NCBI GenBank assembly: GCA_964594415.1
Contig: CAZQLQ010000003.1
Coordinates: forward strand, 6,224 to 70,223
Source of the DNA: an uncultured Candidatus Saccharibacteria bacterium
GTDB lineage: Bacteria > Patescibacteriota > CPR2 > UBA1875 > CAIMLA01
DNA: 64,000 nt
Reading direction: 5' to 3'
The translations under genes were made by a program, and so were the position numbers. Every line of letters starts with the position of its first letter. The first letter of the stretch is position 1. Below, in pieces: positions 1 through 64,000 of the stretch. The notes beneath the pieces were generated by a model. That model saw nothing but the letters and a program-made list of their open reading frames with translations. It was not told the DNA's origin and did no database searches.

Positions 1-298
1 GATGAGTAAGAATAACCGCATCAATCTTTCTATCATAAGCTGGGACAATCTTGTCTACTTTTGAAATAACCCCTTCACTAGGACCGCCATCAATTATTAT
101 TCTCTGACTGTCAGGAGTCTCTATCATCTCCATATCTCCCTGACCTACATCAAAAAACCACAACCTAATAAATTCCGAGTTTGGTTCATAATAAAAATCA
201 CACAAAGCAATTAATATTAAAAACAAAAATGCTATTACTAGATTTGCTCTTATGCTTTGTTTTTTTAAGCTTTTAAATTTTTTTAAACCGTTTTCCAT
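1..298 (-). CDS. ComEC-type metallo-beta-lactamase domain protein, 5' end only (runs off the window edge); N-terminal TM helix then FDVGQGD...IIDGGP...ILTH motif
   Basis: Reverse-complement translation from the ATG at 298 gives MENGLKKFKSLKKQSIRANLVIAFLFLILIALCDFYYEPNSEFIRLWFFDVGQGDMEMIETPDSQRIIIDGGPSEGVISKVDKIVPAYDRKIDAVILTH. This is the hallmark start of the ComEC C-terminal MBL domain. It is not in the ORF track because it is truncated by the window edge. Confidence 0.6.
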   Translation of the reverse strand, partial: MENGLKKFKSLKKQSIRANLVIAFLFLILIALCDFYYEPNSEFIRLWFFDVGQGDMEMIETPDSQRIIIDGGPSEGVISKVDKIVPAYDRKIDAVILTH

Positions 299-325
299 AA
301 ATAAACATTAACAAAAATTAACCCA

Positions 326-1768
326 TTATTCACGTATACATTTTACTGATTTCCTAAAAATAAACCAAAAATCAAGTATTAGTAAGTAAAGCAGAACAAT
401 AATTATGGGGTTTTTTATTTCTAATTGATAGGAGGAGAAGGATAGGTTGCCAAAAAAATCAATTATATTATTAAATGCCTTCAAGAGGATGAAGCCTGGT
501 ATTGCTATAATCTTCCCAAGAAGAATATTGAACATTCCAAATACACCTATTAAAAAAGAGACTAGCATACATAAAGGTACTAAGCTCAAAACTAAAAGAT
601 TTGAGATCGGTGAAATAACCGAAATTGTACCAAAATAATACATTAAGATTGGGAGTGAAACTAACTGAGCTCCTAAGGTTTCAGAGATCGGGAGAGAGAT
701 GAAGCTTGGCAGAAACGAAGCCTTGTTATAGAGAATTGGCCCAATGTAGATCATACCCAGAAGAGCAGCAAAAGATAGCTGAAATCCTATGTCATAAATC
801 AGTAAAAATGGATTAAAAATAAGCATAATAGCAGCCGAAAGCAATATTAGCGAAAAGCTGTCGCTACCTCTACCGAAACAACGGGCAAGAATAGGCATAA
901 CCCCCATAATAGCTGCTCTCACAATACTGGGAGAAGCCCCTGTCATAACAACAAAAATACTTACAAAAATAAAAGGGATCACCAGGTTTACCTTTCTGGA
1001 AAACCGTGTTTTCAAGAACTGAAAAAGCCCTAAAATAATTGTTATGTTATATCCGGACAGAGCAATTATGTGCATTGTCCCGCTTGCCTGTAACGCTCTT
1101 TTCACTTCCGCAGTAAGAGAGGCTTTTTCCCCAAGTATCAATCCGCTTGCCAGACCCGCTTCTCTTTCTGGCAAAGAAAAGGAAATCGCCGAATTAATTT
1201 CAGATCTAAGGTTGTATAATTTTTGCCTTAGTGCGGTGGAAGGACCCTTAGTAGTGCCTGTTTTTTCTATCTCCTTCGCATATGCCAATCCGACAGATTC
1301 TTCTTTCTTATATTTTCCGCTGTTTTCATCAAAAATTTTGACTTTTCCGACAAATTTTAATTCGTCACCAAACTTATAATTTGGGTATTTCGGGGCATAA
1401 AAAGTAACTTTCTTGCCAAATCCAAAGCTGTTTTTATTTATAATTTCGGCGGTTATTTGCTGTTGATTATCATACTCAATGGGAGGCTCATTTACCGAAA
1501 CTGTGTAATTACTCTCTGAAAATGCTAAATTAAAATTGATTTTTTCCAGGACTTCAGATCTCAATTGAAAATGAAAAATGGAAATGAAGAATACTCCCAA
1601 ACCAAAAATGATCCCCCAAAAGAACCTTTTTATAAAAATCAAAAAAGACAATAAGCATATTGTGACTCCTAAAATTAAATAATTTAAGGGGTCTGAGATA
1701 AAATAACTAGCAGCTCCATTCCCTAAAATAAAGAAGCACAACCATAATATAAAAATTTTTGCTCTCAT
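326..1768 (-). CDS. comEC: ComEC/Rec2 competence protein, N-terminal DUF4131-like plus competence membrane domain (480 aa), lacking the MBL domain
   Basis: Polytopic membrane protein with the central competence-domain signature (GASPSIVRAAIMGV...FQLSFAALLGMIY). It ends 27 nt before the separate MBL-domain ORF at 1..298. Confidence 0.65.
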   Translation of the reverse strand: MRAKIFILWLCFFILGNGAASYFISDPLNYLILGVTICLLSFLIFIKRFFWGIIFGLGVFFISIFHFQLRSEVLEKINFNLAFSESNYTVSVNEPPIEYDNQQQITAEIINKNSFGFGKKVTFYAPKYPNYKFGDELKFVGKVKIFDENSGKYKKEESVGLAYAKEIEKTGTTKGPSTALRQKLYNLRSEINSAISFSLPEREAGLASGLILGEKASLTAEVKRALQASGTMHIIALSGYNITIILGLFQFLKTRFSRKVNLVIPFIFVSIFVVMTGASPSIVRAAIMGVMPILARCFGRGSDSFSLILLSAAIMLIFNPFLLIYDIGFQLSFAALLGMIYIGPILYNKASFLPSFISLPISETLGAQLVSLPILMYYFGTISVISPISNLLVLSLVPLCMLVSFLIGVFGMFNILLGKIIAIPGFILLKAFNNIIDFFGNLSFSSYQLEIKNPIIIVLLYLLILDFWFIFRKSVKCIRE

Positions 1769-1780
1769 AAATAATCTGTA

Positions 1781-1812
1781 TTTTAAAAATCCCGCCGAAG
1801 CGGGATTTATTT
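1781..1812 (-). terminator. Rho-independent terminator after the zinc-ribbon gene
   Basis: The hairpin aaatcccgc-cgaa-gcgggattt is followed by a T-run on the minus strand, immediately downstream of the stop at 1820. Confidence 0.6.
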
Positions 1813-1819
1813 TGCTCTA

Positions 1820-2110
1820 TTAAGAAGCGTTTTTCTGCTTTTTGAAACAGTCTATACAATAAACCGGTCTATCACCTTTTGGTTCAAATGGGACTGTAGT
1901 TGTCTGGCCGCATTCTGCGCACACAACCTCGAAAGATTTTCTTTCTCTACCAGAACTGTTACGGCTTGCCTTTGCTGCTCTTCGACATTCTGGACATCTT
2001 TTTGGTTCATTTTCAAAACCCTTTTCTGCGTAGAACTCTTGTTCGCTGACAGAAAAGATAAAGTCATTACCACAGTCAACACAAGCAATCGTCTTATCTT
2101 TAAAACTCAT
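1820..2110 (-). CDS. Small double zinc-ribbon protein (four CxxC pairs), function unknown
   Basis: CVDCG...CPEC and CAECG...CIDC, two C-x2-C-x17-C-x2-C ribbons separated by an Arg/Lys-rich linker. Possibly nucleic-acid binding. Confidence 0.5.
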   Translation of the reverse strand: MSFKDKTIACVDCGNDFIFSVSEQEFYAEKGFENEPKRCPECRRAAKASRNSSGRERKSFEVVCAECGQTTTVPFEPKGDRPVYCIDCFKKQKNAS

Positions 2111-2260
2111 TTTAATGCTCCTTTCTAAAAGATTTCCCGTCCGGGATGGGGCTATGAGTTTAAGTACCGACGATTGAGAAACAAACTAAATCTAGGACTG
2201 AAACTATACACCATGAGCATTATAACACAAAATTTGAATAATGAATAGTTTTTATTGAAT

Positions 2261-2290
2261 AAAAAACAAAAAGAGAGATTTCTCTCTCTG
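2261..2290 (-). terminator. Rho-independent terminator downstream of tRNA-fMet
   Basis: The hairpin agagaga-tttc-tctctct is followed on the minus strand by a uuuuguuuuuu run. Confidence 0.55.
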
Positions 2291-2298
2291 AAGATTCT

Positions 2299-2373
2299 TG
2301 GTAGCGGGGGTGGGATTCGAACCCACGACCTCCGGGTTATGAGCCCGACGAGCTGCCGCTGCTCTACCCCGCG
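2299..2373 (-). tRNA. tRNA-Met (anticodon CAT), initiator type (fMet)
   Basis: The reverse complement is CGCGGGGTAGAGCAGCGGCAGCTCGTCGGGCTCATAACCCGGAGGTCGTGGGTTCGAATCCCACCCCCGCTACCA. Positions 1:72 are mismatched, the anticodon stem has three consecutive G:C pairs (29-31:39-41), and CCA is encoded. These are the bacterial initiator hallmarks. Confidence 0.85.
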
Positions 2374-2489
2374 TCAAAAAATATCAAAAACTAAAGACAA
2401 TTTTAACATTTATATATATTTTGTCAAGACCCTATATGTAAACCGTATATCTTATAAAAAAAGCCTGCACTTTATGTGCAGGCCACGCC

Positions 2490-3395
2490 TTAGATATCCC
2501 AATCTAATGTCTTTAAAGCCTTACTTGCTATTCTGATGTATATAGTCGATCCTTTTGATATTTTTTTCACTTCCCCGTCTATTTGAATATTTGCCTCGTG
2601 TGGCAAATACAGACAATATTCATTTGCTTGCGTTCCTTCAAGGCGACCCAATACCCCCAGCGCTATCTTTTGAGGGAAGGAAAGGTCCTGATGAAGATGA
2701 ACGATTTCAAATAAACCGTCGTCGCATATAGAGTTTCTTACCTTAAAAAGCTTGGCCATTCTTGGACTATTATGAATCGTTAAGCTTCTTAAGTTTAGTT
2801 TTTCCCCGAAGGCATCTTCTAATGGTATGCCCTTATTAGTTACAACTTCCCTTAATACCAATGTTGCTTCTGGAACAATTTTTCCCTTTAGGCTTTCGGC
2901 TTTTTCAAGAATTATCGCAGTGTCTGCAGTTAGCCCAAAACCGACGTAAGAATGAGCATAGAAACGATAACTGCTAAAAATATCTGCATTATCAATGATT
3001 ATTTCTAATAGATCTATGTTTCTAATACTAGCTGACAATATTGCTTTTTTCAGTTTCCCTTTGTCACCAAACATGCTAAACCAGTCATTAGCATTACCAC
3101 CAGGCCAAGCTACAACAAAAGGGGAGTTATTAGTTAACATCGCTTGGTTAACAACTGCATTGTAACCGCCGTCACCACTAACCGAGATGAATAGAGCTTG
3201 CGTTGTGGAGTATGCTCTCATAAATTCTTTTGTTTCTTCAATCGAGTTGGAGAATAAATAGGAATGCTTAATTTTTTCACTCTTAAGCCAATCCAGAGCT
3301 TCGAAACCTTCTTTTATGCCTCTGTTACTTTTCTTATTGATTATTAGAAATACTTTCTCAAACCCCTCAATACCACTCGATGACAATATACTCAC
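2490..3395 (-). CDS. Diacylglycerol kinase catalytic-domain (YegS/DAGK-like) lipid kinase
   Basis: SGDGGYNAVVNQ glycine-rich ATP-binding motif of the DAGK_cat family; about 300 aa, as expected. Confidence 0.6.
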   Translation of the reverse strand: MSILSSSGIEGFEKVFLIINKKSNRGIKEGFEALDWLKSEKIKHSYLFSNSIEETKEFMRAYSTTQALFISVSGDGGYNAVVNQAMLTNNSPFVVAWPGGNANDWFSMFGDKGKLKKAILSASIRNIDLLEIIIDNADIFSSYRFYAHSYVGFGLTADTAIILEKAESLKGKIVPEATLVLREVVTNKGIPLEDAFGEKLNLRSLTIHNSPRMAKLFKVRNSICDDGLFEIVHLHQDLSFPQKIALGVLGRLEGTQANEYCLYLPHEANIQIDGEVKKISKGSTIYIRIASKALKTLDWDI

Positions 3396-3503
3396 TCCTT
3401 ATTTTGATTATAATTATTCAAAAGCCGAATTAATCAATTGTGAAATAGCAAAAGACGGATTAACGTAATTTCGTAGAATTTATAACATCTATTGAGGTTC
3501 ATT

Positions 3504-3884
3504 TCAAGAATTAACAAAAAAGAAACGATACCATTTTTCAGGATTCGAGTAGTTCACAACTGGGGCTTCCTCAACTATTTCTACCTTCGTTTGTGGCAAA
3601 ATCACAACGACTTGTTCCCCAGCTTTCTGCATTCCCAGTCTTTCCCTAGCAATCTTTTCTTTGTAATCAAGGCTTTTGTAATAAGTAATCTTACGGATCA
3701 TGTCTTCGTTTTTCAGCTTTATGGTTTCAATCTCTTTTGCAAGAGCAGTTGCCTGTTGGTTTACGCCATAGCTTTGATACATTCTTTCGCCTACTGAATA
3801 CAATAGATAAACAGATAAAAGAACGAAGGCTGTTTGAACAAAAAACTTCTTACTTTTCATTGACTTATTATAACATAAAGTCAC
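3504..3884 (-). CDS. ftsB: Septum formation initiator FtsB/DivIC-like protein
   Basis: N-terminal TM helix followed by a coiled coil (ALAKEIETIKLKNEDMIRKITYYKSLDYKEKIARERLGM), typical of FtsB/DivIC. Confidence 0.6.
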   Translation of the reverse strand: MTLCYNKSMKSKKFFVQTAFVLLSVYLLYSVGERMYQSYGVNQQATALAKEIETIKLKNEDMIRKITYYKSLDYKEKIARERLGMQKAGEQVVVILPQTKVEIVEEAPVVNYSNPEKWYRFFFVNS

Positions 3885-3893
3885 TTCTTAACA

Positions 3894-3922
3894 TTGACTA
3901 GAACAAGATAATTAGCTATAAT
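3894..3922 (+). promoter_or_regulatory. Consensus sigma70-like promoter (TTGACT-17 nt-TATAAT) pointing toward the tRNA-Lys/tRNA-Met pair
   Basis: TTGACT at 3894..3899, a 17-nt spacer, TATAAT at 3917..3922. The next annotated + strand feature is tRNA-Lys at 4263. Confidence 0.35.
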
Positions 3923-4262
3923 ATCAATGTTTCAAGACCTCAAAAAGCTAGTTGCAAAAAGCTTAATAGGGCATAAACCTAACAAAGATTTACAAAATTT
4001 GTGTTAGACGAATTAAAACTCAAGAATTTTATTAATTCTTTTTTTATGTCTAAAAAGTAGTTTAGAAATAGCATTATTGAAAAAAAATTAATTTTAAGCT
4101 AAAATATAGCGGTTAAATAATAATTTATATAAGTTATTTAACTGAATAAAAAATCGCCCGAAGTCAACAAAATTTATAATTTTATTGAAAATGAGCAATA
4201 ACATCAGGGTAAAGCAGCCCAATAAATTGAGTCTGCGTAACCCGAAAGTGAATTGCGACGCG

Positions 4263-4338
4263 GGCCCGTAGCTCAGTCGGTAGAGCAATTGCCTTTTAAG
4301 CAACTGGTCGTGGGTTCGAGTCCCACCGGGCCCTCCAT
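4263..4338 (+). tRNA. tRNA-Lys (anticodon TTT)
   Basis: GGGCCCGTAGCTCAGTCGGTAGAGCAATTGCCTTTTAAGCAACTGGTCGTGGGTTCGAGTCCCACCGGGCCCTCCA. Clean cloverleaf, anticodon loop CTTTTAA, CCA encoded. Confidence 0.85.
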
Positions 4339-4493
4339 CACTCGCACATTAATTTATATAATAGATAAGAGTAATGTCCTGAGCTTAGTCGAAGGACAAC
4401 AAATTCGAAGAAAATTCAATATTTTTGTGAAAGATAAAGTCTTTAATGTAATTACTGGAAAATTTAAATATATTTAGTACGACTTCTTCGCGT

Positions 4494-4568
4494 GGCTGTG
4501 TAGCTCAGGGGTAGAGCAGCAGACTCATAAGCTGTTGGTCGGTGGTTCAAATCCACCCACAGCCACCA
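4494..4568 (+). tRNA. tRNA-Met (anticodon CAT), elongator type
   Basis: GGCTGTGTAGCTCAGGGGTAGAGCAGCAGACTCATAAGCTGTTGGTCGGTGGTTCAAATCCACCCACAGCCACCA. The acceptor stem pairs perfectly (so not an initiator) and it lacks the C4:G69/C5:G68 pairs of tRNA-Ile2. One A:G mismatch at 31:39. Confidence 0.75.
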
Positions 4569-4585
4569 AAATACATATAATAGGA

Positions 4586-4615
4586 AAACGGCTCTTTTAG
4601 AGCCGTTTTTCTTGT
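4586..4615. terminator. Bidirectional rho-independent terminator
   Basis: The hairpin aaaacggctc-tttta-gagccgtttt is flanked by A- and T-runs. It sits between the tRNA pair (+) and the convergent membrane-protein gene (-). Confidence 0.6.
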
Positions 4616-4628
4616 CCTTATTAACTTG

Positions 4629-5147
4629 TTATTTACCAAAAATTTTCTTTAATATTCCGGTAATAACAACAACAATTATCGGTGCAACCAGCCAAAGCAA
4701 TCTGTAGGTGTAAACATAACCTGCAACAACGCTTCCTGATAATAAACTCATTCTCTCTGCTTCGCCCATAAAACTGAATATGCTAGAAGTAATAAGCCCT
4801 GCTGACAAAAATCCATATATAGCAGTGTAGATTACGTTGTTTGCAGTTGAGTCCTTACTGGAAGTTATTAGTTCGCTTCTAAGTGTCATGATAAATATCA
4901 CCGAAACAAAAAGCAGAACTTCTACCGCAAACAATGAAGCGCTAAATCCCTGAGGCAACGAAGGAATCATTGAAATCCGGTTATAAGCCAAATCACCAAC
5001 CTCTACCGCTATAACATAACCAATATATGAATTTATGAGAATATTAAGGACCCTACCCTTTCCTAATAGTAGTCCGTAAATAGTCATTATGACAAAAAAT
5101 AATATAATAAACAGGTCCCAAGATGGCGTCATTACTTTCCTTGTCAA
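4629..5147 (-). CDS. CvpA-like small polytopic membrane protein (putative)
   Basis: A 172-aa protein with four predicted TM helices and a glycine/basic first loop resembling the CvpA family. Weak assignment. Confidence 0.35.
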   Translation of the reverse strand: MTRKVMTPSWDLFIILFFVIMTIYGLLLGKGRVLNILINSYIGYVIAVEVGDLAYNRISMIPSLPQGFSASLFAVEVLLFVSVIFIMTLRSELITSSKDSTANNVIYTAIYGFLSAGLITSSIFSFMGEAERMSLLSGSVVAGYVYTYRLLWLVAPIIVVVITGILKKIFGK

Positions 5148-5312
5148 ATTATCAGTCTTAATTAATTATAGATTTATAAGTATTAAGCGTCAATATCAAA
5201 AGAGCACATATGCAGTTAATTCTTCTGCCTTTGAAGAAAGTAAAAATTTTATCATTTTATTAGTTCCCGCCTTGCTCAAACAATATCAAAAACGTTTAGT
5301 TCAACCAGAAAA

Positions 5313-6431
5313 CTAGAACCAGCTTTTGTCTTTATCAAATTCTTCTAACAGTTGTTTTTGTTTCCTAGAAAGGCTGGTCGGGGTCTTTACAATTACCGTG
5401 ACCAGATGGTCGCCTCTCTTATTACTATGTAGCTTAGGAACTCCGTGATCACTCAGTTTAAACACTTTCCCACTCTGAGTTCCGGCGGGTATTTTTAGCT
5501 TGAGCTTCCCGTCAACAGTCTCCACTTCAACATTTGATCCTAGTGCTGCCTGAGGAAAAGTAATCTCTACCTCGCTTAATATGTCAAATCCTGATCGACT
5601 AAATTTTTTATCTCTATTTATATTGACCCTCAGATACAAGTCACCAGGAGGTACCCCTTGTTTCCCCGCTTCCCCCGCTCCTGAAATTCTAATCTTTTGG
5701 GCATCATCAATGCCGGCCGGTATTTTTACTTTAATTGTTACTTGCTCTTTTAATCTTCCTTCTCCGGAACATTTAGAACATTTTTTCTCAGGAATTTTCC
5801 CTTTTCCAAAGCAATCAGAACAAATTGATGCAGAAGAAAAAGTTCCAAAAATCGTGCGAGATTGAGTTTGTATTTGCCCGCTTCCATGACAAGTGGGACA
5901 AGTCTTGAAAGTCGTTCCGGGTTCGGCGCCATTTCCTTTACACTTACTGCAAGTGTTCATCTTTAGCAAGTTGAAGTCTTTTTCAACGCCAAAAACAGCT
6001 TCCTTAAAATCAATCCGTATCTCTGCATGAATATCATTTCCTTTTTGAGCCTTACGACTTGTGCTTCTGCCTCCACCACCGAAGAAAGTTTCAAAGATAT
6101 CACCAAATCCCCCCAGATCACTCATGTCAAACTCAACACCCTGACCAAAACCACCATATTGCTGATAATTAAATCCTCCTGTTCCCGAGGGACCATTTCC
6201 AGCACCAAAGGGTCCATTATGCCCGAATTGATCATAGTTTTTACGCTTTGTAGCATCAGAAAGGACTGAGTAGGCTTCATTGATCTCCTTAAATTTAGCC
6301 TCAGCCTCTGCTCCGCCTCCCTTATCAGGATGATACTTCATGGCAAGCTTACGATAAGCTTTTTTAAGCTCCACATCCGAAGCAGTTTTGCTAACTCCAA
6401 GAACTTCATAATAATCTTTTTTTACAGCCAT
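5313..6431 (-). CDS. dnaJ: Chaperone DnaJ
   Basis: J-domain with HPD motif (KYHPDK), G/F-rich region, four CxxCxGxG zinc-finger repeats and a C-terminal domain. Confidence 0.95.
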
Positions 6432-6575
6432 TATTTTCTATCAACCAATCCACCAGCAATCGTGGTTTTAAAAACTAATTTATCCTGTTCTTCTTTCGTC
6501 ATAACTTCCTTTTTAAATAATGAGTAGCAGCTAATGACGGCTTATCGAAATAAACCGTCACTGTGTCGCAACTAA

Positions 6576-8468
6576 TTATTCTTCTTTTTTATCTTCTTCA
6601 ACGACTTCGCCTTCTACCGGTCCTTCTTCTGCCTTCGTCTCTTCTGCAGCGCCTTCACCAGACTGTGCTGGTTGCTCATACATCGTTGCTCCGACTTTCT
6701 GGATTGCTTCAAATAGGGCATCATATGACTTTTGAATAGAATCTTTATCATCACCGTCTTTGAGTTTTTTCAATTCTTCAACTTTTGCTTCAACGTCTTT
6801 TTTGTCTTCTTCTTTTGCCTTATCCCCGGCGTCTTTCAAAGTCTTTTCTGCAGTATAAATCAAGGCGTCTGACATATTTTTGAGGTCAACAAGTTCTTTT
6901 CTCTTCTTGTCTTCTTCAGCATGTGCTTCAGCATCTTTTTGCATTCTCTCTATTTCTTCTTTTGAAAGTCCGCTTGACGCAGTGATGGTAATCTTTTGTT
7001 CCTTACCTGTTGCTTTGTCTTTGGCGGTTACGTGTACAATTCCGTTTGCGTCGATGTCAAATGTTACTTCAACTTGCGGAATACCCCTAGGTGCAGGTGG
7101 GATACCATCTAGAATGAATCTTCCTAACGACTTATTGTCAGCCGCAAATTCACGTTCACCCTGGAGAACATTGATCTCCACCGAGGTTTGGTTATCTGCT
7201 GCAGTGGAAAATACTTGTGATGCGCTGGTTGGGATAGTAGTATTCTTTTCTATTAGCTTCGTAGAAACACCTCCCAATGTTTCAATTCCAAGAGAAAGGG
7301 GAGTAACATCAAGAAGAAGAACGTCCTTTACTTCTCCGCCAAGCACCCCTCCTTGAATTGCTGCTCCAACAGCCACAACTTCGTCTGGATTTACACCTTT
7401 AAGCGGTTCTTTACCAAAAAAGTCTTTAACAGCTTCTTGAACCTTTGGCATACGAGTCATACCGCCGACTAAAATTACTTCGTTGATATCTGTTACTTTC
7501 AGGCCAGCATCCGCAAGAGCGGTTTTGCACGGTTCAATCGTCTTCTTGATCAAATCGTCAACTATAGTTTCAAGCTTTGCCCTTGTCATCTTATAAGTGA
7601 GGTGCTTAGGACCGCTGCTATCAGCTGTAATGAATGGGATATTGATTTCTGTTTCCATCGTGCTTGATAGCTCAATTTTTGCCTTCTCGGCAGCTTCTTT
7701 AAGCCTCTGTAGAGCCGCTGTGTCAGCTTTCAAATCAATTCCTTGCTCCCTCTTAAACTCATCGACAAGCCAATCAATTATTCTCTGGTCAAAGTCATCA
7801 CCACCAAGATGAGTATCTCCATTTGTGGATTTAACTTCAAAAACACCATCACCTAGCTCAAGGATAGAAACATCAAACGTTCCGCCACCAAGATCGTAAA
7901 CAGCTACTTTTTCTTCTTTTTTCTTATCAAGCCCATAAGCAAGTGCTGCTGCGGTAGGTTCATTAATAATTCTTTTTACGTCCAGCCCAGCAATTTTTCC
8001 AGCATCTTTTGTCGCTTGACGCTGAGAATCGTTAAAATAAGCAGGCACAGTAATTACCGCCTCCGTAACTTTTTCACCTAGATAAGCTTCGGCATCTGCT
8101 TTCAACTTCGAAAGAATCATAGCGGAAATTTCGGCCGGACTATAATTCTTATCTCCCATCTTTACAGTTACCCCACCGTTTTCTTTTTCAATCTTGTAAG
8201 GAACAAGCTCGATATCCTTTTTTACTTCCGGATCATTGTAACCGCGACCAATCAATCTTTTTACTGAAAAAATTGTATTTTCAAAATTAATCACTGCTTG
8301 TCTTTTTGCGATTTGCCCAACAAGCCTCTCTCCGCTTTTAGAAACCGCCACAATTGAAGGCGTTGTGCGATTTCCTTCTGCATTTGCAATTACCTTCGGT
8401 TCTCCGCCTTCCATTACAGCCATGGCTGAGTTTGTTGTCCCAAGGTCAATTCCTATTATTTTTCCCAT
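6576..8468 (-). CDS. dnaK: Chaperone DnaK (Hsp70)
   Basis: [10 protein letters not shown] and DLGGGTFD signatures. The start is adjusted to the ATG at 8468 ([10 protein letters not shown]), which has the SD AAGGAG six nt upstream; the track ORF begins at an in-frame upstream Met. Confidence 0.95.
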
Positions 8469-8521
8469 ATTTACTCCTTTCTTAAATTGCAACTTCTTAT
8501 GTCACAAAGAAAAATTTTATA

Positions 8522-8995
8522 CTAATCCTTGATATTATTTACAATAACTTTTGCTGGACGAATTAATTTTCCATTTAGCAAATATCCAGCTGCTTCTTCT
8601 TTTACAATCTCATTATTTTTATAATTTTCGTCTGAAACTTCATTTAAAGCTTCGTGAATATTTGGGTCAAAAGCCTTTCCTTCTGATTCTATTTTTTCAA
8701 CTCCATTTGCTGACAATATTTGCTCTAACTGTTTCTCGATTGCCTGAATTCCAACTGTCCAGTTATTCCCCTCGAACTCTGCGGGAACATGCCTTGCTGC
8801 AAGTGAAAAGTTATCCATTACCGGCAAAATCTCTTCTATTATCTTTGCCTGAGCGAACTTAATGAAGTTAACTCTATCTTCTTCATTTCTTCGCTTGTAG
8901 TTTAAAAAGTCTGCCTGTGTTCTTTGCAACATCCCTTTTAGTTCTTCGATCTCGGCTAATAATTTTTCTTGTTTTTCTTCTTTTGGTTTCTTCAT
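8522..8995 (-). CDS. grpE: Nucleotide exchange factor GrpE
   Basis: GrpE coiled-coil plus beta-domain sequence. The start is adjusted to MKKPKEE at 8995, which has a GAGGA SD and avoids overlap with the hrcA stop. Confidence 0.85.
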   Translation of the reverse strand: MKKPKEEKQEKLLAEIEELKGMLQRTQADFLNYKRRNEEDRVNFIKFAQAKIIEEILPVMDNFSLAARHVPAEFEGNNWTVGIQAIEKQLEQILSANGVEKIESEGKAFDPNIHEALNEVSDENYKNNEIVKEEAAGYLLNGKLIRPAKVIVNNIKD

Positions 8996-9002
8996 ATTTC
9001 CT

Positions 9003-9710
9003 CTATATAACATTTTCTAATAGATTTTTTACTTCACCTATTACGGCTATCGTTTTGGGGTAAAACATTCTGGTAGGACCCAAAACAACAAGTCGTCCCC
9101 TTGATCCATCTGGGGCCTGAAACCCTGAGACTACCAACGAGCACCCGGAAGACTTGCCGATTGGCGATTCGCTTCCTATGTATACAATTGGAGCTGTAGA
9201 ATAAGGCAGCTCTCTCATCAGCTCTCTCAGGCGATCAAAAATTTCCACTACGCCTAGCGTATTTGAATGTTCTCCCAAAAATTCAGGTTGTCTGAATAAA
9301 TTAATAAATCCGTGCATATATATGGCGTCTGAGTATCCGACTATTCCTACGTTGCCGGTCATATCTGCAAGAGTCATCGCTGCAGTATCTGCAATTCGTT
9401 CATGTTTTGAATTACGACTTTGAAGCCTTCTCTGGATAATACGTTCCTCACGTTTCAGGAGGGCTTCACGTTCGCTACTAATCATATCTACAAAGTATCG
9501 ATAGCCTTTCTCTGTAGGGATCCTTCCTGCCGATGTATGCGGTTGATAGATGTACTTCTCATCTTCAAGAAGAGCCATTTCGGCCCGAATGGTGGCAGGA
9601 GAAAAAGAAAAATGATATTTTTCTACAAGAACTAGAGAAGCGACAGGTTCTGCCGTTTCTATATATTCGCGCACAATGGCTTCTAGTATTGCTTCTTGTC
9701 TTGTATTCAT
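9003..9710 (-). CDS. hrcA: Heat-inducible transcription repressor HrcA (short form, about 235 aa)
   Basis: N-terminal winged-HTH (QEAILEAIVREYIETAEPVASLVL). The start is placed at the ATG at 9710; the track start at 9725 is a GTG lying inside the CIRCE element. The CIRCE operators lie immediately upstream. Confidence 0.8.
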   Translation of the reverse strand: MNTRQEAILEAIVREYIETAEPVASLVLVEKYHFSFSPATIRAEMALLEDEKYIYQPHTSAGRIPTEKGYRYFVDMISSEREALLKREERIIQRRLQSRNSKHERIADTAAMTLADMTGNVGIVGYSDAIYMHGFINLFRQPEFLGEHSNTLGVVEIFDRLRELMRELPYSTAPIVYIGSESPIGKSSGCSLVVSGFQAPDGSRGRLVVLGPTRMFYPKTIAVIGEVKNLLENVI

Positions 9711-9718
9711 CTTTTCTA

Positions 9719-9745
9719 TTAGCACTCTCTTATCACGAGTGCCAA
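9719..9745. promoter_or_regulatory. CIRCE operator copy 1 (HrcA binding site)
   Basis: TTAGCACTC-N9-GAGTGCCAA against the consensus TTAGCACTC-N9-GAGTGCTAA (one mismatch). It lies 8 nt upstream of the hrcA ATG. Confidence 0.8.
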
Positions 9746-9752
9746 AAATATA

Positions 9753-9779
9753 TTAGCACTCTAGACCAGCGAGTGTCAA
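9753..9779. promoter_or_regulatory. CIRCE operator copy 2
   Basis: TTAGCACTC-TAGACCAGC-GAGTGTCAA (two mismatches in the right arm). On the minus strand the right arm reads TTGACA and is followed 18 nt later by TAATAT, a plausible -35/-10 overlapping the operator. Confidence 0.7.
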
Positions 9780-9790
9780 TATCTTTTCCC

Positions 9791-9830
9791 AAAACAAAAA
9801 GCTCCAGACTTTTTATAGTTTGGAGCAAAT
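9791..9830 (-). terminator. Rho-independent terminator after hypothetical gene 9859..10398, containing a 16-bp tandem direct repeat
   Basis: Minus-strand hairpin gctccaaact-ataaaa-agtctggagc followed by uuuuuguuuu. tatagtttggagcaaa is repeated at 9815..9830 and 9831..9846. Confidence 0.5.
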
Positions 9831-9858
9831 TATAGTTTGGAGCAAAATCAAAAAAATA

Positions 9859-10398
9859 TTATAGTGTCATTCGTAAATTTACGACTGGATATTTTCTCAG
9901 AGAATCAACAAAGCAATTTGTCGCAAAGTCTATAGAACCTTGCTTTAGACGCTGGAAAAGTTTATAGGCTTCGCTTACGTCAAACCGTTGTAATGAATCA
10001 AGCTCACTAATTTCGTATGAGTTCGACTTTGCAAACTCCTCATATTCCTTAAGCAGCCTCGTATTAAGCTCCCCTGAAGGTTCCAAGAAAGCGAAATTGA
10101 ACAAATCTATCTCGGCAGAACAAACCCTTCCAACTACAATTGATTCTGGCATCCATGACAAGCAAACAGCGTTTATTTCCATGACACTTCTTCCGTCGGG
10201 AGTTAAGTAAACACTATAAAATCTCGGATCAGACTTCTTCTGAATTGCTGCCCTCATATAGATCTCTCTAAGATTATTAATTAGAAGCGATTTATTTATT
10301 TCTAGCAATACCCTCCAATCAATCGTGTTACTTCCGCAAATTGAAATTTCTTGCATCAAGCATATCCCTCCCTCAATATACAAATTCAACACCAACAA
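9859..10398 (-). CDS. Hypothetical protein (179 aa), no recognisable domain
   Basis: Long ORF with its own terminator and no recognisable motifs. The true start may be the internal Met (MQEISICGS). Confidence 0.45.
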   Translation of the reverse strand: MLVLNLYIEGGICLMQEISICGSNTIDWRVLLEINKSLLINNLREIYMRAAIQKKSDPRFYSVYLTPDGRSVMEINAVCLSWMPESIVVGRVCSAEIDLFNFAFLEPSGELNTRLLKEYEEFAKSNSYEISELDSLQRFDVSEAYKLFQRLKQGSIDFATNCFVDSLRKYPVVNLRMTL

Positions 10399-10484
10399 AA
10401 AATAATTATAATTTTCAAGCTACCACCTCTTATAGGTCATATTTCAGATGAAATGATAATAAACCAGCCATATACCATTTGCAA

Positions 10485-10513
10485 CACAAAAAAAACCCGC
10501 CTTTAGGCGGGTT
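10485..10513 (-). terminator. Rho-independent terminator after hypothetical gene 10503..11102
   Basis: aacccgcc-ttta-ggcgggtt hairpin with a U-run on the minus strand, overlapping the stop codon. Confidence 0.6.
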
Positions 10514-11102
10514 CACTAAGGTCTAACCAATTATCGTTTCTAAATTCTAACGGTTCTTTAAAAGCATGGATCATTTGTGCAAATTCTCTCAAGAAGTAAA
10601 GTTCCTCTGCGGTAAATTTTGCAGCTGACAGATATTCATCCGCAACTCTTTCTAGCATCGAAAAGGGTTGTGCCAAAATAACCCTTTCTCCGTCCCCATA
10701 GTATCTTTCTCTGTCCCCCGATACTATTAGTTGGTGATTAATCAGCGCATTATAAAGAGTTATAACCAGATAAGTGTTTCTTGCTTTATATCTGACAGAC
10801 AAACAATATTGTTCCAGCTCTTCCTGAAAACGTGAGGGAAGATCAAAATACATTATTTCCTCAACAATTTCTGGCAATGATATGCAGTCAACGTAAATAG
10901 GTTCTTTTGATTGTGCGATTGACCCAAGAAAAATATTCGATAAATAAAATTTTTCTTGTAAAGTGACCGCGGGACCAATACTTTTTGCTTTTGACCGAAA
11001 AAGCTCGGCAACTAGGGTTGGTAGACGAATAGACGGTCCTTGATTATCTCTTCCTTTCTTCAAGATTTTTTCGTTACTCTCCGCCCAGCTCAAATCCGGC
11101 AT
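10503..11102 (-). CDS. Hypothetical protein (199 aa), no recognisable domain
   Basis: Strong SD (AAAGGAGGG) upstream of the ATG at 11102 and a terminator downstream. No motif recognised. Confidence 0.5.
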   Translation of the reverse strand: MPDLSWAESNEKILKKGRDNQGPSIRLPTLVAELFRSKAKSIGPAVTLQEKFYLSNIFLGSIAQSKEPIYVDCISLPEIVEEIMYFDLPSRFQEELEQYCLSVRYKARNTYLVITLYNALINHQLIVSGDRERYYGDGERVILAQPFSMLERVADEYLSAAKFTAEELYFLREFAQMIHAFKEPLEFRNDNWLDLSEPA

Positions 11103-11324
11103 TTACCCATTGCCCTCCTTTCAAGGTACCCTCCGTACCGAAATAACCGAACAACTCACAATTAAAAGAATTATACGTATAAAATAAAAAAAAGTAAATC
11201 AAGGAAGATCTTTTGTTGTTTCAACCTAGTAGTCTCCTTGCCAAAACTGGCTTGTAATTTTTTGGTACTTCTACTCCAAATTTTTAACAAGCGAAGAATG
11301 CCGTATGATTCTTTTTTATAAATA

Positions 11325-11360
11325 AAAAGGATAGATTTGTTTCAATATCTATCCCTTGTA
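11325..11360 (-). terminator. Rho-independent terminator after hypothetical gene 11398..11868
   Basis: ggatagat-ttgtttcaa-tatctatcc hairpin followed by a U-run on the minus strand. Confidence 0.5.
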
Positions 11361-11397
11361 AAAATAAATTTTTAATATTCTAATGTAATTAAAAATA

Positions 11398-11868
11398 TTA
11401 GACTTGTTTTTGAGCTTTTAGTTTTTCTTCTTCATGAATTTTAAACAATAAGTTTTTTGCTTCTGTGTAAGCAAGCAGAACATCTAGCGGTAAAAAGGTT
11501 ACTATTGCATCACGCCACTTGTCGTCATAAAAACTCTCCCCTGGTGTATAAAACCAATCTGCAAAACCCTCTGTTCTTATAAGGGCATCCGGATAGTACT
11601 TAACTACATAGCCGTCATAGATGTTTATAAACCTAGCTTCCTTTACGCCTCTTTCCCTTGAAATTTTAACAATTTCCAGAGCATACCTGATTAGTCCTTT
11701 CTCGCTAATGCAAATCGGTTTTTTGCCTTCTTCTCTTAAGGCGAAAAGAGCCATTAGCGCAACTTGATTTGAAAAAATAGTATAGTTGCCCAGGATTTCT
11801 GTTAAGTTCACTGACCAATCTGACAAACTCCAACACCTCCAATATGTTTTTATATATTTTATTGACAA
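11398..11868 (-). CDS. Hypothetical protein (156 aa), no recognisable domain
   Basis: ORF with a downstream terminator. No motif recognised. Confidence 0.45.
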   Translation of the reverse strand: MSIKYIKTYWRCWSLSDWSVNLTEILGNYTIFSNQVALMALFALREEGKKPICISEKGLIRYALEIVKISRERGVKEARFINIYDGYVVKYYPDALIRTEGFADWFYTPGESFYDDKWRDAIVTFLPLDVLLAYTEAKNLLFKIHEEEKLKAQKQV

Positions 11869-11975
11869 GATACAACATTACTTTAAAGCCGCTTGAATTC
11901 TATCACTAAAAGCTAGACTTTTAAATTAAGAAGTTACTGTATGGCCTACTTTCTGGTTCGCATCGCCAGAGCTTC

Positions 11976-12015
11976 AGAAGAAAATAATCCACCAGGTGGT
12001 GGATTATTTTCTTCT
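11976..12015. repeat. 18-bp perfect inverted repeat (hairpin) abutting the 3' end of tRNA-Ile2
   Basis: agaagaaaataatccacc-aggt-ggtggattattttcttct. The 3' arm ends at the first nucleotide of the tRNA CCA end. Confidence 0.6.
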
Positions 12016-12090
12016 GGTGGGCCCGGCTGGATTTGAACCAGCGACCAATCGGTTATGAGCCGACTGCTCTAACCACTGAGCTACGGGCCC
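12015..12090 (-). tRNA. tRNA-Ile2 (anticodon CAT, lysidine type, k2CAU)
   Basis: The reverse complement is GGGCCCGTAGCTCAGTGGTTAGAGCAGTCGGCTCATAACCGATTGGTCGCTGGTTCAAATCCAGCCGGGCCCACCA. It carries the C4:G69 and C5:G68 TilS identity pairs and a TGGTCGCTGGTTCAA T-arm very like E. coli tRNA-Ile2. CCA encoded. Confidence 0.75.
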
Positions 12091-12354
12091 TCGTTAAAAT
12101 TCGCTATCAGGCTACATAAATATTTACTCTATTTATTTCACCTTTTCGCAATTTTTCCTCTTCCCCTAAAAATCTACGATTTTTGGGGACCCCTTTATTC
12201 AAGAAGGGCCGACGAAGTTTTGCCAATTAGATTTTTGAAAAGAACCTTTCGGTTCTCGCTGGTGTATTATAGCAAATTTTTATCCCTTTTAGCAACCGCA
12301 TTATCAAGCACGATTTATATTCAATTCAGAGCGAAAAGATGGTAAAATATAAGC

Positions 12355-13710
12355 GTGAATAGTTTGATTACGAAATTTAAGGAAAATTTAAAGGTCTGCA
12401 ACATAAAAAATGGGCAGACTATTATTCTCGCTGTTTCTGGAGGAATTGACTCAGTCACAATGTTAGATCTATTTCTATCAGTGAAAAAAGATTATGCCCT
12501 TAAGTTAGTTGTCGCCCATCTAAATCACAGTGTCAGGGAAGATTCGGATACAGATGAGAGGTTTGTAAAAAGTCTGGCGAAAAAGAACAAACTTACTTTT
12601 GTCAGCAAGAAAATTAATCCTTCGAAAACAGGGAATCTAGAAGAGGAGCTAAGAAACGAAAGAAAAATATTTTTAAGCCAATGCGCCGAAAGCTTCAATG
12701 CCGACTACATTTCTTTGGCACATAACAAAAACGACCAGGCAGAAACATTCTTTCTCAACCTAATCCGTGGAAGTGGTCCTGCAGGCTTAAGCGCCATGAA
12801 TCTTACAGATGGAAAGAATATTCGTCCCCTGCTTAACATTTCCCGTGATGATATTAAAAATTATGCGGAAAAAAAGAAATTAGAATGGCACGAGGACAGC
12901 ACAAATAAAGATGTTCGCTACAGCCGTAATCTTCTTAGATTGAAGATATTACCCGAACTTGAAAAAATAAACCCAGAATGGCTTGAAAACATATTTCGGA
13001 CGGCACAGATTCAAAGAGAGATCGATGTTTTTATGAAAAAAGAGGCAGGAGAGATCATTAAAAATAAATCGACTCTCGATGTTAATCAGCTGAAAAAATT
13101 AGAGGATCCTCTACTCTTTGAGATTCTTGGGATATCTTATGAACGCAAAAAGGGCGACCGTAAAGAACTGTCACTGAAGAACTTGCAGGATTTGAAAAAT
13201 TTAATTCAGAAAACGGGCGGGACAAAGAAGTTAAATTTACCAAAAAATATTACGGCAGTAAGAAGCTATGCCAATCTTGATTTTTTGGCAAAAAAAGAGG
13301 ATAATAAAGAACCGGTGTTGCTACATTCAAAAGCTATTAAAATCGGAAAAACCGTATTCAACGATTGGGTAATTACTGCCAAAGTAGCTGCCAAATCAAC
13401 CACGCCAGATAAAGAAACAATATTTATCGAGCTCGATAGCTTGAAAGACATAGAAATCCGAACAAGAAAAAGCGGAGATAAAATAGTAATAGAAGGCGTT
13501 GGGACAAAAAAATTACAAGACATCTTCGTTGATTCAAAAGTAGATTTGAATAAACGTAAAATCTGGCCGGTTGTATATGATAGAAATGAAGATAAGATAA
13601 TCTGGATTCCAGGACTAGAATCAACTAGAAGATTACTGCCAGAAAAAAACAGAAATATTATCAAACTAACAGCAAAGGAAGTATTAGATGAAAAAGCAAA
13701 CAAAATATAA
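12355..13710 (+). CDS. tilS: tRNA(Ile)-lysidine synthetase TilS
   Basis: PP-loop SGGxDS motif (LAVSGGIDSVTMLDLF) with a C-terminal tRNA-binding extension. Apparent GTG start at 12355, preceded by an extended -10 (TGGTAAAAT at 12338..12346). Confidence 0.9.
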   Translation: MNSLITKFKENLKVCNIKNGQTIILAVSGGIDSVTMLDLFLSVKKDYALKLVVAHLNHSVREDSDTDERFVKSLAKKNKLTFVSKKINPSKTGNLEEELRNERKIFLSQCAESFNADYISLAHNKNDQAETFFLNLIRGSGPAGLSAMNLTDGKNIRPLLNISRDDIKNYAEKKKLEWHEDSTNKDVRYSRNLLRLKILPELEKINPEWLENIFRTAQIQREIDVFMKKEAGEIIKNKSTLDVNQLKKLEDPLLFEILGISYERKKGDRKELSLKNLQDLKNLIQKTGGTKKLNLPKNITAVRSYANLDFLAKKEDNKEPVLLHSKAIKIGKTVFNDWVITAKVAAKSTTPDKETIFIELDSLKDIEIRTRKSGDKIVIEGVGTKKLQDIFVDSKVDLNKRKIWPVVYDRNEDKIIWIPGLESTRRLLPEKNRNIIKLTAKEVLDEKANKI

Positions 13711-15502
13711 CAATTTTATTATTTTTATAGTAATCGTATTAATGCTTGCTGTTGGCTATACCTTGATGGGACAAACCTCAAAGCCTGAAAAAGTCGCGAT
13801 AAGCAAGATAGCCGAAGAAGTAAAGGCAGGAAATATTAAGTCCATTACCGTAAACGGCACTCAAATAACAGCTGAAACCACTGATGACAAGAAGATTACT
13901 TCTGAAATTGGCGAAAACACTGACATTACTACAACGCTAAAGGACCTGGGAGCCGATCCTAGCAAGGTAACTCTAGATATCAAGCCAAACACAAGCAATT
14001 CCATCTGGGTCGCTGTTCTTACAAGCTTGGTCCCATTTGTTCTGATAATCGTATTTTTCTATATTATCTTAAAGCAAGCTCAGGGAGGTAACAACCAAGC
14101 ACTTTCTTTCGGAAAGTCGCAAGCCAGACTCGCTGATGCAAGCGCTCAAAAAGTTACTTTTGCAGATGTGGCCGGTTCAACCGAAGCAAAACAAGAATTG
14201 ACAGAAGTCGTAGAGTTCTTAAAATTTCCTAAAAAGTTCACTACACTAGGTGCCAAGGTTCCAAGAGGAGTATTGCTTTACGGTCCTCCAGGAACTGGAA
14301 AGACCCTACTCGCCAAGGCGGTAGCCGGTGAGGCTGGAGTTCCGTTTTTCTCGATTTCCGGTTCAGAATTCGTAGAAATGTTTGTTGGCGTAGGCGCGTC
14401 AAGAGTGCGAGATCTTTTTTCAAAAGCAAAGAAGAATGCTCCATGCATTATATTCATAGACGAAATAGACGCTGTTGGGCGACAAAGAGGAACTGGAATG
14501 GGTGGATCCCACGACGAAAGAGAGCAAACACTAAATCAAATACTTGTTGAGATGGATGGCTTTGAAACTGACACAAACGTAATCGTAATGGCGGCCACGA
14601 ATCGGCCTGACGTGCTAGATCCGGCATTACTTCGCCCTGGAAGGTTTGATCGCCGAGTAATTTTGGCTCTGCCTGACATAGAAGAAAGAGATGCCATACT
14701 CAAGGTTCACGCTAAGAACAAACCCCTCGCAAAAAATGTAGATTTGCATACAATTTCTAGACAAACTCCTGGTTTTTCAGGCGCAGATCTTGCGAATATC
14801 CTAAATGAAGCTGCTATTCTGGCAGCACGCGAGAATGCCAAGAATATTTCTATGAATAATATCGAGAAGGCAGTAGAAAAAGTATTTTTAGGCCCAGAAC
14901 GCAAGAGTTCGGTTTTAACCGAGAAGGAGAAGAAGATCACCGCCTATCATGAAGCAGGACACGCAGTAATAGGCCACTTGCTAGCTCACACCGATCCTAT
15001 TCACAAGATATCTATTATCTCAAGAGGTATGGCGCTTGGTGTCACCTGGAGCTTACCTTTAGAAGATAAAAAACTGAGATCAAAAGCAGAGCTAGAAGAT
15101 GAGATTGCGATGCTTCTTGGCGGTAGAGCTGCAGAAAAGCTGATATTTAAAGATATTACTACTGGTGCCTCAAATGATATGGAAACGGCAACAAAAATTG
15201 CTAGAGAGATGGTAACAAGATACGGAATGAGCGAAAAGCTTGGAAACAGAGTTTACGGACGAAAAAATGAACTAGTATTCCTTGGCAAGGAGTTGGGAGA
15301 ACACGATAAGGACTATTCAGAAGAAGTAGCAGCGGAAATAGACACCGAGGTATCAAAAATCATAGATAGCGCTTACAGGCTTGCTGAAAAAACGATAGAA
15401 AAGAATAAGGCAAAGCTAGAAAAAATAGCAACAAAGCTTCTAGAAAAAGAAACAATCGAGGCGGATGAATTCAAGACCCTTATGGGTACTGCTAAGGCTT
15501 AA
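13688..15502 (+). CDS. ftsH: ATP-dependent zinc metalloprotease FtsH
   Basis: N-terminal TM helices, Walker [12 protein letters not shown] region and HEAGHA zinc motif. Overlaps the tilS stop by 23 nt. Confidence 0.95.
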
Positions 15503-17130
15503 TGGAAAGAGTTAGAAAATTTTGGTATTTTATCTCGAATAAAAAGCTGACAATTGGAAATGCAGCGGTAGTCTTGGGTGTTACTGGCCTAATCTCTAAT
15601 GTGCTTGGATTATACAGAGAAAGAATGATTGCGGGTACATTCGGCGCAGGCCCAATGACCGACGCCTTTTATGCATCATTCAGACTCCCAGATATGATAT
15701 TCAACTTGTTAATACTAGGTGCTCTCTCAAGCGCTTTCATACCCGTGTTTGTTGAAAAGGTTACTGAAGGCGAAAATGATGAGGCCAATTGCATAGCTAA
15801 CTCATTTTTGAATTTCATATTAATAGCCGTAATTGTCTTTGGAATCGTTATTTTCATATTAGCACCCCAATTAGTCCCTTTCTTGTTTCCAGGTTTTTTT
15901 AATAATTCAGATCAAATAGATTTTAATATCTATCAAACAACAGTAAATATGACAAGAATCTTAATAATCTCTCCGATTATCTTTTCGATTTCAAATGTAT
16001 TTGGAGGAATTCTAAACTCCCACAAAAGATTTATTGCTTATTCTATAGCGCCTCTCGTTTACAATCTTGCAATTATCATTTCTATTATTTTTTTCGCCGA
16101 CAAGCTTGAAACTCCTATATACGTTCTAACTTTCGGGGTTCTTGCGGGAGCCTTATGCCACCTACTTATACAGCTTCCTTCCGTCTTAAGCACAGGATAC
16201 AGATGGAAACCAGAAATAAATTTTAAGAAAGGGCAGGTTGCAAGGATACTCAAGCTTATGGCTCCTCGAGTTCTTGCGATAGGTGTGAATCAGATAAACC
16301 TTTTCGTTGATACTATTATTGCTTCTTTTTTTGTCGGAGGAATTACTGTACTTAATTTTGCAAACAATATTCAGACTGCCCCTACTGTGATTTTTGGGAT
16401 ATCTATTGCAACAGCTATTTTTCCGGTTCTCTCTGAAGCAAAAGCAAAAAATGATATGGCAGATTTTATGAAAAACTTTTCTTGGAGTGCTAGAAGAATT
16501 TTGTTTTTTATGATACCTTCCACAATTGGAATTATCGTACTCAGAGCTCAAATAGTCCGTCTAATCTATGGTATCGGTCATTTTTCTTGGGACAATACGT
16601 ACTGGACTACCAAAGTCCTTCTGTTTTTCTCTTTCGGGCTGATAGCACAAGCGATTATCCCTCTTCTAGTAAGAGCTTTTTACGCAATCCAAGACACCAA
16701 GACCCCATTTTATATCAGTCTTGTAGTGATGGTGGTAAATGCTGTTTTGTCTGTTACTCTTCCATCTATTGAGTCGCTTCAACTTGGAGTTGCAGGAATT
16801 GCCCTCGCTTTTTCAATCGCTGGAATAATAAATGCAATTCTCCTGGTCTTCTATTTGCACGAGAAAATTGGTGCTTTTGATAAAGATAATAAGATTTTTG
16901 AATCAACTTCTAGACTAGTGATCGCATCCTTTTTGATGGGATTAGCAACCTATGGATCTCTTTATTTGTTTGATATTTTTGTGAATACTGCTTTTGTGTG
17001 GGGACTTCTCGCACAAACCTTTGGTGCAATTTTTGTTGGAGTATTTACTTACTTTATTCTTACCTGGTTATTCAAGTGCGAAGAGACCGTCTATCTTTTG
17101 AGAAAGTTCAAAATTATTGGAAAGATATAA
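15502..17130 (+). CDS. murJ: Lipid II flippase MurJ (MviN)
   Basis: 542-aa protein with about 14 TM helices and the MurJ/MviN N-terminal signature (RERMIAGTFGAGPMTDAFYASFRLPD). Confidence 0.85.
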   Translation: MERVRKFWYFISNKKLTIGNAAVVLGVTGLISNVLGLYRERMIAGTFGAGPMTDAFYASFRLPDMIFNLLILGALSSAFIPVFVEKVTEGENDEANCIANSFLNFILIAVIVFGIVIFILAPQLVPFLFPGFFNNSDQIDFNIYQTTVNMTRILIISPIIFSISNVFGGILNSHKRFIAYSIAPLVYNLAIIISIIFFADKLETPIYVLTFGVLAGALCHLLIQLPSVLSTGYRWKPEINFKKGQVARILKLMAPRVLAIGVNQINLFVDTIIASFFVGGITVLNFANNIQTAPTVIFGISIATAIFPVLSEAKAKNDMADFMKNFSWSARRILFFMIPSTIGIIVLRAQIVRLIYGIGHFSWDNTYWTTKVLLFFSFGLIAQAIIPLLVRAFYAIQDTKTPFYISLVVMVVNAVLSVTLPSIESLQLGVAGIALAFSIAGIINAILLVFYLHEKIGAFDKDNKIFESTSRLVIASFLMGLATYGSLYLFDIFVNTAFVWGLLAQTFGAIFVGVFTYFILTWLFKCEETVYLLRKFKIIGKI

Positions 17131-18912
17131 ATGAATCAAGATAGAATTAGAAACTTTTGTATAATCGCCCACATAGATCACGGTAAATCAACGCTAGCTG
17201 ACCGTTTTTTAGAAATAACAGGGACAATTGAAAAAAGAGATATGAAAAGTCAGGTATTAGATACTATGGAGCTTGAGCAAGAACGCGGCATAACTATCAA
17301 ACTGCAGCCAGCTAGAATGGAATACAAGGGACATATATTAAATCTAATTGATACACCTGGACATGTCGACTTCACCTATGAAGTTTCTCGGTCTCTTGCA
17401 GCCGTGGAGGGCGCAATATTAGTTGTAGACGCCTCACAAGGAATAGAGGCACAAACGCTTTCAAATATATATCTTGCGATGGAACATAATCTCGAAATTA
17501 TACCTGTAGTAAACAAGATCGACCTTCCTCACGCAGAGCCAGAAAAAGTTGCAAAGGAAATAATCGACCTTCTAGGAGTAAGGCATGAAGAGATTATTTT
17601 TGCTTCAGGTAAAACCGGCGAGGGAGTTGCTGATATTCTAGATGCAATTATTGATAGATTTCCCGCACCTTCAGGGGATCAAAATGGTCCTTTTCGCGCA
17701 CTAATATTCGATTCTTTTTATGACTCATACAAAGGAGTAGTTACTTATGCTCGAGTAGTTGACGGATCGCTACCAAAAGGTACCAGGCTTTATATGATGG
17801 GGACCAAAAGCACTGCAGAAGCACTTGAAATCGGCTATATGAGGCCAAAGCTTTCTCCAGAAAAAAGGATTGAATGCGGAGAAATCGGGTACATAGTTAC
17901 TGGGCTCAAGGATGTTTCTGAAGCCAGAGTTGGAGATACAGTAACAATTCTTGGCGAAAAGAGTGCTGAGGCCCTACCAGGGTACAAAAAAGTAAAACCA
18001 TTTGTGTTTGCCGGTATTTACACGACCGAAGGGGATGATTTTCCACTTCTTAGAACTGCTCTAGGAAAACTGTCGCTTTCTGATTCATCCCTTCAATATG
18101 AACCGGAGAATTCAAGTGCTCTCGGATTCGGTTTCCGTTGCGGATTTTTGGGACTGTTACACATGGAGATAATCAAAGAACGACTGGAAAGAGAATTCAA
18201 CCTCGATCTGCTCGTTACTACCCCATCTGTTTCTTACGAGGTCATTAAGAACAATAAAGAACTTGTTGCTCTAAATAGCCCAGCAGAGTTACCTGACAGG
18301 TCGCAGATATTTGAGATTAGAGAGCCCTGGACCAAGACCGAAATAGTAACTCCCACAGAATACATAGGCAATGTTATGGAACTAATAAGCAGTCATAGAG
18401 GAATATTCAATTCGATAGATTATCTCGAAGAAACTCGCGTAATTATAAAAGCAGAGCTACCGCTCTCACAAATTGTCACTGATTTTTATGACAGTTTAAA
18501 AAGTATTTCTAGCGGCTACGCTTCTATGAACTACGAATTTACAGGCTATCGCGCTGGAGATTTGGTAAAACTAGATATTTTTGTCGCAGAAACCCCTGTT
18601 GACACACTATCCTTGCTCGTTCATCGCAGTGAAGCACAATCCGTAGGGAAAAATATAGTAGAAAGACTAAAAGATCTCATACCTAGGCAGCTCTTTAAGG
18701 TCGCCCTTCAGGCTGCAATCGGCGGAAAGATAATTGCCCGCGAAGATATTCCTGCTATGCGAAAAGATGTAACTGCGAAGCTTTACGGCGGTGATATCTC
18801 CAGAAAAATGAAACTTCTAAACAAACAAAAGGAAGGGAAAAAGAAAATGAAGCGCCTCGGCAAAGTCGACATCCCTTCGAATGTCTTTATGGAGCTACTA
18901 AAGCGAAACTAA
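17131..18912 (+). CDS. lepA: Elongation factor 4 (LepA)
   Basis: G1 motif AHIDHGKST and DTPGHVDF, with the LepA-specific C-terminal domain. Its start abuts the murJ stop. Confidence 0.95.
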   Translation: MNQDRIRNFCIIAHIDHGKSTLADRFLEITGTIEKRDMKSQVLDTMELEQERGITIKLQPARMEYKGHILNLIDTPGHVDFTYEVSRSLAAVEGAILVVDASQGIEAQTLSNIYLAMEHNLEIIPVVNKIDLPHAEPEKVAKEIIDLLGVRHEEIIFASGKTGEGVADILDAIIDRFPAPSGDQNGPFRALIFDSFYDSYKGVVTYARVVDGSLPKGTRLYMMGTKSTAEALEIGYMRPKLSPEKRIECGEIGYIVTGLKDVSEARVGDTVTILGEKSAEALPGYKKVKPFVFAGIYTTEGDDFPLLRTALGKLSLSDSSLQYEPENSSALGFGFRCGFLGLLHMEIIKERLEREFNLDLLVTTPSVSYEVIKNNKELVALNSPAELPDRSQIFEIREPWTKTEIVTPTEYIGNVMELISSHRGIFNSIDYLEETRVIIKAELPLSQIVTDFYDSLKSISSGYASMNYEFTGYRAGDLVKLDIFVAETPVDTLSLLVHRSEAQSVGKNIVERLKDLIPRQLFKVALQAAIGGKIIAREDIPAMRKDVTAKLYGGDISRKMKLLNKQKEGKKKMKRLGKVDIPSNVFMELLKRN

Positions 18913-18974
18913 TATCCTTCAAATGCAATGAGAAGTTTTTTAAAATAGTTCTCTCTACGCTCGAACAATAAATA

Positions 18975-19150
18975 TTGTATCATCCTCGCACACGCGGGGA
19001 TCTACCTATATCTCTGCTTCGCCCAGCACTTTTTATAGTGCTGTGGTCATCCCGTCCGACGGCTCCGATGAGTTCGTGTCGGACTCCGTCGGAGAGCGAA
19101 GTCGAAGAATCTCATAATTTCAACCTCATTGACCTTGAGGTCTTTTTTTG
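18975..19150 (+). ncRNA. Candidate structured small RNA or tRNA-Asn leader (GC-rich, multiple hairpins, ends with a terminator)
   Basis: Local GC is well above the background. Nested inverted repeats (cagcact/agtgctg and gtccgacgg/ccgtcggag) end in the hairpin gacct-tga-ggtc plus T7 at about 19128..19150. No credible CDS is present; the track ORF here overlaps the tRNA. Confidence 0.25.
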
Positions 19151-19179
19151 CTATAATTTCATAGTTGAAAGCGTAATAT

Positions 19180-19254
19180 TCCCGGGTAGCTCAGTGGTAG
19201 AGCAGTTGGCTGTTAACCAATTGGTCGTCGGTTCGAATCCGACCCCGGGAGCCA
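19180..19254 (+). tRNA. tRNA-Asn (anticodon GTT)
   Basis: TCCCGGGTAGCTCAGTGGTAGAGCAGTTGGCTGTTAACCAATTGGTCGTCGGTTCGAATCCGACCCCGGGAGCCA. Preceded by the extended -10 TGCTATAAT at 19149..19157. CCA encoded. Confidence 0.85.
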
Positions 19255-19294
19255 TTAAAAGAGACGAGGTAAATGCCTGGTCTTTTTTCATTTC

Positions 19295-19346
19295 TGGTCG
19301 GATAAGAAGTTTATCCGCCCCAGGCGGAAATCCGACCCCGAGAGCC
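19295..19346 (+). repeat. Degenerate duplicate of the tRNA-Asn 3' half (integration-site-like remnant)
   Basis: TGGTCGG...AAATCCGACCCCGAGAGCCA repeats the variable-loop and acceptor 3' segment of tRNA-Asn (19 of 20 identical at the 3' end). A 27-nt insert replaces the T-loop. It does not fold as a tRNA. Confidence 0.6.
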
Positions 19347-19425
19347 AAAACAAATTAGTCTTTATCAAGCCTTTTTTTGTGTATTCCGATTCGTGAGCTA
19401 GAACGACTTGTGATAAGATTGTCTT

Positions 19426-19845
19426 ATGGAAAAAAAGAATACTAATGCACTGCAAAAATTATCAGTTTCAATAATAAACGTCTTTTTTGTTTTGCTTTTA
19501 TCGATCCCGTTTTACCTCATATACGGTTTTGGCAATGAGTATAAGATAGCGCTAGTCGTTATTTTTCTGGTTTACAATTTAGTCTTTATTTTTACTACAA
19601 AAAACAGATGCTTAGGGATGATTTTTCTCAATATTTACTGGAAGGAAGAATATCCATTTAAAAATCAAGTTATTTATGTGTTTTTATACACTCTCAGTTT
19701 CTCCACTGCTGTTATATGGATATTTTTCCCGTTTGACCTACTCTTAATAAACTTGCTTTTTATTCAATTTCCATTTGTCTTAAAGACAGGTACAACCGCT
19801 CACGGTTATTTTAGTGGTAAAATGTCTGGTTACAAGAAGGATTAA
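19426..19845 (+). CDS. Small polytopic membrane protein, hypothetical
   Basis: 139 aa with four hydrophobic helices and no clear family signature. Confidence 0.45.
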   Translation: MEKKNTNALQKLSVSIINVFFVLLLSIPFYLIYGFGNEYKIALVVIFLVYNLVFIFTTKNRCLGMIFLNIYWKEEYPFKNQVIYVFLYTLSFSTAVIWIFFPFDLLLINLLFIQFPFVLKTGTTAHGYFSGKMSGYKKD

Positions 19846-20026
19846 CCCAACAATTTCAAATCAGGAATATAAACATTTTCTTCCAATTTGACACAAATCG
19901 TTCTAGCATCATCCACCACCTGGAGCCATATAACAAGAGGTTTAACAAAGCCTTTTTTTATTTATAAAAATTATTAAATACTTCTGTTACGATCGAATTT
20001 TTTGAAAGTTATGAGATAATGAAGTC

Positions 20027-20386
20027 ATGGATGAAAGAGTTAAAAATTATATTGGAAGGCAGGACGAGCCTAAGAAGACTATCCTTAGAGAACTCAGGGA
20101 ATTACTGCTTAGTACGATTGACGACTGTAAGGAAGAATTCAATTGGGGTGTGCCTGTTTATGATGGCGGTAAATTTTATATTGCCGCCATGAGAGAACGA
20201 GTACATATCGGATTTGCGATTAAAGGACTATCTGACGAGGAAATAATGAACTTTGAAGGCAAAGGCAAAACCATGAGACACATAAAGATTTATACGGTAG
20301 AAGACATTGATAATAAAAATATTAAATACCTAATAAATCTTGTTCATGAAAAAGCCACAGTGCCACCTGACTATAAGAATCTTTAA
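20027..20386 (+). CDS. DUF1801 (YdhG-like) domain protein
   Basis: About 120 aa with the characteristic pattern (YIGRQDEP...GKFYIAAMRERVHIGF...RHIKI). Confidence 0.6.
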   Translation: MDERVKNYIGRQDEPKKTILRELRELLLSTIDDCKEEFNWGVPVYDGGKFYIAAMRERVHIGFAIKGLSDEEIMNFEGKGKTMRHIKIYTVEDIDNKNIKYLINLVHEKATVPPDYKNL

Positions 20387-20403
20387 TTAGTGAGTGTTTT
20401 AAT

Positions 20404-20571
20404 ATGAATATAGACGAAAAAATAGAGATAACCGTTGAAAAAACAATAGAAGCGCTTGCCAGAATAGAACGATTTGTTGTTAAATACGGATCTGAGCTTG
20501 AAGATGGTCAAAAAGAACGAATTGCTATGAAAGTTCAAGAACTACAAAATAAGATTAAGAATTTAAGTTAA
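20404..20571 (+). CDS. Unannotated 55-aa coiled-coil ORF (MNIDEKIEITVEKTIEALARIERFVVKYGSELEDGQKERIAMKVQELQNKIKNLS)
   Basis: The ORF is below the track size cutoff. It fills the gap between the DUF1801 and S51 peptidase genes. No strong SD. Confidence 0.25.
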   Translation: MNIDEKIEITVEKTIEALARIERFVVKYGSELEDGQKERIAMKVQELQNKIKNLS

Positions 20572-20676
20572 GTATTTTAAGCTCGTTTCACCAAATAAGC
20601 AAAAAAGATTGCGGCCTTTAAGTCGTTTTTTTTATTTTTTACATTTAAAATAAGCGACTTGTGCTAAAATTACTTT

Positions 20677-21303
20677 ATGAAATTATTCTTATCTTCAATC
20701 GGTTTTGATGAAAATGTCGCCAAAGAGTTAGATGAACTTATATCTAAAAAGCGAGTTGATGTTTCCATTGGAATTATCACCAATGCTAAGAAGTATAAAT
20801 CAAAGGAAGAATTCAAAGAATCGATAACGAGAAATACAAAATATGTCGCTGATTTAGGTTATTCAAAGATTCGCTATATTGATTTAGATAATTACGGAGA
20901 CAAAGATTTAGAATGCGATGTTTTGTATATTTTTGGAGGAAACTCTTTTTACCTTCTGGAAGCAATTAAAAGAAGCGGTTTTGATAAGGCTCTAAAGAGA
21001 ATCGTGGATGAGGGTAGAATAATTGTTGGACAAAGTGCTGGTAGTATTATTTTTTCACCAAGTATTGAAATTGCTGGCAATGATTTTTGCTATGATCAAA
21101 ATATCTTGGGATTAAAAGACTTAGACGCACTTAATATAGTGGATTATGCAATTCTCCCACATTATGAAGATAAATATGTAGCGGGCGTTAGAAAACTTCG
21201 CGAAACTGTTGGTTATGACATTTACGCCTTAAAAGACGGGCAAACAATTTTCTTAAACGGTAACGAAACCACTTATTTGGGCGGGGAACCTGCTATCTTT
21301 TAA
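20677..21303 (+). CDS. Peptidase S51 family (dipeptidase E / cyanophycinase-like) paralog 1
   Basis: GGNSFYLLEAIKRSG and GQSAGSII (Ser nucleophile in the SAGS context) match Peptidase_S51. Confidence 0.7.
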   Translation: MKLFLSSIGFDENVAKELDELISKKRVDVSIGIITNAKKYKSKEEFKESITRNTKYVADLGYSKIRYIDLDNYGDKDLECDVLYIFGGNSFYLLEAIKRSGFDKALKRIVDEGRIIVGQSAGSIIFSPSIEIAGNDFCYDQNILGLKDLDALNIVDYAILPHYEDKYVAGVRKLRETVGYDIYALKDGQTIFLNGNETTYLGGEPAIF

Positions 21304-21323
21304 TGCCTAAGTTCTAAGATCAT

Positions 21324-21395
21324 TCCACCAAGCGATGCAAATAGAACAGTCTTAACAAAGCCTTTTTTTGATGTCTAAAAAAATTAACCTCTATC
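21324..21395 (+). repeat. Repeated intergenic module (terminator hairpin plus downstream promoter-like segment), copy 1
   Basis: ccaccaagcgatgcaaatagaacagtcttaacaaagcctttttttgatgtctaaaaaaattaacctctatcg. Nearly identical to 22084..22155, with a partial copy at 19939..19962. Confidence 0.7.
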
Positions 21396-21427
21396 GGAAT
21401 TAGAACTTTTGAGTTAAAATTTGGTCT

Positions 21428-22069
21428 ATGAAGATCCTCCTAACATCTAGCGGAATAGATAGGGCTGTTTACGCTAAAATAAGACGCTTACTTGGTAATA
21501 GAGCAGACATTTCGGTTGGCTTTCTGAAATCGTCTATAAAATATATGAACAATCAGCCAGCCTTGGAAAATAGACTTAGCGAAATTTCTAATAATTTGTT
21601 ATCTTTGGGATTTAAAAAAGCTGATGGTTATTATCTACCAAAATATACAGCAGGACACTTGGCAGTAGCATTAGATAAATATGATGTGATTTATATATGC
21701 GGTGGGAACACCTTTAATCTCTTAAATGTCATTAAAATCGCTGGTTTTGAAAAAGTTTTGGACGACCTCAAGGATAAAAAGATTATCGTTAGTGAAAGTG
21801 CTGGAAGTTATGTTTTGTGCCCAAACATAGAAATGGCAAACTGGAAGGGGTCAAACAGCAACGAGGTTGGTATAGATGACTTAACGGGTTTAAATTATGT
21901 TCCCTTTCTAGTGTCGGCTCACTACTCGGATGAAGTTGCTGGAAAAATTAAAGTTGGTGCAAAGAAATCGGGACTAACGACTTATGCACTTAGAGATGGA
22001 CAGGCAGTCTTTTATCAGGATGGGAATTTAGAATATTTGGGTGGTGAGCCCAAGGTTATTAAGGCTTAG
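21428..22069 (+). CDS. Peptidase S51 family paralog 2
   Basis: GGNTFNLLNVIKIAG and SESAGSYV. A tandem paralog of the preceding gene, with the intergenic region duplicated along with it. Confidence 0.7.
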   Translation: MKILLTSSGIDRAVYAKIRRLLGNRADISVGFLKSSIKYMNNQPALENRLSEISNNLLSLGFKKADGYYLPKYTAGHLAVALDKYDVIYICGGNTFNLLNVIKIAGFEKVLDDLKDKKIIVSESAGSYVLCPNIEMANWKGSNSNEVGIDDLTGLNYVPFLVSAHYSDEVAGKIKVGAKKSGLTTYALRDGQAVFYQDGNLEYLGGEPKVIKA

Positions 22070-22083
22070 TGTTCTTAACTCAG

Positions 22084-22155
22084 CCCGCCAAGAGAGGCAA
22101 ATAGAACAGGCTTAACAAAGCCTTTTTTGATGTCTAAAAACCTTAACCCCTATCG
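22084..22155 (+). repeat. Repeated intergenic module, copy 2
   Basis: ccgccaagagaggcaaatagaacaggcttaacaaagccttttttgatgtctaaaaaccttaacccctatcg. The hairpin ggctt-aaca-aagcc plus a T-run acts as a terminator. Confidence 0.7.
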
Positions 22156-22185
22156 TACTTAAAAATTTTACGATAGAATTAATTT

Positions 22186-22596
22186 ATGAAAATATTTATT
22201 ATCTGCAGTAAAAATTTTTATGATAAAATCTCGTCTATTAAATCCGAGCTAGAAAAAGCAGGACATATCATATCTCTTCCAAATTGCTTTGACGACCCAG
22301 GCACCGAAGACAGATATAGAAACCTTGGTTCAAAAGAACACACAGAATGGAAGTCCAAAATGCTAAAACATAGTACCGGTGTTATCGAGCATAATGACGC
22401 CGTTTTGGTGCTCAATTTTGAGAAAAACGGGATAGAAAACTATATTGGCGGGGCAACATTTCTAGAAATGTATGATGCCTTTCGACTTGATAAAAAAATA
22501 TTTTTATACAATGACATTCCGAATGGAATACTACATGACGAAATAATAGGTTTTGACCCAGTTCTAATCAATCAAAATCTGGCGAAGATCATTTAA
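22186..22596 (+). CDS. Nucleoside 2-deoxyribosyltransferase / DNPH1 (Rcl)-like protein (putative nucleotide N-glycosidase fold)
   Basis: 136 aa starting MKIFIICSKNF, with DAVLVLNFEKNG...IGGATFLEMYDAF...KKIF resembling the xGxGyElG catalytic-Glu motif of the N-deoxyribosyltransferase/DNPH1 superfamily. Confidence 0.4.
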   Translation: MKIFIICSKNFYDKISSIKSELEKAGHIISLPNCFDDPGTEDRYRNLGSKEHTEWKSKMLKHSTGVIEHNDAVLVLNFEKNGIENYIGGATFLEMYDAFRLDKKIFLYNDIPNGILHDEIIGFDPVLINQNLAKII

Positions 22597-22608
22597 TTTC
22601 ATCCACAT

Positions 22609-22635
22609 AAAAGACCTTATTTGGTCTTTTTTTAT
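22609..22635 (+). terminator. Rho-independent terminator
   Basis: aaagacc-ttattt-ggtcttt followed by a T-run, downstream of the DNPH1-like gene. Confidence 0.6.
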
Positions 22636-22670
22636 ATCCCGATAAAAGAGATAATATATCTTGAGGGAAT

Positions 22671-24362
22671 ATGAAGGAAAAAGAGAGAAAGCCCAACAAT
22701 AAAAATAAAAGCAAAAAGAAACCTTCATCACATAAGACTGTCTTTTCATTTCTGAATTTAGGTTTTATTTTCCATCTTGTTAAGTCTTACCACAAATACA
22801 AAAAATATTTTTTTCTTGGCATAGCAAACATTTTGTTTATTGTAGTAGTTGCAGTAATTGTGTTTTGGGGAAAACCAATATTGTGGTTTGTCAAGAGCTC
22901 ATCTTACCAGAACATAACATATCCTTATGCATCTGTTTTAGGAAATAATGTTGGTGGACTAAATTCAGAAGAGCTTGATACTAAATTAGCAGAGATAAAA
23001 TTAGAATTTGAAAGTAAAAAAGTTACATTCACTAATAATGAAAGCCAATGGATATTTACTTACAACGAACTGGGGGTTAGATTTGATAGTGATGTGACCA
23101 AACAAGCAATTTTGGAATTTAATAAATACAATATAAGAAACAAGTACAAACTAATTATTGGCGACATTAGTCCTCAGGTTATACCGTCAATATCAATCAT
23201 TAACGATAAATGCGTTAATTCTCTTTCAACCGTATCAATTCCTGAAACTGCGCCTCAAAATGCCGCCATATACTTTGACCAAGAGTTAAAAATAAAATCT
23301 GAACAATCCGGCACAAGTTATAATCCAGCTTCAAACTGTAAAGAACTATCAACTATTTTAGCTTCAAGCCGTACTAAAGCAAAAATTAGTCTAGACACCG
23401 TCGCTGCCAACTTAACCAAGGCCGACCTTGAACCGGTGCTGCCTCAGATTCAAGGCATCACTGGAAAACCGTTAACTTTATATAGTGGGTCTTACAAAAG
23501 AATTTTGCCATCAGAACAGTTGCTAGGCCTGCTAGAAATCTCTAAAAGCGACTCCGGGATCCAGGTTGGCTGGTCTTCAGCAAGGCTCGATGAACTTATT
23601 AATGGAATAGCATCAAAGGTGAATTACAGTAATAGTAGCCCGGTAGTTGGAAGTTGTGAATATTTGATTAGTAACGGCGGATACTGGTTGGACAAAGCTG
23701 CTACAAAGAAATTTATACAGAGCCTTGGCCCAAACAGCTCTCGATCCTACACTCTACCAGTTATTTATCATGAAGCCGTCATTGGTAAACGTTCGCCGGT
23801 GAAAAGCGGCACTCGAGGTACTGTTTATTTAACATTTGACGACGGTTTATTGTATGGTAATCAAATTATGAATTATGCTGCTTGTTACGGCATAAAAATT
23901 ACTTTCTTTGAAATTGGTTCTAGAGGCTTTACTGATGCCGTAGCTCTCCGCAGAGCCGTTAATGAAGGCCATGCTGTTCAATCACATGGATATGATCACG
24001 CTGCGACTAACTATGGCGAACACAGCTATGAATGGCAATTTAATGATATTAAAAAATCAATTGATACAATTATAAGCATCACGGGCATTCGGCCAACATA
24101 TTTTCGCCCACCTGGTGGAAATAGAAGTACTGACACATACACAGCTGCAAATAACAACGGGCTCAAATTGATACTGTGGGGTGCTTCTTCTGCAGATACA
24201 GCTGGAATCAGCTCAAGCGCAATTTGCTCTAATGTTTTGAATCATGCTTTTTCGGGGGCTAGTGTTTTAATGCATTCAACAAAACAAACTACTGCCAACG
24301 CAGTGCCATGCATTATTGAAGGACTGGCCGCAAGAGGTTACAGTATGCAAGCTTTAAGATAA
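22671..24362 (+). CDS. Polysaccharide deacetylase (NodB domain) with an N-terminal TM anchor and a large uncharacterised N-terminal domain
   Basis: NodB motifs TFDDG, HAVQSHGYDH and YFRPPGG in the C-terminal 200 aa. N-terminal Lys-rich tail plus a TM helix. Confidence 0.75.
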   Translation: MKEKERKPNNKNKSKKKPSSHKTVFSFLNLGFIFHLVKSYHKYKKYFFLGIANILFIVVVAVIVFWGKPILWFVKSSSYQNITYPYASVLGNNVGGLNSEELDTKLAEIKLEFESKKVTFTNNESQWIFTYNELGVRFDSDVTKQAILEFNKYNIRNKYKLIIGDISPQVIPSISIINDKCVNSLSTVSIPETAPQNAAIYFDQELKIKSEQSGTSYNPASNCKELSTILASSRTKAKISLDTVAANLTKADLEPVLPQIQGITGKPLTLYSGSYKRILPSEQLLGLLEISKSDSGIQVGWSSARLDELINGIASKVNYSNSSPVVGSCEYLISNGGYWLDKAATKKFIQSLGPNSSRSYTLPVIYHEAVIGKRSPVKSGTRGTVYLTFDDGLLYGNQIMNYAACYGIKITFFEIGSRGFTDAVALRRAVNEGHAVQSHGYDHAATNYGEHSYEWQFNDIKKSIDTIISITGIRPTYFRPPGGNRSTDTYTAANNNGLKLILWGASSADTAGISSSAICSNVLNHAFSGASVLMHSTKQTTANAVPCIIEGLAARGYSMQALR

Positions 24363-24372
24363 AAAATAATTA

Positions 24373-25317
24373 ATGGTAAGAATAATGAATAATATTAGCA
24401 GTCATTTTAAAAATACAATATCAAAAAGAGTATGGATATTATTAGCAGTATTCATAATAATATTAATTTCGACTTCGGTCTTTTTATTTTCTAAAATAAG
24501 CAAACAACAACCGCATCAAACGACTACTACGACATCTTTAACAACAGTCACCTCAAGCACTACTATCACCACAACAACGACAACCACTACTACAACAACA
24601 AGTACGTCCACGACTAAGGCTCCCTCAACTACTACAACTACTAAATTTAACGTGATGAACCTAAATAACAACGTAGTAAATTGGAGCTATGCATACCCAT
24701 CAAGCTTCATAACCAAATACAATGGTTATTGGAATTTTGGTGACAACAATCTATATCTAACGTTTGATTGTGGCTATGATTACAACAATCTTGCTTCTAG
24801 TATCATGGATATCTTGGAGACCAAAAACGTAAAAGCAGTATTCTTCGTAACGGGTGCTTTTATGAATTCAAGGCCTGATCTGATAAACAGGATGATTGCC
24901 GAAGGACATATCGTAGGAAATCACTCGTATGGCCACTTGAATCAACCACAAAACTTAACTTCCTCCACGGACACAGTTATTGCCGATATTAAAGCCTGGG
25001 AAAATAAATATTTTGCTATAACGGGAACATCTCCTTACAAACATTTATTCCGCCCTCCGGCCGGAGCTATTTCCGAGCGCTCGATGGCCCTAATGAATCA
25101 ACTTGGCTACAAAAGCTTACTTTGGGCAGTTGCATACAGGGATTGGGATCCCGCAAATCAACCTACTGAGGCAGAAGCATGGACAGCATTACGTAACTAT
25201 ACGTCGGCAGGTGATATTATTCTTCTTCACGGAACCTCACAAACAAGCACAAATATTTTAAGTGCCTATATAGACGAATATCGATCTAAAGGTTATGAGT
25301 TTAGACTACCGAATTAA
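24373..25317 (+). CDS. Polysaccharide deacetylase (NodB domain) with a poly-Thr linker
   Basis: TM helix, then TTTTTSLTTVTSSTTITTTTTTTTTTTSTSTTKAPSTTTTT, then the NodB motifs (TFDCGYD, HIVGNHSYGH, FRPPAG). Confidence 0.75.
   Translation: MVRIMNNISSHFKNTISKRVWILLAVFIIILISTSVFLFSKISKQQPHQTTTTTSLTTVTSSTTITTTTTTTTTTTSTSTTKAPSTTTTTKFNVMNLNNNVVNWSYAYPSSFITKYNGYWNFGDNNLYLTFDCGYDYNNLASSIMDILETKNVKAVFFVTGAFMNSRPDLINRMIAEGHIVGNHSYGHLNQPQNLTSSTDTVIADIKAWENKYFAITGTSPYKHLFRPPAGAISERSMALMNQLGYKSLLWAVAYRDWDPANQPTEAEAWTALRNYTSAGDIILLHGTSQTSTNILSAYIDEYRSKGYEFRLPN
24514..24652 (+). repeat. Low-complexity ACT/ACA-rich coding repeat encoding the poly-Thr linker
   Basis: Runs of actact/acaaca codons inside the second deacetylase gene. 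Confidence 0.7.
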
Positions 25318-25391
25318 TAAAGTAATTCACATTTCAATTTATCTTGAATTTATACTATTATTGATATTGTTAGTAAGCTTACGGAGTTTTT

Positions 25392-26165
25392 TTGCTTTAT
25401 TCCATATACGAAATTATCTGGATATTCATAGTTTATTCTTTTTTTGGTTGGTGCTTAGAAGTGGTGAACGCAACAATCAGGACAGGGAAATTTGTAAACA
25501 GAGGCTTTTTAAATGGCCCCTACTGCCCAATTTACGGATTTGGCACAGTTATTATTCTAGAGGCCTTAAATCCTTACAAAAGCAACTTGTTTTTAGTCTT
25601 CGTCGGGTCAATATTATTGACTACCGTTCTCGAATTTATAACAGGCTATATCCTTGAAAGAGTCTTTGACCAAAAATGGTGGGACTATTCGCGCGATCAC
25701 TTTAATCTTAAGGGATACGTTTGTTTAGAAAACTCGGTTATTTGGGGAATCGCATCAATTTTTGTAATATTTATTCTCCACCCAATCATTAATAGCTTTA
25801 TAACCTGGTTGCCAAAAAATATTGGAACAATTCTCCTCATTGTAGTGCTTGAAATTATGATTATAGACTTTGCTATAACTCTTGTTTCGCTTTTAAAAAT
25901 TAAAAAAAGGCTAAATGTCCTTGTGGAAACAGGAGAGAAAATAAGAATACTTTCAGACGCAATAGGGAAGAACATCTCAGGCAAAACTCTCTCGGGTCTC
26001 AAGAAAAGAAAAAAGTATGAGATAGAGTTGAGAGAATTAAAAAAGAATTATCAGGAACTTCTAGAAGAAAAAGTATTTATACAAAAAAGAATTGTTAAGG
26101 CTTTTCCAAGCTTGAACTCGCTTTGGGCGAAAAGACTTAAAGGGCTAGTTAAAAATAAAAAATAG
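25392..26165 (+). CDS. DUF1113 / CmpB-like integral membrane protein with a C-terminal coiled-coil tail
   Basis: FFGWCLEVVNATIRTGKFVNRGFLNGPYCPIYGFG is the characteristic DUF1113 (putative ABC-transporter type IV) signature. The C-terminal KRKKYEIELRELKKNYQELLEE segment is coiled-coil. Confidence 0.55.
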   Translation: MLYSIYEIIWIFIVYSFFGWCLEVVNATIRTGKFVNRGFLNGPYCPIYGFGTVIILEALNPYKSNLFLVFVGSILLTTVLEFITGYILERVFDQKWWDYSRDHFNLKGYVCLENSVIWGIASIFVIFILHPIINSFITWLPKNIGTILLIVVLEIMIIDFAITLVSLLKIKKRLNVLVETGEKIRILSDAIGKNISGKTLSGLKKRKKYEIELRELKKNYQELLEEKVFIQKRIVKAFPSLNSLWAKRLKGLVKNKK

Positions 26166-26204
26166 ATTAATAGATATTATTATTTGCCAGCAGCTTCAAT
26201 AATT

Positions 26205-26420
26205 TTAGATATATTCGCCAATAATTGGTGCTGTATTAAAAAATGTAAGTAAATAAACCAAAAGCACTGCCAATATCGTTCCACCAATGAAAAATCCTAA
26301 TCCGCTTATAATACCACGATAAAAAGTCCACCATACAGATGCATTTTTAGTAACTGCTTGCTCCAACTTATCTATAGAACCCTTCAGTCCTAATAGCTCT
26401 TTCATATGAAAATTATACAC
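26205..26420 (-). CDS. Small membrane protein, hypothetical
   Basis: 71-aa ORF with a C-terminal TM helix. Located downstream of the atp operon on the same strand. Confidence 0.35.
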   Translation of the reverse strand: MYNFHMKELLGLKGSIDKLEQAVTKNASVWWTFYRGIISGLGFFIGGTILAVLLVYLLTFFNTAPIIGEYI

Positions 26421-26450
26421 AAAAAAATGATGTGTATAAATAAAACTAGA

Positions 26451-26873
26451 TCAAGAAGTCACTATTTCAGTAAGTTTTTTTATGCTCCAATCAAAATCGC
26501 TATTCTTTTCTAACCAAAGGCCAATAACGCTAACTCCCTTAGGAACTCCCCAATCGTTGGCAATCAATTCACACGATTCGTTAAGCTCAGAGATTTGAGC
26601 TTCATCGGAAATCGGATTTTTCGCACAATCTTGATGTGCGATTACTACTACATTAGTTGAACTATGACCGCTTACTGATATACTGACCTCTTCCTTAAGA
26701 TTTTCTACAACTTCCTTGACACCTTTAGTTATCACATTGGTTGGACCCGCAACATTGACAGCGTCAACAAATTCAACACACAGTTCTTTTTTTATCCAGT
26801 CGCTTACTGGTTTTTGAGTTCTTCCATCGATACAATTAATCATTGTTGCAAAATGTAAATTACTATGAGACAT
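26451..26873 (-). CDS. Small beta-carbonic-anhydrase-like protein (CxDxR ... HxxC zinc motif), putative
   Basis: NCIDGRTQ and AHQDCA match the two beta-CA zinc-ligand motifs. Only 140 aa. It starts 8 nt after the atpC stop, so it is likely co-transcribed with the atp operon. Confidence 0.35.
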   Translation of the reverse strand: MSHSNLHFATMINCIDGRTQKPVSDWIKKELCVEFVDAVNVAGPTNVITKGVKEVVENLKEEVSISVSGHSSTNVVVIAHQDCAKNPISDEAQISELNESCELIANDWGVPKGVSVIGLWLEKNSDFDWSIKKLTEIVTS

Positions 26874-26881
26874 ATTTCTCC

Positions 26882-27336
26882 TTAATCATTTAATTCTCTT
26901 GCTTTTTGTCCGTGCTTTCTTTTGATCCCAGAGTGCTTAGTAATTGCTTTGAGCTGAGCTGCAATGCGTATAAGCTCTGCTTCTGATTCTGCGAACAACT
27001 CCTTGTTGGCAATTGCTTCTGCCAAAGCCTTTTCTGCAGCTTTCTTGGCCCCAAGTACTTCTGCCTCATTAAGTTCATGGATATGCTCTGCAGCATCCGC
27101 AAGCACGATCACTTTACTTCCTTCTTTTATATGCACGAAACCTCCATAAAGAAGAGCAATTCTCTCATCATCCTTTGACCTTACGATAATCTCTCCTGGA
27201 CTAATTTCGGCAACAAGAGGAACATGGTTTGGTAGCACCGTAATTTGTCCTGTTTTAACAGGTAAAATCACCTCTTTGACCTCTTCTTCAAACAAGGTTC
27301 TCTCAGGGGTTATGACTGACAAATAAAGTTTAGACA

Positions 27337-27337
<1 letters not shown>
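26882..27337 (-). CDS. atpC: F1Fo ATP synthase epsilon subunit
   Basis: Epsilon beta-sandwich N-terminus (LSVITPERTLFEEEVKEVILPVKTGQITVLPNHVPLV) plus the helical C-terminus. Confidence 0.9.
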
Positions 27338-29530
<2,193 letters not shown>

Positions 29531-31039
29531 TTATTTGTCTCCACTCTTTTTGCTTACTTTTTCAAGACTCTTTATGAGTGCCTTCTCAACTTCTTCAGAA
29601 ATATCTAAATCTCGCTTGAAAGCCGTTAAATAGTCTTTGTTCCCATTTAATTCATTCAGTAAATTTTCTTCAAATCCTCTAATGTCCTTGACTTCGATCT
29701 CATCCAGATACCCATTCGTTGCCGCATAGAGAATGGCAACCTGGCCCTCTACGGCCATCGGTTGATACTGGTCCTGCTTTAAGACCTCAACAATTCTTTT
29801 ACCGCGTTCGATTTGTTTTTTGGTTTCTTCATCAAGGTCAGAAGCAAATTGAGCAAACGACTGTAGTTCACGATATTGTGCAAGTTCAAGCCGTATCTTT
29901 CCTGCAACTTTTTTAATAGCTTTTATCTGAGCCGATGAACCTACACGAGAAACCGATAATCCAACATTTAAAGCAGGACGAATGCCCTGATAAAATAGAT
30001 CTGATTCAAGGTATATCTGACCATCCGTAATAGAAATTACGTTTGTAGGAATATAGGCAGACACATCGCCAGCTTGTGTTTCTATTATTGGCAACGCGGT
30101 AATGGAACCACCACCATACTTCTCATCTCTCCTGCAAGCACGCTCAAGAAGTCTTGAATGAAGGTAGAAAACATCACCAGGATATGCTTCTCTTCCCGGT
30201 GGACGCCTAAGCAGAAGTGAGATTTCTCTATAAGCCCAAGCGTGTTTGGACAGATCGTCATAGATGACTAGCACATCTTTACCTTGATCCATAAAATATT
30301 CTGCAATTGCGACTCCTGCATAAGGAGCTATAAAAAGAGAAGGCGCAGAATCAGAGGCGGAAGCATTTACTACTATAGTGTTTGCCATAGCCCCATTTTC
30401 TTCAAGCTTTGATACTATCCTAGCAACCTTTGAATTCTTTTGGCCAATTGCTACATAAACACAAATTACACCCGTGTCTTTTTGATTAATGATCGTGTCA
30501 ATTGCAATTGCGGTTTTTCCCGTTTGACGGTCCCCAATAATCAGCTCTCTTTGTCCACGACCAATCGGGATTGCCGCGTCGATCGCCTTAATCCCTGTTT
30601 GAAGTGGGACGTTTACTGATTTACGCTCGATAACGCCAGGCGCAATTCTTTCGACGGGGTAAGCCTTATTGCTTGTTATACTACTCTTACCATCTATAAC
30701 GTTTCCGAGTGCGTCTACTACGCGTCCAATTATATTATCTGAAACCGGAATCTCTAAGATTCTACCGGTACAGCGAACTTCGTCACCTTCCTTAATCCTC
30801 TTTGAATCTCCAATAATAACAATTCCTACATTATCTTCTTCGAGATTAAAAGCAATGCCATAAATACCGTTTTCAAACTGGACCATTTCAAAAGACATCG
30901 CATCGTGTAGGCCAATAGCCTTAGCAACGCCGTCACCAACAGTTACAACCTTTCCTATCTTGTAAGAACTTGCTGATGGTTTATAGCTTTTGAGTTGTTC
31001 TTCAATTTTTTGTAATAAAATGTCTCTATTTTCCTGCAT
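29531..31039 (-). CDS. atpA: F1Fo ATP synthase alpha subunit
   Basis: Walker A GDRQTGKT; 502 aa. Confidence 0.95.
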
Positions 31040-31041
31040 AA

Positions 31042-31437
31042 TTATACCTCTACACCCATTTTTGTCTGTTTAATAAGATCCGTAAGCTGGCTAACCCTAT
31101 TCCTTAAACTATTGTCTATAACCGTTTCACCCATTCTTATTATTACTCCGCCTAAAAGATCCTCGTTTATGAAATAAGTAATTTCCAGCTTCTGATTGGA
31201 TTTTTTTTCTAAAACTCTTTCTATTAGACTTTTTTGCTCATTTGATAATTCACATGCACTTGTGACTGTGATATATCCTTCTTTAAATTGCTTTTCTAGG
31301 GATAGCCTTTTTACCAGTGATTCTGCTTTTCTTGGATATCTTTGTACAACCCTCTTAGCAAAACGCTCAACAAGTTTTGGGTCCTCGTCCTCTGCAACTA
31401 GTTTCAATATTTTCGAGATATCTAAATTTATCGCCAT
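31042..31437 (-). CDS. atpH: F1Fo ATP synthase delta subunit (short, 131 aa)
   Basis: Position between atpF and atpA, with OSCP/delta-like helices. Shorter than the typical 175-180 aa. Confidence 0.75.
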
Positions 31438-31439
31438 AT

Positions 31440-31943
31440 TTACGCTTTCTCAATAAACCCTGCCAACGCTTCATTTATCAAGGCGTCGTCATATTTCTTG
31501 GTGTTACTTTTAAGCAAAGAGATTAGGGATTCTTCAACTAGTTTGGCAATATCATCCTTAGTGTCATTTATGATTTCTTTTTTCTTTTTTGCGCCTTCTA
31601 TTTCCGCGTTTTGAAGAATTGCTTTTGCATTTGTTTCGGCTTCAAACTTAGCGTTTTCGTTTATCAACTTAGCCTCTACCCTCGCTTCATCAATAATTTT
31701 TGAGGCTTCCGTCTTGGCACTTAAGATGACTTCCTCTTTTTTCTTTTCTATCTCGTCATATTCTCTAGCTATCTCGTCTGCCTTCTTCAAGCTCTCTTCA
31801 ATCTTTGAAGTCCGCGCATCCAAGACGTTCATCACAGGCTTATACAAAAATTTCCAAAGAATCAAGAGAAGCAAGCCGAAGTTCAATCCCTGCGCAATCA
31901 GAGATGCCGTATCTATACCTAATTTTTCAAATATAGCTCCCAT
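31440..31943 (-). CDS. atpF: F1Fo ATP synthase subunit b
   Basis: Single N-terminal TM helix followed by a long charged helix. Confidence 0.85.
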   Translation of the reverse strand: MGAIFEKLGIDTASLIAQGLNFGLLLLILWKFLYKPVMNVLDARTSKIEESLKKADEIAREYDEIEKKKEEVILSAKTEASKIIDEARVEAKLINENAKFEAETNAKAILQNAEIEGAKKKKEIINDTKDDIAKLVEESLISLLKSNTKKYDDALINEALAGFIEKA

Positions 31944-31951
31944 ACGAGCTC

Positions 31952-32197
<246 letters not shown>

Positions 32198-32214
32198 TTA
32201 CTTAACTTAATATA

Positions 32215-32961
32215 CTAATGTGCATCATGTGACATAGTGGCCATCGAAAAGAATACGAGTGCCAGCATCGTAAACACAAGCGCTTGGATAAAACCTACAA
32301 AAATCTCCATAATATAGAATGGCACCGGAATGATGTATGGCGTGATTACTCCCAAAACAACCAGTAATACTTCGCCTGCAAATACGTTACCAAAAAGCCT
32401 GAATGCAAATGAGATAATACGAGTAATTTCTGAGACTAACTCTAGGATACCGACAAAAAAGTTAACGGGACTAGAAAAATTTAAAAATTTCTTACCGTAC
32501 TTAAACATGCCGATAGCGGCTATCCCAAGGACCTGGGAGGCAAAAACCACAATAACCCCAAGAGCTACAGTAGTATTTAGATCAGCTGTCCCAGCACGAA
32601 AAATAGGAACTAAGACTTCTTTACCCTCAGAGTTCAGTTCATAAACTCCTATCGATCCAACCCCCGGAATTAAACCGAACCAATTATTGAAAAGTATAAA
32701 GATGAAAAAGGTCGCAATCATCGGAAATATTTTTCGAGCAAATGTCTTGTCTCTTATAATGCTATTCGTAAGATTAAATAACATCTCAATCCCAAGCTCC
32801 ATCACATTTTGTAGCCCCCTCGGGATAAGATTAATCTTCCTGGTTGCAGAAAAAGAAATCAACGAAAGAAAGACCAAAACCACAAACGTCGTAAACATGC
32901 TATTTGTAATCGTAACGGATCCTATTTCCATAAGTGGATTGGCGGTAATAGAAACATGCAT
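32215..32961 (-). CDS. atpB: F1Fo ATP synthase subunit a
   Basis: Subunit-a signature with the essential Arg (RLFGNVFAGE) and five TM helices. Confidence 0.9.
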   Translation of the reverse strand: MHVSITANPLMEIGSVTITNSMFTTFVVLVFLSLISFSATRKINLIPRGLQNVMELGIEMLFNLTNSIIRDKTFARKIFPMIATFFIFILFNNWFGLIPGVGSIGVYELNSEGKEVLVPIFRAGTADLNTTVALGVIVVFASQVLGIAAIGMFKYGKKFLNFSSPVNFFVGILELVSEITRIISFAFRLFGNVFAGEVLLVVLGVITPYIIPVPFYIMEIFVGFIQALVFTMLALVFFSMATMSHDAH

Positions 32962-33209
32962 TATTCACCATCCTTCATTTTGTCGATTGATTTTTTGATA
33001 CCATAAAAAGAAGTAATTAATGATAAGCCTATACCGGAAAAAAGAAAGATATGTCCCGCACTAAATCGCTTGTCTAGCCAAACTCCTAAAACTACAAAAA
33101 ATACTAATGGCAAGCTTATCCGAAAGCCAATTTCTAAAAAGTATCCGTATACATTAAAATCTTTTTTCATACTCAAAATCCTAAATTTTTCAATACAAAA
33201 ATGCGTCAC
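32961..33209 (-). CDS. AtpZ/AtpI-like small membrane protein preceding atpB
   Basis: 82 aa with two TM helices in the usual atpI/atpZ position. The start may be the internal MKKDF. Confidence 0.55.
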   Translation of the reverse strand: MTHFCIEKFRILSMKKDFNVYGYFLEIGFRISLPLVFFVVLGVWLDKRFSAGHIFLFSGIGLSLITSFYGIKKSIDKMKDGE

Positions 33210-33275
33210 AACTATTAAAGTGGCGCATTGACTAAATTATCTTAAATTATTTTTATTTTTTTTGCAAGAACTTTA

Positions 33276-33305
33276 AAAGGCCAGTTTTTTTCTGGCCTTT
33301 TATTC
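33276..33305. terminator. Hairpin/terminator between the giant-protein gene and the atp operon
   Basis: aaaaggccag-ttttttt-ctggcctttt. Confidence 0.4.
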
Positions 33306-33315
33306 TTGAAGGATT

Positions 33316-36300
33316 CTATTTAATTTCTTTTTCAAGATCGACTAATATTTTACGAGATTCTGCATTATTTATTAATTTATCTGCCTTTAGAAGCTCAAAA
33401 TAACGATTTCCCTCGTCATATATATAGACATAATCTTCTGCCTCTTCTAGCTTTAGTTTTCCGAGTAATGATAAAAACTCTTTACTAATTGCATCTTCGG
33501 TACTGTTTTCTTTTTTTGATAAGGATACAAGATAATTGTTCAGTAACAAATCCGTATTATGCCTAAAAATTTTCGGATTTTCTGGATTTAACTTTTCTGG
33601 AGATTTCCCCGTCCCAGCACCGGTGTTAGTTTCTGCCGCTTGTTGACCGCTCGGCGTGCTTGACTGTTCAGAAGAACCGTCTTCTGATGGCTTCTCTTTC
33701 TCCCATGAAACCTTTATATCTTCTGAGTTTTTATTTGTATTTCTTTCCCTTAAGGCCAATATAGGTTCCACATTTATTAACGTAAAGACGCCTTCAGGCG
33801 TAACGCTATAATCATCATCTTTAAGACCAGTGGTTTTAAGGAATTCTGCGAATTCTCCAGATTTGCCTAGAATCTCCTCTTTTGAAATATTATTGTTAAC
33901 CCAGTTGCTTTCTGAAGTAATAATCTTATCTGTTTCGCTAGTTTCTTCTTTCTCAACATTGGGTCCCGTACCCTCGCCTGTTCCTACCGGCTCAGGGCTT
34001 TCTCCCGATGGACCTTCTGGAGTTGGCGTTGGGGTAACTGGGGGAACTGGTTCTTCTTTCTTCCCCACATTCTCTAGCGGGTTTCTACGGAATGGCATAA
34101 TAGGAACATAGAATTCGCTATCTCTAGGCATCTCAAGAGTATAATCAAAAGCTTCTGGATTCGTTACCGTTACAGTATCGACACCCTTTCCTTCAGCTGT
34201 CGCTAACATTCTAACCAGATCATGGATCTGTCCGTCTTCTCCTTTTCGTCCGCCTATAACCTGAGCTACTTCGGCAAAGCGACCCTTAAAGACCACCTGT
34301 CCATCGTGGTTTTCAAAAAACATCTGTGCGAGAGGGCTATCTTTTGGAATAATTGCCTGCCCGTTTTTATCGAACTCAACTGAAGCTACATAGCGCTGCG
34401 TTTCTTCCGAAAGCGATAGGTTAAGCTTCAGATTATGGTTCTTTATTTCCTCAAGGTAATCCGCGCTCAACTCATCATGAAATGAGCCGTCAGATGTCAT
34501 ATGAGATACATCATAAACAAAGTTGCCGTTAGCATCTATGCCTAATCTTAACTCTTTTTCATTTAGTTCATAAATTCCGGAGGTATTTTCGTCATACCAT
34601 CCTCGCGGATCCCTAAATACTCTTTCAAATTCTGGTCTGTGTGATATTGCATCAATATCGGTATAAGTAGTGACTTCTCCCGACCCCTCTACTGGAGCAG
34701 TAATTAAATTGATACCTTCTTTATGAAGCATTTCTACCGTTGAAGGCGATAGAGAGCCATCGTTGTTGAATATAATGTGATCTGCTACCAGTTCGCCGGT
34801 CATTTTATTTGTTAAACTAAGTGTTCCTTCTTGATTTTTGATCAGTGCAAGTCCTTCAGGTAGATTAATTGTCGTGGATCTCCCTACTGAAACTTGATTT
34901 AAGACATCAGGATTTACTCCCAATGTTTTATCGCCTTCAAGAGAAAATGCGGTTCTATGGAAAAATGAAGTAAAATCACTATCGCCAATATAATCCGCAA
35001 ATTCATGAACAGCCCCCCCTACGATGCCCATAGTTGTAGCTGCTATAAAGCCAGCTTTCACGGCCTCTATTTTCTTAAATCTGTCTCGTTCTCCTATTTT
35101 TTGCGTATTTTCGCCCAACAAACCAGCTTTGGCATTATTAATCTTATTTCTTAACTCATTGGTGAAATTACTGCCTTCTGGAAGATTTTCAATGAGCGCT
35201 TCTTCAGCTTTGGCAACAGCTTCGTCTAAAGCATTTCTCTCTCTTTGGTTAAATATTCTTGAATAAGTAATATAAGGCGCGTCATATTCGTCGCTAGCTT
35301 CTATTCTTGCCCTTATATCAACAACTTTTTCCGTCAAAATCTGCCTCAGCTCAGGACTTAATTCTCCCTTACTTAGAATCTCGTTAATTTCTGTAACCGA
35401 AGAATTGGAACTTTTTCCTTCTACTCTGAACTGTTCCATTCTTTCGCGACCCTTAGAGCCAGATAAAATCTCTCCTCCTGCCTCCATTTCACGAGAGTGC
35501 ATAGCAAAGTCTCTCTCAACCTCCTTGCCCTTTCTGGCGACACCGTAAGCAAAGCCTAATAACGATGAGGCTCCGAGTGTTCCTATTTTTGCAGCGTTGC
35601 TTCTAACTAATCTTTCAGTAGTGAAAGTAGCTGCGGAATAAATCAATCCAGCCGCTATGCCTATAGTTGCAGGCTCTAGTGCAGAACTCCAAAATCTGCT
35701 TTGCTGTAGCCCTTCAACAAATTTGTCAAAACCGTTTAAATTTTCTTTGGCTCTTAAATTGCCTCGAACATTGCCTAAAATAACCGAGAAATCCATGTCT
35801 AGTTCGGAAAGAGCTTTTTCGTGATCTTGACTTCCTTTGATACTATCGGCAACTTCAAGAAGATTGTCAACGATATCTTCTTTTTTAAACATTAATTTCC
35901 TATCTTTAATATATGCGGAGTCCAGTAGTTCAAACTTTATTTTCTCAAAAGCGTTTTCGTCTATTTCGCCATTCACATAATGTTTTATAAGATCTTTAAT
36001 GCTGTTGTTAAAATCCTCGTTTGCTTCTTCCCTGTTTTCGCCATAGTGTAGAGCCTCGTCGGCACTTGTAGCCAATCTTTCAGCAGCAGCTTTTCTGTCC
36101 TCTTGAAACTCTTCATTCTTATCAAGTGAACCGCTGTTAATTTGCTCTCTATATTTGTTGATGGCCTTTTGTCTTTCATATTCCTCAAATACTCGCCAAT
36201 ACATTCTTCCAAAGATACCTCTTATGCCCTTCTCTCTTATTTTATTTTGTTCTTTGGTAATTTCTTTGTCTGCATAATATCTTGCCACATCTTCATTGAT

Positions 36301-36915
36301 TTCTTTGGCATCAACAGCATAAAGAGGGGTTTTTTTAGCCTCATCCTCGGCTTCGTTACTTTCGGCTTCCTCTAGTTTCGTTGTTGGGTTTTCATTATCT
36401 TGCCCCTGCTGTTGTTTATCTTCTGATTGCTGCTTATTGGTGTTTTCGATGCCTTGCTCTTCCTGAAGACGATCTATAAAAGTTTGCATACGCTCACCCT
36501 GAAGTTCGTCTTCCGTTTTTTGAGTATTGGAATTACTTGATGACTGCTCTTCCTGAAGACGATCTATAAAAGCTTGCATACGCTCACCCTGAAGTTCGTC
36601 TTCCGTTTTTCCGACAGCGGAAGTATCAGACAGTTTCTCCTCGGGAACGGGTTGCGCATAACCTTCGCTTACCGGATCAATATCCTCGTAATCAATAGGT
36701 TGGTAGCCATAATGTTCACTTGATTTATTATCTTCATCTTCGTCAATATAGTCTATTGGCTTATATCCCTTTTCTTTCTCATTGGCAATACCATAGGCAA
36801 TCTTAATATATTCGTCGCCTTCAGGCTCTGGTAAAATATTTTTTACCAGATCTTCATTTGATGGAGCTTTTTGCTCACCAGAAAAGGCCCCTGGGTTATT
36901 ATTCATCTCGCTCAT
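33316..36915 (-). CDS. Giant hypothetical protein (1199 aa): acidic N-terminus with GYxPIDY repeats, a 30-aa tandem repeat, mid-protein TM helices, a large C-terminal domain and a PVTPTPTPEGP linker
   Basis: One uninterrupted ORF. Hydrophobic helices at roughly residues 430-470 and 640-660. A Pro/Thr-rich linker near residue 960. No recognisable catalytic motif and no N-terminal signal peptide. Confidence 0.6.
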   Translation of the reverse strand: MSEMNNNPGAFSGEQKAPSNEDLVKNILPEPEGDEYIKIAYGIANEKEKGYKPIDYIDEDEDNKSSEHYGYQPIDYEDIDPVSEGYAQPVPEEKLSDTSAVGKTEDELQGERMQAFIDRLQEEQSSSNSNTQKTEDELQGERMQTFIDRLQEEQGIENTNKQQSEDKQQQGQDNENPTTKLEEAESNEAEDEAKKTPLYAVDAKEINEDVARYYADKEITKEQNKIREKGIRGIFGRMYWRVFEEYERQKAINKYREQINSGSLDKNEEFQEDRKAAAERLATSADEALHYGENREEANEDFNNSIKDLIKHYVNGEIDENAFEKIKFELLDSAYIKDRKLMFKKEDIVDNLLEVADSIKGSQDHEKALSELDMDFSVILGNVRGNLRAKENLNGFDKFVEGLQQSRFWSSALEPATIGIAAGLIYSAATFTTERLVRSNAAKIGTLGASSLLGFAYGVARKGKEVERDFAMHSREMEAGGEILSGSKGRERMEQFRVEGKSSNSSVTEINEILSKGELSPELRQILTEKVVDIRARIEASDEYDAPYITYSRIFNQRERNALDEAVAKAEEALIENLPEGSNFTNELRNKINNAKAGLLGENTQKIGERDRFKKIEAVKAGFIAATTMGIVGGAVHEFADYIGDSDFTSFFHRTAFSLEGDKTLGVNPDVLNQVSVGRSTTINLPEGLALIKNQEGTLSLTNKMTGELVADHIIFNNDGSLSPSTVEMLHKEGINLITAPVEGSGEVTTYTDIDAISHRPEFERVFRDPRGWYDENTSGIYELNEKELRLGIDANGNFVYDVSHMTSDGSFHDELSADYLEEIKNHNLKLNLSLSEETQRYVASVEFDKNGQAIIPKDSPLAQMFFENHDGQVVFKGRFAEVAQVIGGRKGEDGQIHDLVRMLATAEGKGVDTVTVTNPEAFDYTLEMPRDSEFYVPIMPFRRNPLENVGKKEEPVPPVTPTPTPEGPSGESPEPVGTGEGTGPNVEKEETSETDKIITSESNWVNNNISKEEILGKSGEFAEFLKTTGLKDDDYSVTPEGVFTLINVEPILALRERNTNKNSEDIKVSWEKEKPSEDGSSEQSSTPSGQQAAETNTGAGTGKSPEKLNPENPKIFRHNTDLLLNNYLVSLSKKENSTEDAISKEFLSLLGKLKLEEAEDYVYIYDEGNRYFELLKADKLINNAESRKILVDLEKEIK
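36456..36610 (-). repeat. 90-bp in-frame tandem duplication (two copies) encoding TEDELQGERMQ(A/T)FIDRLQEEQ
   Basis: gctcttcctgaagacgatctataaaag(t/c)ttgcatacgctcaccctgaagttcgtcttccgttttt occurs at 36456..36520 and again at 36546..36610 (period 90 bp). Confidence 0.8.
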
Positions 36916-36918
36916 TTT

Positions 36919-37212
36919 CTACCCCAAGTACTTCTGTCTAAATTCCACAAGAAGATTAGCTGTAAATTGTGGATAGTTTGAAATATTATTTTTGAAGAAG
37001 TTTGATATTTCTTCCGGAGAGCTCTCGCTCATTTTACTAATTTCGTCCAATTTATCCTCCGTAAGAGCCTCTAGAGATTTTGCTATGAAAAAATTATTTA
37101 GTCGCTCCTCGAGATCAGATTTCATTTGGTCCCTCATTTCTGCTGGTAACTTTTGGCTTAATCCGCGCTCCTCCATCAGGAGCTCAAGATAATCATTTAT
37201 TTCTTTATTCAT
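36919..37212 (-). CDS. Small helical cytoplasmic protein (97 aa), translationally coupled to the giant protein gene
   Basis: GAGGGG SD upstream of the ATG at 37212. Its stop lies 3 nt before the start of the 1199-aa ORF. Confidence 0.55.
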   Translation of the reverse strand: MNKEINDYLELLMEERGLSQKLPAEMRDQMKSDLEERLNNFFIAKSLEALTEDKLDEISKMSESSPEEISNFFKNNISNYPQFTANLLVEFRQKYLG

Positions 37213-37329
37213 TTTCCCCTCACTTTAAACTCTGTTTAAATTATATTCTCTTGAAAATTTCAGTCAACGACTTCTACAATGCCAATTAATCAATAACTAA
37301 AAGTGATTTCATTATAATGAAACAACGGA

Positions 37330-37755
37330 TTAAAAAATATTTTTCCAATCAATGTAAGCACCGCCGATAAAAGACCCCGCCTGTTCGCTCTTAATGGATT
37401 CAGATATTACATACCCCCCAAGAAGCAGTGAGATTATTATAGTGATAGAACCTAGAACTATTCCAGCTATGGCAAATGCTTTTTTATTTGACTTTACCGT
37501 CATAGTCCCAAAAACGATAGATAGAATACCGATAATCAGACCTACAGGCGGATAGATCCAAGCAACTATGCCAAGAATTCCCAAAACAAGCGAAGCAATA
37601 GCTTTCCCTCCTCCTTCTGGAATAGGAGCAGTAGATGGTTCATTTTGACTTACTTCGGACGTCCCCCGAGTCGCTGTATTTACTACCGGTGCCCCGCAGT
37701 TGCCGCAGAAAGATGCCCCCGCATCAAGCTCTTGTCCACATTTAACACAGTTCAT
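37330..37755 (-). CDS. Zinc-ribbon plus DUF4190 membrane protein
   Basis: N-terminal CVKCG...CGNCG zinc ribbon, a Pro/Ser linker, then two TM helices of the DUF4190 type (IASLVLGILGIVAWIYPPVGLIIGILSIVFG). Confidence 0.6.
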   Translation of the reverse strand: MNCVKCGQELDAGASFCGNCGAPVVNTATRGTSEVSQNEPSTAPIPEGGGKAIASLVLGILGIVAWIYPPVGLIIGILSIVFGTMTVKSNKKAFAIAGIVLGSITIIISLLLGGYVISESIKSEQAGSFIGGAYIDWKNIF

Positions 37756-37785
37756 TGTCCTCCTCTATAACCTTTTATATGTATT

Positions 37786-38607
37786 TTACAGCTTTTTACC
37801 ACAATATTCACAGAATAAACTCTTGTTTATGTTTTTACGACCGCAATATCTACAATAGTTATTTCTACCCGAGATGCTAATACCCTCTCTTCTGTCACTA
37901 TCATTGGATAAAATATAAAAAACAAAAAGCCCCGCCGCTAAAAGCAAAGTAATAATCAGAGAAACAAGCAGAAAAAATAATATTTGGGAGTCCAACCCAA
38001 AATTATATAAAGCATGCATAATGGTCACAGATAATAGCGCAAGAATAGTACTTAAAAAAGAATTGTTATCAATTTTCTTTTTAGCAAAGAAGAAGCCTAC
38101 AGCAGCCGTACTAGCACCATGAAAAATAGGAACCGTTATTGCTCTTAGTATTCCAACTTCTGGACCATAAATAAATGTATAAGTAAGGTTCTCAAACAAA
38201 CCAAAGGTCAATCCGCAAATAGCAAAATAAATAATCCCGTCATTATGCTCATTAAAATATTTTTTATTATAAATGTATAAAGCTAGTGGCAAAAATTTCG
38301 CAAATTCCTCAATCGTACCAACAAACACAGACTTTACTAAAATAACCTGGATAATATCAGCAAAACTTCTGGACCATAAATCAGTCAGATACTCCACTCC
38401 AACAGAAAGCATTATTGCAAAAATTCCAAAAGCAAATGCCACCCATAAGGCTCCAATCGGTTCTTTGGGCCCCCTGTCATGGGAAACTAAATACCAAATT
38501 AACGTAGCGAAGATTACTAGAAATATTAAAGTCACTATGCATAACATATAAAAAATAATAACATAATTCATTAATCTTTTTTCGCAAAAAATAATATTGT
38601 CAAACAA
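37786..38607 (-). CDS. PrsW-family intramembrane protease with a C-terminal zinc ribbon
   Basis: PrsW motifs EEFAKF, FENLTY and FHGASTAAVG, with multiple TM helices. C-terminal CRYCGRKNINKSLFCEYCG ribbon. Confidence 0.65.
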   Translation of the reverse strand: MFDNIIFCEKRLMNYVIIFYMLCIVTLIFLVIFATLIWYLVSHDRGPKEPIGALWVAFAFGIFAIMLSVGVEYLTDLWSRSFADIIQVILVKSVFVGTIEEFAKFLPLALYIYNKKYFNEHNDGIIYFAICGLTFGLFENLTYTFIYGPEVGILRAITVPIFHGASTAAVGFFFAKKKIDNNSFLSTILALLSVTIMHALYNFGLDSQILFFLLVSLIITLLLAAGLFVFYILSNDSDRREGISISGRNNYCRYCGRKNINKSLFCEYCGKKL

Positions 38608-38679
38608 AACCTTTTTTTTATTTTTCTTTTTTTGATATAATTTCTATAAGTGAGAACTAATATTAAAAAGGAGGGTAAA

Positions 38680-38931
38680 TTGTTCAAATACCAATCAAAA
38701 GACAACTACACAAACCTCGAGAAAGGGATTGTGTATGGATTGTTCTTTGGTGGCGCAATCGGTTTTTTACTGTATAAGGCTAATGGGTACTGCATAACGA
38801 CAAATGTGACTTATATGCTTGCAGCTCCAGCTATCGGCCTTGTGGCAGGAATTATTATCGGTGGTAGCATCCCTGAAGGAAAGACTGCAGCCAAGAAAGC
38901 AGTTTCAAAACCAAAGAAAAAGAAAAAATAG
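38680..38931 (+). CDS. Small membrane protein with a Lys-rich tail, hypothetical
   Basis: The start is moved to the TTG at 38680, six nt after a strong AAGGAGG SD that lies inside the track ORF. Two TM helices and a KKKKK C-terminus. Confidence 0.4.
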   Translation: MFKYQSKDNYTNLEKGIVYGLFFGGAIGFLLYKANGYCITTNVTYMLAAPAIGLVAGIIIGGSIPEGKTAAKKAVSKPKKKKK

Positions 38932-38950
38932 TCTTTATAAAGAGAAAAAA

Positions 38951-38978
38951 AGAACGTATTAAGATACGTTCTTTTTTT
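38951..38978 (+). terminator. Rho-independent terminator
   Basis: agaacgtat-taag-atacgttct followed by ttttttt. Confidence 0.65.
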
Positions 38979-39018
38979 GATTGACTTATCATAAAAATAG
39001 GTATAATTTAAGATTATT

Positions 39019-39783
39019 ATGATTTCTGATTATATTTATCCAGACATAAAAGATAAGCTAGTAAACACCTTTATCGAGCAGTATGAGGTCGAGGAAGGTG
39101 GTTGGGAGAAAGAAGAAACCTCCACTCTTGAAATTGCAGAGAAGTATCTTCGTATTTTTAACGGCTCGAATAGTTCTTTTCTGGATGCCGGATGCGGTAA
39201 TGGTAGATTGATTAAGGTTTTTGAAAAATATTTCTCTACAGTAATTGCCATAGACCCTGATGAATCAAGGCTAAAAGAAGCACAGGAAAATATTAAGGAA
39301 TTCGGTATTCAGACCAAAACAACAACTTTGAGATCCTCGATCGAGGATTTTTCTTTTGAACATAAGTTCAACACCATATTATGTGCATATGTTTTACACA
39401 TTGTCAGCAACGCTGCTGCTGAATCTATCATAAAAAAGCTGTTTAATATGCTGGAAGAAGATGGAATACTACTCTTGCTAACCTCGTGGTCACCGGAGGT
39501 TTATGATAAATACTCAAAGGCTTATTTTGAAAAATCTAGGTTTGTCGACAAAGAAATTAATATCACAGAGTTTGAAGAGCTCATAAAGGCGGGTAAGCCA
39601 AATATATTGCCTATACACTCATTTTGCACGGATCATCTAAAGAGAGTTATAGACTCAAATGGTTTCGAACTAGTAAACATCAAGCCTTTTCATAGTACTA
39701 AAATTCATAATAATCCAGTAGACATCATGTTAGTCTTAAGAAAACCCAAAAAATCTCCGTATACCTATAGTTATAATTCATAA
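39019..39783 (+). CDS. Class I SAM-dependent methyltransferase
   Basis: Motif I LDAGCGNGRL and the motif post-I acidic residue (AIDPDE). Confidence 0.7.
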   Translation: MISDYIYPDIKDKLVNTFIEQYEVEEGGWEKEETSTLEIAEKYLRIFNGSNSSFLDAGCGNGRLIKVFEKYFSTVIAIDPDESRLKEAQENIKEFGIQTKTTTLRSSIEDFSFEHKFNTILCAYVLHIVSNAAAESIIKKLFNMLEEDGILLLLTSWSPEVYDKYSKAYFEKSRFVDKEINITEFEELIKAGKPNILPIHSFCTDHLKRVIDSNGFELVNIKPFHSTKIHNNPVDIMLVLRKPKKSPYTYSYNS

Positions 39784-39806
39784 TAAGAACTTCAAAGGGA
39801 GGATCG

Positions 39807-40319
39807 ATGGACGCCATTAACAATATAATGACAAGGCGAAGTATTCGTGTGTTCAATGAAGAGCAAGTACCAGAATCTAAGATAGAAATAATCCTAAAGG
39901 CTGCTATGCAAGCACCAACAGCAAAAAATGTTCAGCCTTGGCATTTTGTAATCATAAAAGACCGAGAAACTCTTTCAAAGATTGCGAGTTTTCACCCGAC
40001 TGCACCAATGGCTGCAAATGCGCCGCTCGCTATAACAATATGCGGAGACACAACCTCAAAAATAGCACCTGATTGCTGGGTTTTAGACTGTGCAGCTGCC
40101 TCCGAAAACTTGCTGCTTGCAGCACACGCGATCGGTCTCGGAGCTGTTTGGACAGCAAATTATCCGATTAAAGACATTCAAATTTTTATGAAGAAGCTAC
40201 TGAATTTGCCTGAAAACATTGAGGCACATTCTACAATAATTCTCGGGTACCCAGGCCATCCCTACAATCCTCCCAAAGAGCGTTACAACTACGAAAGAAT
40301 TCATCAAGAAAAATGGTGA
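39807..40319 (+). CDS. Nitroreductase family protein
   Basis: MTRRSIRVF...QPWHFVIIKD, the classical nitroreductase/NADH oxidase fold signature; 170 aa. Confidence 0.75.
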   Translation: MDAINNIMTRRSIRVFNEEQVPESKIEIILKAAMQAPTAKNVQPWHFVIIKDRETLSKIASFHPTAPMAANAPLAITICGDTTSKIAPDCWVLDCAAASENLLLAAHAIGLGAVWTANYPIKDIQIFMKKLLNLPENIEAHSTIILGYPGHPYNPPKERYNYERIHQEKW

Positions 40320-40335
40320 AATATTAACAAAAACC

Positions 40336-40365
40336 TTAAATAAGAATTTGTTTTTATGCTATAAT
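40336..40365 (+). promoter_or_regulatory. Extended -10 promoter (TTAAAT-18-TGcTATAAT) giving a near-leaderless transcript for the NuoF-like gene
   Basis: TGCTATAAT at 40357..40365 ends 8 nt before the ATG at 40374. Confidence 0.4.
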
Positions 40366-40373
40366 TTTTCTAT

Positions 40374-41378
40374 ATGGAAGAACTACTTCAAAAAATCAAA
40401 AAGGCAAAACTTGTGGGTAGAGGGGGTGCAGAATTTCCAACTTATAAGAAGTGGGAAATGGTACGTTCTGCTCTTAGTGATAAAAAGTTTGTTATATGCA
40501 ATGCTAGCGAAGGCGAAATTGGTATATATAAAGATATCTGTATTCTAAATAATTACCCTGAGAGAGTCATGGACGGCATCATTCTAGCCCTAGACTTTTT
40601 GGAAGCCAACGAGGCCTATATAAACATCAACAAAAAATACTGGAAACAAGTCAAACAAAAATTTACACCAATTATTAATAAATATGAAATTTTAGGATAC
40701 AAAATAAATATTTTCGAAGAAGATCCCAGCTATATCGGCGGTGAAGAAACGGCTCTACTAAATGCAATCGAGGGACACAGGACTGAACCCAGACTGAAAC
40801 CACCTTTTCCGTCTGAAGTAGGACTGCACGGCCATCCAACGCTTATCCATAACGTAGAAACGCTCTATAACATCTCCTTAGTTAATGATGGATTATATAA
40901 GAATAACCGTTTTTATTGTATATCTGGTAAGGTAAAAAAACCTGGCGTGCACGTACTTTCAGAAAATCTGACTATTGCGGAAATATTAGATAAAACTGGA
41001 AATACTCCAAAATTTAATTTTTTTGTTCAAATTGGCGGAAGTGCTAGTGGACTAGTGCTGAACCAAGACCAGATAAAAAATCAGAGAATGATTGGAGCAG
41101 GTTCAATAGATGTTTATCCGATTTCAACTCCCCCTCGCTATATGTTTGACAAATGGTTTGATTTTTACCAAAAAGAGAGTTGTGGGAAATGCACCCCTTG
41201 CCGCGAAGGAACTTTTCAGCTTTATAAGATGGTAAAGGAAGAATGTGAATCCGACTTGAAATCAATGCTTGAAATAATAGAACTAATGGAAACCGCCTCT
41301 TTCTGTGCCTTAGGCAGGTCAATAGCAATTCCCGTAAAAAGTTATATCAAAAATGTTTTAAATTACAGAAAAAAGTAA
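40374..41378 (+). CDS. NuoF / HydB-like NADH-binding flavoprotein subunit (short, 334 aa)
   Basis: GRGGAEFPTYKKW NADH-site motif, GGEETALLNAIEG FMN-site motif, and the C-terminal 4Fe-4S CGKCTPCREG. Lacks the N- and C-terminal extensions of bifurcating HydB. Confidence 0.7.
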   Translation: MEELLQKIKKAKLVGRGGAEFPTYKKWEMVRSALSDKKFVICNASEGEIGIYKDICILNNYPERVMDGIILALDFLEANEAYININKKYWKQVKQKFTPIINKYEILGYKINIFEEDPSYIGGEETALLNAIEGHRTEPRLKPPFPSEVGLHGHPTLIHNVETLYNISLVNDGLYKNNRFYCISGKVKKPGVHVLSENLTIAEILDKTGNTPKFNFFVQIGGSASGLVLNQDQIKNQRMIGAGSIDVYPISTPPRYMFDKWFDFYQKESCGKCTPCREGTFQLYKMVKEECESDLKSMLEIIELMETASFCALGRSIAIPVKSYIKNVLNYRKK

Positions 41379-41379
41379 T

Positions 41380-43092
41380 ATGAAAAAAGAATATATACAA
41401 ATTGACGGTAAAAAGTATGAGTTCAGGACAGGAGAGTCTGTTCTTCAGGTCGCTATCCGAAATAACATTGATATCCCTCACTTCTGCTATCATGAAGATC
41501 TGCAGACAGAGGCACGATGCAGAGCTTGTTTAGTCGAAAACCTAAAAGACAATAAAATTGTTACTTCCTGTACCCTACCTGCCAGGCATTTATTAAAAGT
41601 TTCGACAAAAGGAAAAACGTTAGAAAAATTAAGAAAAGAAAACCTAGAATTACTTCTTGCCAGCCATAAAGAAAATTGCTCCAATTGCAAGGCTGGATAC
41701 TTCTGCAAAACAGCAGAGGAAATGAAGAAATACAAAATCTCAGGAACAAAGTATAAAAAACAAAAAATTAATAAACCAGTTCATAAGATGGCGACTGCTG
41801 CAGAAATAGATCCAAATACCTGTATCGCCTGCAATAAATGCGTACAAGTATGCCAAAGAGTTGGCATAGGCTTCCTTGAATTAAAGGAAAAGGGATCGCA
41901 TACACATTCTAGCTATAACGATAACGCGAGTATTGATTGTATATATTGCGGACAGTGCACACTACATTGTCCCGTAAATGCAGCCCGTGAACAGTCTCAA
42001 ATAAAAGAAGTCGAGGCAGCAATAAAGGATAAGAAAAAAATAGTAATCGCCCAAGCGGCCCCCTCTATCCGTGCTTCTATCGGGGAAGAATTTGGGTGCA
42101 AACCAGGAAAAGTACTCACAGGACAGATGTATACCGCTATGAGAATGCTGGGCTTTGATAAAATCTTTGATGTTAATATGGGTGCAGATATTACAACCAT
42201 CGTTGAGGCAAAAGAGCTTGTTGAAAGAATAAAGACAGGTAAAAATCTGCCAATGTTTACTTCTTGTTGCCCGGGATGGGTAAAATTTGTTGAATTTTAT
42301 CACCCTGAATTAATCCCAAATCTGACTACCTCAAGGTCCCCCCAAATTCATGCAGGTGCTGCATATAAAACATGGTGGGCAAAAAAGGAGAATATAGATC
42401 CCAAAAACATAGTAGTAGTTTCTATCATGCCTTGCACTTCAAAAAAATATGAAGCAAAAAATCCAGATTTGAAGGTTGAAGGAAATTTTCCCGTTGATTA
42501 TGTCCTCACAACCCGTGAATTCGCATCATTGCTTAAGAAGAATAATATCAATTTGCCAAAACTAACTCCTAGCAAGGTTGATATTTATGGTGAATATTCA
42601 GGCGCTGCTGCTATTTATGGGGCATCCGGAGGCGTAATGGAGTCAGCTCTTAGAACTGCTTACTTTGATATGACCAGAGATGAACTGAAAAAAGTTGACT
42701 TTGAAACCGTAAGAGGAATGGATGGCATTAAAAAAGCTGAAGTAAAAATTGGGAACAGAACCATCAAAGTAGCTGTCGTGACGACACCCAAAAACGCTCG
42801 CTTAATTATCGGGGAACTAAAAGAAAACCCGAAGGCCTATGACTATATAGAAGTCATGGCTTGCCCTGGAGGTTGTATCGGTGGGGGTGGACAGCCTATT
42901 CCTACTACTGACAAGATTGTTATGGAAAGAATAAAAGCCCTTTACCAAATTGACTCCAAATCTAAGATTAGAAAAGCACACCTCAATCCGGTAGTTGAAG
43001 ATTTTTTCAGGGATTATGTCGGTAAACTGCCCAGGGAAAAACAGATCGAAATTCTTTACAGAGGATACTCACCAAAGAAAAAATTTGAATAG
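41380..43092 (+). CDS. hydA: [FeFe]-hydrogenase catalytic subunit HydA (monomeric CpI-like architecture)
   Basis: N-terminal 2Fe-2S ferredoxin cysteines, two 4Fe-4S motifs (CIACNKCVQVC and CIYCGQCTLHCP), and H-cluster motifs L1 FTSCCPGW, L2 MPCTSKKYE and L3 EVMACPGGCIGGGGQP. Confidence 0.85.
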   Translation: MKKEYIQIDGKKYEFRTGESVLQVAIRNNIDIPHFCYHEDLQTEARCRACLVENLKDNKIVTSCTLPARHLLKVSTKGKTLEKLRKENLELLLASHKENCSNCKAGYFCKTAEEMKKYKISGTKYKKQKINKPVHKMATAAEIDPNTCIACNKCVQVCQRVGIGFLELKEKGSHTHSSYNDNASIDCIYCGQCTLHCPVNAAREQSQIKEVEAAIKDKKKIVIAQAAPSIRASIGEEFGCKPGKVLTGQMYTAMRMLGFDKIFDVNMGADITTIVEAKELVERIKTGKNLPMFTSCCPGWVKFVEFYHPELIPNLTTSRSPQIHAGAAYKTWWAKKENIDPKNIVVVSIMPCTSKKYEAKNPDLKVEGNFPVDYVLTTREFASLLKKNNINLPKLTPSKVDIYGEYSGAAAIYGASGGVMESALRTAYFDMTRDELKKVDFETVRGMDGIKKAEVKIGNRTIKVAVVTTPKNARLIIGELKENPKAYDYIEVMACPGGCIGGGGQPIPTTDKIVMERIKALYQIDSKSKIRKAHLNPVVEDFFRDYVGKLPREKQIEILYRGYSPKKKFE

Positions 43093-43140
43093 CAAAAACG
43101 ACAATTGGAAAGTTTGAATAAATTACTTTTTCCAACATCA

Positions 43141-43168
43141 AAAAAACCGGCCGAAAGGCCGGTTTTAT
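43141..43168. terminator. Bidirectional rho-independent terminator between convergent hydA and hppA
   Basis: aaaaccggcc-gaaa-ggccggtttt. Confidence 0.7.
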
Positions 43169-43184
43169 AATATTTACCCTTATT

Positions 43185-45248
43185 TTATATGGCTATAAGC
43201 CCCACAAGGAGTAAGGCAACAATGTTTAAGATTTTGATCATTGGATTTATAGCAGGACCAGCAGTGTCTTTGTAAGGATCGCCAACAGTATCTCCTGTTA
43301 CTGCGGCCTGGTGAGCAAAAGAACCCTTTCCTCCATAATTCCCTTCTTCGATATATTTCTTTGCATTGTCCCAAGCCCCACCGCCTGAGGTCATTGAAAT
43401 TGCAACAAATATACCAGTTACTATAGATCCTACGAGGAGTCCGCCCATCATTTTAGCACCGGCTTCGACCCCAATAAATCTACCGATAATTACAACTACC
43501 ACCGGAGCAAGAACAGGGATAAGTGCAGGAACAATCATCTGACTAATTGCAGATTGTGTAACAATATCAACACATTTTCCATATTCAGGTTTTTCTTTTC
43601 CGCTCATTATTCCTTTGATTTCCTTGAACTGCCTTCTAACTTCTTCAACTACAGAACCAGCTGCCTTCCCGACAGCTTCCATCGAAAGTGCGCCAAATAC
43701 GTAAGGAAGCATCCCCCCAAAAAACAAGCCGACAAGCACATAGGGGTCTGATAAATTAAATTGGATATCCACCCCTTTCTTAACCAATTCTTCTACAAAA
43801 GCCGAGAAAAGTACTATTGCAGCAAGGCCGGCTGAAGCAATAGCATAACCCTTAGTAACAGCCTTTGTAGTATTGCCTACCGCATCAAGTGGATCGGTAA
43901 TGTCTCTAACTTCTTTAGGAAGTTCAGCCATTTCTGCTATACCACCCGCATTATCAGTAATAGGACCATAGGCATCAATCGCAATTATTATTCCAGCCAT
44001 TGAAAGCATACTCATTGCCGCAATCGCAACTCCATAAACCTCCGCCATCGTGTAAGCTATTAAAATACCAATACCGATCAAAATAACTGGATAAGCAGTA
44101 GATTTCATACTAACTGCAAGGCCTGTAATTATATTTGTGCCGTGACCACTTTCTGAGGACTTGGCAATTGACCTTACCGGTGCGTACTTGGTAGAAGTAA
44201 AATACTCGGTAATTATTACCATTCCAGCTGTAACTACCAACCCCACAAGAGTACAGATGAAAATATCTCTGGTAGCATAGGTGTCATTTCCGTCCATCAT
44301 ATTAAAAGTAATGAAATAAAAAACGACAGCCGAAAGAACAGCTGATGCCCCAAGTCCCTTGTAAAGAGCGTTCATTATGTTTTTATCTTTTCCAAGTTTG
44401 ATGAAATAAACCCCGATAATAGAAGCAACTATAGAAGCACCGCCAAGTACTAATGGATACAAAATTGCATTTTCATAATTTGGCATGATCTGGCTTGCAA
44501 GCAGAATTGCTGCAACTGCAGTAACTGCATAGGTTTCAAAAAGATCTGCGGCCATACCGGCACAATCACCAACATTATCACCAACGTTGTCAGCAATAAC
44601 AGCTGGGTTGCGAGGATCGTCCTCAGGAATACCAGCTTCGATTTTACCAACGAGATCAGCCCCTACGTCAGCTCCTTTTGTAAATATTCCCCCGCCAAGT
44701 CTAGCAAATATAGATATAAGGCTTCCACCAAAACCAAGTCCAACTAAAGCTCCTACGCTTTTAGTCGGATCCCATGTTTCCGAAGCCATAAGTAGCGCTA
44801 AAAATCCCGAAACTACCAAAAGAGCTAGACCAACAACCATAAAGCCTGTTACCGTCCCGCCCTTCACGGCAACATCAAGAGCTTTTTTCATTCCGTGCCT
44901 TGCGGCTTCGGCAGTCCTTACGTTTGCCTTTACTGAAACATTCATCCCGATATATCCCGCCAAGGCAGAAGCAGCTGCACCCAACAAAAAACCAAATGCA
45001 GTATATTGCCCAATTTCTGTCTTGAATCCTAAAGCAAATAAAAGTACGGCAAACACAGCTACCGCAACATAAAAGATAGTTCTGTATTGTCTATTCAGAT
45101 AAGCTTTTGCACCTTCCTGAATTGCTGAAGCTATTTGCTTCATTTTTTCGTTTCCTTCGTCCTGTTTTAGCACCCATAGGATCAGATAAACCCCATATAG
45201 GATAGCAAGGACCGAAGACAAGAGAGCATAGATCAAATAATAACTCAT
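43185..45248 (-). CDS. hppA: Membrane-bound H+(or Na+)-translocating pyrophosphatase
   Basis: 687 aa with about 16 TM helices and the conserved [17 protein letters not shown] and DNVGDNVGD motifs. Confidence 0.95.
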
Positions 45249-45496
45249 AATTTCTACTCCTTTTAGTTAATAACTTAAACTTTATAAAAAAATGGAGGCC
45301 TCACTCCAAAGGTAATTTTAGCATAAACCGCTACAAAAAGCTATAAAAATTTTTTTTCTCGTCATTGCTGGTGACAATTCAAGAATCTAGCAAGAAAAAC
45401 AAGAATTTTAAATAACTAAAACTAATTTAAATTTCAATAAGGCTTTGAGCAGTTTGCTTTCAGGGTCCCCGAAAAATTTATATTTTTTGGGGTGTT

Positions 45497-47230
45497 TTAA
45501 TGCGGGTATTTATCGGGCGAGTCATATTTTGATGTAAATCTATCATTATCAGTTAACTTCCCTAAAGAATCATAAATATGCCGATAAAATAACGCTGTAA
45601 AAGAATTATTCCCTCTCAATCCGTAATCATAAATATAAGGCGTTACGTTCTCAACAAGATCAACTGCCCCTGTTGCGTTTTGATTCCCAGAAAATTTAAC
45701 AGTTCTTGCAACTTTTGTACCATAAAAATCAAAGTACAATCTAGTCCCTACCACTCTAGTCTGAATTAATATGTAATGTCCTGTATCATTTTTGAATTTC
45801 AGATCTGGGCTAGGTATATAGATTGTCGCATCTGTACCATACGGCTTATAGTATGTTACAGGATAGGCATGCGCCCTGCGTTCAACTATAGGTAGCCCCG
45901 CGTTCAGTGCTGCCCGAAAAGCGGTTGAGGAAACTTGACACAGTCCGCCTCCGTATTCAGGAACAGTCTTGTCGTCCAATATTACTAGTTCGGGGAGGTA
46001 TCCCGTAGAAGCATCCACTGCCCCAAGCGTTTCTACAAATGAAAATTCCTCGTCGGGCTTTATCAAAATACCATTAAATTTAGATGCGCCATTTTTTACG
46101 TTATGAATTCTGTTTTTTGGCGAACCTGCAAAGTTCGACCATCCAGTTGAAATAAGTTCGGTTATACCAAGATTATTCAAACTGCCTTCAGTTACTTCAG
46201 GGTCATCTGCGTCTATCTTCAATACAATCTCTTTATGCTCGTTCAGTGCAGATTCTTTGATTTTTAACAGTGTATCAGCAATGTCCAGCGTATATCCGAC
46301 TTGCGAGGGGACAAAAACCGTTGCTTTCCCGTTCGCGATAGTCAGCTCGGCGTTTATTCCCACTTGATTTACCTTGCTTGCAACTGTATTCTCTAACCAA
46401 TTAATAATTTTTGCGTTATCAAAATAGTCATATTCATCTTCTTTATCAGAAAAATACTTGGGAAGTCTAATATCGCTTCCTATTTCCTGATTAGAAATTT
46501 TCATCCAGCCTTTGAGCGTGTTTATATCAATAACAAAATCTCCCCTGGATGATTTTAAAGTAATTTCCTTGCCTACAATCTGTTCAGTTATCGCCAGAAT
46601 GTTTTCTAATTCTTTACTTGTAATCACTGGCGTAATAGTTTTTGTTTTAAGTGATATATTCCCGTCAAAGTTTGACAAGCCTCTAGCCAGCTCCTCACGA
46701 CTGTTAGCGAGCAATAGGATCTTTCCATTTTTTTCGGTAATTATCTTTGAAGTGCCATCAAACTTGATGCTAGCGTTTACGGGCAAAACCCGATTTTTCT
46801 CAGACTCATTAAGTAGCAGTTTCGAGATTGCTTCCGTATTTATTTCCACTACAGCACTGTGTTCCTGCCTAAAAATTGGCCTGAGTGTCAAGTATCCCAA
46901 CCTTTGCTTTAATAAAGCTTCGCTATATGTTTTATCGACATCAAATGAAGTTACGAGATCTTTTACTGGGTATTTCCCGGTACCGACAATAACTGTGGAG
47001 TTCTGATACTCTAACCATCTTTTATTCAATAGCTCCTTTGCTGATTTTTCACTTTTAAAATCACAGTTTATTCCAGCAATTTTTACTAGTCCAAGTGTGT
47101 TATAAAAAATTAATGATTCCAAAAAAATCACAAAGATATAAGCACCGAAAAAAAAGCCAAACATTTTTACTATCTGTTTGGCAAGTTTATGTCTTCGTAA
47201 TTCTTCTTTTTTTTCTTCCTTTTTCCCCAT
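45497..47230 (-). CDS. VanW-family protein (YoaR-like) with an N-terminal TM anchor
   Basis: VanW domain signature GGGLCQVSSTAFRAALNAGLPIVERRAH at the C-terminus. N-terminal TM helix and putative PG-binding repeats. Confidence 0.7.
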   Translation of the reverse strand: MGKKEEKKEELRRHKLAKQIVKMFGFFFGAYIFVIFLESLIFYNTLGLVKIAGINCDFKSEKSAKELLNKRWLEYQNSTVIVGTGKYPVKDLVTSFDVDKTYSEALLKQRLGYLTLRPIFRQEHSAVVEINTEAISKLLLNESEKNRVLPVNASIKFDGTSKIITEKNGKILLLANSREELARGLSNFDGNISLKTKTITPVITSKELENILAITEQIVGKEITLKSSRGDFVIDINTLKGWMKISNQEIGSDIRLPKYFSDKEDEYDYFDNAKIINWLENTVASKVNQVGINAELTIANGKATVFVPSQVGYTLDIADTLLKIKESALNEHKEIVLKIDADDPEVTEGSLNNLGITELISTGWSNFAGSPKNRIHNVKNGASKFNGILIKPDEEFSFVETLGAVDASTGYLPELVILDDKTVPEYGGGLCQVSSTAFRAALNAGLPIVERRAHAYPVTYYKPYGTDATIYIPSPDLKFKNDTGHYILIQTRVVGTRLYFDFYGTKVARTVKFSGNQNATGAVDLVENVTPYIYDYGLRGNNSFTALFYRHIYDSLGKLTDNDRFTSKYDSPDKYPH

Positions 47231-47452
47231 TTATTCTTTCTTCAGTATCTCATTTAGAATAGCCTTCGCCAATTCTTCTCTTTCTTTTTCTGCATCTTTA
47301 TCATTTAGAGCACTTAAAACTAAACAACCACCCTCATGAGAACCTGTAGGGAGATTTTTCTTTGGCCAAAGTATTTCATTTCCATCATATCTCAAAACGG
47401 CGAAATCACCCTCAATTCGATCAATAACAACCCTAAGAACTGTTTTTTTCAT
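47231..47452 (-). CDS. DUF3006 domain protein
   Basis: 73 aa with VIDRIEGDFAVLRYDG...LP.GSHEGGCLV, typical of DUF3006. It abuts the VanW start. Confidence 0.6.
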   Translation of the reverse strand: MKKTVLRVVIDRIEGDFAVLRYDGNEILWPKKNLPTGSHEGGCLVLSALNDKDAEKEREELAKAILNEILKKE

Positions 47453-47485
47453 AAAAAATCTCCTTTTCTAGGTAGATTTTATACG

Positions 47486-47600
47486 AAAACCAGCCCAAAG
47501 TCACGAGAAAAGGAATATTATTTGAAAGTTACATATAAAAAAATTAGAGTTAACAAGAATAAAAAAGTTACTAGATATCTAGCAACTTTATATGCTTTTT
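47486..47600. repeat. About 115-bp direct repeat, copy A (overlaps the 3' end of gene 47518..48066)
   Basis: aaaaccagcccaaagtcacgagaaaaggaatattatttgaaagttacatataaaaaaattagagttaacaagaataaaaaagttactagatatctagcaactttatatgcttttt. Confidence 0.85.
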
Positions 47601-48066
47601 CAATTTCTTTGTTACTTCCTTGTTTACAAGGCTGCTTTTTTGTTGAGCGAAAAAAGAATATATTTATTATTGATGCTATTAACGAAGGAACGCCAAAAAT
47701 TAAATAATAAATCCCATATATATAACCTACCAATCCGGACCAGTCACCAAAGCTAGCACATATCTTTATAAAAACTAAAAGAATAAGTAGAATCAGGACA
47801 TTTAAGACCAAAGACAAATAAACTGCATGCTTGATTTTTTCTTCATGTCTTTCATATAAGTAAGTTTCTAAAAGAGTCATAACAATAAATACAGCAATAG
47901 CACAATAAATCAATAATGACGAATCCATTTCAATAACTGGACATATGAAATTGATGGCTACAAAATAAATCGAGATAAAAGAAATTCCAAATAAACCGGA
48001 AGAAACTAACTTAGCCCAACTAAAATTAGCAGTTTTTCTTTTTTTATTTAATTTTGTTTTGCTCAT
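47518..48066 (-). CDS. Polytopic membrane protein, hypothetical (182 aa). The last 27 codons are encoded by repeat copy A.
   Basis: Four or five TM helices. The N-terminal KKRK motif is shared with the 48324..48770 paralog. Confidence 0.5.
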   Translation of the reverse strand: MSKTKLNKKRKTANFSWAKLVSSGLFGISFISIYFVAINFICPVIEMDSSLLIYCAIAVFIVMTLLETYLYERHEEKIKHAVYLSLVLNVLILLILLVFIKICASFGDWSGLVGYIYGIYYLIFGVPSLIASIINIFFFRSTKKQPCKQGSNKEIEKAYKVARYLVTFLFLLTLIFLYVTFK

Positions 48067-48103
48067 CTTCCATCTTCCCTCCTCATAAGCAAATTTTACA
48101 CAA

Positions 48104-48218
48104 AAACCAGCCCAAAGTCACGAGAAAAGGAATATTATTTGAAAGTTACATATAAAAAAATTAGAGTTAACAAGAATAAAAAAGTTACTAGATATCTAGC
48201 AACTTTATATGCTTTTTA
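48104..48218. repeat. About 115-bp direct repeat, copy B (noncoding, upstream of gene 47518..48066)
   Basis: Near-identical to 47486..47600. In the gene frame it carries an in-frame stop before the repeated 26 codons, so here it is a dead 3' gene fragment. Confidence 0.85.
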
Positions 48219-48323
48219 AATTTATTATTGTCATTCCTTCTGATGCTTCTCTCTCCTTGAGTTTATGAAAATTATATTTATTACAGATTCCGTTTAAGTC
48301 CTACAAACAACTTAATAAATTAT

Positions 48324-48770
48324 TTATTGCCTTATTTTAGTCAATCCTCTCCAACTCATGAAAGAAGAATAAATGAATAACGGGGCAATAATAAAAATTA
48401 CCCTTATATAGTAAGACCATAATATGGAATATATAGTATTATTTAGATTACTAGTATTTACGATTTCATACAGACTCAAAGCAAACACGATTAAATAAAA
48501 AATGAATAAAAGCTTTGAGATAAATACCCTTATTAAAGGATTAAAGATACTAAAAGTAAAAATGAAAAAATTGATTATTAGAAAAATAAAAAATATTAAT
48601 TTTTGTAAGCAACCATACTGATAGAATAAAGAGTACACAAAAGAAGTAGCCATTAATATTGGCACATAAGAAATAACAAAAAAAACCCCTGAATAATTAG
48701 TAACCTTTTTATTTCTTTTCTTTTTTATTTTTATCTTTGAAATATTTTCCACAACAAAATAATAGCACAA
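48324..48770 (-). CDS. Polytopic membrane protein, hypothetical (148 aa), in a very AT-rich segment
   Basis: Hydrophobic throughout. Lys-rich N-terminus (KIKIKKKRNKK) resembling that of the 182-aa neighbour. Confidence 0.4.
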   Translation of the reverse strand: MCYYFVVENISKIKIKKKRNKKVTNYSGVFFVISYVPILMATSFVYSLFYQYGCLQKLIFFIFLIINFFIFTFSIFNPLIRVFISKLLFIFYLIVFALSLYEIVNTSNLNNTIYSILWSYYIRVIFIIAPLFIYSSFMSWRGLTKIRQ

Positions 48771-48792
48771 GAAAACTTAAAATGTGAGCATC

Positions 48793-51474
48793 TTATCTAT
48801 TATAGAAAAACGTTTTTATCTTCATAATAATATTCAGCGAAAGATCAAATAGTTTTTCAAAGAAATTCCTTTTATTTAAGTCAAGATTCTTATTCACTTC
48901 AACCCTATCTAACTGACAGTAAGATCCTTTTTTCTCGGCATTTGAATCTATAAAACTTCCTAATACTAGTTTCTCATTATTAATATTAGTAGCCTTATTG
49001 CTCGAAAGGGAATCAAAGCTGCTCTGTATTCCATTTGCTTTATTGCTTACTTCGCTATACCCAATCACTGTGTTTTTGTTTATATTAGTCTGCCTGATAA
49101 ATTGATTTTCCTTGTTCAATAGAAACTCAAGGCTTTCTTCTTCGCCAAATACAGCTATTCCTTTGTACAAAGAAGTATAATATTCATTATTAACTTCATT
49201 CATAAAAATACTTTCCATTTGATAGTCCCCATTATTGGTACCAATTAACACAACCTTGTAGACACCACTAAGAGGATTTGGAATTAATACAAATTCAGGC
49301 TCATTTGGATCATTACCAGAATAATATGCATTAGCTATTTCATTGTAAGTACTCTTTTCGTTAAAATTTGAACCAATCTTTTCGCCGTCAGGTGACAATA
49401 TATAAAAGTCTATTGGCGAATGAGCAATAAACATTACCGCTTCATGGATAGGCTTTAGTGAACAAGTCGCCTCCTTAACCACCCCTAGCTCTTTTAAAAT
49501 TAAATTAATTGATTTACTTGGCAATTCACCATGGGTAACATTTTCTAAAACTATATTTTTATTAAAAAAATAATTATTTGAATTAAATGGCACCGTGTCA
49601 TCTCCTTTACCGTACAGAACTCCTTTTGCTTTATTTTTAGAATAATAGTCTATAGGTTCCCCGTTTTCCCACAAAGGACTTTTATTACTTTTGCTTAAAC
49701 TCAAAACGAAGCCAGTGGTAGTATTATTACTATTATCTCCTATAATATTAGTAACTCTAATCTTTCGTTTTATTATAGTGCTTTTTGTATTGTCTAATTG
49801 CTCAAGAAATGCATTTGTCGGGTATAAGTCAGGATATTTCAATAGTGCTTCTCCATTATTGAACTTTAAGTAGTCAAAGATAGGAAGCAACTGAGGAAGT
49901 GAATCAATTCTATCTCTTATATAATAAAATAATTTATTTTTACCAGAGTATCCTTTAATATCAGCTTCCTCATAAAGTATTGCCTGTAAAACAGTACCTG
50001 TATTTCCTCCCATAAACTTCACGTCTCCTGCCTCCCATATTGGATAAGCTTTTGGAGCTCCAAGATGTGGAGTTCCGAGAAATATTATCTGATCTATATC
50101 GTTTTCATAATAATTGCTTTGTGCATAACTTCTAGTTACAAGTCCGCCCATACTATGAGCCACTATATCAACTTTTCTTGATCCAGTTATTCTTTTGACT
50201 TCGTCTATTTTTATTTTTAATAACTTTGCTGTTTCAGAATTATCGTTCCTCCAATTATAAGGGAAAACAAAAAGCATCTTGTCTTTCTCAAAACCGTTTC
50301 TATCTAGAGAATCTATTAGGCCATCATAAGTATCAAATATAGGATCTAGCTGTAGGCCCGATAACGGGTGAAGCGGATCGTGATAGCTCCCAAGTAAGCC
50401 AGGGACTATAATCACAGGATGCTTTTTAAGATATTCTGGATAAGCCGCAATCTCTCCGCTCTTCCATACGCCCTTAAGCCAGTTTGGATTTGGAGACCAA
50501 AGGAAGATATCTCCCGTTGAGATCGAAATATTACTAGAGTAATCGGGGGCTTTTACTGATTCCCACGACACCCCTCCATCTATGGAAAAATAAACTCTTT
50601 TATTTGCATTATACAACCCACCAGATAGAATTATCAGATTATTCTCTTCATCAGGGTTTTGAATAGCTGTATAAAAATAGTTTGGCTCATATCCAACACC
50701 TGTTTTTACAGATTTAAAAACGGACCATGTAAAACCATTGTTTTCGCTACAAGCAAAACCACCTAAACTGGTAGCACATATTTTGTTCTGGTTATTTTTA
50801 AAGAATATCATTGACGTAAGACCGGAGAGGGTGGCCTTTTCACCATCTAGTTTTTCCCACGATTTACCATCATCTATACTTCTATAAAGCCCAGGACTCT
50901 TAGTATTGTCTCCTGATTTTGATATATATAAATTTGAACTGTTTTCATCAAGAAATGCACTCATATAAGAGCTTCTTCCGGGCAAAGTTAAATTGCTCCA
51001 AAATATTCCGTCAGTTGAATAACAAATATTATTTAGATATACAACAAAGATTGAACCCGATTTATTTATCAAAATTTTGTCAATCGCTGTCTTCGGGGCA
51101 TTGCCTTCAATTCTTTTGAATGTTTTTGCATTATCATTTGAACGGTAAATTCCATTTGAACAAGCAGCCCAAAACTCATTATATATATTAGGACTTTTTA
51201 TAAACTGATTACAGTATCCAGTAGAGGGACTCATAGTAGCTTGAGACCAAGATCCTCCTCCGCTCTCAGTAATAAAAACTTTTCCTGCGTCTTCTGAGCC
51301 ATTAAGACTTAGTATCATTTTTTGGTTATCATTTGGATTAACATAAAAAGATCTGACATTTTTTGTGCCAAATCCAATTGATCCCCATTCAGCTGCAAAA
51401 GCCTTGTTTGGAATAATCACTATATAAAAAGCTACTAGAATTAGTAGCCACCCGACTTTTTTTATTCTGTCCAT
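48793..51474 (-). CDS. Secreted multidomain protein: signal peptide, BNR/Asp-box beta-propeller, alpha/beta-hydrolase (PGAP1-like lipase/esterase) and a C-terminal domain
   Basis: Signal peptide (LLILVAFYIVIIPNKAFAAEW). At least five Asp-box repeats (SxDxGxSW/TW: TESGGGSW, SIDDGKSW, SENNGFTW, SIDGGVSW). Lipase elbow AHSMGG within HPVIIVPGLLGS...GTPHLGAP. Confidence 0.7.
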   Translation of the reverse strand: MDRIKKVGWLLILVAFYIVIIPNKAFAAEWGSIGFGTKNVRSFYVNPNDNQKMILSLNGSEDAGKVFITESGGGSWSQATMSPSTGYCNQFIKSPNIYNEFWAACSNGIYRSNDNAKTFKRIEGNAPKTAIDKILINKSGSIFVVYLNNICYSTDGIFWSNLTLPGRSSYMSAFLDENSSNLYISKSGDNTKSPGLYRSIDDGKSWEKLDGEKATLSGLTSMIFFKNNQNKICATSLGGFACSENNGFTWSVFKSVKTGVGYEPNYFYTAIQNPDEENNLIILSGGLYNANKRVYFSIDGGVSWESVKAPDYSSNISISTGDIFLWSPNPNWLKGVWKSGEIAAYPEYLKKHPVIIVPGLLGSYHDPLHPLSGLQLDPIFDTYDGLIDSLDRNGFEKDKMLFVFPYNWRNDNSETAKLLKIKIDEVKRITGSRKVDIVAHSMGGLVTRSYAQSNYYENDIDQIIFLGTPHLGAPKAYPIWEAGDVKFMGGNTGTVLQAILYEEADIKGYSGKNKLFYYIRDRIDSLPQLLPIFDYLKFNNGEALLKYPDLYPTNAFLEQLDNTKSTIIKRKIRVTNIIGDNSNNTTTGFVLSLSKSNKSPLWENGEPIDYYSKNKAKGVLYGKGDDTVPFNSNNYFFNKNIVLENVTHGELPSKSINLILKELGVVKEATCSLKPIHEAVMFIAHSPIDFYILSPDGEKIGSNFNEKSTYNEIANAYYSGNDPNEPEFVLIPNPLSGVYKVVLIGTNNGDYQMESIFMNEVNNEYYTSLYKGIAVFGEEESLEFLLNKENQFIRQTNINKNTVIGYSEVSNKANGIQSSFDSLSSNKATNINNEKLVLGSFIDSNAEKKGSYCQLDRVEVNKNLDLNKRNFFEKLFDLSLNIIMKIKTFFYNR

Positions 51475-51556
51475 ACTTGAGTGTGGATTTTACCTCAAAA
51501 ATCCCTTTGCGTCAATAATTTTTCAGCAAATATTAAGCAAATTCTCAAATTTGAAA

Positions 51557-52582
51557 CTACTTTTCAGATCTAAATAACCCTAGTCTCCAAGCGCCTAAAA
51601 CGAGTACTAGCGCCACTCCAATGAGTATAAATAACGAATACCCGTCTGCAAGTTTAGTCGAAGTGATAGCTATTACCGAAAGGATCAAGCTTATACAATA
51701 AATAATGCAGGATGTTTGCTTGTGGGTATAGCCAAGCTTTAGAATTTTGTGATGAAGATGCGAAGCATCAGGCTCAAACGGGCTTTTGTGCTTAAGAAGC
51801 CTACGAATAATTGCAAAGGCGGTGTCTAGAATAGGAATCGCTAATATTAGGACGGGTAGAAGCATGGTAAAAGCCGTAGCTACTTTTACCATCCCCATAA
51901 TGGAGAAAACTGCCAAACTGTAACCCAGAAAGTTTGATCCAGCATCGCCCATAAATATCTTTTTGTTGTTTGAAAAATTATACGGAAGAAAAGCAAAAGC
52001 TGCCGCTCCTAGAGTAAACGCAAGAACTCCTGCGTCATAGCGCCCAAACATAAGCGCAACTATTGCTAATGTCCAAGACGCAATACCAGACACTCCTGCC
52101 GCAAGTCCATCGATTCCATCTATAAAGTTTACAGCATTCGTAATCCCGATTATCCAGAAAAAAGTAAGAGGCAAGGCAAGAAAACCAAGACTAAACACTG
52201 CTTCTTGTCCAGGATTTGTAATAAATTCAATCTGTACTCCTGAATATATAACCACCAACGCTGCAAGTATCTGACCAAAAAATTTGGTAAGCGGTGAAAA
52301 GTCAAAAATATCGTCAAAAAGACCTATACAAGTAATAATTGTAGCACCAATTAAATAACCGATAATCTCAGGCGAAGTCCTATTAAAAAATAGAATAGCT
52401 ACAAGAAAAGCAAAAAAAATAGCCACCCCTCCGCTTGAAGGGACGACATTGGAGTGAATTTTGCGACTTCCGGGAACATCAACCGCCCCGAATCTTGTAG
52501 AAAACTTGCGGGCGAACGGGGTAAGAAACAGAGTTCCTGCTGCCGCCAAAAGAGGTAATATAATTAGCTTCGGAGTAATCAT
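51557..52582 (-). CDS. Polyprenyl-phosphate N-acetylhexosamine-1-phosphate transferase (WecA/TagO/MraY family)
   Basis: NAVNFIDGIDGLAAG motif and about 10 TM helices; 341 aa. Confidence 0.8.
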   Translation of the reverse strand: MITPKLIILPLLAAAGTLFLTPFARKFSTRFGAVDVPGSRKIHSNVVPSSGGVAIFFAFLVAILFFNRTSPEIIGYLIGATIITCIGLFDDIFDFSPLTKFFGQILAALVVIYSGVQIEFITNPGQEAVFSLGFLALPLTFFWIIGITNAVNFIDGIDGLAAGVSGIASWTLAIVALMFGRYDAGVLAFTLGAAAFAFLPYNFSNNKKIFMGDAGSNFLGYSLAVFSIMGMVKVATAFTMLLPVLILAIPILDTAFAIIRRLLKHKSPFEPDASHLHHKILKLGYTHKQTSCIIYCISLILSVIAITSTKLADGYSLFILIGVALVLVLGAWRLGLFRSEK

Positions 52583-52628
52583 AACTGCGCCTCATTATAC
52601 ACCATATATGCCCTATTTGAAATAATAC

Positions 52629-53975
52629 TTAGACTTCTTGGCTAATGTGCCCGATCAGTAACCACCCCAAGAAAGATATTTGGTAAAACTGAAAGGTATC
52701 AATGAATAAGCCAAGTACGATATATGCTGCTATAGGGTAAAATAAAATGTTTTTATACTTTTTCTTTACCAAGTAATAAAAAAGTAAGAAATAAAGCCAC
52801 AATCCTACCGCTCCCTGTTGAGCATACACCTGAAGCCACTGGTTATCGGTATTTGCTACACCTACTACACCTCCTTGTACTCCTTCGCTATACGTCGGAC
52901 TAGCGGACCCATAAGCATATTCACCACCATAAGAACCGGACCCGTTGCCAAAAAGCATGTGATTTCTGTTTATATAAAACACATTTTTTATGGCCCAAAT
53001 ACGTCCCGAATCAGAAGAAAAAGAAGTATGTTCACCGCTCCAGATATTCGTTACACGTTTTTTAACACTTACCGGAGAAGCTATGAACAGCAAGACAACA
53101 ATGGCCACCGAATATAAAGCTAATCTATATTTCTTGTTAATTAATAAGTAGGCAAAAAATATTACAATTGCAGTAAACCATGCCCCTCTCGAGAAAGTTA
53201 GAAAAAAGGCTATCAATGGAAATATTAATGCCATAAACGATCTAATATCGTATTTCTTTTTTAATATAAGAAGTATCGAGGTAGCCATTATGAGTAATAA
53301 GTATCCAGCTAACGCATTGGGATTACCCATCGTACTCGTAGCCCGAGCTGAGATAAGCTCATAAGACTCTATCCAAGAAGAATACCCTGATACCCCTAAG
53401 AATAAATATATCGCAGCTAAAGACACAACATTAGCAATTCCTAGATTTATAAAAATAAATTTCTCAAAAGCTTTTTTATTATCTAAAACGACCTTTCCGA
53501 GAAAATAGAATCCTAAAAGTTGAAACCAAATAAAGATATCCAACATAATAGCGGTACGTAACCCATAAGCAATTACCGAACCAGCTGATGAGATAATTAT
53601 TGCCAGAAGAATTAATAATAAATATTTTTCAGTTTCGTTTTCTTTGTGGGTTTTGTTTATTTTCCCAAAAAAACAAGCCATAAGCATTAATGGTATGAAT
53701 ATAGTTAAAGCTTCTCCATTAGAAACAATGTTTGTTTTAAGCAGGAATTTTAGGGGTACAAACGAGGAAAGCAAAATTATTCCCCAAAAAGGACGATAAA
53801 AAGAAACAGAAAGAAGAACGAGAAATAATAAAGCTAGGCTAGAAAAACCCCAAAATAGATAAAATGCCAACCAAATTAGAACAAGAACAACCACCTGCAA
53901 AAAAACATTTAAGCGTAACTTATTTGCAATAAGAACAATTGACCTGTAAAGACAATCAAGAAAAGTATCTATCAT
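52629..53975 (-). CDS. O-antigen ligase / polymerase family (Wzy_C domain) membrane protein
   Basis: 448 aa with about 12 TM helices, a Wzy_C-like loop and a C-terminal periplasmic-like region. Confidence 0.6.
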   Translation of the reverse strand: MIDTFLDCLYRSIVLIANKLRLNVFLQVVVLVLIWLAFYLFWGFSSLALLFLVLLSVSFYRPFWGIILLSSFVPLKFLLKTNIVSNGEALTIFIPLMLMACFFGKINKTHKENETEKYLLLILLAIIISSAGSVIAYGLRTAIMLDIFIWFQLLGFYFLGKVVLDNKKAFEKFIFINLGIANVVSLAAIYLFLGVSGYSSWIESYELISARATSTMGNPNALAGYLLLIMATSILLILKKKYDIRSFMALIFPLIAFFLTFSRGAWFTAIVIFFAYLLINKKYRLALYSVAIVVLLFIASPVSVKKRVTNIWSGEHTSFSSDSGRIWAIKNVFYINRNHMLFGNGSGSYGGEYAYGSASPTYSEGVQGGVVGVANTDNQWLQVYAQQGAVGLWLYFLLFYYLVKKKYKNILFYPIAAYIVLGLFIDTFQFYQISFLGWLLIGHISQEV

Positions 53976-54376
53976 TTGCTAATTACTGGGGTAATGCTTA
54001 CAACATACCCTTCTGCCTCTAAAAGACCGTGAATCTTTACTCTTTGGTTTATCCCGATATGCTGCCCTTCAAACTGCACTTTATCGTCAGAATAGACTCC
54101 CTCACCAACAAACAATATATCAACTTTTTCTGTACTCACCTTTTTTATATTTAAAACTTTGCTTGTTTCAAGGGAGTTGCTAAAATATAGCTCGTTAATT
54201 TCATCAAGGTTATTACTTTCAACATCGCTGCCCACCGATACGACAACTTCTACTTCCAACTTCTGGCCTTCCCTTTCTATCTCTCCCGCAAAAAGGTATT
54301 GTTGAATTATAAAAATAACTCCTAATATTAGAATAAAAAGGGCCATGTAGTCATATTTTTCTAGTTTATTTTTCAT
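53972..54376 (-). CDS. Membrane-anchored hypothetical protein (134 aa)
   Basis: N-terminal TM helix. Overlaps both neighbours (by 11 nt and 4 nt), so it is co-translated within the glycopolymer operon. Confidence 0.5.
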   Translation of the reverse strand: MKNKLEKYDYMALFILILGVIFIIQQYLFAGEIEREGQKLEVEVVVSVGSDVESNNLDEINELYFSNSLETSKVLNIKKVSTEKVDILFVGEGVYSDDKVQFEGQHIGINQRVKIHGLLEAEGYVVSITPVISK

Positions 54377-55055
54377 TTGTAAATTTCTCCCTCAGAACCA
54401 AAAACACAAAACCAAAAAGATGTGGTAATCTTTCTAGCCTTTTAGGATCCTGAACCATTCTCCAAAGCCATTCAAGGCCGGTCAGTTGAAATACCTTAGG
54501 CGCTCTTTTGAATCTACCCGCAGCAACATCAAAAGCGCCACCCACTGTTATTGCGGTTATATCTAATTCTTGTTTTATCCTATTCACCAAATCAAGTTGT
54601 CTCTCAGTACCACCCATACCAACCAAAACTAATCTCGACTTGCTGCTCTTTATTTCTTCAAAAATTTTTTTGTCACTCTTGTCGTAGCCATCATGAATAC
54701 CAACGACATTAAGACCTCTTGCGGAATAATTCTTTTTTGCCATTTCTGCAACTTCACTACTGCCCCCCCACAGAAAGGTAGGAATTTCCTTCTTGCTCCT
54801 AATTAAGGATTCGACTAAATCAACCCCACTACACTTAGCTACATTGATTCCAAGGAGCTGAAGTCCCTTCCTGAGCCCTACACCATCTGCAACGAGAATA
54901 TCAGCGTCTTTGATTGGGTTAAGATACTTGGTATTTTTTGATGCCATATATATCATCTCGGCATGAGCTGTTATAACGGAAACCTGCTTATCGCCAAAGT
55001 CTTTCCAAAAATATTCTGGGTTAATATCTGTAAATTTTAGGCTTTTTATATTCAT
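54366..55055 (-). CDS. WecB/TagA/CpsF family (GT26) N-acetylmannosaminyltransferase-like glycosyltransferase
   Basis: GT26 signature: ILVADGVGL...FLWGGSSEVAEMA...VGMGGTERQ...LEWLWR. Confidence 0.75.
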   Translation of the reverse strand: MNIKSLKFTDINPEYFWKDFGDKQVSVITAHAEMIYMASKNTKYLNPIKDADILVADGVGLRKGLQLLGINVAKCSGVDLVESLIRSKKEIPTFLWGGSSEVAEMAKKNYSARGLNVVGIHDGYDKSDKKIFEEIKSSKSRLVLVGMGGTERQLDLVNRIKQELDITAITVGGAFDVAAGRFKRAPKVFQLTGLEWLWRMVQDPKRLERLPHLFGFVFLVLREKFTNEK

Positions 55056-55181
55056 ATTTTCCCTTTTACTTGCAATATTATAATGCTAAAAACGGTTTCT
55101 ATCAAACTGAAGCAAGATGAAAAAGGTTTAATTTGTGCTTATTTATTGTTAAAATAACTGAAGTTATTAATTAGGAGCTTT

Positions 55182-56276
55182 ATGAAAATTTGTATTATTT
55201 TAGGAACCAGGCCTGAGATTATTAAATGTGCGCCCGTTATCCGCGCCTTCCAAAAACAAAAGATACCTTTTATACTTGTGCACTCCGGCCAACATTACTC
55301 CTACGAAATGGACCAAATTTTTTTTGAAGAGCTAGAACTACCAAAACCAGATTATATGCTAGAGGTCGGCTCCGGTACTCATGCAAAGCAAACCGCAAAA
55401 ATCCTTGAGAGATTAGAAGATGTCTTAATCAAAGAAGACCCTGACGTAGTTTTAGTTCAAGGAGATACAAATACTGCAATTGCTGGCGCTTTAACTGCAG
55501 CAAAATTACATATAAAAGTAGGACATATTGAGGCCGGCCTCAGAAGTTATTTTCGTGAAATGCCGGAAGAATTAAACAGGCTGGTCGCAGATGTTTTGTC
55601 TGATTATCTGTTTACACCAACAGAAAATTCTAAAAAAATTCTTTTGGGTGAGGGATATCCAGTAGAAAAAGTATTCAACGTAGGAAATACGGTAGTTGAC
55701 GCTACCTTACAACATTTAGATATCGCCGAAAAGAATTCCAAAATACTTAAAGAACTATCCTTAACACCTAAAGAATTCTTCTTAGTAACTTCACATCGAC
55801 CTGAAAACGTTGATAACAAAGAAAGACTAAAAAGTATTTTGGAATCTCTAATAGAGGTAAGTAACAAATACAAGCTTACAGTAGTTTGGCCAATTCACCC
55901 AAGAACGCAAAAAATGATAGAAGAGTTTGGTTATAGTGGCCTACTAGGCAAAATACATAACCTTAAAATAATTAAACCCGTTGGTTATTTTGACTCACTA
56001 ATGCTTCAGAAAAATGCCAAGCTTGTACTCACAGACTCAGGCGGAATGCAAGAAGAGTCTTGTATGCTTGGAACCCCATCCGTAACACTAAGGGACAACA
56101 CCGAAAGACCAGAAAGTATTGAAGTAGGAGCAAGTATACTATCCGGCGTAGGAAAAGAAAATATAATTACATCCATAGAGGAAATGATCAATAAAAAATT
56201 TGACTGGGAAAATCCGTTTGGAAAAGGCGATACTGCGGAACAAATATTAGATATCTTGGAAAAAGATGAAAAATAG
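55182..56276 (+). CDS. UDP-N-acetylglucosamine 2-epimerase (non-hydrolysing; WecB/MnaA)
   Basis: MKICIILGTRPEIIKCAPVI...HSGQHY...HIEAGLRS are canonical Epimerase_2 motifs. Confidence 0.85.
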   Translation: MKICIILGTRPEIIKCAPVIRAFQKQKIPFILVHSGQHYSYEMDQIFFEELELPKPDYMLEVGSGTHAKQTAKILERLEDVLIKEDPDVVLVQGDTNTAIAGALTAAKLHIKVGHIEAGLRSYFREMPEELNRLVADVLSDYLFTPTENSKKILLGEGYPVEKVFNVGNTVVDATLQHLDIAEKNSKILKELSLTPKEFFLVTSHRPENVDNKERLKSILESLIEVSNKYKLTVVWPIHPRTQKMIEEFGYSGLLGKIHNLKIIKPVGYFDSLMLQKNAKLVLTDSGGMQEESCMLGTPSVTLRDNTERPESIEVGASILSGVGKENIITSIEEMINKKFDWENPFGKGDTAEQILDILEKDEK

Positions 56277-57540
56277 ATTTAAGGAAATTAGGAAAAGCCT
56301 ATTTATCAAAGAAGTTTTTTATCTTTTTATAATCTCCAGAATTGTTATTCTTTTTTTTGGTGCCACAGGAGATATAATATTTCCAAATCAGTCATATTAC
56401 TCATCTCAGGTAAAAAACATTTATATTGCTTCGCCTTGGTATAACGATGATCCTGAATATTATAACCAAATCGGTTTTCAAGACAAGCTTTTGTATTTTA
56501 ATGATTTTTCAAAGAAACTTGACCTAAACTTTTTATTCAGCAAAGAAAGATGGCACAGACTCGATGCCGGATGGTACGAGAACATCGTTATAAATGGCTA
56601 TGATAAAGTGAGTGCTCTTGAAGTCCACAATCCTACAAACTGGCCTTTTTATCCTTTATATCCGTTATCCGTAAAAGCCTTTGAAATAATTACTCTTAGC
56701 ACTATCCCCATACCATACGCAGGAATAATTGTTTCAAATATCTTTTTGTATTTTGGGTTGTTTTTTCTATACAAATTTACAAAAGAAAAATTTGGAGAAA
56801 ACGCCTCCTTCAAAACATTGTTCTACTTATTGCTTTTCCCTACTTCTATTTTTCTTTCTTTGATGTACACAGAAAGTCTTTTCTTGTGCCTAACGGCTGC
56901 CGGGTTTTATGCCATAGAAACAAAAAGATGGAAGACGGCAATAATTTTGGCTTCTCTTCTTACTGTAACCAGAACTGTTGGTATTCTATTCAGCTTGGTT
57001 CTTGCATGGGAATTTTTCAGAGAAAATAATTTTAAATTTAGAAGTTTATTTAAACAGAAGGTTACCTATTTATTCCTCGCTATCCCGCTTCCAATTCTTG
57101 CTTTTTACTATTACCTCTACACAATTAGCGGCTCTTTTACTGCTGCATTAGATGAAGTAGAAAATTGGGGAAGACCAAATATAAGCAATCCCATTAAGTA
57201 TTTGATTGAATATCTCCTAAACCCCTCTTTTTTTGGAACATGGCATTTCGGCTTTGTTGCTTTTTGTTGTGCTATTTTTGGGTTATTGATGACTTATTTT
57301 GTTTATAAGAAGCTAGGATTTGGTTATTTTATGTATTGCCTAATCTCAATATTAATACCAATAAGTTCCGGCTTAATCAGTTTTCCAAGATATTTACTAA
57401 GCATAACTCCAATTTTTATAGTTCTTGGAACTTATGGGGATAAAAACAAATATTTAGACACCCTGATTACTCTTTTTTCTGCAGGACTATTCTTGATATA
57501 TTTAATTGGATATGTGAACGGCTATTATTTCGTAGCTTAG
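56266..57540 (+). CDS. GT-C fold glycosyltransferase-like integral membrane protein (PIG-V/DUF2029-like), putative
   Basis: 424 aa with more than 10 TM helices. LDAGWYENIVINGY resembles the PIG-V mannosyltransferase motif. Overlaps the epimerase stop. Confidence 0.4.
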   Translation: MKNRFKEIRKSLFIKEVFYLFIISRIVILFFGATGDIIFPNQSYYSSQVKNIYIASPWYNDDPEYYNQIGFQDKLLYFNDFSKKLDLNFLFSKERWHRLDAGWYENIVINGYDKVSALEVHNPTNWPFYPLYPLSVKAFEIITLSTIPIPYAGIIVSNIFLYFGLFFLYKFTKEKFGENASFKTLFYLLLFPTSIFLSLMYTESLFLCLTAAGFYAIETKRWKTAIILASLLTVTRTVGILFSLVLAWEFFRENNFKFRSLFKQKVTYLFLAIPLPILAFYYYLYTISGSFTAALDEVENWGRPNISNPIKYLIEYLLNPSFFGTWHFGFVAFCCAIFGLLMTYFVYKKLGFGYFMYCLISILIPISSGLISFPRYLLSITPIFIVLGTYGDKNKYLDTLITLFSAGLFLIYLIGYVNGYYFVA

Positions 57541-58484
57541 TCGTTCTTTTTGGAGAACCCAATAGCATCTCTAACGACATAAAGAGGTCTATTTTGTGCT
57601 TCAGTATATATTCTCCCTATGTATTCACCGACAATTCCCAATATTATTAATTGGATTCCACCGATAAACAAAACAATTATAATAAGCGATGTCCACCCGG
57701 GTACGTTTGAAGATGGGGCTATTATCTTTTTGATTATTTCAAAGACTCCATAACAAAAGCCAATAAATGCTGCGACAAATCCTAAATAAGTGGATAACTT
57801 TAGAGGAACATACGAAAAGGCAGTTATGCCATCTAGAGCAAATTTAATCATTTTCTTTAGAGGATAATTTGTCACTCCAAATCTCCTTTCGTCCCGATCA
57901 AAATAAACAGCTGTTTGGTTAAAGCCACACCAGCTTGTAAGCCCTCTCATAAAGCGTGAATGTTCTCTGAGCTTAACCATTTCATCCACTACCTTCCTGT
58001 CCATAAGCCTAAAGTCACCCGTATCTAATGGTATGTCTATGTTCGCAAGCTTATTTATTGCTCTATAAAATAACCAAGCCGTGTACTTTTTAAAAATAGT
58101 GTCTTTTCTTGTTTTTCTGCGACCATATATAACATCAAAACCTTTTTGCCATTCTTTTACCATTTCCGGAATAACTTCTGGCTTATCTTGTAAATCTGCA
58201 TCCATAATAATAACCGCTTCACCAGAAGCATAGTCAAGTCCGGCAGTTATCGCTATCTGATGACCAAAATTTCTAGAAAAGTTCAAGACCTTAATAGCTT
58301 CGTCCTTTTTAGCAAGCTCTCTTAACATAGAAATGGAACTGTCTCTACTCCCGTCATTTATAAAGATAATCTCATAAGGCTTTTTAAAAGATTTCAAAAC
58401 TTCTGTGGATCTTTTATATACTTCCTCAATATTGCCTTCTTCGTTATATATTGGCAAAATTAACGTTAAATAGACTTTATTCAT
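57537..58484 (-). CDS. GT2 polyprenol-phosphate glycosyltransferase (GtrB/ArnC/DPM1-like)
   Basis: LTLILPIYNEEGNI...DGSRD...DADLQD catalytic motifs plus two C-terminal TM helices. Confidence 0.8.
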   Translation of the reverse strand: MNKVYLTLILPIYNEEGNIEEVYKRSTEVLKSFKKPYEIIFINDGSRDSSISMLRELAKKDEAIKVLNFSRNFGHQIAITAGLDYASGEAVIIMDADLQDKPEVIPEMVKEWQKGFDVIYGRRKTRKDTIFKKYTAWLFYRAINKLANIDIPLDTGDFRLMDRKVVDEMVKLREHSRFMRGLTSWCGFNQTAVYFDRDERRFGVTNYPLKKMIKFALDGITAFSYVPLKLSTYLGFVAAFIGFCYGVFEIIKKIIAPSSNVPGWTSLIIIVLFIGGIQLIILGIVGEYIGRIYTEAQNRPLYVVRDAIGFSKKND

Positions 58485-59482
58485 AGATTTTCTCCATTAT
58501 ATTTAAAACCATTAGGATGCCTTCTATGCCATTTTAGTGCCGTGGTTATAATATCATCAAGGCTTTTAATTTTTGGCTCCCAACCTAAAACGTCTTTTGC
58601 TTTTTTTAAAGAAGCACAGAGAATGGCAGCGTCGCCTTCTCTTCTTTCCTGCTCAACAACCTCAAATTCTTTGCCGGTTAGCTCTTTGACTTTATTGATA
58701 ATTTCTCTTACAGAATAACCCAATCCGTTTCCCAGATTAAAACAATCTGAATCGTTATTATTAAAAAGATAATCTATTCCCAACAAATGTGCATCAGCAA
58801 TATCATTTACATGAACATAGTCGCGTATGCATGTGCCATCCTTAGTTTTATAGTCGTTTCCAAATATTTTAATATCCTTTCTTTTTCCTTCGGCTGCTGA
58901 TATAACAAGCGGTATTAAGTGAGTTTCCGGCGAATGATCCTCTCCTATATCACCGCTTTCGTCAGCTCCTGCAGCATTAAAGTACCTAAAGGCCACATAT
59001 TTAAAATTAAAATTTCTATCATAAAAGTCCAGAGTCTGCTCAACAAGTAACTTTGTTAGACCATAAACATTTGTTGGATTTTTGGGACGTTCTTCTGTAA
59101 TAAATTCTTCTATTGGCTCTCCAAATATTGCGGCCGTAGAAGAAAAAATTATTTTGTATATCCTTCTTTCCCTCATTGCTTCTAATAAGTTTACGGTCCC
59201 TAGGAGGTTATTTTCAAAAAATTTAGTAGGTTCTTTCATTGAATCACCAGCCTCAATATAGGCAGCAAAATGCATTACAATATCTATCTTATCCAGTGCG
59301 CTCAGAATATCCTTTTTATTTAGCAAATTGCCAATAATCAGCTCTACGCCTTTTGGTAAAGACTCTTTATGGCCATTTTCAAGACTATCAAAAACTTTTA
59401 CGTTGTAGCCTTTTTTTATCAAAGCTTTAGTTGCGTGACTTCCGATATATCCTGCGCCACCAACTACTAATACGTTTTTCAT
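58481..59482 (-). CDS. galE: UDP-glucose 4-epimerase
   Basis: VVGGAGYIGSH Rossmann motif and the YxxxK catalytic dyad region; 333 aa. Confidence 0.85.
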   Translation of the reverse strand: MKNVLVVGGAGYIGSHATKALIKKGYNVKVFDSLENGHKESLPKGVELIIGNLLNKKDILSALDKIDIVMHFAAYIEAGDSMKEPTKFFENNLLGTVNLLEAMRERRIYKIIFSSTAAIFGEPIEEFITEERPKNPTNVYGLTKLLVEQTLDFYDRNFNFKYVAFRYFNAAGADESGDIGEDHSPETHLIPLVISAAEGKRKDIKIFGNDYKTKDGTCIRDYVHVNDIADAHLLGIDYLFNNNDSDCFNLGNGLGYSVREIINKVKELTGKEFEVVEQERREGDAAILCASLKKAKDVLGWEPKIKSLDDIITTALKWHRRHPNGFKYNGENL

Positions 59483-62028
59483 AAAGCACCTATTATATCC
59501 TTGGCTCTTCTACTCCATGTATTATCCTCGGCATCTTTTTGAAGCTGATCTAAATAATGTCTATCATCTTTAAGTTTGATTGCCTTATCAATATTTTCAA
59601 TAAATCCATCGTGACTTTCTGCCACTAACACGCTTTTATATTTCGTACATTCATACATATTTGAAGTTACAATGGGCTTTCCGCCTGCCATATATTCGAA
59701 CAACTTAACTGGCGAGGTCGATTCGGTAATCTTATTAACAAGAAAAGGTATTGTTGCTATCGTAAAATAAGACAGATAAGTCGGGAGTTCTTCGTATTTT
59801 TTTGCACCAAGAAAATGAATATTTTTGATTTCAAATAAATGTTTGTTTTTATTTAAAGCATTATCATAGTTGAGCGGTCCAATCATAATGAACTCATAAT
59901 CTGGTCTTTCTGTGGCCATTCTTTCAAGCAAATCATAATCAAACCATTCAGCAATAGCCCCATAATACCCAATAATTGGTTTCTTGGATTTTACAATCTC
60001 CTTAATATCATCCGGCGCTTCCTTTGATATCTTATGAAAGTGTTCTATATCAACGCCATTCGGGGATAAAACCGATTTTTTAGGCTTAAGCTTATTAGCA
60101 CTATCTAGTAATTTATCTGCAGTACAAACAACAACATCGGCCTTTTTTACTAAATATTCGTGATTCTTATACATTTCACTTTGGGTCTTGCCTCTTGCAT
60201 CAAAAACCTCTAGTTCATCTATAAAGTCATAAATCAGTTTTGATTTTTTGAACTTCTCTGCAAATGGTTTATTCAGGGGCCAACTAATAAAAACTATCTT
60301 GTCTTCAACATCTTTTAGTATCTCGATTTGGTTAGTAACATAAAGGTTCTCTGCTATTTTTTTGAATCCCTCTACATTATCGTTATTCAAGTTAGCGGTT
60401 CCATAAAAGAACAGATACCCTTCTTTTGCAAAAGCAAGCGCTAGTTGCTGCGGTCGTTGAAATAGTGGCATGTCCCAGTCAATTGTAGGAGGGTAAATTA
60501 TTATTCCTTTGTAAGAGCAATTACTAATTATTGTTTTCAATGTCGAAATATGTTTTGCCCTTTTTAGCAACCTCATAGGGTGAAATAAATACGGATGCGC
60601 AAACATTTGCTTTTTTACATGATTTTTTACTTTTTGAGGTAATACTTTTTTCAATATTTTAATAATCAGCTTTTTAACTACTTTTGGTATTTGGTGAGGT
60701 TTTTTTATTAATGTTCCTGTCATGAGCCCAACTCTCCATGTCTTACATTCTTTTATTTCCAATAATTCTCTTTCTATATTTTCTTTTTCAAATCTAAGCT
60801 GATTAATTGCGTCTTTTGCACTTTTTCTCTCAAAAGAAATTACGTTTTTTAGATCAAGCAATAAATTAGCTAGCTCAAGCGCGTTTTCGTAATCACGGGA
60901 TGGGCTTGATTTAATCGATTTTATGTAGGACTTATTTAGATTTGAAACAATCTCTTCTTTGCTATATAACCTTTTAAACTTTTCGAAGCTATTTTTTATT
61001 GAATCATTTATAGCCCTAGCATCAGAAAGAGTATTTAACACACTTTCCTGATCAATATCCTTCATACCTCTACCGGTAAAATTTGAAAAGGCAAATTCTT
61101 CAAAATTTTTTCCGCTTATAATACCTTTAGGCTTTCCTTCGTAAGAAATTACCAGTACGGCCCTTTTTGATGCTATCCCTTCCATTGCTGAGCGACCCAT
61201 TCCTATTATCACATCATAATCGTTTATTTTTTCAGCAAAAGAATTGTTTTGTCCAACAACGTTAACAATGTCTTTGCCAAGTTCCGTGTTGACAACTTCT
61301 GCGAAAATTTTTATTTTTTCGAGAGAACTACCTGAGCCTATCACGTCAAGTCTTGTGGCTGGATTATTTGTCGAACACCTAGCCACTAGGCTAATTGCCG
61401 CTTTGACAAGATCTTCCCTGTCACCATCAATTCTTCCAACACAGGCAAATTTGTTTACAGAAACAACCTTCCGTGTTTCCCTGAACTTTTCATTTATATA
61501 GTTTGGCAGAATCAATATCTTATCGCGCGGAACACCATATTTGTCTTTAAGCATAGCAGCAACTTCATCGGTTATCGCATACACCGCTTCGGCATGGCCG
61601 AACACCACATTCTTCCAAAAGTAGCTACTTTCTTCTCCATAAATACTAAAACTCCAACTGAAAACTGGGACTCCGTGCATAGTAACCACATATTTTGTTT
61701 TAGTTTTCAAACAAGCAATAATAGAAGGGTAAAAAGTATTGAACGGGTGCACATGAACTAAATCTATTTTATTTTCTTTTATTATTTTGATAATTTCTTC
61801 TGAATTCTTTAAAATAGAATCTTTTTCCTGGTCACTGAAATCCATATTAAAGTGCTTAGCCCCTAGCAGCTCAGCTTTTTTAACTAAAGCACCGCCAGAA
61901 GATATTAAAAAATAGTTATTATCTTTTGAAGTTTCTGATAACTGTGTAAGAATTTGGGTCTCTACCCCGCCAACATTAAATGACTCAGTAATTACTAATA
62001 TATTATTTTTTTTCAAATTTGGTTTCAA
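59479..62028 (-). CDS. Two-domain glycosyltransferase (two GT4/GT-B modules joined by a coiled-coil linker), 849 aa
   Basis: N-terminal GT4 (ILVITESFNVGGVETQ...) and C-terminal GT4 with the EX7E-type motif (KLFEYMAGGKPIVTS). Central EIKECK coiled coil. Confidence 0.65.
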   Translation of the reverse strand: MKPNLKKNNILVITESFNVGGVETQILTQLSETSKDNNYFLISSGGALVKKAELLGAKHFNMDFSDQEKDSILKNSEEIIKIIKENKIDLVHVHPFNTFYPSIIACLKTKTKYVVTMHGVPVFSWSFSIYGEESSYFWKNVVFGHAEAVYAITDEVAAMLKDKYGVPRDKILILPNYINEKFRETRKVVSVNKFACVGRIDGDREDLVKAAISLVARCSTNNPATRLDVIGSGSSLEKIKIFAEVVNTELGKDIVNVVGQNNSFAEKINDYDVIIGMGRSAMEGIASKRAVLVISYEGKPKGIISGKNFEEFAFSNFTGRGMKDIDQESVLNTLSDARAINDSIKNSFEKFKRLYSKEEIVSNLNKSYIKSIKSSPSRDYENALELANLLLDLKNVISFERKSAKDAINQLRFEKENIERELLEIKECKTWRVGLMTGTLIKKPHQIPKVVKKLIIKILKKVLPQKVKNHVKKQMFAHPYLFHPMRLLKRAKHISTLKTIISNCSYKGIIIYPPTIDWDMPLFQRPQQLALAFAKEGYLFFYGTANLNNDNVEGFKKIAENLYVTNQIEILKDVEDKIVFISWPLNKPFAEKFKKSKLIYDFIDELEVFDARGKTQSEMYKNHEYLVKKADVVVCTADKLLDSANKLKPKKSVLSPNGVDIEHFHKISKEAPDDIKEIVKSKKPIIGYYGAIAEWFDYDLLERMATERPDYEFIMIGPLNYDNALNKNKHLFEIKNIHFLGAKKYEELPTYLSYFTIATIPFLVNKITESTSPVKLFEYMAGGKPIVTSNMYECTKYKSVLVAESHDGFIENIDKAIKLKDDRHYLDQLQKDAEDNTWSRRAKDIIGAL

Positions 62029-63238
62029 AATTAATAGTTCCCCAATTTAGATTACCGCCCGCTTCGTAATAAACTTTATAGACTTTATTTATTTGATCCA
62101 AAACAATTTGTTCGCCATTTATAATTTCAGCAAATCTAATATCAAAATATACATTGCCCCTTAAAATACTTGGATTTTTAAAAGTTATGTTAATAGCGCC
62201 TTTTCCTTTTCTGATAGAACCTTTTACTCCGTTTTTTTCGCTATTAGTACCAAATAGATAAGCCATATTGTCATCAAAAACGCCTATACCAAGAATAAAC
62301 TTTTCAATATCTTCTTTTGCTTCATAATTAATATTCATTACAAATGTTTCATTTGGTTTCAAGATTTTAGAGGGATTTCCTTTACCATCTAAAAACGAAA
62401 CGTCTTTCACGTATAACTTAAAGTTACCCCAGCGGTTTTCTGATTCCACAGGACCGCCTTCTTCAATCAATTTCGCTTCCGCGTTATTACCAAAATTTAT
62501 CGTATTATAAACCTGAATAGCTTTTTCCGGATTACCAAGGTAAATATTTTCGGAGTTGTGTATAACCAACACCCTATCACAAAATTCTTTAATACTCTCC
62601 ATTGCATGGCTTACAAAGACAATCGTCTTGCCCTCTTCTTTAAACTTTTTGAAAACATTGAAGCACTTTTTCTGAAAGTTTGTGTCTCCTACTGCCAAAA
62701 CTTCATCTATAAGCAATATCTCAGCATGAGCCTTAATTGAAACCGCAAACGCTAAGCGGACTTGCATTCCACTAGAATAATTTTTTAACTTTTGATCCAT
62801 AAATTCTTCAAGTTCGGCGAATTCAACAATCTCATCGTATTTCTCGTCAATCTCAGTGCGAGTCAATCCTAGTATGGCACCATTTAGATATACATTTTCT
62901 CGACCCGTAAGTTCAGGATTGAATCCAACGCCAAGCTCTAGGAAAGGCGAAATCCTTCCGTGAATATCGATTTTCCCTTTATCAGGAATGTATATTCCTG
63001 CAAGCATCTTGAGAAGAGTACTCTTACCACTGCCGTTTCTTCCGATGATTCCAAAGAACTCACCTTCTTTAACTTCAAAGCTTATATCGCTTAATGACTT
63101 AAACTCTGTATATGACTTTTTCCCAAAGATATTAAAAGCTGCTGATTTGAGACTAGTATGTCTCTCGTGAGGGATTTCAAAAGTTTTATATACACCTTCA
63201 ACTTTTATTAACGTTTTCTCTTTTGAACTTTTTTTCAT
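62003..63238 (-). CDS. Polysaccharide/teichoic-acid ABC exporter ATP-binding protein (TagH/Wzt-like) with a C-terminal substrate-binding domain
   Basis: Walker A GRNGSGKST, ABC signature LSGGMQ-like SSGMQVRLAF, Walker B LLIDEVLAVGD, plus a roughly 150-aa C-terminal beta-rich extension. Confidence 0.85.
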   Translation of the reverse strand: MKKSSKEKTLIKVEGVYKTFEIPHERHTSLKSAAFNIFGKKSYTEFKSLSDISFEVKEGEFFGIIGRNGSGKSTLLKMLAGIYIPDKGKIDIHGRISPFLELGVGFNPELTGRENVYLNGAILGLTRTEIDEKYDEIVEFAELEEFMDQKLKNYSSGMQVRLAFAVSIKAHAEILLIDEVLAVGDTNFQKKCFNVFKKFKEEGKTIVFVSHAMESIKEFCDRVLVIHNSENIYLGNPEKAIQVYNTINFGNNAEAKLIEEGGPVESENRWGNFKLYVKDVSFLDGKGNPSKILKPNETFVMNINYEAKEDIEKFILGIGVFDDNMAYLFGTNSEKNGVKGSIRKGKGAINITFKNPSILRGNVYFDIRFAEIINGEQIVLDQINKVYKVYYEAGGNLNWGTINFETKFEKK

Positions 63239-64000
63239 CAGACCTCTTCAGCAAATTTAGCAGACATCTTATTAAATACAAAGTAGCCAGTTAACAAAAA
63301 TATTGGCGGTAGTATGTATGGAATTAAAACGTAAGGGAAAACCAAGACATCAGAAACACGTTGCGTTTCAGTAGTTACCATAACGAATCTTGCGTCCTGA
63401 ATCATTTGTGCTATCGGGCTAAGCGCAATAAACTTTGAGTAAGGCGCTGGAACCATACTTAGCGGGTAAAGGATAGGTGTAGCATAGAATAATGCCTGAA
63501 GAAAAATTTCCCAAATATGGGCTATGTCCCTAAACTTTACATAAAGCGCTGAGAGAATCAGAGATAGTCCTAAAACAAAAACATATAGTTCAATGAAGAT
63601 AGCTACAAGCCAGAGGACACTGAGCCCAATAGTTATCTTGCTAAAAGCAATAAAAATAATCACTGCTAAAAAATTTAATAAAAAGGTAATTAGAGAAGTG
63701 GAACTGTTAGCAAGAACCAAAAGAATTCTTGGAAAATATACCTTCCTTATAAGTGACCCCTTTGATACTATCGAGCCCATACAAACACTCGTTACCTCGG
63801 CAAAGAAGGTCCAGATAACCACTCCGAGAAGCAAATAAACCGGATAGTGCGGTACTTCTCCCCCTAGCCTAAAAAATTTTGTAAAAACTACGTAAAGCAC
63901 GCCGAAAAGCATCAGCGGTTTTACCAAAGACCACAAATAACCCAGAACGGAACCTTGATATTTTAACTTTAGGTCCGTAAGGGCTATCTCCCTAACCATA
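63238..64000 (-). CDS. ABC-2 type exporter permease (TagG/Wzm-like), N-terminus probably truncated by the window edge
   Basis: Six TM helices and the ABC-2 signature region (LKLKYQGSVLGYLWSLVKPL). It runs to the end of the window. Confidence 0.8.
   Translation of the reverse strand, partial: MVREIALTDLKLKYQGSVLGYLWSLVKPLMLFGVLYVVFTKFFRLGGEVPHYPVYLLLGVVIWTFFAEVTSVCMGSIVSKGSLIRKVYFPRILLVLANSSTSLITFLLNFLAVIIFIAFSKITIGLSVLWLVAIFIELYVFVLGLSLILSALYVKFRDIAHIWEIFLQALFYATPILYPLSMVPAPYSKFIALSPIAQMIQDARFVMVTTETQRVSDVLVFPYVLIPYILPPIFLLTGYFVFNKMSAKFAEEV

Follow-up and report, generated by a model that had tools for sequence, protein, structure and literature searches.

Saccharibacteria and other Patescibacteria have tiny genomes and depend on a host, and to our knowledge few mobile elements have been recognised in them and the exchange of their accessory genes is poorly known. 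In islands formed by tyrosine integrases, the block of identity between attL and attR is the segment of the tRNA from the T-loop to CCA, and in integrons the attC sites are imperfect palindromes of 57-141 nt with R'' and R' cores. The tycheposons of Prochlorococcus are tRNA-seeded islands in which elements stand in tandem and partial tRNAs lie scattered (bioRxiv 10.1101/2020.12.28.424599). The large serine integrase attP/attB systems compared here are those of A118/LI, Bxb1 and phiC31 (Rutherford et al. 2013, PMC3783163), and in serine-integrase attB sites the distance of the ZD motif from the centre is 5 bp shorter than in attP sites (PMC3783163). We analysed a 64-kb stretch of DNA, hereafter the window, in which an earlier note had described a tRNA-Asn gene followed by a partial copy of its own 3' end and had taken the region from 19.2 to 26.2 kb for a likely decayed island or an excision scar. 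Our results point to a hotspot of cassette capture, in a Saccharibacteria-like genome, and away from one decayed 7-kb island.

The tRNA-Asn(GTT) gene itself is intact and without an intron (19180-19254, plus strand, 74.5 bits; ARAGORN and Rfam), and the distance from its GTTC to CCA is 24 nt. It is preceded by a promoter-like site on the same strand at 19129-19157 (TTGACC-17-TATAAT, 11/12 matches, TG-extended), whose "ttgctataat" context is also found upstream of tRNA-Asn in relatives. A hairpin with a T-run, terminator A (19257-19288, plus strand), lies between the tRNA and the duplicate and separates the latter from the tRNA-Asn transcript; the 3' part of this terminator, CTGGTCTTTTTTCATTTCTGG, is identical at 21/21 positions to the sequence after tRNA-Asn in the related locus L171. 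In relatives, tRNA-Asn is targeted by group I introns, a GIY-YIG gene and serine recombinases, and for annotation it should be kept in mind that the intron-split tRNA-Asn genes of this lineage are missed by tRNA finders.

The flagged duplicate, here called c2 or the type I copy (19295-19347, plus strand), begins with TGGTCGG at 19295, exactly 41 nt past tRNA-Asn, as had been described. It continues with a 27-nt insert, ATAAGAAGTTTATCCGCCCCAGGCGGA (19302-19328), and ends with AATCCGACCCCGAGAGCCA (19329-19347), which matches the tRNA-Asn end at 18/19 positions, or 18/20 over 20 nt and not the 19/20 first reported. When up to 3 mismatches were allowed, this 19-mer matched only the tRNA-Asn end and c2 in the 64 kb; two such matches have a chance expectation of 0.01 and were given by 0/100 shuffles, which rules out a chance match for c2. 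No comparable 3' copy was found beside the other tRNAs of the window, nor a 5' acceptor strand (TCTCGGG) near c2, and neither ARAGORN nor Rfam recognises c2 as a tRNA, both giving only 19180-19254. It is without the distal GTTC motif at both 24 and 29 nt, and its right flank is a degenerate copy of a second terminator, terminator B (AGTCTTTATCAAGCCTTTTTTTG, 19357-19380, plus strand). The insert, which the earlier note described as replacing the T-loop, recurs in conserved form in two further genera (L168-170, and c4 of L171), and c2 is thus not a freely decaying scar. A type I copy with the same insert directly follows tRNA-Asn in all three genera (window, L168-170 and L171). Counted against a reading of the repeats as an array of insertion relics, the conservation of the insert in L168 and L171 hints at a function or element that such a reading does not capture. 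The earlier note would be contradicted by the same duplicate at the same position in relatives, and in part this is what is seen: 2 of about 9 related lineages have the copy, each with different genes downstream.

Three more degenerate motifs resembling the tRNA-Asn 3' end lie on the same strand, each of 29 nt. The first, c3 (GTTCTAGCATCATCCACCACCTGGAGCCA, 19900-19928, from GTTC to CCA), is of the form that we call type II, or P-type, and is followed by terminator B (AGGTTTAACAAAGCCTTTTTTT, 19938-19959, plus strand). In c4 (GTTCTAAGATCATTCCACCAAGCGATGCA, 21311-21339, plus strand) the type II motif is degenerate and is followed by terminator B (21348-21369) and a promoter-like module, TTAACCTCTATCGGAATTAGAACTTTTGAGTTAAAAT, up to an ATG (together 21348-21427, plus strand). 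The equally classified c5 (GTTCTTAACTCAGCCCGCCAAGAGAGGCA, 22071-22099, plus strand) is closest to c2 of the related locus L001; its terminator B (22108-22128) and promoter-like module reach the ATG of ORF136 (together 22108-22185, plus strand) and form the array's last repeat unit. All units from c2 to c5 thus consist of a tRNA-Asn-3'-like segment and a copy of one terminator on the plus strand, those of c4 and c5 have the promoter-like module as well, and together they partition single genes or small gene blocks. Terminator B has 4 copies in the window, all on the plus strand and within 19360-22128, and a unit profile search of the window returned c1-c5 only. The earlier suggestion of looking for a third copy was therefore rewarded by three degenerate ones, with none at the proposed boundary at 26.2 kb; indeed, neither the 19-mer nor the unit-profile search found a further copy downstream of 22133 in the window. 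A genome-wide REP-like repeat is ruled out for the window because all copies lie within 3 kb.

The degenerate copies differ in how they are tied to the family. For c3, the local score of the tRNA part alone is 19, which is within noise (mean 14.5, sd 4.8), and its significance comes from the inclusion of the terminator and from a profile built on the metagenomic array L173 alone, which matches 19899-19965 with E=1.6e-7 in 2.6 Mb. The cores of c4 and c5 are degenerate (GATGCA and GAGGCA) and are linked to the family through c3 and L001 only; about 80% of the c4 unit can be aligned to the region 3' of tRNA-Asn in L001, with a score of 104 (background 16.7, sd 5.4). A 16-nt inverted repeat (pair I2, 15/16) surrounds ORF139, with its left arm at 19397-19412 containing GCTAGAAC, the inverse of GTTCTAGC at 19900, and its right arm at 19892-19907 overlapping the start of c3.

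The genes between the repeats are small and all on the plus strand. Cassette gene 1 (ORF139, 19426-19845) encodes a predicted membrane protein of 139 aa that matches no family. Block 2 (20027-21303), which has no type II motif inside, holds a DUF1801/DUF5655 gene (20027-20386), a possible 55-aa ORF (20404-20571) and S51 peptidase 1 (20677-21303). The presence of three ORFs and a different terminator in the interval from c3 to c4 counts against a reading of the repeats as relics of cassette insertion. Cassette gene 3 is S51 peptidase 2 (21428-22069), which is rare in databases (34 matches at E<=1e-10, best 62%). The two S51 peptidases are 35% identical whereas the units downstream of them are about 80% identical, and the units are therefore not a by-product of recent gene duplication. 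Past the array, the stretch 22186-26420 holds ORF136, two NodB deacetylases, a PF06541/DUF1113 gene and a small minus-strand ORF, with no repeats bounding it. Pfam agrees with the earlier naming of DUF1801, the two S51 peptidases, the two NodB deacetylases and DUF1113 (PF06541), while a "DNPH1-like" gene at 22186-22596 was not reproduced in Pfam, NCBIfam or PDB sequence searches. In the window and in L161, DUF1801 genes adjoin tRNA-Asn, and no alignment of the two proteins was possible, so this adjacency is not orthology.

The partition by repeats stops at about 22185 and not at 26200. The genes from 19426 to 26420 have no homologue in the lepA neighbourhoods of relatives that were searched, where the flanking genes do have homologues, and to this extent they are accessory as first proposed. 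The large NodB deacetylase (22671-24362) has about 80 full-length homologues with 47-57% identity, some of them from named Saccharibacteria, and is an ordinary lineage gene and not island cargo. Codon usage is ordinary, and so is GC3, which runs from 0.27 to 0.36 in the stretch where the window averages 0.328 (sd 0.04); this rules out the compositional island signal that had been suggested as a check. Moreover, a copy only 41 nt past the tRNA cannot bound a 7-kb stretch beyond it. Thus, c2 can be kept as a member of an att-like family at the tRNA-Asn 3' end, whereas the single island and its limits cannot. About 39 of the window's 67 candidate ORFs were scanned with Pfam; none of them has a recombinase or integrase domain, and the statement that no integrase remains holds for those ORFs only. 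For annotation, it follows that where part of a tRNA is found copied, several small insertions and not one island may have taken place.

The closest relatives in the collections searched have LepA identities of at most 81%, a metagenome scan with LepA found no relative above 60%, and an exact LepA look-up gave no match. At such distances, non-coding DNA that can still be aligned must have been constrained or transferred. A single tRNA end without a copy is present at five other tRNA-Asn loci (L161, L163/L164, L165, L166 and L167), as expected of the empty sites proposed earlier. L001 has no type I copy; past the first gene downstream of its tRNA it has a degenerate copy of another kind, in the order tRNA-Asn, unit, DUF1653 gene, type II motif, terminator and hemerythrin. 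In L166 the order is tRNA-Asn, terminator and hemerythrin, and the two loci form a natural pair of an empty site (L166) and a filled one (L001).

In metagenomic arrays, the type II motif (GTTCTAACATCGACCACGACCCGGAGCCA and terminator) follows almost every gene. L173, with 13 copies in 9.26 kb, has a motif behind nearly all of its same-strand genes and carries an integron-like cargo of S51, HAD, NTPase, RelB and hydrolases; L174-176 have 3 to 6 copies. The distance from GTTC to CCA was 29 nt in every type II copy measured, as against 24 nt in the tRNA; the sample comprises c3 and c5 (by script), c4 and c3 of L171 (by hand), c2 of L001, 10 of the 13 L173 copies and 2 L174 copies. This is the shift of +5 bp that distinguishes attP from attB of large serine integrases, and the enzyme class is likely to be a serine and not a tyrosine integrase. 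Large serine recombinase genes (Resolvase, Recombinase and Zn_ribbon_recom) do adjoin the tRNA-Asn 3' end in L167, L172 and L180. That of L172 lies with Zot and Rep in an inovirus-like prophage; a 78%-identical recombinase is found at tRNA-Trp with the same AGAGAGACG arm, and one 89% identical is encoded by a related phage contig, L178. Homology between L178 and L172, the integrated form, starts exactly at GGAGCCA, and the non-tRNA left arm of L178 has GTTCT at the 29-nt position; L178 thus has an attP-like site with a GGAGCCA core. That short common core of phage and host forms is seen in these relatives and not in the window. The right arms are terminators of varying sequence, in which the TTAGAGC candidates found on our own inspection give inconsistent centres. 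A second att end was not found in the prophage loci L167, L172 and L180; viral contigs gave no match to the c2 19-mer, its insert or the type II motif, and GenBank phages and plasmids gave none to an L173 unit.

The explanation that we favor, with somewhat more confidence than doubt, is that small cassettes were inserted site-specifically, time after time, at or beside the tRNA-Asn 3' end and left c2 to c5 as a short array of relic attachment sites; the enzyme was most likely a large serine recombinase that acted in trans or has since been lost. The tRNA-Asn end would be a B-type left half-site, with its distal GTTCGAA motif 24 nt from the CCA end, and the type II motifs would be P-type left half-sites, with that motif 29 nt from the end. 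Each insertion would displace older cassettes away from tRNA-Asn, and such successive outward displacement fits the gradient of identity away from the tRNA, from 18/19 in c2 through 14/18 in c3 to c4 and c5. As c2 keeps the tRNA-identical proximal 19 nt together with a cassette-type right flank, it resembles the platform-side junction of the first cassette, perhaps located at a secondary docking site that is tRNA-like and conserved. Products of the attL type are not recombined by canonical serine integrases, and tandem accretion of this kind is therefore outside textbook chemistry. Also against this explanation are the scanned window ORFs without a recombinase, the prophage loci without a second att end, the c2 copy without GTTC at either spacing, the degenerate cores of c4 and c5, and the searches of viral contigs, phages and plasmids that gave no match. 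Only tentatively, and with doubt outweighing confidence, we extend this to Saccharibacteria at large, which could possess an integron-like capture platform of different chemistry. A large serine recombinase would insert small cassettes, each with a promoter-like module, a terminator and a tRNA-derived 29-nt P-type half-site, at the tRNA-Asn 3' end or a docking copy; arrays would reach at least 12 cassettes, and the window would hold a short array without recombinase, with c2 as the docking-site junction.

A dedicated recombinase may not be needed if circularised fragments of relatives' DNA, bearing the tRNA-Asn end and terminator, integrate by a single homologous crossover of the Campbell type and duplicate the segment each time. 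Saccharibacteria take up DNA, ComEC is encoded in the window at 326-1768, the window ORFs scanned include no recombinase, and the units are about 80% identical over about 120 nt to the L001 region 3' of tRNA-Asn, including the terminator and promoter module. However, these homology segments are short and diverged, and crossovers of this kind leave unexplained both the 29-nt spacing of the phage attP-like site and why the distal copies share a derived 29-nt form instead of the true 24-nt end. We consider this route unlikely.

It is also rather improbable that the duplicate is a functional tRNA-like element, as an RNA or a protein-binding site, for example one that mimics the T-arm and acceptor in transcript processing or termination or serves as a decoy for tRNA-targeting integrases or homing endonucleases, sparing the essential single-copy tRNA-Asn. 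The attacks on tRNA-Asn in relatives noted above would suit such an element, as would the persistence of the type I copy and its insert in three genera despite saturated divergence, and the window copy folds better than its shuffles (z=-3.7). Nevertheless, the L168 and L171 copies fold no better than shuffles (z=+0.7, +0.6 and -1.1), which together with the empty Rfam search rejects a conserved structured RNA for the type I copy. A 5' acceptor partner is missing, the element is undetected by ARAGORN, a terminator stands between it and the tRNA transcript, and most relatives are without it.

We give little credence to local duplication and decay, in which slippage or unequal crossing-over produced tandem tRNA-Asn genes, or repeats of the tRNA end and terminator, that later drifted after losing their 5' halves, with no mobile DNA involved. 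The copies are indeed direct, local and on one strand, identity does fall with distance from tRNA-Asn, and a weak 5'-half-like stretch precedes c3 (19800-19819, 15/20 to tRNA-Asn). But repeats that arise by chance match as well as this 15/20 stretch does, by which, together with the tRNA-only score of c3 within noise, a full decayed tRNA at 19800-19928 is ruled out. Unrelated genes lie between the copies, shared derived insertions are not expected from independent decay, and the same derived motif recurs in unrelated gene contexts of other genera and in 13-copy arrays.

A classical integron remnant (CALIN), whose units would be attC sites served by an IntI tyrosine recombinase encoded elsewhere, is very improbable: the same-orientation array of small unrelated genes with a conserved site after each, the toxin-antitoxin and hydrolase cargo of L173 and the inverted 8-mers GTTCTAAC and GTTAGAAC, which in a few units resemble R'' and R', are set against an inverted partner (<=2 mismatches, plausible position) in only about 3 of 19 units examined (L173 #1294, c4 of the window and c1 of L001), which rules out canonical attC architecture, a conserved 29-nt part that is not palindromic, promoter-like modules of the cassettes' own, and no IntI in the window ORFs scanned or in the Pfam hits of called genes and seven scanned ORFs of L173-L176.

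If the array of insertion relics anchored at tRNA-Asn is real, it would be a concrete route of gene flux with an integron-like layout and different enzymology. It would also predict natural pairs of serine-integrase sites, with the tRNA-Asn end as attB and the 29-nt motif and the L178 site as attP, which could become genetic tools for organisms that have almost none at present.

Islands of tyrosine integrases resemble the locus in that the block copied in c2 is exactly the 19-mer from the T-loop to CCA and lies 3' of an intact tRNA. Unlike in those islands, the two copies are only 74 nt apart, no integrase was found in the scanned window ORFs, and 5' of the block there is a conserved insert flanked by tRNA-like sequence (ATTGGTCGTCGG in L168). 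As in large serine integrase systems, an enzyme with Resolvase, Recombinase and Zn-ribbon domains is found at the site in relatives, a short core (GGAGCCA) is shared, the P-type distal motif lies 5 bp further out and the integrase ORF reads across attP. Those systems, however, give one prophage with attL and attR and not arrays of P-type sites; here the scanned window ORFs contain no such enzyme, no consistent inverted motif was seen in the right half on inspection, and c2 matches neither the B nor the P spacing. With integrons and CALINs the locus shares the dense packing of small accessory genes on one strand, unrelated to one another and with a toxin-antitoxin component among them, a conserved element like a recombination site after each gene, and a logic in which the newest cassette is proximal. 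It differs from them in sites that are not attC-type imperfect palindromes, in a platform that is a tRNA gene end and not attI beside intI, in cassettes that seem to carry their own promoter and terminator, and in an enzyme that is probably of the serine and not the tyrosine class. The likeness to tycheposons lies in an intact tRNA followed by partial 3' copies, remnants without integrases, older DNA displaced outward by successive insertions, the use of large serine recombinases by some tycheposons, and a streamlined host genome with few other mobile elements. Unlike tycheposons, which are multi-kb units with replication modules, the present units measure 0.4-1.3 kb and consist of one gene each, the distal copies share a derived 29-nt motif and are not decayed true tRNA ends, a terminator stands at every site, and the host phylum is Saccharibacteria. 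The locus is therefore a variant of the tRNA-seeded islands with an integron-like layout, and one that we hold to be new.

The units downstream of the tRNA-Asn gene lead us to favor, with some reserve, an origin as relics of serial site-specific insertion, in which small cassettes would have been placed one after another at the end of tRNA-Asn. The enzyme would most likely have been a serine recombinase that acted in trans or that the window no longer encodes. The earlier note had proposed an integrase att footprint in a decayed island; att-like relics do lie at the tRNA-Asn end, but they point to serial small insertions and end at 22.19 kb. Of the accessory stretch that it placed at 19180-26200, the genes at 19426-26420 lack homologues near lepA in the related loci searched, where homologues of the flanking genes do occur; the att-like units partition only 19.25-22.19 kb. 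DUF1801, two S51 peptidases, two NodB deacetylases and PF06541 were recovered, the "DNPH1-like" gene was not reproduced, and codon usage, a proposed point of comparison, is ordinary, as is GC3. In line with the note's remark that no integrase remains, no integrase, transposase or resolvase domain was found in the approximately 39 of 67 candidate window ORFs scanned.

A set of Saccharibacteria-type MAGs shares the upstream TilS-FtsH-MurJ-LepA block and the ATP synthase operon (26451-33209, - strand), and the lepA-to-atp interval is different in every relative and inverted in some. LepA of the window is 76-81% identical to that of those MAGs, and the collections searched held none closer, the window's own protein aside. 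At such identity neutral DNA should not align, so shared non-coding sequence is informative. The NodB homologues carry the names Candidatus Saccharibacteria or Saccharimonadales, and the NodB protein of 563 aa has about 80 full-length homologues (47-57% identity) in other gene contexts. The orientation of the ATP synthase operon with respect to lepA varies, with an inversion in some relatives only (- in the window and L162, + in L001, L166 and L168), the tRNA-Asn strand varies between genomes, and the surroundings of tRNA-Asn are a breakpoint of rearrangement in these relatives. Elsewhere in the window, local GC falls to 0.25-0.30 at 47001-49000 (about 0.37 window-wide), over ORFs 47518-48066 and 48324-48770, which have no family match. 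ComEC is encoded in the window; Campbell-type homologous insertion following DNA uptake would be another route for the units, one that we consider rather unlikely.

The tRNA-Asn(GTT) gene is intact and intron-free (19180-19254, + strand; ARAGORN and Rfam), with a strong promoter-like site (11/12 matches) at 19129-19157 and terminator A, a hairpin with a T-run, directly 3' of it (19257-19288). Between lepA and this promoter, 18975-19122 is GC-rich and strongly structured, with neither an Rfam match nor a counterpart in relatives; the 267-nt spacer, whose end is a terminator-like hairpin (19123-19141), has a folding z of -4.9 relative to shuffles. The partial duplicate c2 begins with TGGTCGG at 19295, 41 nt past the tRNA as first reported, followed by a 27-nt insert (19302-19328) and a terminal 19 nt (AATCCGACCCCGAGAGCCA, 19329-19347). 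These 19 nt match the tRNA-Asn end at 18 positions, and over 20 nt the count is 18/20, not the 19/20 previously given. With up to 3 mismatches allowed, the 19-mer has two matches in 64 kb, the tRNA-Asn end and c2 (0.01 expected), and no partial copies of the window's other tRNAs were found. No detector, ARAGORN and Rfam included, called c2 a tRNA.

The c2 insert is not random, since related "type I" copies exist elsewhere. In L168-L170 the copy lies 23 nt after tRNA-Asn and consists of ATTGGTCGTCGG, GAAGTTTATCCGCCTCTGGAGGG and AATCCGACCCCGGGAGCCA in succession; in L171 it follows a terminator A identical to that of the window at 21/21 positions (CTGGTCTTTTTTCATTTCTGG), and a longer form with terminus ATAAATATCCGCCTCTGGTGGATCCCTGGAGCCA is also present. 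Five other tRNA-Asn loci have no type I copy. Better folding than in shuffles is seen for the window copy alone, which gives no support to a conserved RNA structure; a tRNA-like functional element or decoy is in our judgement an unlikely account of these copies. In L168, 4201-4259 (-), about 95 nt downstream of tRNA-Met (4354-4426), is a weak partial tRNA by Rfam (32 bits) and may be a further partial copy like those beside tRNA-Asn.

The third copy of the tRNA end that had been worth seeking turned out to be several degenerate ones, first hinted at by a repeat scan at 19911. The region 3' of tRNA-Asn in the related locus L001 served as query, and its terminator alone (AGGCTTAATAAAGCCTTTTTTT) gave four window matches with scores of 46, 45, 44 and 31, against a background of 14.1 (sd 2.9) and a next best match of 24. 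The four matches share the + strand and lie at 19.3-22.2 kb, and the alignment places a tRNA-Asn-3'-like segment just before each. Besides c2, these segments are c3 (19900-19928, +, GTTCTAGCATCATCCACCACCTGGAGCCA), c4 (21311-21339, +, GTTCTAAGATCATTCCACCAAGCGATGCA) and c5 (22071-22099, +, GTTCTTAACTCAGCCCGCCAAGAGAGGCA); in c4 and c5 a promoter-like module continues up to the next ATG. Whole units scored 104 and 84 against L001 (background 16.7, sd 5.4), and a profile search found no additional copies in the window. The units separate ORF139, a block of DUF1801, a small ORF and S51-1, then S51-2, then ORF136. The S51-1 and S51-2 proteins are 35% identical and the units downstream of them about 80%, so the units are not the leftover of a recent tandem gene duplication. 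ORF139 is surrounded by a 16-nt inverted repeat (15/16; 19397-19412 and 19892-19907) whose outer 8-mers, GCTAGAAC and GTTCTAGC, are inverse and direct forms of the type II distal motif, and TTAGAAC-like boxes occur in the promoter-like modules of c4, L001 c1 and L173 #1294.

The same motif is found in relatives. L001, in which the type I copy is absent and a type II copy present, has the order tRNA-Asn, DUF1653 gene, second degenerate copy (GTTCTAAACTCAGCCCACCAAGCGAGCCA), terminator, hemerythrin gene; L166 has tRNA-Asn, a similar terminator and hemerythrin. To judge from this order, the two are a natural filled/empty pair. Homologues of S51-2 are scarce (34 matches, best 62% identity), and their contigs are arrays (L173-L176). 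L173, of 9.26 kb, holds 13 copies of GGTTCTAACATCGACCACGACCCGGAGCCA with a spacer, a GAGGC..GCCTC hairpin and a T-run, and nearly all its same-strand genes, including inositol phosphatase, NTPase, HAD, S51, serine hydrolase and RelB, have one copy 3' of them; L174-L176 have 3 to 6. A profile built from L173 only matches window c3 with E=1.6e-7 in 2.6 Mb of DNA searched and finds nothing in 160 unrelated LepA loci. All distal copies share a T for G in the T-loop and indels of +2, -1 and +4 nt relative to the true tRNA end. Thus, they represent one kind of site that has been propagated (type II) rather than tRNA ends decayed independently; duplication in place followed by decay appears quite improbable.

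Cassette insertion by a serine recombinase is suggested by the spacing of these sites. The distance from GTTC to terminal CCA is 24 nt in tRNA-Asn and exactly 29 nt in all type II copies measured, namely c3 and c5 (by script) and c4 (by hand count) in the window, L001 c2, L171 c3 (by hand), 10 of the 13 L173 copies and 2 L174 copies. According to structural and mutational work on serine integrases, in attB half-sites the distal zinc-ribbon-domain motif lies 5 bp nearer the centre than it does in those of attP (PMC3783163). Taken with this rule, the two spacings indicate that, for one and the same recombinase family, the tRNA end acts as a left half-site of B type and the type II motif as one of P type. 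No consistent motif emerged from the right half-sites.

Moreover, large serine recombinases are found at tRNA-Asn. In L167 the end of a Resolvase, Recombinase and Zn-ribbon gene is approximately 100 nt away from the 3' end of tRNA-Asn. L172, an inovirus-like prophage (Zot, Rep protein, LexA-like protein), is the sole viral contig that contains the exact tRNA-Asn end, and its serine recombinase ORF of 551 aa runs antisense across the tRNA-Asn 3' exon, an arrangement repeated in L180. An enzyme 78% identical lies at tRNA-Trp in L179, with the same AGAGAGACG arm past GCCA. The L178 recombinase is 89% identical to that of L172, and DNA homology between the two starts exactly at GGAGCCA; to its left L178 has AGTTCTGAAAATATATAATTCGT, which is not tRNA sequence, and the recombinase ORF C-terminus differs to match. 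The L178 site has the form expected of attP, with its core at the extreme tRNA end. Its GTTC-to-CCA distance is also 29 nt, and we estimate the chance probability of GTTCT at this one predefined position at near 0.001. In L162 a 517-aa serine recombinase ORF (3177-4762), with small phage-like ORFs upstream, is convergent with tRNA-Met and overlaps its 3' end (4687-4762), so a second tRNA is seemingly a serine-integrase site in these relatives. Window positions 19260-19269, just past tRNA-Asn (AGAGACGAGG), match the phage-derived arm of L172 (66-75, AGAGACGAAG) at 9/10 with a 3-nt offset, of borderline significance; terminator A itself could derive from the phage arm.

In c2 the proximal 19 nt are kept as in the tRNA but GTTC is absent at both 24 and 29 nt, and the right flank is a decayed terminator B of cassette type. 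Hence c2 is probably the junction at which the first cassette meets the platform, its left part B-like and its right arm of cassette type, possibly seated on a conserved tRNA-like docking copy. It must be taken into account that cassette insertion has weak points: c2 has neither spacing, the window ORFs scanned encode no enzyme, and, to our knowledge, tandem arrays do not result from serine-integrase chemistry as described in textbooks.

In several relatives a group I intron of about 0.5 kb follows U35 in the anticodon loop of tRNA-Asn(GTT) and splits the gene (L001 13302-13895, -; L171 11822-12407, +; L167 13106-13677, +; L172 1-63; L180 about 11591-11660, -). Rfam Intron_gpI scores are 85.6 bits for L001 and 87.3 bits for L171, and the L001 intron contains an ORF whose CxxCH motif is HNH-like; ARAGORN reported no tRNA at the split loci. 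In L169 and L170, tRNA-Asn has a free-standing GIY-YIG endonuclease gene 10 nt upstream of it (12685-12990, -; Pfam E=1e-13). GC-rich hairpins follow this gene, which is uncalled in the near-identical L168.

Full-text searches of the literature on integron/attC or serine recombinases in Saccharibacteria/Patescibacteria found no description of such arrays, and the tRNA-Asn cassette array would be a variant of tRNA-seeded islands not found described for these groups. Integron arrays are similar in layout, but R''/R'-like inverted 8-mers occur in just about 3 of 19 units, which weakens this reading and leaves a classical integron remnant very improbable. In geometry the sites agree with serine-integrase att sites, and the closest concept is that of the Prochlorococcus tycheposons (bioRxiv 10.1101/2020.12.28.424599), in which a tRNA-seeded island carries tandem elements parted by partial tRNAs, with scattered remnants.

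Follow-up and report, generated by a model that had tools for sequence, protein, structure and literature searches.

The minus strand of a 64,000-nt stretch of DNA from an uncultured Candidatus Saccharibacteria bacterium (the 64-kb window analysed here) carries two adjacent genes, one for a protein of 97 aa and one for a protein of 1199 aa (the giant, below) that is the largest ORF in the window. An earlier note made from the sequence had described this pair, with the start of the giant 3 nt past the stop of the small gene (TAG-AAA-ATG), and both genes prove to be real. The giant ORF is full length, and an identical 3-nt gene junction recurs in P0004, its closest relative at 45% identity, where the partner is 51% identical to the 97-aa protein; this rules out the assembly artefact that the note had named as a possible refutation. 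The features of the locus, in window positions, are these.

37240..37267, minus strand: TTGACT-16-TATAAT, the closest match to a sigma70-like promoter (11/12), some 28 nt ahead of the 97-aa gene; suggestive only.
36919..37212, minus strand: ORF of 97 aa; pI 4.6, no signal peptide.
33316..36915, minus strand: ORF of the 1199-aa giant, stop codon included; pI 4.65, no Cys.
36394..36915, minus strand: acidic N-terminal extension with GYxPIDY repeats, aa 1-174; non-conserved, outside the homologue-matched region.
36455-36520 and 36545-36610 (span 36455..36610), no strand assigned: two 66-nt direct repeats coding for a duplicated 22-aa unit.
35701..36393, minus strand: helical domain A, aa 175-405; conserved in alignments, AF2 pLDDT ~85-95.
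35536..35688, minus strand: weakly hydrophobic helix pair with a short basic loop between, aa 410-460; conserved, low AF2 confidence.
35071..35508, minus strand: helical domain B, aa 470-615; conserved, from alignments and AF2.
34996..35070, minus strand: helix 3, semi-hydrophobic, aa 616-640; G629/G633 (GxxxG) and E638 are conserved; basic flank upstream, acidic flank downstream.
34132..34914, minus strand: beta-rich domain, aa 668-928; the most conserved module of the giant.
34072..34104, minus strand: conserved boundary motif PIMPFRRNPLE, aa 938-948 (family consensus PPxIPxxxRxPLE).
33319..34071, minus strand: variable C-terminal cassette, aa 949-1199; a PVPP...PEP linker plus some 220 aa in which no domain is recognised.

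The promoter match at 37240..37267 is graded no higher than suggestive because the total of promoter-like sites in the region is not above shuffled expectation. The hydrophilic N-terminus of the giant does carry the acidic GYxPIDY repeats reported for it (two copies at aa 50-62 and 70-80 and an incomplete third at aa 85-93). What had been called a perfectly duplicated 30-aa unit is a duplication with a 30-aa period, but the repeated part is a 22-aa core, KTEDELQGERMQ(A/T)FIDRLQEEQ, found at aa 103-124 and 133-154 with 21 of 22 residues identical, and the 8-aa spacers differ between copies. The underlying direct repeats are identical at 65 of 66 nt and lie 90 nt apart; Tandem Repeats Finder missed this 90-nt-period duplication. 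The linker PVPPVTPTPTPEGPSGESPEP is also present as described, at aa 956-976. None of these three features (acidic repeats, 30-aa duplication, PVPP linker) is part of the conserved core of the protein.

The pair is one copy of a two-gene module, so far undescribed, that is widespread among ultrasmall (Patescibacteria/CPR) bacteria. Word-indexed homologue searches recovered just 1-2 relatives of the giant, giving the false impression of an orphan, and exhaustive phmmer raised the total to 665 representatives (50% identity level, E<=1e-3), with loci in Minisyncoccia, Paceibacteria and Saccharibacteria; a family of this size, spread Patescibacteria-wide, is not the lineage-specific protein that had been supposed. 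The family match, from exhaustive phmmer and alignments, covers giant aa ~175-960. This core of about 780 aa consists of two helical domains, three semi-hydrophobic helices, a beta-sandwich-rich domain and a closing PxxxPxxxRxPLE motif. The giant of the window belongs to the family by this core, having both the closing motif and the invariant or near-invariant residues of the beta-rich domain (W773, D775, T778, N785, E786, S811, S834, Q840, G878, E882 and T906). Past the PIMPFRRNPLE motif the sequence identity of close relatives collapses, and the "500-aa C-terminal domain" of the earlier note turns out to be a composite of the beta-rich domain (668-928), the motif (938-948), the Pro-rich linker and some 220 non-conserved, poorly predicted residues.

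Scans of the giant against Pfam, NCBIfam, PHROGs and PADLOC give no matches, PDB sequence searches (with the single sequence or a 56-sequence profile) give none below E 0.2, and no solved fold was found to match it, in keeping with the original observation that it has no recognisable family motif. Pfam and NCBIfam likewise reveal no trafficking domain or secretion signal (Sec signal peptide, TPS, PAAR, LXG, WXG, Rhs) in this protein or in 16 relatives. The giant does not combine a signal peptide or wall anchor with Ig, FnIII or SLH repeats, as an S-layer protein or adhesin should, and its three weak segments without a Pfam match do not make a VirB6/TrbL-type channel, which calls for at least five strongly hydrophobic TM helices and a profile match. 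This is a very large family to be without a Pfam model, a solved relative or a literature.

The 97-aa protein aligns over nearly the full length of a Patescibacteria-enriched core family, Pfam PF18908 (DUF5663; model positions 1-77 of 84), at 19.6 bits (E 1.4e-3), below the gathering threshold of 23.7 bits. Homology to bona fide members places it in the family: orthologous partners score above the gathering threshold in 10 of 10 cases (25.3-51.1 bits), a profile built from 12 partner proteins matches the 97-aa protein at E 1.3e-33, and BLASTP against the partner at locus L015 gives 51% identity (E 3e-36). It has no other Pfam match, and the profiles of T3SS class II (TPR) and T6SS Eag (DUF1795) chaperones do not match it. 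A DUF5663 homologue adjoins the giant, co-oriented, in all 40 assessable non-redundant loci, with gaps mostly of -29..+42 nt; the co-occurrence of the two genes in related genomes, put forward earlier as a check, is borne out, and the two make up a dedicated pair. Partner divergence follows that of the core and not that of the tail (Spearman rho 0.75 vs 0.08, 561 locus pairs). DUF5663 is ruled out as a tail-specific immunity protein because of this co-variation with the core, and for the same reason a dedicated chaperone or partner of the giant is the best reading of the 97-aa protein, a role the note had already suggested. We describe it as an acidic, all-helical, putative cytoplasmic chaperone or adaptor for the core. 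DUF5663 has no main-text mention in the literature searched, so the system may still be called undescribed, and its obligate pairing with the giant has, as far as that literature shows, not been reported before. The pairing gives DUF5663 its first functional context.

The setting of the pair is a conserved housekeeping synteny (SMC, FtsH, RecG, RNase R), with RecG or RNase R convergent at 3-48 nt downstream in other loci and the atp operon downstream in the window. This synteny points to vertical inheritance, which effectors seldom show. Neighbours of the pair in the window, namely a PrsW protease, a Zn-ribbon/DUF4190 protein and the atpI/ATP-synthase operon, were considered as parts of the system and set aside, as none recurs beside the pair in other loci. 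A VirD4-like coupling ATPase (T4CP) lies immediately upstream of the pair at L004, L017 and L019 only, that is, at 3 of the ~25 loci having at least 3 kb of upstream sequence, which rules it out as an obligate third component; T4SS-pilin genes occur near the pair at L001. Patescibacteria T4CPs are mostly "orphans" located away from virB4 (PMC12102498), and the module offers a rationale for them. In Southlakia epibionticum, the sole DUF5663 genes, SEML1_0162 and SEML1_0163, lie downstream of an unannotated gene for a protein of 767 aa, SEML1_0161, and Tn-seq in co-culture scores SEML1_0161 and SEML1_0162 as essential (PMC10633639). SEML1_0161 is a likely orthologue of the giant, judged from gene order only.

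The hydrophobic helices of the giant do lie mid-protein, as first noted, in three stretches at about aa 410-431, 441-460 and 616-640, but the term "membrane-spanning" is not established for them. Their KD19 maxima (1.24, 1.11 and 1.49) all fall below the 10th percentile (1.53) of a reference set with a median of 2.07, made up of 91 TM peaks in resident membrane proteins encoded by the window. Helices this weak fit the published pattern for secreted TM proteins, in which the TM segments are semi-hydrophobic and cognate chaperones shield them (PMC6110835); T6SS Eag chaperones shield effector TM helices in the same way (PMC7773334).

Close relatives of the giant differ in their tails. The proteins P0030 and P0044 share 95-100% identity as far as about residue 800 and ~15-20% from there on, near-identical cores with divergent tails are seen also in P0057/P0061 and P0139/P0143, and the breakpoint coincides with the conserved boundary motif. 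These three pairs have the conserved N-terminal part, unrelated C-termini and sharp break expected of polymorphic toxins; a cognate downstream immunity gene varying with the tail was not found, the adjacent small gene tracking the core instead. In genetic terms, cassette swapping at a fixed motif is the mark of a host- or conflict-facing system, and the lack of a systematic downstream immunity gene across the pair loci examined fits host-directed rather than kin-directed action. By a family-derived HMM, a GT-A module (motif pattern SNDAD...GGY...ED, with DxD) is present in 91 of 147 relatives (62%); the giant of the window is not matched by this HMM and has no Pfam GT match. Other cassettes in relatives are Ser/Thr kinases (Pkinase, E 8e-26 and 7e-24) and a calpain-like protease (Peptidase_C2), with matches to HopA1 and YkuD below the gathering score. 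No segment with KD19>1.6 occurs in 180 of 190 tails, and a TM segment past the beta-domain that could bring kinase or GT modules back into the cytoplasm was sought in relatives' tails and not found. The region after helix 3 works in a cytoplasm, whether the producer's own or a host's, because in relatives kinase and GT-A modules, which depend on ATP or NDP-sugars, and a protease are found there with no intervening TM segment.

Several known systems share parts of this architecture. T6SS prePAAR/Rhs effectors with Eag (DUF1795) chaperones (PMC7773334; PMC12881460) likewise place a small chaperone gene, belonging to the conserved part of the effector and not to its toxin, beside a large polymorphic gene whose TM helices are thought to enter the target membrane and whose swappable C-terminal toxin acts in the target cytoplasm. 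These genomes, however, have no T6SS, PAAR, Rhs and prePAAR motifs are absent, DUF5663 is all-helical and unrelated to Eag by Pfam, and the helices of the giant are mid-protein rather than N-terminal, with no immunity gene downstream. The TM substrates of T3SS and T4BSS that have chaperones, such as SseF-SscB and the class II SipB/IpaB (PMC6110835; PMC9993115), also have semi-hydrophobic TM segments below the SRP-targeting range, a helical domain with a hydrophobic hairpin, and a small acidic chaperone encoded directly upstream. Patescibacteria, in contrast, lack an injectisome, neither a TPR nor a CesT-like fold is detected for DUF5663, and the giant is 2-4 times larger, adding the beta-domain and the cassette. 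Polymorphic toxins, reportedly defined by Zhang et al. in Biology Direct in 2012 (CdiA, Rhs, LXG, MafB), also show a conserved N-terminal part, a short demarcating motif and unrelated C-termini in close relatives. The giant differs in having no downstream cognate immunity gene, no recognised trafficking domain and a housekeeping chromosomal context, and where polymorphic toxins carry nucleases, deaminases or pore-formers, the cassettes of its family are kinases, GT-A modules and proteases. Large clostridial toxins of the TcdA/TcdB type, and MARTX, bring together in one giant chain a GT-A module, a cysteine protease and a helical "delivery" region of weak hydrophobicity, as the family described here does, but the domain order is reversed, with the enzymes of the present family C-terminal; no sequence or fold similarity of the giant to either group was detected, and large clostridial toxins have, to our knowledge, no partner chaperone.

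Patescibacteria/CPR account for much of bacterial diversity, as obligate episymbionts whose means of manipulating or tapping their hosts are largely unexplained. Our preferred reading of the module, possible but put at somewhat less than an even chance, is a chaperoned giant exported to the host interface with an interchangeable cassette. DUF5663 would bind the core as its dedicated cytoplasmic partner, made in step with it by way of the 3-nt junction, and as chaperone or adaptor would keep the semi-hydrophobic helices soluble and off SRP/Sec targeting. Once the giant had been exported, its helices would enter a membrane where episymbiont and host meet, and the C-terminal cassette (a GT-A glycosyltransferase, Ser/Thr kinase or cysteine protease in relatives, an unassigned domain here) would be presented or delivered so as to act in the host cytoplasm. 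In favour of this reading stand the large family with its conserved core, the strict linkage, the partner's tracking of the core, the polymorphic tails with their cytoplasm-acting enzymes, the weak helices, the T4CP and T4SS-pilin neighbours at a few loci and the Tn-seq result in Southlakia. Counting against export are the housekeeping synteny, T4CP adjacency at no more than 3 of the ~25 loci, the lack of any secretion signal or export machine identified for the giant, of T4CP or T4SS genes in the window, and of a kinase, GT-A or other recognisable enzyme in the window's own cassette. AF2 modelling is not confident on the helix 1-2 hairpin, and the charge switch across helix 3, as read from its sequence, would be equally compatible with a resident N-in/C-out anchor. 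Such an anchor would serve a resident surface protein, the view taken in the earlier note: the cell would carry the beta-domain and tail on its outside as an adhesin or cell-contact protein, with DUF5663 as a cytoplasmic partner of the N-terminal domains. We find it improbable: outside the cell the relatives' kinase and GT-A modules, on the beta-domain side of the last helix, would lack ATP or NDP-sugars, helix 3 is less hydrophobic than the usual resident anchors of the genome, and SLH, LPXTG and other wall-anchoring motifs were not found. The description of the giant as a surface protein is accordingly doubtful.

A resident scaffold on the cytoplasmic face, somewhat unlikely in our view, would keep all soluble domains inside the producer, tethered by the helices as a re-entrant hairpin or peripherally, with cassettes acting on the cell's own components and DUF5663 as a regulatory or assembly subunit. 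It would account for the absence of signal peptides in both proteins, for helices too weak for typical TM segments, for a helix 1-2 loop that is basic, free of acidic residues and cytoplasmic-looking, for the placement by AF2 of helix 3 within a continuous 60-residue helix, for enzymes that need ATP or NDP-sugars with no TM segment between them and the beta-domain, and for housekeeping synteny and a likely essential orthologue. It sits poorly with the swapping of unrelated cassettes on near-identical cores, typical of conflict or host-interaction proteins and not of housekeeping ones, with helix 3 flanks that go from a net charge of +2.7 to -2.6 as at a true membrane crossing, with GxxxG and hydrophobic character conserved family-wide in all three segments, and with the recurrence of a T4CP neighbour. 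If true, it would still make the module a phylum-wide, probably essential, new piece of CPR cell biology. An intracellular conflict or defence system, in which the core senses an invader such as phage, the C-terminal enzyme is the effector and DUF5663 a regulator or antitoxin-like inhibitor, could explain variable enzymatic C-termini on a conserved core in a two-gene unit, but we think it very improbable: PADLOC and PHROGs give no matches, the core has no NTPase or nucleic-acid-sensing domain that we could find, the synteny is of housekeeping genes rather than defence islands, and a wide, apparently vertical distribution with likely essentiality is atypical of such systems.

The export reading may be extended, in a form we consider unlikely, to a Patescibacteria-specific self-inserting translocation platform, with the helices in the host membrane passing enzymes into the host cytoplasm, the orphan VirD4-like ATPases abundant in these genomes maybe powering export, and the whole essential for epibiotic growth, as the Tn-seq data on SEML1_0161 and SEML1_0162 suggest. 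If true, this would supply a first molecular candidate for the means by which ultrasmall episymbionts gain entry to their hosts and reprogram them. SEML1_0161 to SEML1_0163, with essentiality flagged, are candidate genes for this module in genetically tractable Saccharibacteria. A Southlakia DUF5663 protein is listed with trigger-factor-C-terminal-like and LTXXQ-like (CpxP/Spy) similarity (Table S2 of PMC10633639).

The 97-aa and 1199-aa genes form a close pair on the minus strand, with a junction of only 3 nt (...TAG AAA ATG...), and both products are acidic (pI ~4.6 for giant and partner alike).

36919 to 37212, minus strand: ORF of the 97-aa partner protein
33316 to 36915, minus strand: ORF of the 1199-aa giant protein, the longest ORF in the window
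37267 to 37240: sigma70-like site TTGACT-16-TATAAT, the best in the region, just 5' of the 97-aa gene

Promoter-like sites are not enriched overall across the region. No terminator-like hairpin is found in the 106 nt between the giant gene and the atpI-like gene that begins the F-type ATP synthase operon, and transcription read-through from the pair into this operon is possible. The operon (26451-33209, minus strand) looks complete (atpI-like, a, c, b, delta, alpha etc.). Directly 5' of the pair, at 37330-38607 on the minus strand, lie genes for a 273-aa intramembrane protease of the PrsW family, which ends in a zinc ribbon, and for a 141-aa membrane protein of the zinc-ribbon/DUF4190 type. 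At other loci the pair is accompanied by neither of these, nor by atpI.

It is firmly established that the pair is a real module of two strictly linked genes and belongs to a large, undescribed Patescibacteria family, in which the core has a novel fold and the C-terminus swaps cassettes. The giant has zero matches in Pfam, NCBIfam, PHROGs, PADLOC and PDB sequence searches, and a word-indexed homologue search returns a single distant relative. Exhaustive phmmer comparison to 1.84 billion representatives finds 665 proteins at E<=1e-3 (322 at E<=1e-30), contradicting the earlier note's description of the giant as lineage-specific. Members range from 680 to 1990 aa, and every match covers query residues ~175-960, the conserved core. 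In the alignments this core begins with helical domain A and a pair of hydrophobic helices, continues with helical domain B and one more hydrophobic helix, and has as its fifth part a strongly conserved beta-rich domain with invariant or near-invariant W773, D775, T778, N785, E786, S811, S834, Q840, G878, E882 and T906. A near-invariant PPxIPxxxRxPLE motif (PIMPFRRNPLE in the window protein, aa 938-948) closes it. All family loci from species-representative genomes belong to Patescibacteria MAGs (Minisyncoccia, Paceibacteria, Saccharibacteria). Two bins, those of loci L008 and L013, are titled "uncultured Gammaproteobacteria" though they carry the Patescibacteria-type module, probably through an error of binning or taxonomy.

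The earlier note's observations on the giant are largely correct. It is indeed the largest gene of the window, with GYxPIDY acidic repeats (two, at aa 50-62 and 70-80, plus a partial third copy), a Pro/Thr linker (aa 956-976), and mid-protein hydrophobic helices, of which there are three (aa ~410-431, 441-460 and 616-640). The reported perfect 30-aa duplication exists as a repeat, but its unit is 22 aa (21/22 identical) and 30 aa is the period; in the DNA it spans 66 nt (65/66 identical), 90 nt apart. The conserved core includes neither the N-terminal acidic repeats nor the duplication nor the PVPP linker.

The 97-aa protein matches DUF5663 (PF18908) over nearly its full length, below threshold (19.6 bits vs a gathering score of 23.7); the Pfam threshold is passed by 10/10 partners tested from elsewhere. 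Linkage was surveyed with home-built HMMs in 60 collected loci, 58 of which have a giant ORF and reduce to 49 non-redundant clusters; it is assessable where flanking DNA exists, the other clusters being truncated. In all 40 clusters with flanking DNA the giant gene has a co-oriented DUF5663 homologue as its immediate neighbour, bearing out the earlier proposal of a dedicated partner. The homologue lies upstream in 37 (gaps mostly -29 to +42 nt; the count includes L014, with a gap of 179 nt, and L019, with a frameshifted copy) and 7 nt downstream in three (L003, L007 and L028). At L001, the first distant locus, the product of the ORF directly 5' of the giant homologue is homologous to the 97-aa protein (BLASTP 1e-9). 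The closest giant relative, P0004 (45% identical), shares the 3-nt junction and has a partner with 51% identity to that of the window. The split DUF5663 gene beside P0007 (L019:9686-10000), with its N-terminal half in one frame and its C-terminal half (...FRDKYLGK) in another, reflects a misassembly or is a pseudogene. Across 561 locus pairs, which are not phylogenetically independent and serve for description only, partner identity follows core identity (Spearman rho 0.75) and not tail identity (rho 0.08), so that the partner belongs to the core. By the same figures it is no tail-matched immunity protein. We infer a cytoplasmic role for DUF5663, as chaperone or adaptor of the giant's core.

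Past the PPxIPxxxRxPLE motif the family diverges. A GT-A-like glycosyltransferase module (IP..E..NI, SNDAD, GGY..ED; PF00535/PF13641 matches weak) occurs in 91/147 (62%) full-length representatives. Among the other tails are some with genuine Ser/Thr kinase domains (P0025, E 8e-26; P0071, E 7e-24) and one with a calpain-type cysteine protease above gathering score (P0008); HopA1-like and YkuD-like matches are sub-threshold. P0030 and P0044 are 95-100% identical to about residue 800, then 15-20% identical over tails of ~520 aa. Similar swaps separate P0057 from P0061 (core 82% identical) and P0139 from P0143 (72%), and the P0057 breakpoint (residues 801-838) encloses the conserved motif at 819. 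In genetic terms, such swapping between close relatives is the hallmark of polymorphic toxins or effectors. Classical polymorphic toxins, however, have a downstream immunity gene, and none is systematic across the loci surveyed; the giant is commonly followed by a convergent RecG or RNase R gene 3-48 nt away. The window giant lacks the GT-A-like module in the family-module search and has no recognisable enzyme cassette, so its role depends on the function of the core.

The three hydrophobic segments keep their position and character across the family, including a GxxxG in helix 3, and they are weak compared to resident transmembrane helices. Hydropathy (KD19) maxima for helices 1, 2 and 3 are 1.24, 1.11 and 1.49 in the window giant (family medians 1.29, 1.36 and 1.54), whereas for 91 transmembrane peaks taken from the window's resident membrane proteins the median is 2.07 and the 10th percentile 1.53. 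Flanking charge is net positive on either side of helices 1 and 2, the loop between them included, and ahead of helix 3; behind helix 3 it is net negative. Beyond the beta-rich domain, 180 of 190 tails have no segment with KD19>1.6 and none of the 190 reaches 2.0, which places this domain in one compartment with the ATP- or NDP-sugar-dependent cassettes. That compartment must be a cytoplasm, the producer's or the target cell's. It argues against a simple surface-displayed ectodomain and makes the surface protein of the earlier note doubtful; a resident surface protein is an unlikely reading.

Membrane proteins secreted by T3SS and T4BSS have semi-hydrophobic transmembrane segments that evade SRP and are shielded by cognate chaperones (Krampen et al., PMC6110835). 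In polymorphic T6SS effectors, the transmembrane domains, which are implicated in crossing target membranes, are stabilised by Eag chaperones (Ahmad et al., PMC7773334). By analogy, we tentatively prefer a scheme in which the DUF5663 chaperone would assist export of the giant, whose semi-hydrophobic helices would then insert in a membrane at the host interface, and the cassette would thereby be delivered or presented. The likeness to Eag-prePAAR effectors, to T3SS/T4SS transmembrane substrates and to large glycosylating toxins is one of analogy, with no homology. The main rival, somewhat less probable, takes the producer's cytoplasm as the compartment: the giant would be a resident scaffold tethered at the cytoplasmic face, its cassettes acting on substrates of its own cell. 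A defence system is quite improbable. The module is a new version of chaperone-plus-polymorphic-effector logic, and its core is entirely new.

In the literature searched, DUF5663 has no main-text mention, in keeping with the earlier suggestion of an undescribed system, and no functional data were found outside the supplementary tables of one study (Wang et al., Cell 2023, PMC10633639). There, the only DUF5663 genes of Southlakia epibionticum ML1, SEML1_0162 and SEML1_0163, are both core and Patescibacteria-enriched and lie directly behind the unannotated 767-aa SEML1_0161 on the same strand. Tn-seq assigns class II essentiality (GD/ES/ES) to SEML1_0161 and SEML1_0162 and the call NE/GD/GD to SEML1_0163; for SEML1_0163, structure-based annotation suggests trigger-factor-C-terminal-like and LTXXQ (CpxP/Spy-like) chaperone folds (PMC10633639). 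The giant-then-small order of SEML1_0161/0162 is also that of L003, L007 and L028. At L044, L048 and L054 a second DUF5663 paralogue of greater length (138-146 aa) follows the giant gene at a distance of 410-486 nt, recalling the SEML1_0162/0163 arrangement. This gene order makes SEML1_0161 a plausible candidate orthologue of the giant. Interest for CPR biology is high because the hypothesis is now testable in tractable Saccharibacteria.

Neighbours at family loci are mostly housekeeping genes with recurring synteny (SMC or FtsH upstream, RecG or RNase R downstream), so the module is chromosomal and probably inherited vertically. A VirD4/TraG-like coupling ATPase (T4CP) lies directly 5' of the pair at three unrelated metagenomic loci (~3/25); the domains matched are T4SS-DNA_transf, TrwB and TraG-D_C.

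L017:7106-9640: VirD4/TraG-like ATPase (DUF8128 additionally listed in the contig index)
L019:7104-9632: VirD4/TraG-like ATPase (DUF8128 likewise)
L004:4492-7227: VirD4/TraG-like ATPase

The window has no T4CP, and the association is a lead, no rule. Patescibacteria encode 5,713 VirD4-like T4CPs, only 148 of them near virB4, and exaptation has been suggested (Quinonero-Coronel et al., PMC12102498); the three ATPases may be such "orphan" T4CPs. The most distant locus, L001, has T4SS-pilin/TrbC genes near the pair. The proteins encoded around it (1-9203 and 14288-15913) include T4SS_pilin/TrbC-like ones with fused Big_2 domains, a Glyco_hydro_114 protein and a Cna_B surface protein; the window shows no such neighbourhood rich in surface or pilus genes.

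The gene content of the window (dnaK/dnaJ, ftsH, murJ, lepA, ATP synthase, H+-PPase, FeFe hydrogenase, comEC; GC ~37%) is consistent with a Patescibacteria organism. A NuoF-like protein and an [FeFe]-hydrogenase large subunit with ferredoxin-type domains (40374-43092, plus strand), beside a membrane H+-pyrophosphatase (43185-45248, minus strand), make up an energy module of the fermentative kind that is typical for CPR bacteria. The GC minimum of the window (0.285, 48001-50000) coincides with a gene (48793-51474, minus strand) for an 893-aa protein with a Sortilin/Vps10-like segment and an LCAT/PGAP1-type alpha/beta-hydrolase (lipase) domain, which may be a secreted lipase or acyltransferase for host lipids.

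Follow-up and report, generated by a model that had tools for sequence, protein, structure and literature searches.

A conserved hydB–hydA gene pair and a probable minimal, non-bifurcating [FeFe] hydrogenase in Patescibacteria

The HydABC [FeFe] hydrogenases of Thermotoga maritima, Acetobacterium woodii and Thermoanaerobacter kivui (PDB entries 7p5h, 7q4v and 8a6t) are electron-bifurcating, and a C-terminal HydB domain with clusters B3 and B4 is present in all characterised bifurcating enzymes (PMC9499530). A dimeric, NADH-dependent, non-bifurcating enzyme is already known, namely HydAB of Syntrophus aciditrophicus (SYN_01369/01370; Losey 2020, PMC7311640), but its 66 kDa HydB includes a fused N-terminal HydC part (NuoE-like, [2Fe-2S]). 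Hyd1ABC of Syntrophomonas wolfei and the 'group A6' cluster of Peptoclostridium acidaminophilum combine an M3-type HydA and a short HydB, consisting of Complex1_51K and NADH_4Fe-4S parts only, with a separate NuoE/HydC gene in the order hydA–hydC–hydB; on the P. acidaminophilum plasmid EAL2_808p (locus L083), HydA is accompanied by a NuoE of 172 aa and a HydB of 417 aa. A NuoE-like HymA is likewise part of the hym clusters, such as the hymABCD Fe-only hydrogenase cluster of Eubacterium (Peptoclostridium) acidaminophilum, and NuoE, with cluster N1a, belongs to the NADH-input module of complex I (NuoE–NuoF–NuoG). To our knowledge, every solved or characterised NuoF-type protein has a NuoE-like partner or domain, and a NuoE-free NuoF would be unprecedented. 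The M3 hydrogenase CpI of Clostridium pasteurianum is monomeric, ferredoxin-dependent and without a flavoprotein partner. Furthermore, five complete Peribacteria genomes have been reported to encode 'one subunit of a Fe-hydrogenase', the remaining subunits of which were not identified (PMC4736985).

In this study, a hydrogenase locus in a 64 kb window of a Patescibacteria (CPR) genome (the whole stretch of DNA analysed, to which all positions refer) was compared with these systems. Among characterised enzymes, Syntrophus HydAB and Syntrophomonas Hyd1ABC are its nearest relatives, and both retain the NuoE module.

The hydB–hydA pair and its surroundings

Four open reading frames occupy positions 39019–43092 of the + strand (39019–39783, 39807–40319, 40374–41378 and 41380–43092). 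The third, hydB (40374–41378), encodes a 334 aa flavoprotein of minimal NuoF type, carrying an FMN/NAD(P)H site and a single [4Fe-4S] cluster, as assigned by Pfam, alignment and structural modelling. Complex1_51K (E 2e-35) and NADH_4Fe-4S (E 2.5e-19) were its only Pfam domains, and the motifs GRGGA, CNASEGE..KD, SYIGGEETA, KPPFP and NVET were read from the sequence together with the cluster ligands C270, C273, C276 and C311. Domain searches and alignments revealed no NuoE-like domain, extra Fe–S domain or Zn site. The original prediction of a NuoF/HydB-like partner with intact NADH, FMN and 4Fe-4S sites but no 2Fe-2S extension was thus borne out, and the C-terminal 2×[4Fe-4S] domain is absent as well as the N-terminal [2Fe-2S] extension. 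The description of this partner as truncated is, however, misleading, because 334 aa is the full length conserved across a large family: more than 120 database clusters, 53–70% identical, all fall within 317–357 aa with conserved N-termini, and the short HydB was found in 144 GTDB species representatives and in 331 metagenome matches. The predicted structure is confident and compact (pLDDT 86.8), and its superposition on NuoF-type chains gave query-normalised TM-scores of 0.83–0.89 in all cases. The score against TIGR01959 was 222.6 bits versus a cutoff of 558.65. In an alignment of 80 HydB sequences, the four cluster cysteines, Y120, K53/D54, G17/G18, K26/W27, N43/E46/E48 and N160/E162/T163 were invariant.

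The fourth gene, hydA (41380–43092), starts 1 nt past the hydB stop codon (TAA-t-ATG) and encodes the catalytic subunit, of 570 aa, of an M3 (CpI-type) group A [FeFe] hydrogenase, as judged from domains and ligands. Its Pfam domains comprise Fer2_4, a partial NuoG-type His-[4Fe-4S] motif, two Fer4, Fe_hyd_lg_C (E 2e-88) and Fe_hyd_SSU. The three H-cluster motifs (FTSCCPGW, MPCTSKKYE and EVMACPGGCIGGGGQP), the [2Fe-2S] ligands (C36, C47, C50 and C64), the His-ligated [4Fe-4S] ligands (H96, C100, C103 and C109) and two ferredoxin-like CxxCxxCxxxC(P) motifs could all be read. Every H-cluster and accessory-cluster ligand is therefore in place; the subunit is genuinely catalytic in type with CpI-like accessory domains, as had been proposed, and the lack of cysteine ligands that would have undermined this proposal was not found. 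The domain and cluster layout is identical to that of CpI (404 bits); higher scores were obtained with the T. kivui (8a6t, 468 bits) and A. woodii (7q4v, 460 bits) subunits, and the top NCBIfam model was 'NADH-dependent [FeFe] hydrogenase, group A6'. By sequence, HydA is thus nearer to its counterparts in NADH-linked multimeric enzymes than to CpI and, unlike CpI, it is paired with a flavoprotein. Among 69 aligned HydA sequences, the [2Fe-2S] ligands, Cys ligands, most H-cluster motif positions and most proton-path residues were invariant or nearly so, with conservation of TSCCPxW, MPCxxKxxE, ExMACxxGCxxGGGQP, APS.R/E236, E276/E279 and SPQ. Purifying selection is visible on both subunits in these alignments.

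The two upstream genes encode a class I SAM-dependent methyltransferase of 254 aa (39019–39783, + strand; PF13649, E 2e-15, with PF13847 and PF08241), which reached the cutoff of no NCBIfam family, and a small nitroreductase-family flavoprotein of 170 aa (39807–40319, + strand; PF00881, E 6e-26) with a strong ribosome-binding site, GGGAGG. Their position immediately upstream on the same strand was noted correctly, but they are incidental neighbours outside the hydrogenase module, since homologues lie beside hydBA in 0 of 160 loci (methyltransferase) and in one of 160 (nitroreductase, locus L013). On its 5' side, the four-gene cluster is bounded by a terminator-like hairpin (38945–38978; 15-pair stem flanked by A and T runs) that ends a small upstream ORF. 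A promoter-like motif (38981–39007, + strand; TTGACT, 15 nt, TATAAT) lies 11 nt 5' of the methyltransferase ATG; it was read from the sequence and was not called by the scanner because a 15 nt spacer is outside its range of 16–18. The extended −10 consensus TGCTATAAT (40357–40365, + strand) that had been proposed as a separate promoter for the NuoF-like gene is present 8 nt 5' of the hydB ATG, with no Shine–Dalgarno sequence in between, and a possible interpretation is an internal promoter from which hydBA would be transcribed with little or no leader; the motif alone is not significant, however, because it occurs seven times in the window against 4.2 expected. The ORF at 38650 is also preceded by this motif at the same 8 nt spacing. 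Downstream, a GC-rich hairpin (AAAACCGGCC-GAAA-GGCCGGTTTT; 43143–43166), terminator-like on both strands, separates hydA from a convergent H+-pyrophosphatase gene.

Conservation of the pair and absence of NuoE/HydC

A short hydB followed by an adjacent, co-oriented hydA was found in about 145 of 160 fetched loci, mostly from CPR bacteria plus TM6. The short hydB lay directly 5' of hydA, on the same strand, in 79 of the 82 loci from genomes and in 67 of the 80 from metagenomes; most of the remaining loci were at contig ends. The short pair is therefore a lineage-wide architecture and no peculiarity of one genome. The closed genomes OY760935.1, OY970181.1 and CP011212.1 are among its carriers. 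In addition, two natural HydB–HydA fusions (P0365, 918 aa; P0366, 885 aa) join the short HydB straight to the [2Fe-2S] domain of HydA, and neither includes a HydC part. A HymD-like, ECF-S-type membrane protein is a conserved neighbour in about half of the other loci, which recalls hymABCD. This likeness in name comes from database labelling alone, UniRef listing one member as '[Fe] hydrogenase, HymD subunit'; no HymD-like gene was found in the window.

No NuoE-like or HydE/F/G-like ORF was found in the 64 kb by Pfam (about 45 ORFs), tblastn of the window with a NuoE reference gave no match at E ≤ 10, and scans detected neither a CX3CX2C ORF of at least 200 aa nor a HydF-type motif in the window. 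Among about 144 distinct loci, no NuoE/HydC-like gene lies within 10 kb of hydBA, and no HydE/F/G maturase was seen in the about 1.7 Mb surrounding them. The absences originally noted for the window thus hold, that of an adjacent NuoE/HydC well beyond it.

Relation to bifurcating enzymes and competing readings

Both subunits match the bifurcating HydABC enzymes best, in structure and in sequence, and share with them the core wire of FMN, [4Fe-4S], HydA [2Fe-2S], [4Fe-4S] chain and H-cluster, but HydC, the HydB N-terminal [2Fe-2S], the C-terminal B3/B4 clusters and the Zn site (PMC9499530) are absent here. Signatures were judged by the criteria of Losey 2020 (PMC7311640). The Ala/Glu232–Met234 and GGPSG signatures are missing: the HydB family has Lys at the equivalent of T. 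maritima HydB position 234 and GG(S/G)ASG in place of GGPSG, and Tyr stands where the T. maritima stretch 'GAGAFVCGEE' has Phe (F312 as we count, printed as 367 in PMC7311640). As judged from these alignments, HydB lacks every feature tied to bifurcation. The equivalent of position 232, described as Ala/Glu in bifurcating and Thr/Ser in non-bifurcating enzymes (PMC7311640), is Ile/Val/Leu in the 80 sequences, which is neither state, so that the nucleotide site is no textbook match.

The window pair resembles Syntrophus HydAB in consisting of HydA and a NuoF-type flavoprotein, in lacking a C-terminal ferredoxin-like bifurcation domain and GGPSG, in the Tyr near FMN and in a predicted NADH-to-H2 electron flow without ferredoxin; it differs in its 37 kDa HydB without a NuoE-like part and at position 232. 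Compared with Hyd1ABC/A6, HydA is 41% identical (tblastn), but the separate NuoE/HydC gene is absent, the gene order differs and the 417 aa A6 HydB is only 33% identical, no nearer than complex I NuoF. Relative to complex I, HydB is equivalent to the core of NuoF, and the first third of HydA matches the N-terminus of NuoG. The FMN, N3 and N1b geometry is expected to be identical, whereas NuoE is lacking, and the last 22 residues and several loops of T. thermophilus Nqo1 are missing from HydB. Clustering with standard HydB, which would have made the locus ordinary, was not observed, identity being 28–34% (about 145–172 bits) to bifurcating HydB, non-bifurcating A6 HydB and NuoF versus 45–70% within its own family.

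HydBA is probably a non-bifurcating, NAD(P)H-linked [FeFe] hydrogenase of minimal, two-subunit make-up, a type shared by Patescibacteria (CPR) and TM6-like bacteria. An unlikely alternative is that HydA is mainly ferredoxin-dependent, as in CpI, with HydB as an accessory or alternative input, or that the enzyme works in uptake (H2 to NAD(P)H), possibly linked to NADPH. In its favour, all clusters of the CpI type are retained in HydA, among them the His-ligated one, the presumed site of ferredoxin entry in CpI (PMC9499530), CPR fermenters have pyruvate:ferredoxin oxidoreductase and must recycle ferredoxin (PMC4736985), the residue at position 51 of the nucleotide site is unusual and characterised HydAB is reversible (PMC7311640). 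However, hydB strictly co-occurs with hydA and is also found fused to it, which argues for HydB as an obligatory partner, and the side-branch His-[4Fe-4S] ligands are missing in nine of the 69 HydA sequences, in which the [2Fe-2S] is invariant, which fits electron entry via the latter.

An ordinary bifurcating HydABC (group A3) with HydC, and perhaps other parts, encoded elsewhere is highly improbable. The similarity of HydA to the T. kivui and A. woodii subunits and a genome view of 64 kb would allow it, and convention assigns a group A HydA to A3 when a nuoF-like gene lies next to it, because phylogeny cannot subdivide group A (PMC8421398). The missing HydB domains, Zn-site Cys/His and GGPSG, the HydC-free fusions and the lack of NuoE near about 144 loci speak against it. 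Moreover, the first 50 residues of T. thermophilus Nqo1, a region that contacts NuoE, are missing from HydB. The departure from characterised trimeric bifurcating hydrogenases that was first proposed is therefore upheld.

It is equally hard to credit that HydA is never matured and that the pair has another redox or Fe–S role, like Nar1-like proteins in eukaryotes, a reading prompted by the lack of canonical maturases in the window and in the about 1.7 Mb around the other loci. The (near-)invariant [2Fe]-subcluster-contacting cysteines, motif positions and proton-path residues are not expected in a protein without an H-cluster, and archaeal [FeFe] hydrogenases from genomes without maturases were active once reconstituted (PMC11216029). 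Finally, HydB falls short of NuoF by about 100 aa and of bifurcating HydB by about 290 aa, which could point to a truncated pseudogene, as an artefact of assembly or annotation. The family length, N-termini, compact fold and GTDB and metagenome spread refute this.

Proposed electron path and physiological meaning

In the preferred two-subunit reading, the NuoF core of HydB would bind FMN and take hydride from NADH, and single electrons would pass to its lone [4Fe-4S], the equivalent of cluster N3, then to the N-terminal HydA [2Fe-2S] (N1b equivalent), two ferredoxin-like [4Fe-4S] clusters and the H-cluster, where protons would be reduced to H2; the reverse path may also operate, and a NuoE/HydC module would play no part. 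We infer that HydB and HydA form a physical complex in the source organism, that NADH rather than NADPH is the nucleotide and, likewise, the catalytic direction and the maturation of the H-cluster.

The pair of this tiny-genome CPR bacterium recurs in more than 100 related genomes, always without a NuoE-type subunit nearby. If the proposal is correct, HydBA would give a fermenting cell without respiration a way to re-oxidise NADH by releasing H2. Thermodynamically, this reaction runs uphill unless H2 stays at a few to tens of Pa (PMC7311640), and its being favourable only at low H2 pressure would imply a dependence of these cells on H2-consuming neighbours.

The hydBA genes and their products

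Four open reading frames run on the + strand, as the original prediction had described and a check of the ORFs bore out: a class I SAM methyltransferase gene (39019–39783; PF13649, E 2e-15), a gene for a nitroreductase-family protein (39807–40319; PF00881, E 6e-26), hydB (40374–41378, 334 aa) and hydA (41380–43092, 570 aa), with a gap of 1 nt between the hydB stop and the hydA start. Hairpins flank the cluster on both sides (38945–38978 and 43143–43166), a TTGACT-15-TATAAT element is located 5' of the methyltransferase gene and a GGGAGG sequence is located 5' of the nitroreductase gene. An extended −10 promoter of its own had been ascribed to hydB. The motif TGCTATAAT is indeed present at 40357–40365, 8 nt 5' of the hydB ATG, and no ribosome-binding site separates the two, but its count in the window, seven against an expected 4.2, is not significant by itself. 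Acting as a promoter, TGCTATAAT would yield a leaderless hydBA transcript. The pattern TGnTATAAT occurs exactly 8 nt 5' of a start codon at two places, 38633–38641 (ORF at 38650) and 40357–40365 (hydB at 40374), in both cases without a Shine–Dalgarno sequence, which hints at leaderless transcripts; further copies are found 22 nt 5' of a tRNA-Asn gene (19149–19157) and at other intergenic spots.

A methyltransferase homologue is linked to hydBA in none of the 160 loci collected around hydB relatives, and a nitroreductase homologue in one (L013). As this linkage is not conserved, both proteins were ruled out as parts of the system and are incidental neighbours here. The remaining genes of the window encode housekeeping and cell-envelope functions, an F-type ATP synthase and an H+-pyrophosphatase. 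They include three tRNA-Met(CAT) genes inside 12 kb (at 2299, 4494 and 12015) and two sets of tandem paralogues, namely two Peptidase_S51 genes (20677–21303 and 21428–22069) and two polysaccharide deacetylase genes (22671–24362 and 24373–25317). A 1199-aa Glu/Lys/Asn-rich protein of no assigned family, with predicted membrane segments and internal repeats ('TEDELQGERMQ.FIDRLQEEQ' twice), is encoded on the − strand at 33316–36915, with small ORFs coming after it in the same orientation.

HydA has the hallmarks of a genuine catalytic subunit with CpI-like accessory domains, as had been proposed. All three H-cluster motifs can be read from its sequence (L1 TSCCPxW, L2 MPCxxKxxE and L3 ExMACxxGCxxGGGQP), as can all of the accessory-cluster ligands: those of the N-terminal [2Fe–2S] cluster (C36/C47/C50/C64), those of the His-coordinated [4Fe–4S] cluster (H96/C100/C103/C109) and the two CxxCxxCxxxC motifs of the ferredoxin-type [4Fe–4S] clusters. 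Domain matches comprise Fer2_4, a partial NuoG-type His-cluster motif, two Fer4 domains, Fe_hyd_lg_C (PF02906, E 2e-88) and a small-subunit-like tail. HydA scores 456 bits against the NCBIfam group A model TIGR02512, above the cutoff of 405.95, and its top NCBIfam model is NF040763, 'NADH-dependent [FeFe] hydrogenase, group A6', at 636.8 bits, below the cutoff of 765. The cysteine ligands, whose presence on careful alignment had been called for, are invariant or nearly so across 69 HydA sequences, as are most positions of the H-cluster motifs and of the proton path, the [2Fe–2S] ligands and both ferredoxin-type clusters. The ligands of the His-coordinated [4Fe–4S] cluster, however, are lost in 9 of the 69. 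In HydABC this cluster connects neighbouring protomers; its presumed role in CpI is to lead to ferredoxin (PMC9499530). That it is dispensable while the [2Fe–2S] cluster is invariant fits the entry of electrons from HydB into HydA through the latter. The HydA proteins of note at the positions of window residues H96, C100, C103 and C109 are those of loci L023, L024, L036, L046, L049, L052, L054, L055 and L056, several of which are labelled as Peregrinibacteria/Peribacteria.

HydB matches only PF01512 (the NuoF FMN domain, E 2e-35) and PF10589 (the NuoF [4Fe–4S] domain, E 2.5e-19). It had been regarded as a truncated NuoF-like partner; the two-domain organization without a [2Fe–2S] extension stands, whereas truncation does not, because a length of 317–357 aa is family-wide. 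The best 120 database clusters matching HydB all fall in this range, are 53–70% identical to it and share the same two domains; both termini are conserved in an alignment of 25 relatives. Patescibacteria names are borne by the closest relatives in the database. An exhaustive search among representatives at 50% identity gave roughly 25–30 clusters scoring above 210 bits; scores then drop to at most 200 bits, the range of the canonical NuoF/HydB proteins of 400–760 aa. HydB is also set apart from standard HydB, a clustering with which would have told against the original prediction, with 28–34% identity and 145–172 bits to Thermotoga maritima HydB, A. mobile HydB, FdsB, Nqo1 and the non-bifurcating-type HydB of P. 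acidaminophilum alike. Being similarly distant from all five, the short HydB family is nested in no known HydB group. The AlphaFold model of HydB is confident (pLDDT 86.8, pTM 0.85) and, for each of the solved homologues, covers the NuoF core, with TM-scores of 0.83–0.89 when normalized by the query but just 0.48–0.71 by the targets. Relative to Nqo1, the first 50 residues, the last 22 residues and several loops are missing; the protein begins at the FMN domain and ends ∼8 residues past the [4Fe–4S] four-helix bundle. The four [4Fe–4S] cysteines and the residues of the FMN/nucleotide site are invariant in 80 HydB sequences.

Conservation and fusion of the pair

A scan of GTDB with one genome per species returned 144 HydB relatives and a scan of JGI metagenomes a further 331, from each of which 80 loci were kept. 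The genome loci span Gracilibacteria, Peregrinibacteria/Peribacteria, Paceibacterota, Microgenomates and one complete TM6 genome, together with Uhr-, Woese-, Falkow-, Campbell- and Saccharibacteria, as well as MAGs whose proteobacterial labels are doubtful. In 79 of 82 genome loci and 67 of 80 metagenome loci hydB is followed by hydA on the same strand, the exceptions being mostly at contig ends. In two proteins from the database, P0365 (918 aa) and P0366 (885 aa), a short HydB is fused head-to-tail to HydA, with the junction at the HydA [2Fe–2S] domain; these fusions provide Rosetta-stone evidence that HydB would bind HydA directly, with no third subunit.

Other contexts of the short HydB were also observed. 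In P0368 (702 aa) a Pro/Thr-rich linker connects it with a domain resembling the [NiFe]-hydrogenase small subunit and NuoB (PF01058), a fusion which suggests that the minimal diaphorase also serves other hydrogenases. A short hydB without hydA downstream, despite room for it, is present in L075 (7826–8866), L131, L145, L147 and L156; in L075 the next ORF (8841–9539, 232 aa) carries no Fe–S motifs. Such loci indicate that the short HydB module may act as a general diaphorase.

MAGs titled as Pseudomonadales, Gammaproteobacteria, Sedimenticolaceae, Psychromonas or Bdellovibrionales also carry the pair (L012, L019, L028, L029, L037, L048, L051, L053, L057, L060, L063–L065, L068, L070, L072, L073 and L079–L082). 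Their loci mostly have a G+C content of 29–41%, with a few at 44–52%, and many of their HydB proteins cluster with TM6- or CPR-labelled HydB. Given this clustering and base composition, occurrence in Proteobacteria was not accepted on the strength of MAG titles, and the proteobacterial labels look unreliable. LepA of the window shares 79% and 67% identity with two proteins bearing the name 'Patescibacteria group bacterium'. Judged from relatives with 77–80% identical LepA, a weak basis, the distribution of hydBA may be patchy even among close relatives. A literature search of incomplete coverage returned no description of a CPR hydB–hydA pair or of its maturases.

Absence of NuoE near the pair and probable assignment of the enzyme

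No NuoE/HydC subunit had been seen next to the pair, and this was confirmed. The window contains no PF01257 (NuoE) protein; neither tblastn with a NuoE reference (E ≤ 10) nor a Cx4C..Cx3C search revealed NuoE, either within the window or in any of the 80 genome loci, and no NuoE-type gene matched at E ≤ 1e-5 within 10 kb of the pair in any of the 160 loci. HydB itself lacks both the N-terminal [2Fe–2S] domain and the C-terminal 2×[4Fe–4S] domain (clusters B3/B4), two domains that every bifurcating enzyme is said to possess (PMC9499530). The B3/B4 domain is present in all characterized bifurcating enzymes and absent from non-bifurcating enzymes, and HydC is likely to have a role in bifurcation (Furlan et al., PMC9499530).

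Sequence signatures have also been proposed for the two classes of β subunit (Losey et al., PMC7311640). Bifurcating subunits are marked by extra Fe–S domains, Ala/Glu232 and Met234 (T. maritima HydB numbering), a Phe near FMN and GGPSG in the SLBB region, and non-bifurcating subunits by no extra Fe–S domains, Thr/Ser at 232, Lys/Ser/Ala at 234, a Tyr near FMN and no GGPSG. The short HydB family has neither the extra Fe–S domains nor the Zn-site Cys/His residues; Lys is found at 234 and Tyr in place of the FMN-proximal Phe in 80 of 80 sequences, and GG(S/G)ASG replaces GGPSG. Position 232 fits neither class, being Ile in the window and Val in 47, Leu in 27 and Ile in three of the 80 sequences.

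The closest counterparts are the non-bifurcating enzymes of Syntrophus and Syntrophomonas. HydB agrees with their type of β subunit in its domains, position 234, the Tyr and the lack of GGPSG, and departs from it in the missing Thr/Ser232 and in the γ subunit: S. wolfei Hyd1ABC, S. aciditrophicus HydAB, the Nyctotherus (N. ovalis) fusion and the 'A6' cluster of P. acidaminophilum all retain a NuoE-like module, whereas the window pair has none. HydBA would thus work like the Syntrophus and Syntrophomonas enzymes but strictly would not belong to their group. Membership of the trimeric bifurcating hydrogenases (HydABC, group A3), from which a departure had been predicted, is contradicted by the absence of HydC as searched, of B3/B4 and the N-terminal [2Fe–2S] domain, and of the Losey signatures. 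Nor does HydB qualify as a complex I NuoF, with a score of 222.6 bits against the NuoF equivalog TIGR01959, far under the cutoff of 558.65, and no NuoE partner or nuo genes within the 64 kb window. A sensory (HydS-like) hydrogenase was ruled out, as HydA has no PAS or other signalling domain and conserves the proton-relay Cys of TSCCP.

From the pattern of signatures and domains, HydBA is best read as non-bifurcating. On these sequence comparisons it is read as a lineage-wide, NuoE-less, two-subunit and probably non-bifurcating NAD(P)H-linked [FeFe] hydrogenase, and the arrangement without an adjacent NuoE is what is new with respect to the NADH-linked [FeFe] hydrogenases already known; the type is otherwise a known one. 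The ORFs, the ligands, the lack of an adjacent NuoE and the lineage-wide pair together confirm the original observation and support its interpretation.

Maturation and significance

The reported lack of HydE/F/G was likewise upheld by motif and domain screens of the 64 kb window, which contains no radical-SAM or HydF-like ORF. A screen with the motifs CX3CX2C and CxHx(35–65)HCxxC was extended to ∼1.74 Mb around ∼144 non-redundant loci; neither HydE nor HydG was recognized there or in the window, and no HydF-type ORF was found in either. Eight candidate radical-SAM ORFs from genome loci were run against NCBIfam, and candidates from metagenome loci were judged by motif context alone; RlmN, MtaB, PflA or HemW account for five of the eight and generic radical-SAM proteins for two, and the remaining one (L038:3345–4307) is unmatched. 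No annotated HydE/F/G was found adjacent to plasmid-borne hydA genes. By our own rough estimate, three genes randomly placed per ∼1 Mb genome would lead to about four being expected in 1.35 Mb of flanks, with a probability of observing none of ∼0.02, an argument for absence that is suggestive only. Five complete Peribacteria genomes have been described with only 'one subunit of a Fe-hydrogenase' (PMC4736985). HydEFG are missing from most archaeal genomes with [FeFe] hydrogenases, for which an unknown route or scavenged H-cluster precursors have been proposed (PMC11216029).

Some radical-SAM proteins do occur near the pair. The unmatched ORF of L038 encodes a 320-aa protein (PF04055 only) ∼340 bp 3' of hydA, and a generic radical-SAM protein of 290 aa is encoded repeatedly upstream of hydB, at a distance of 4–6 kb in L050 (3220–4092; TM6-labelled), L066 (4905–5807) and L137 (5082–5954) and of 3.8 kb in L136 (1263–2135). 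None of these proteins is identified as HydE or HydG by NCBIfam.

A polytopic membrane protein of ∼170 aa is encoded beside hydBA and on its strand in 42 of the 80 genome loci and in 45 of the 80 from metagenomes, mostly 2–115 bp upstream of hydB (for example L007:9264–9917, L012:9480–9989, L042:9495–9992, L066:9453–9983 and L076:11394–11897, plus ∼80 further loci); the gene is absent from the window. The protein's match to ECF S-components is weak (PF12822, E 9e-6), and it is variously labelled at source as 'HymD subunit', 'ECF transporter S component' or 'riboflavin transporter'. It is a candidate for importing some cofactor or precursor, most prosaically riboflavin/FMN, and the simplest guess is that it supplies FMN/riboflavin for HydB.

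We consider it rather unlikely that CPR and TM6 bacteria run an active [FeFe] hydrogenase with neither a NuoE/N1a module nor canonical HydE/F/G. If this were true, a NuoF-type flavoprotein would be stable without NuoE, wiring NADH to an Fe–S chain, and the H-cluster would be made via an unknown route or from scavenged precursors. That linked maturases appear to be lacking carries the puzzle recently raised for archaea over to bacteria.

Comprising two subunits with a combined mass of ∼100 kDa, a single flavin and none of the bifurcation parts, HydBA would be the smallest natural NADH-linked hydrogenase and, being so minimal, a clean natural comparator for determining which parts of HydABC bifurcation needs. 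HydB would be a natural NuoE-free NuoF, and as such would give direct access to the part played by N1a/NuoE in complex I-type NADH modules, which has long been debated. Metagenome surveys routinely file hydrogenases with an adjacent nuoF-like gene as 'group A3, bifurcating'; for CPR/TM6 genomes this label is probably wrong, as are the energetics derived from it. Very low H2 is the only condition under which a non-bifurcating NADH hydrogenase works, and this would bind these episymbionts to H2 consumers.
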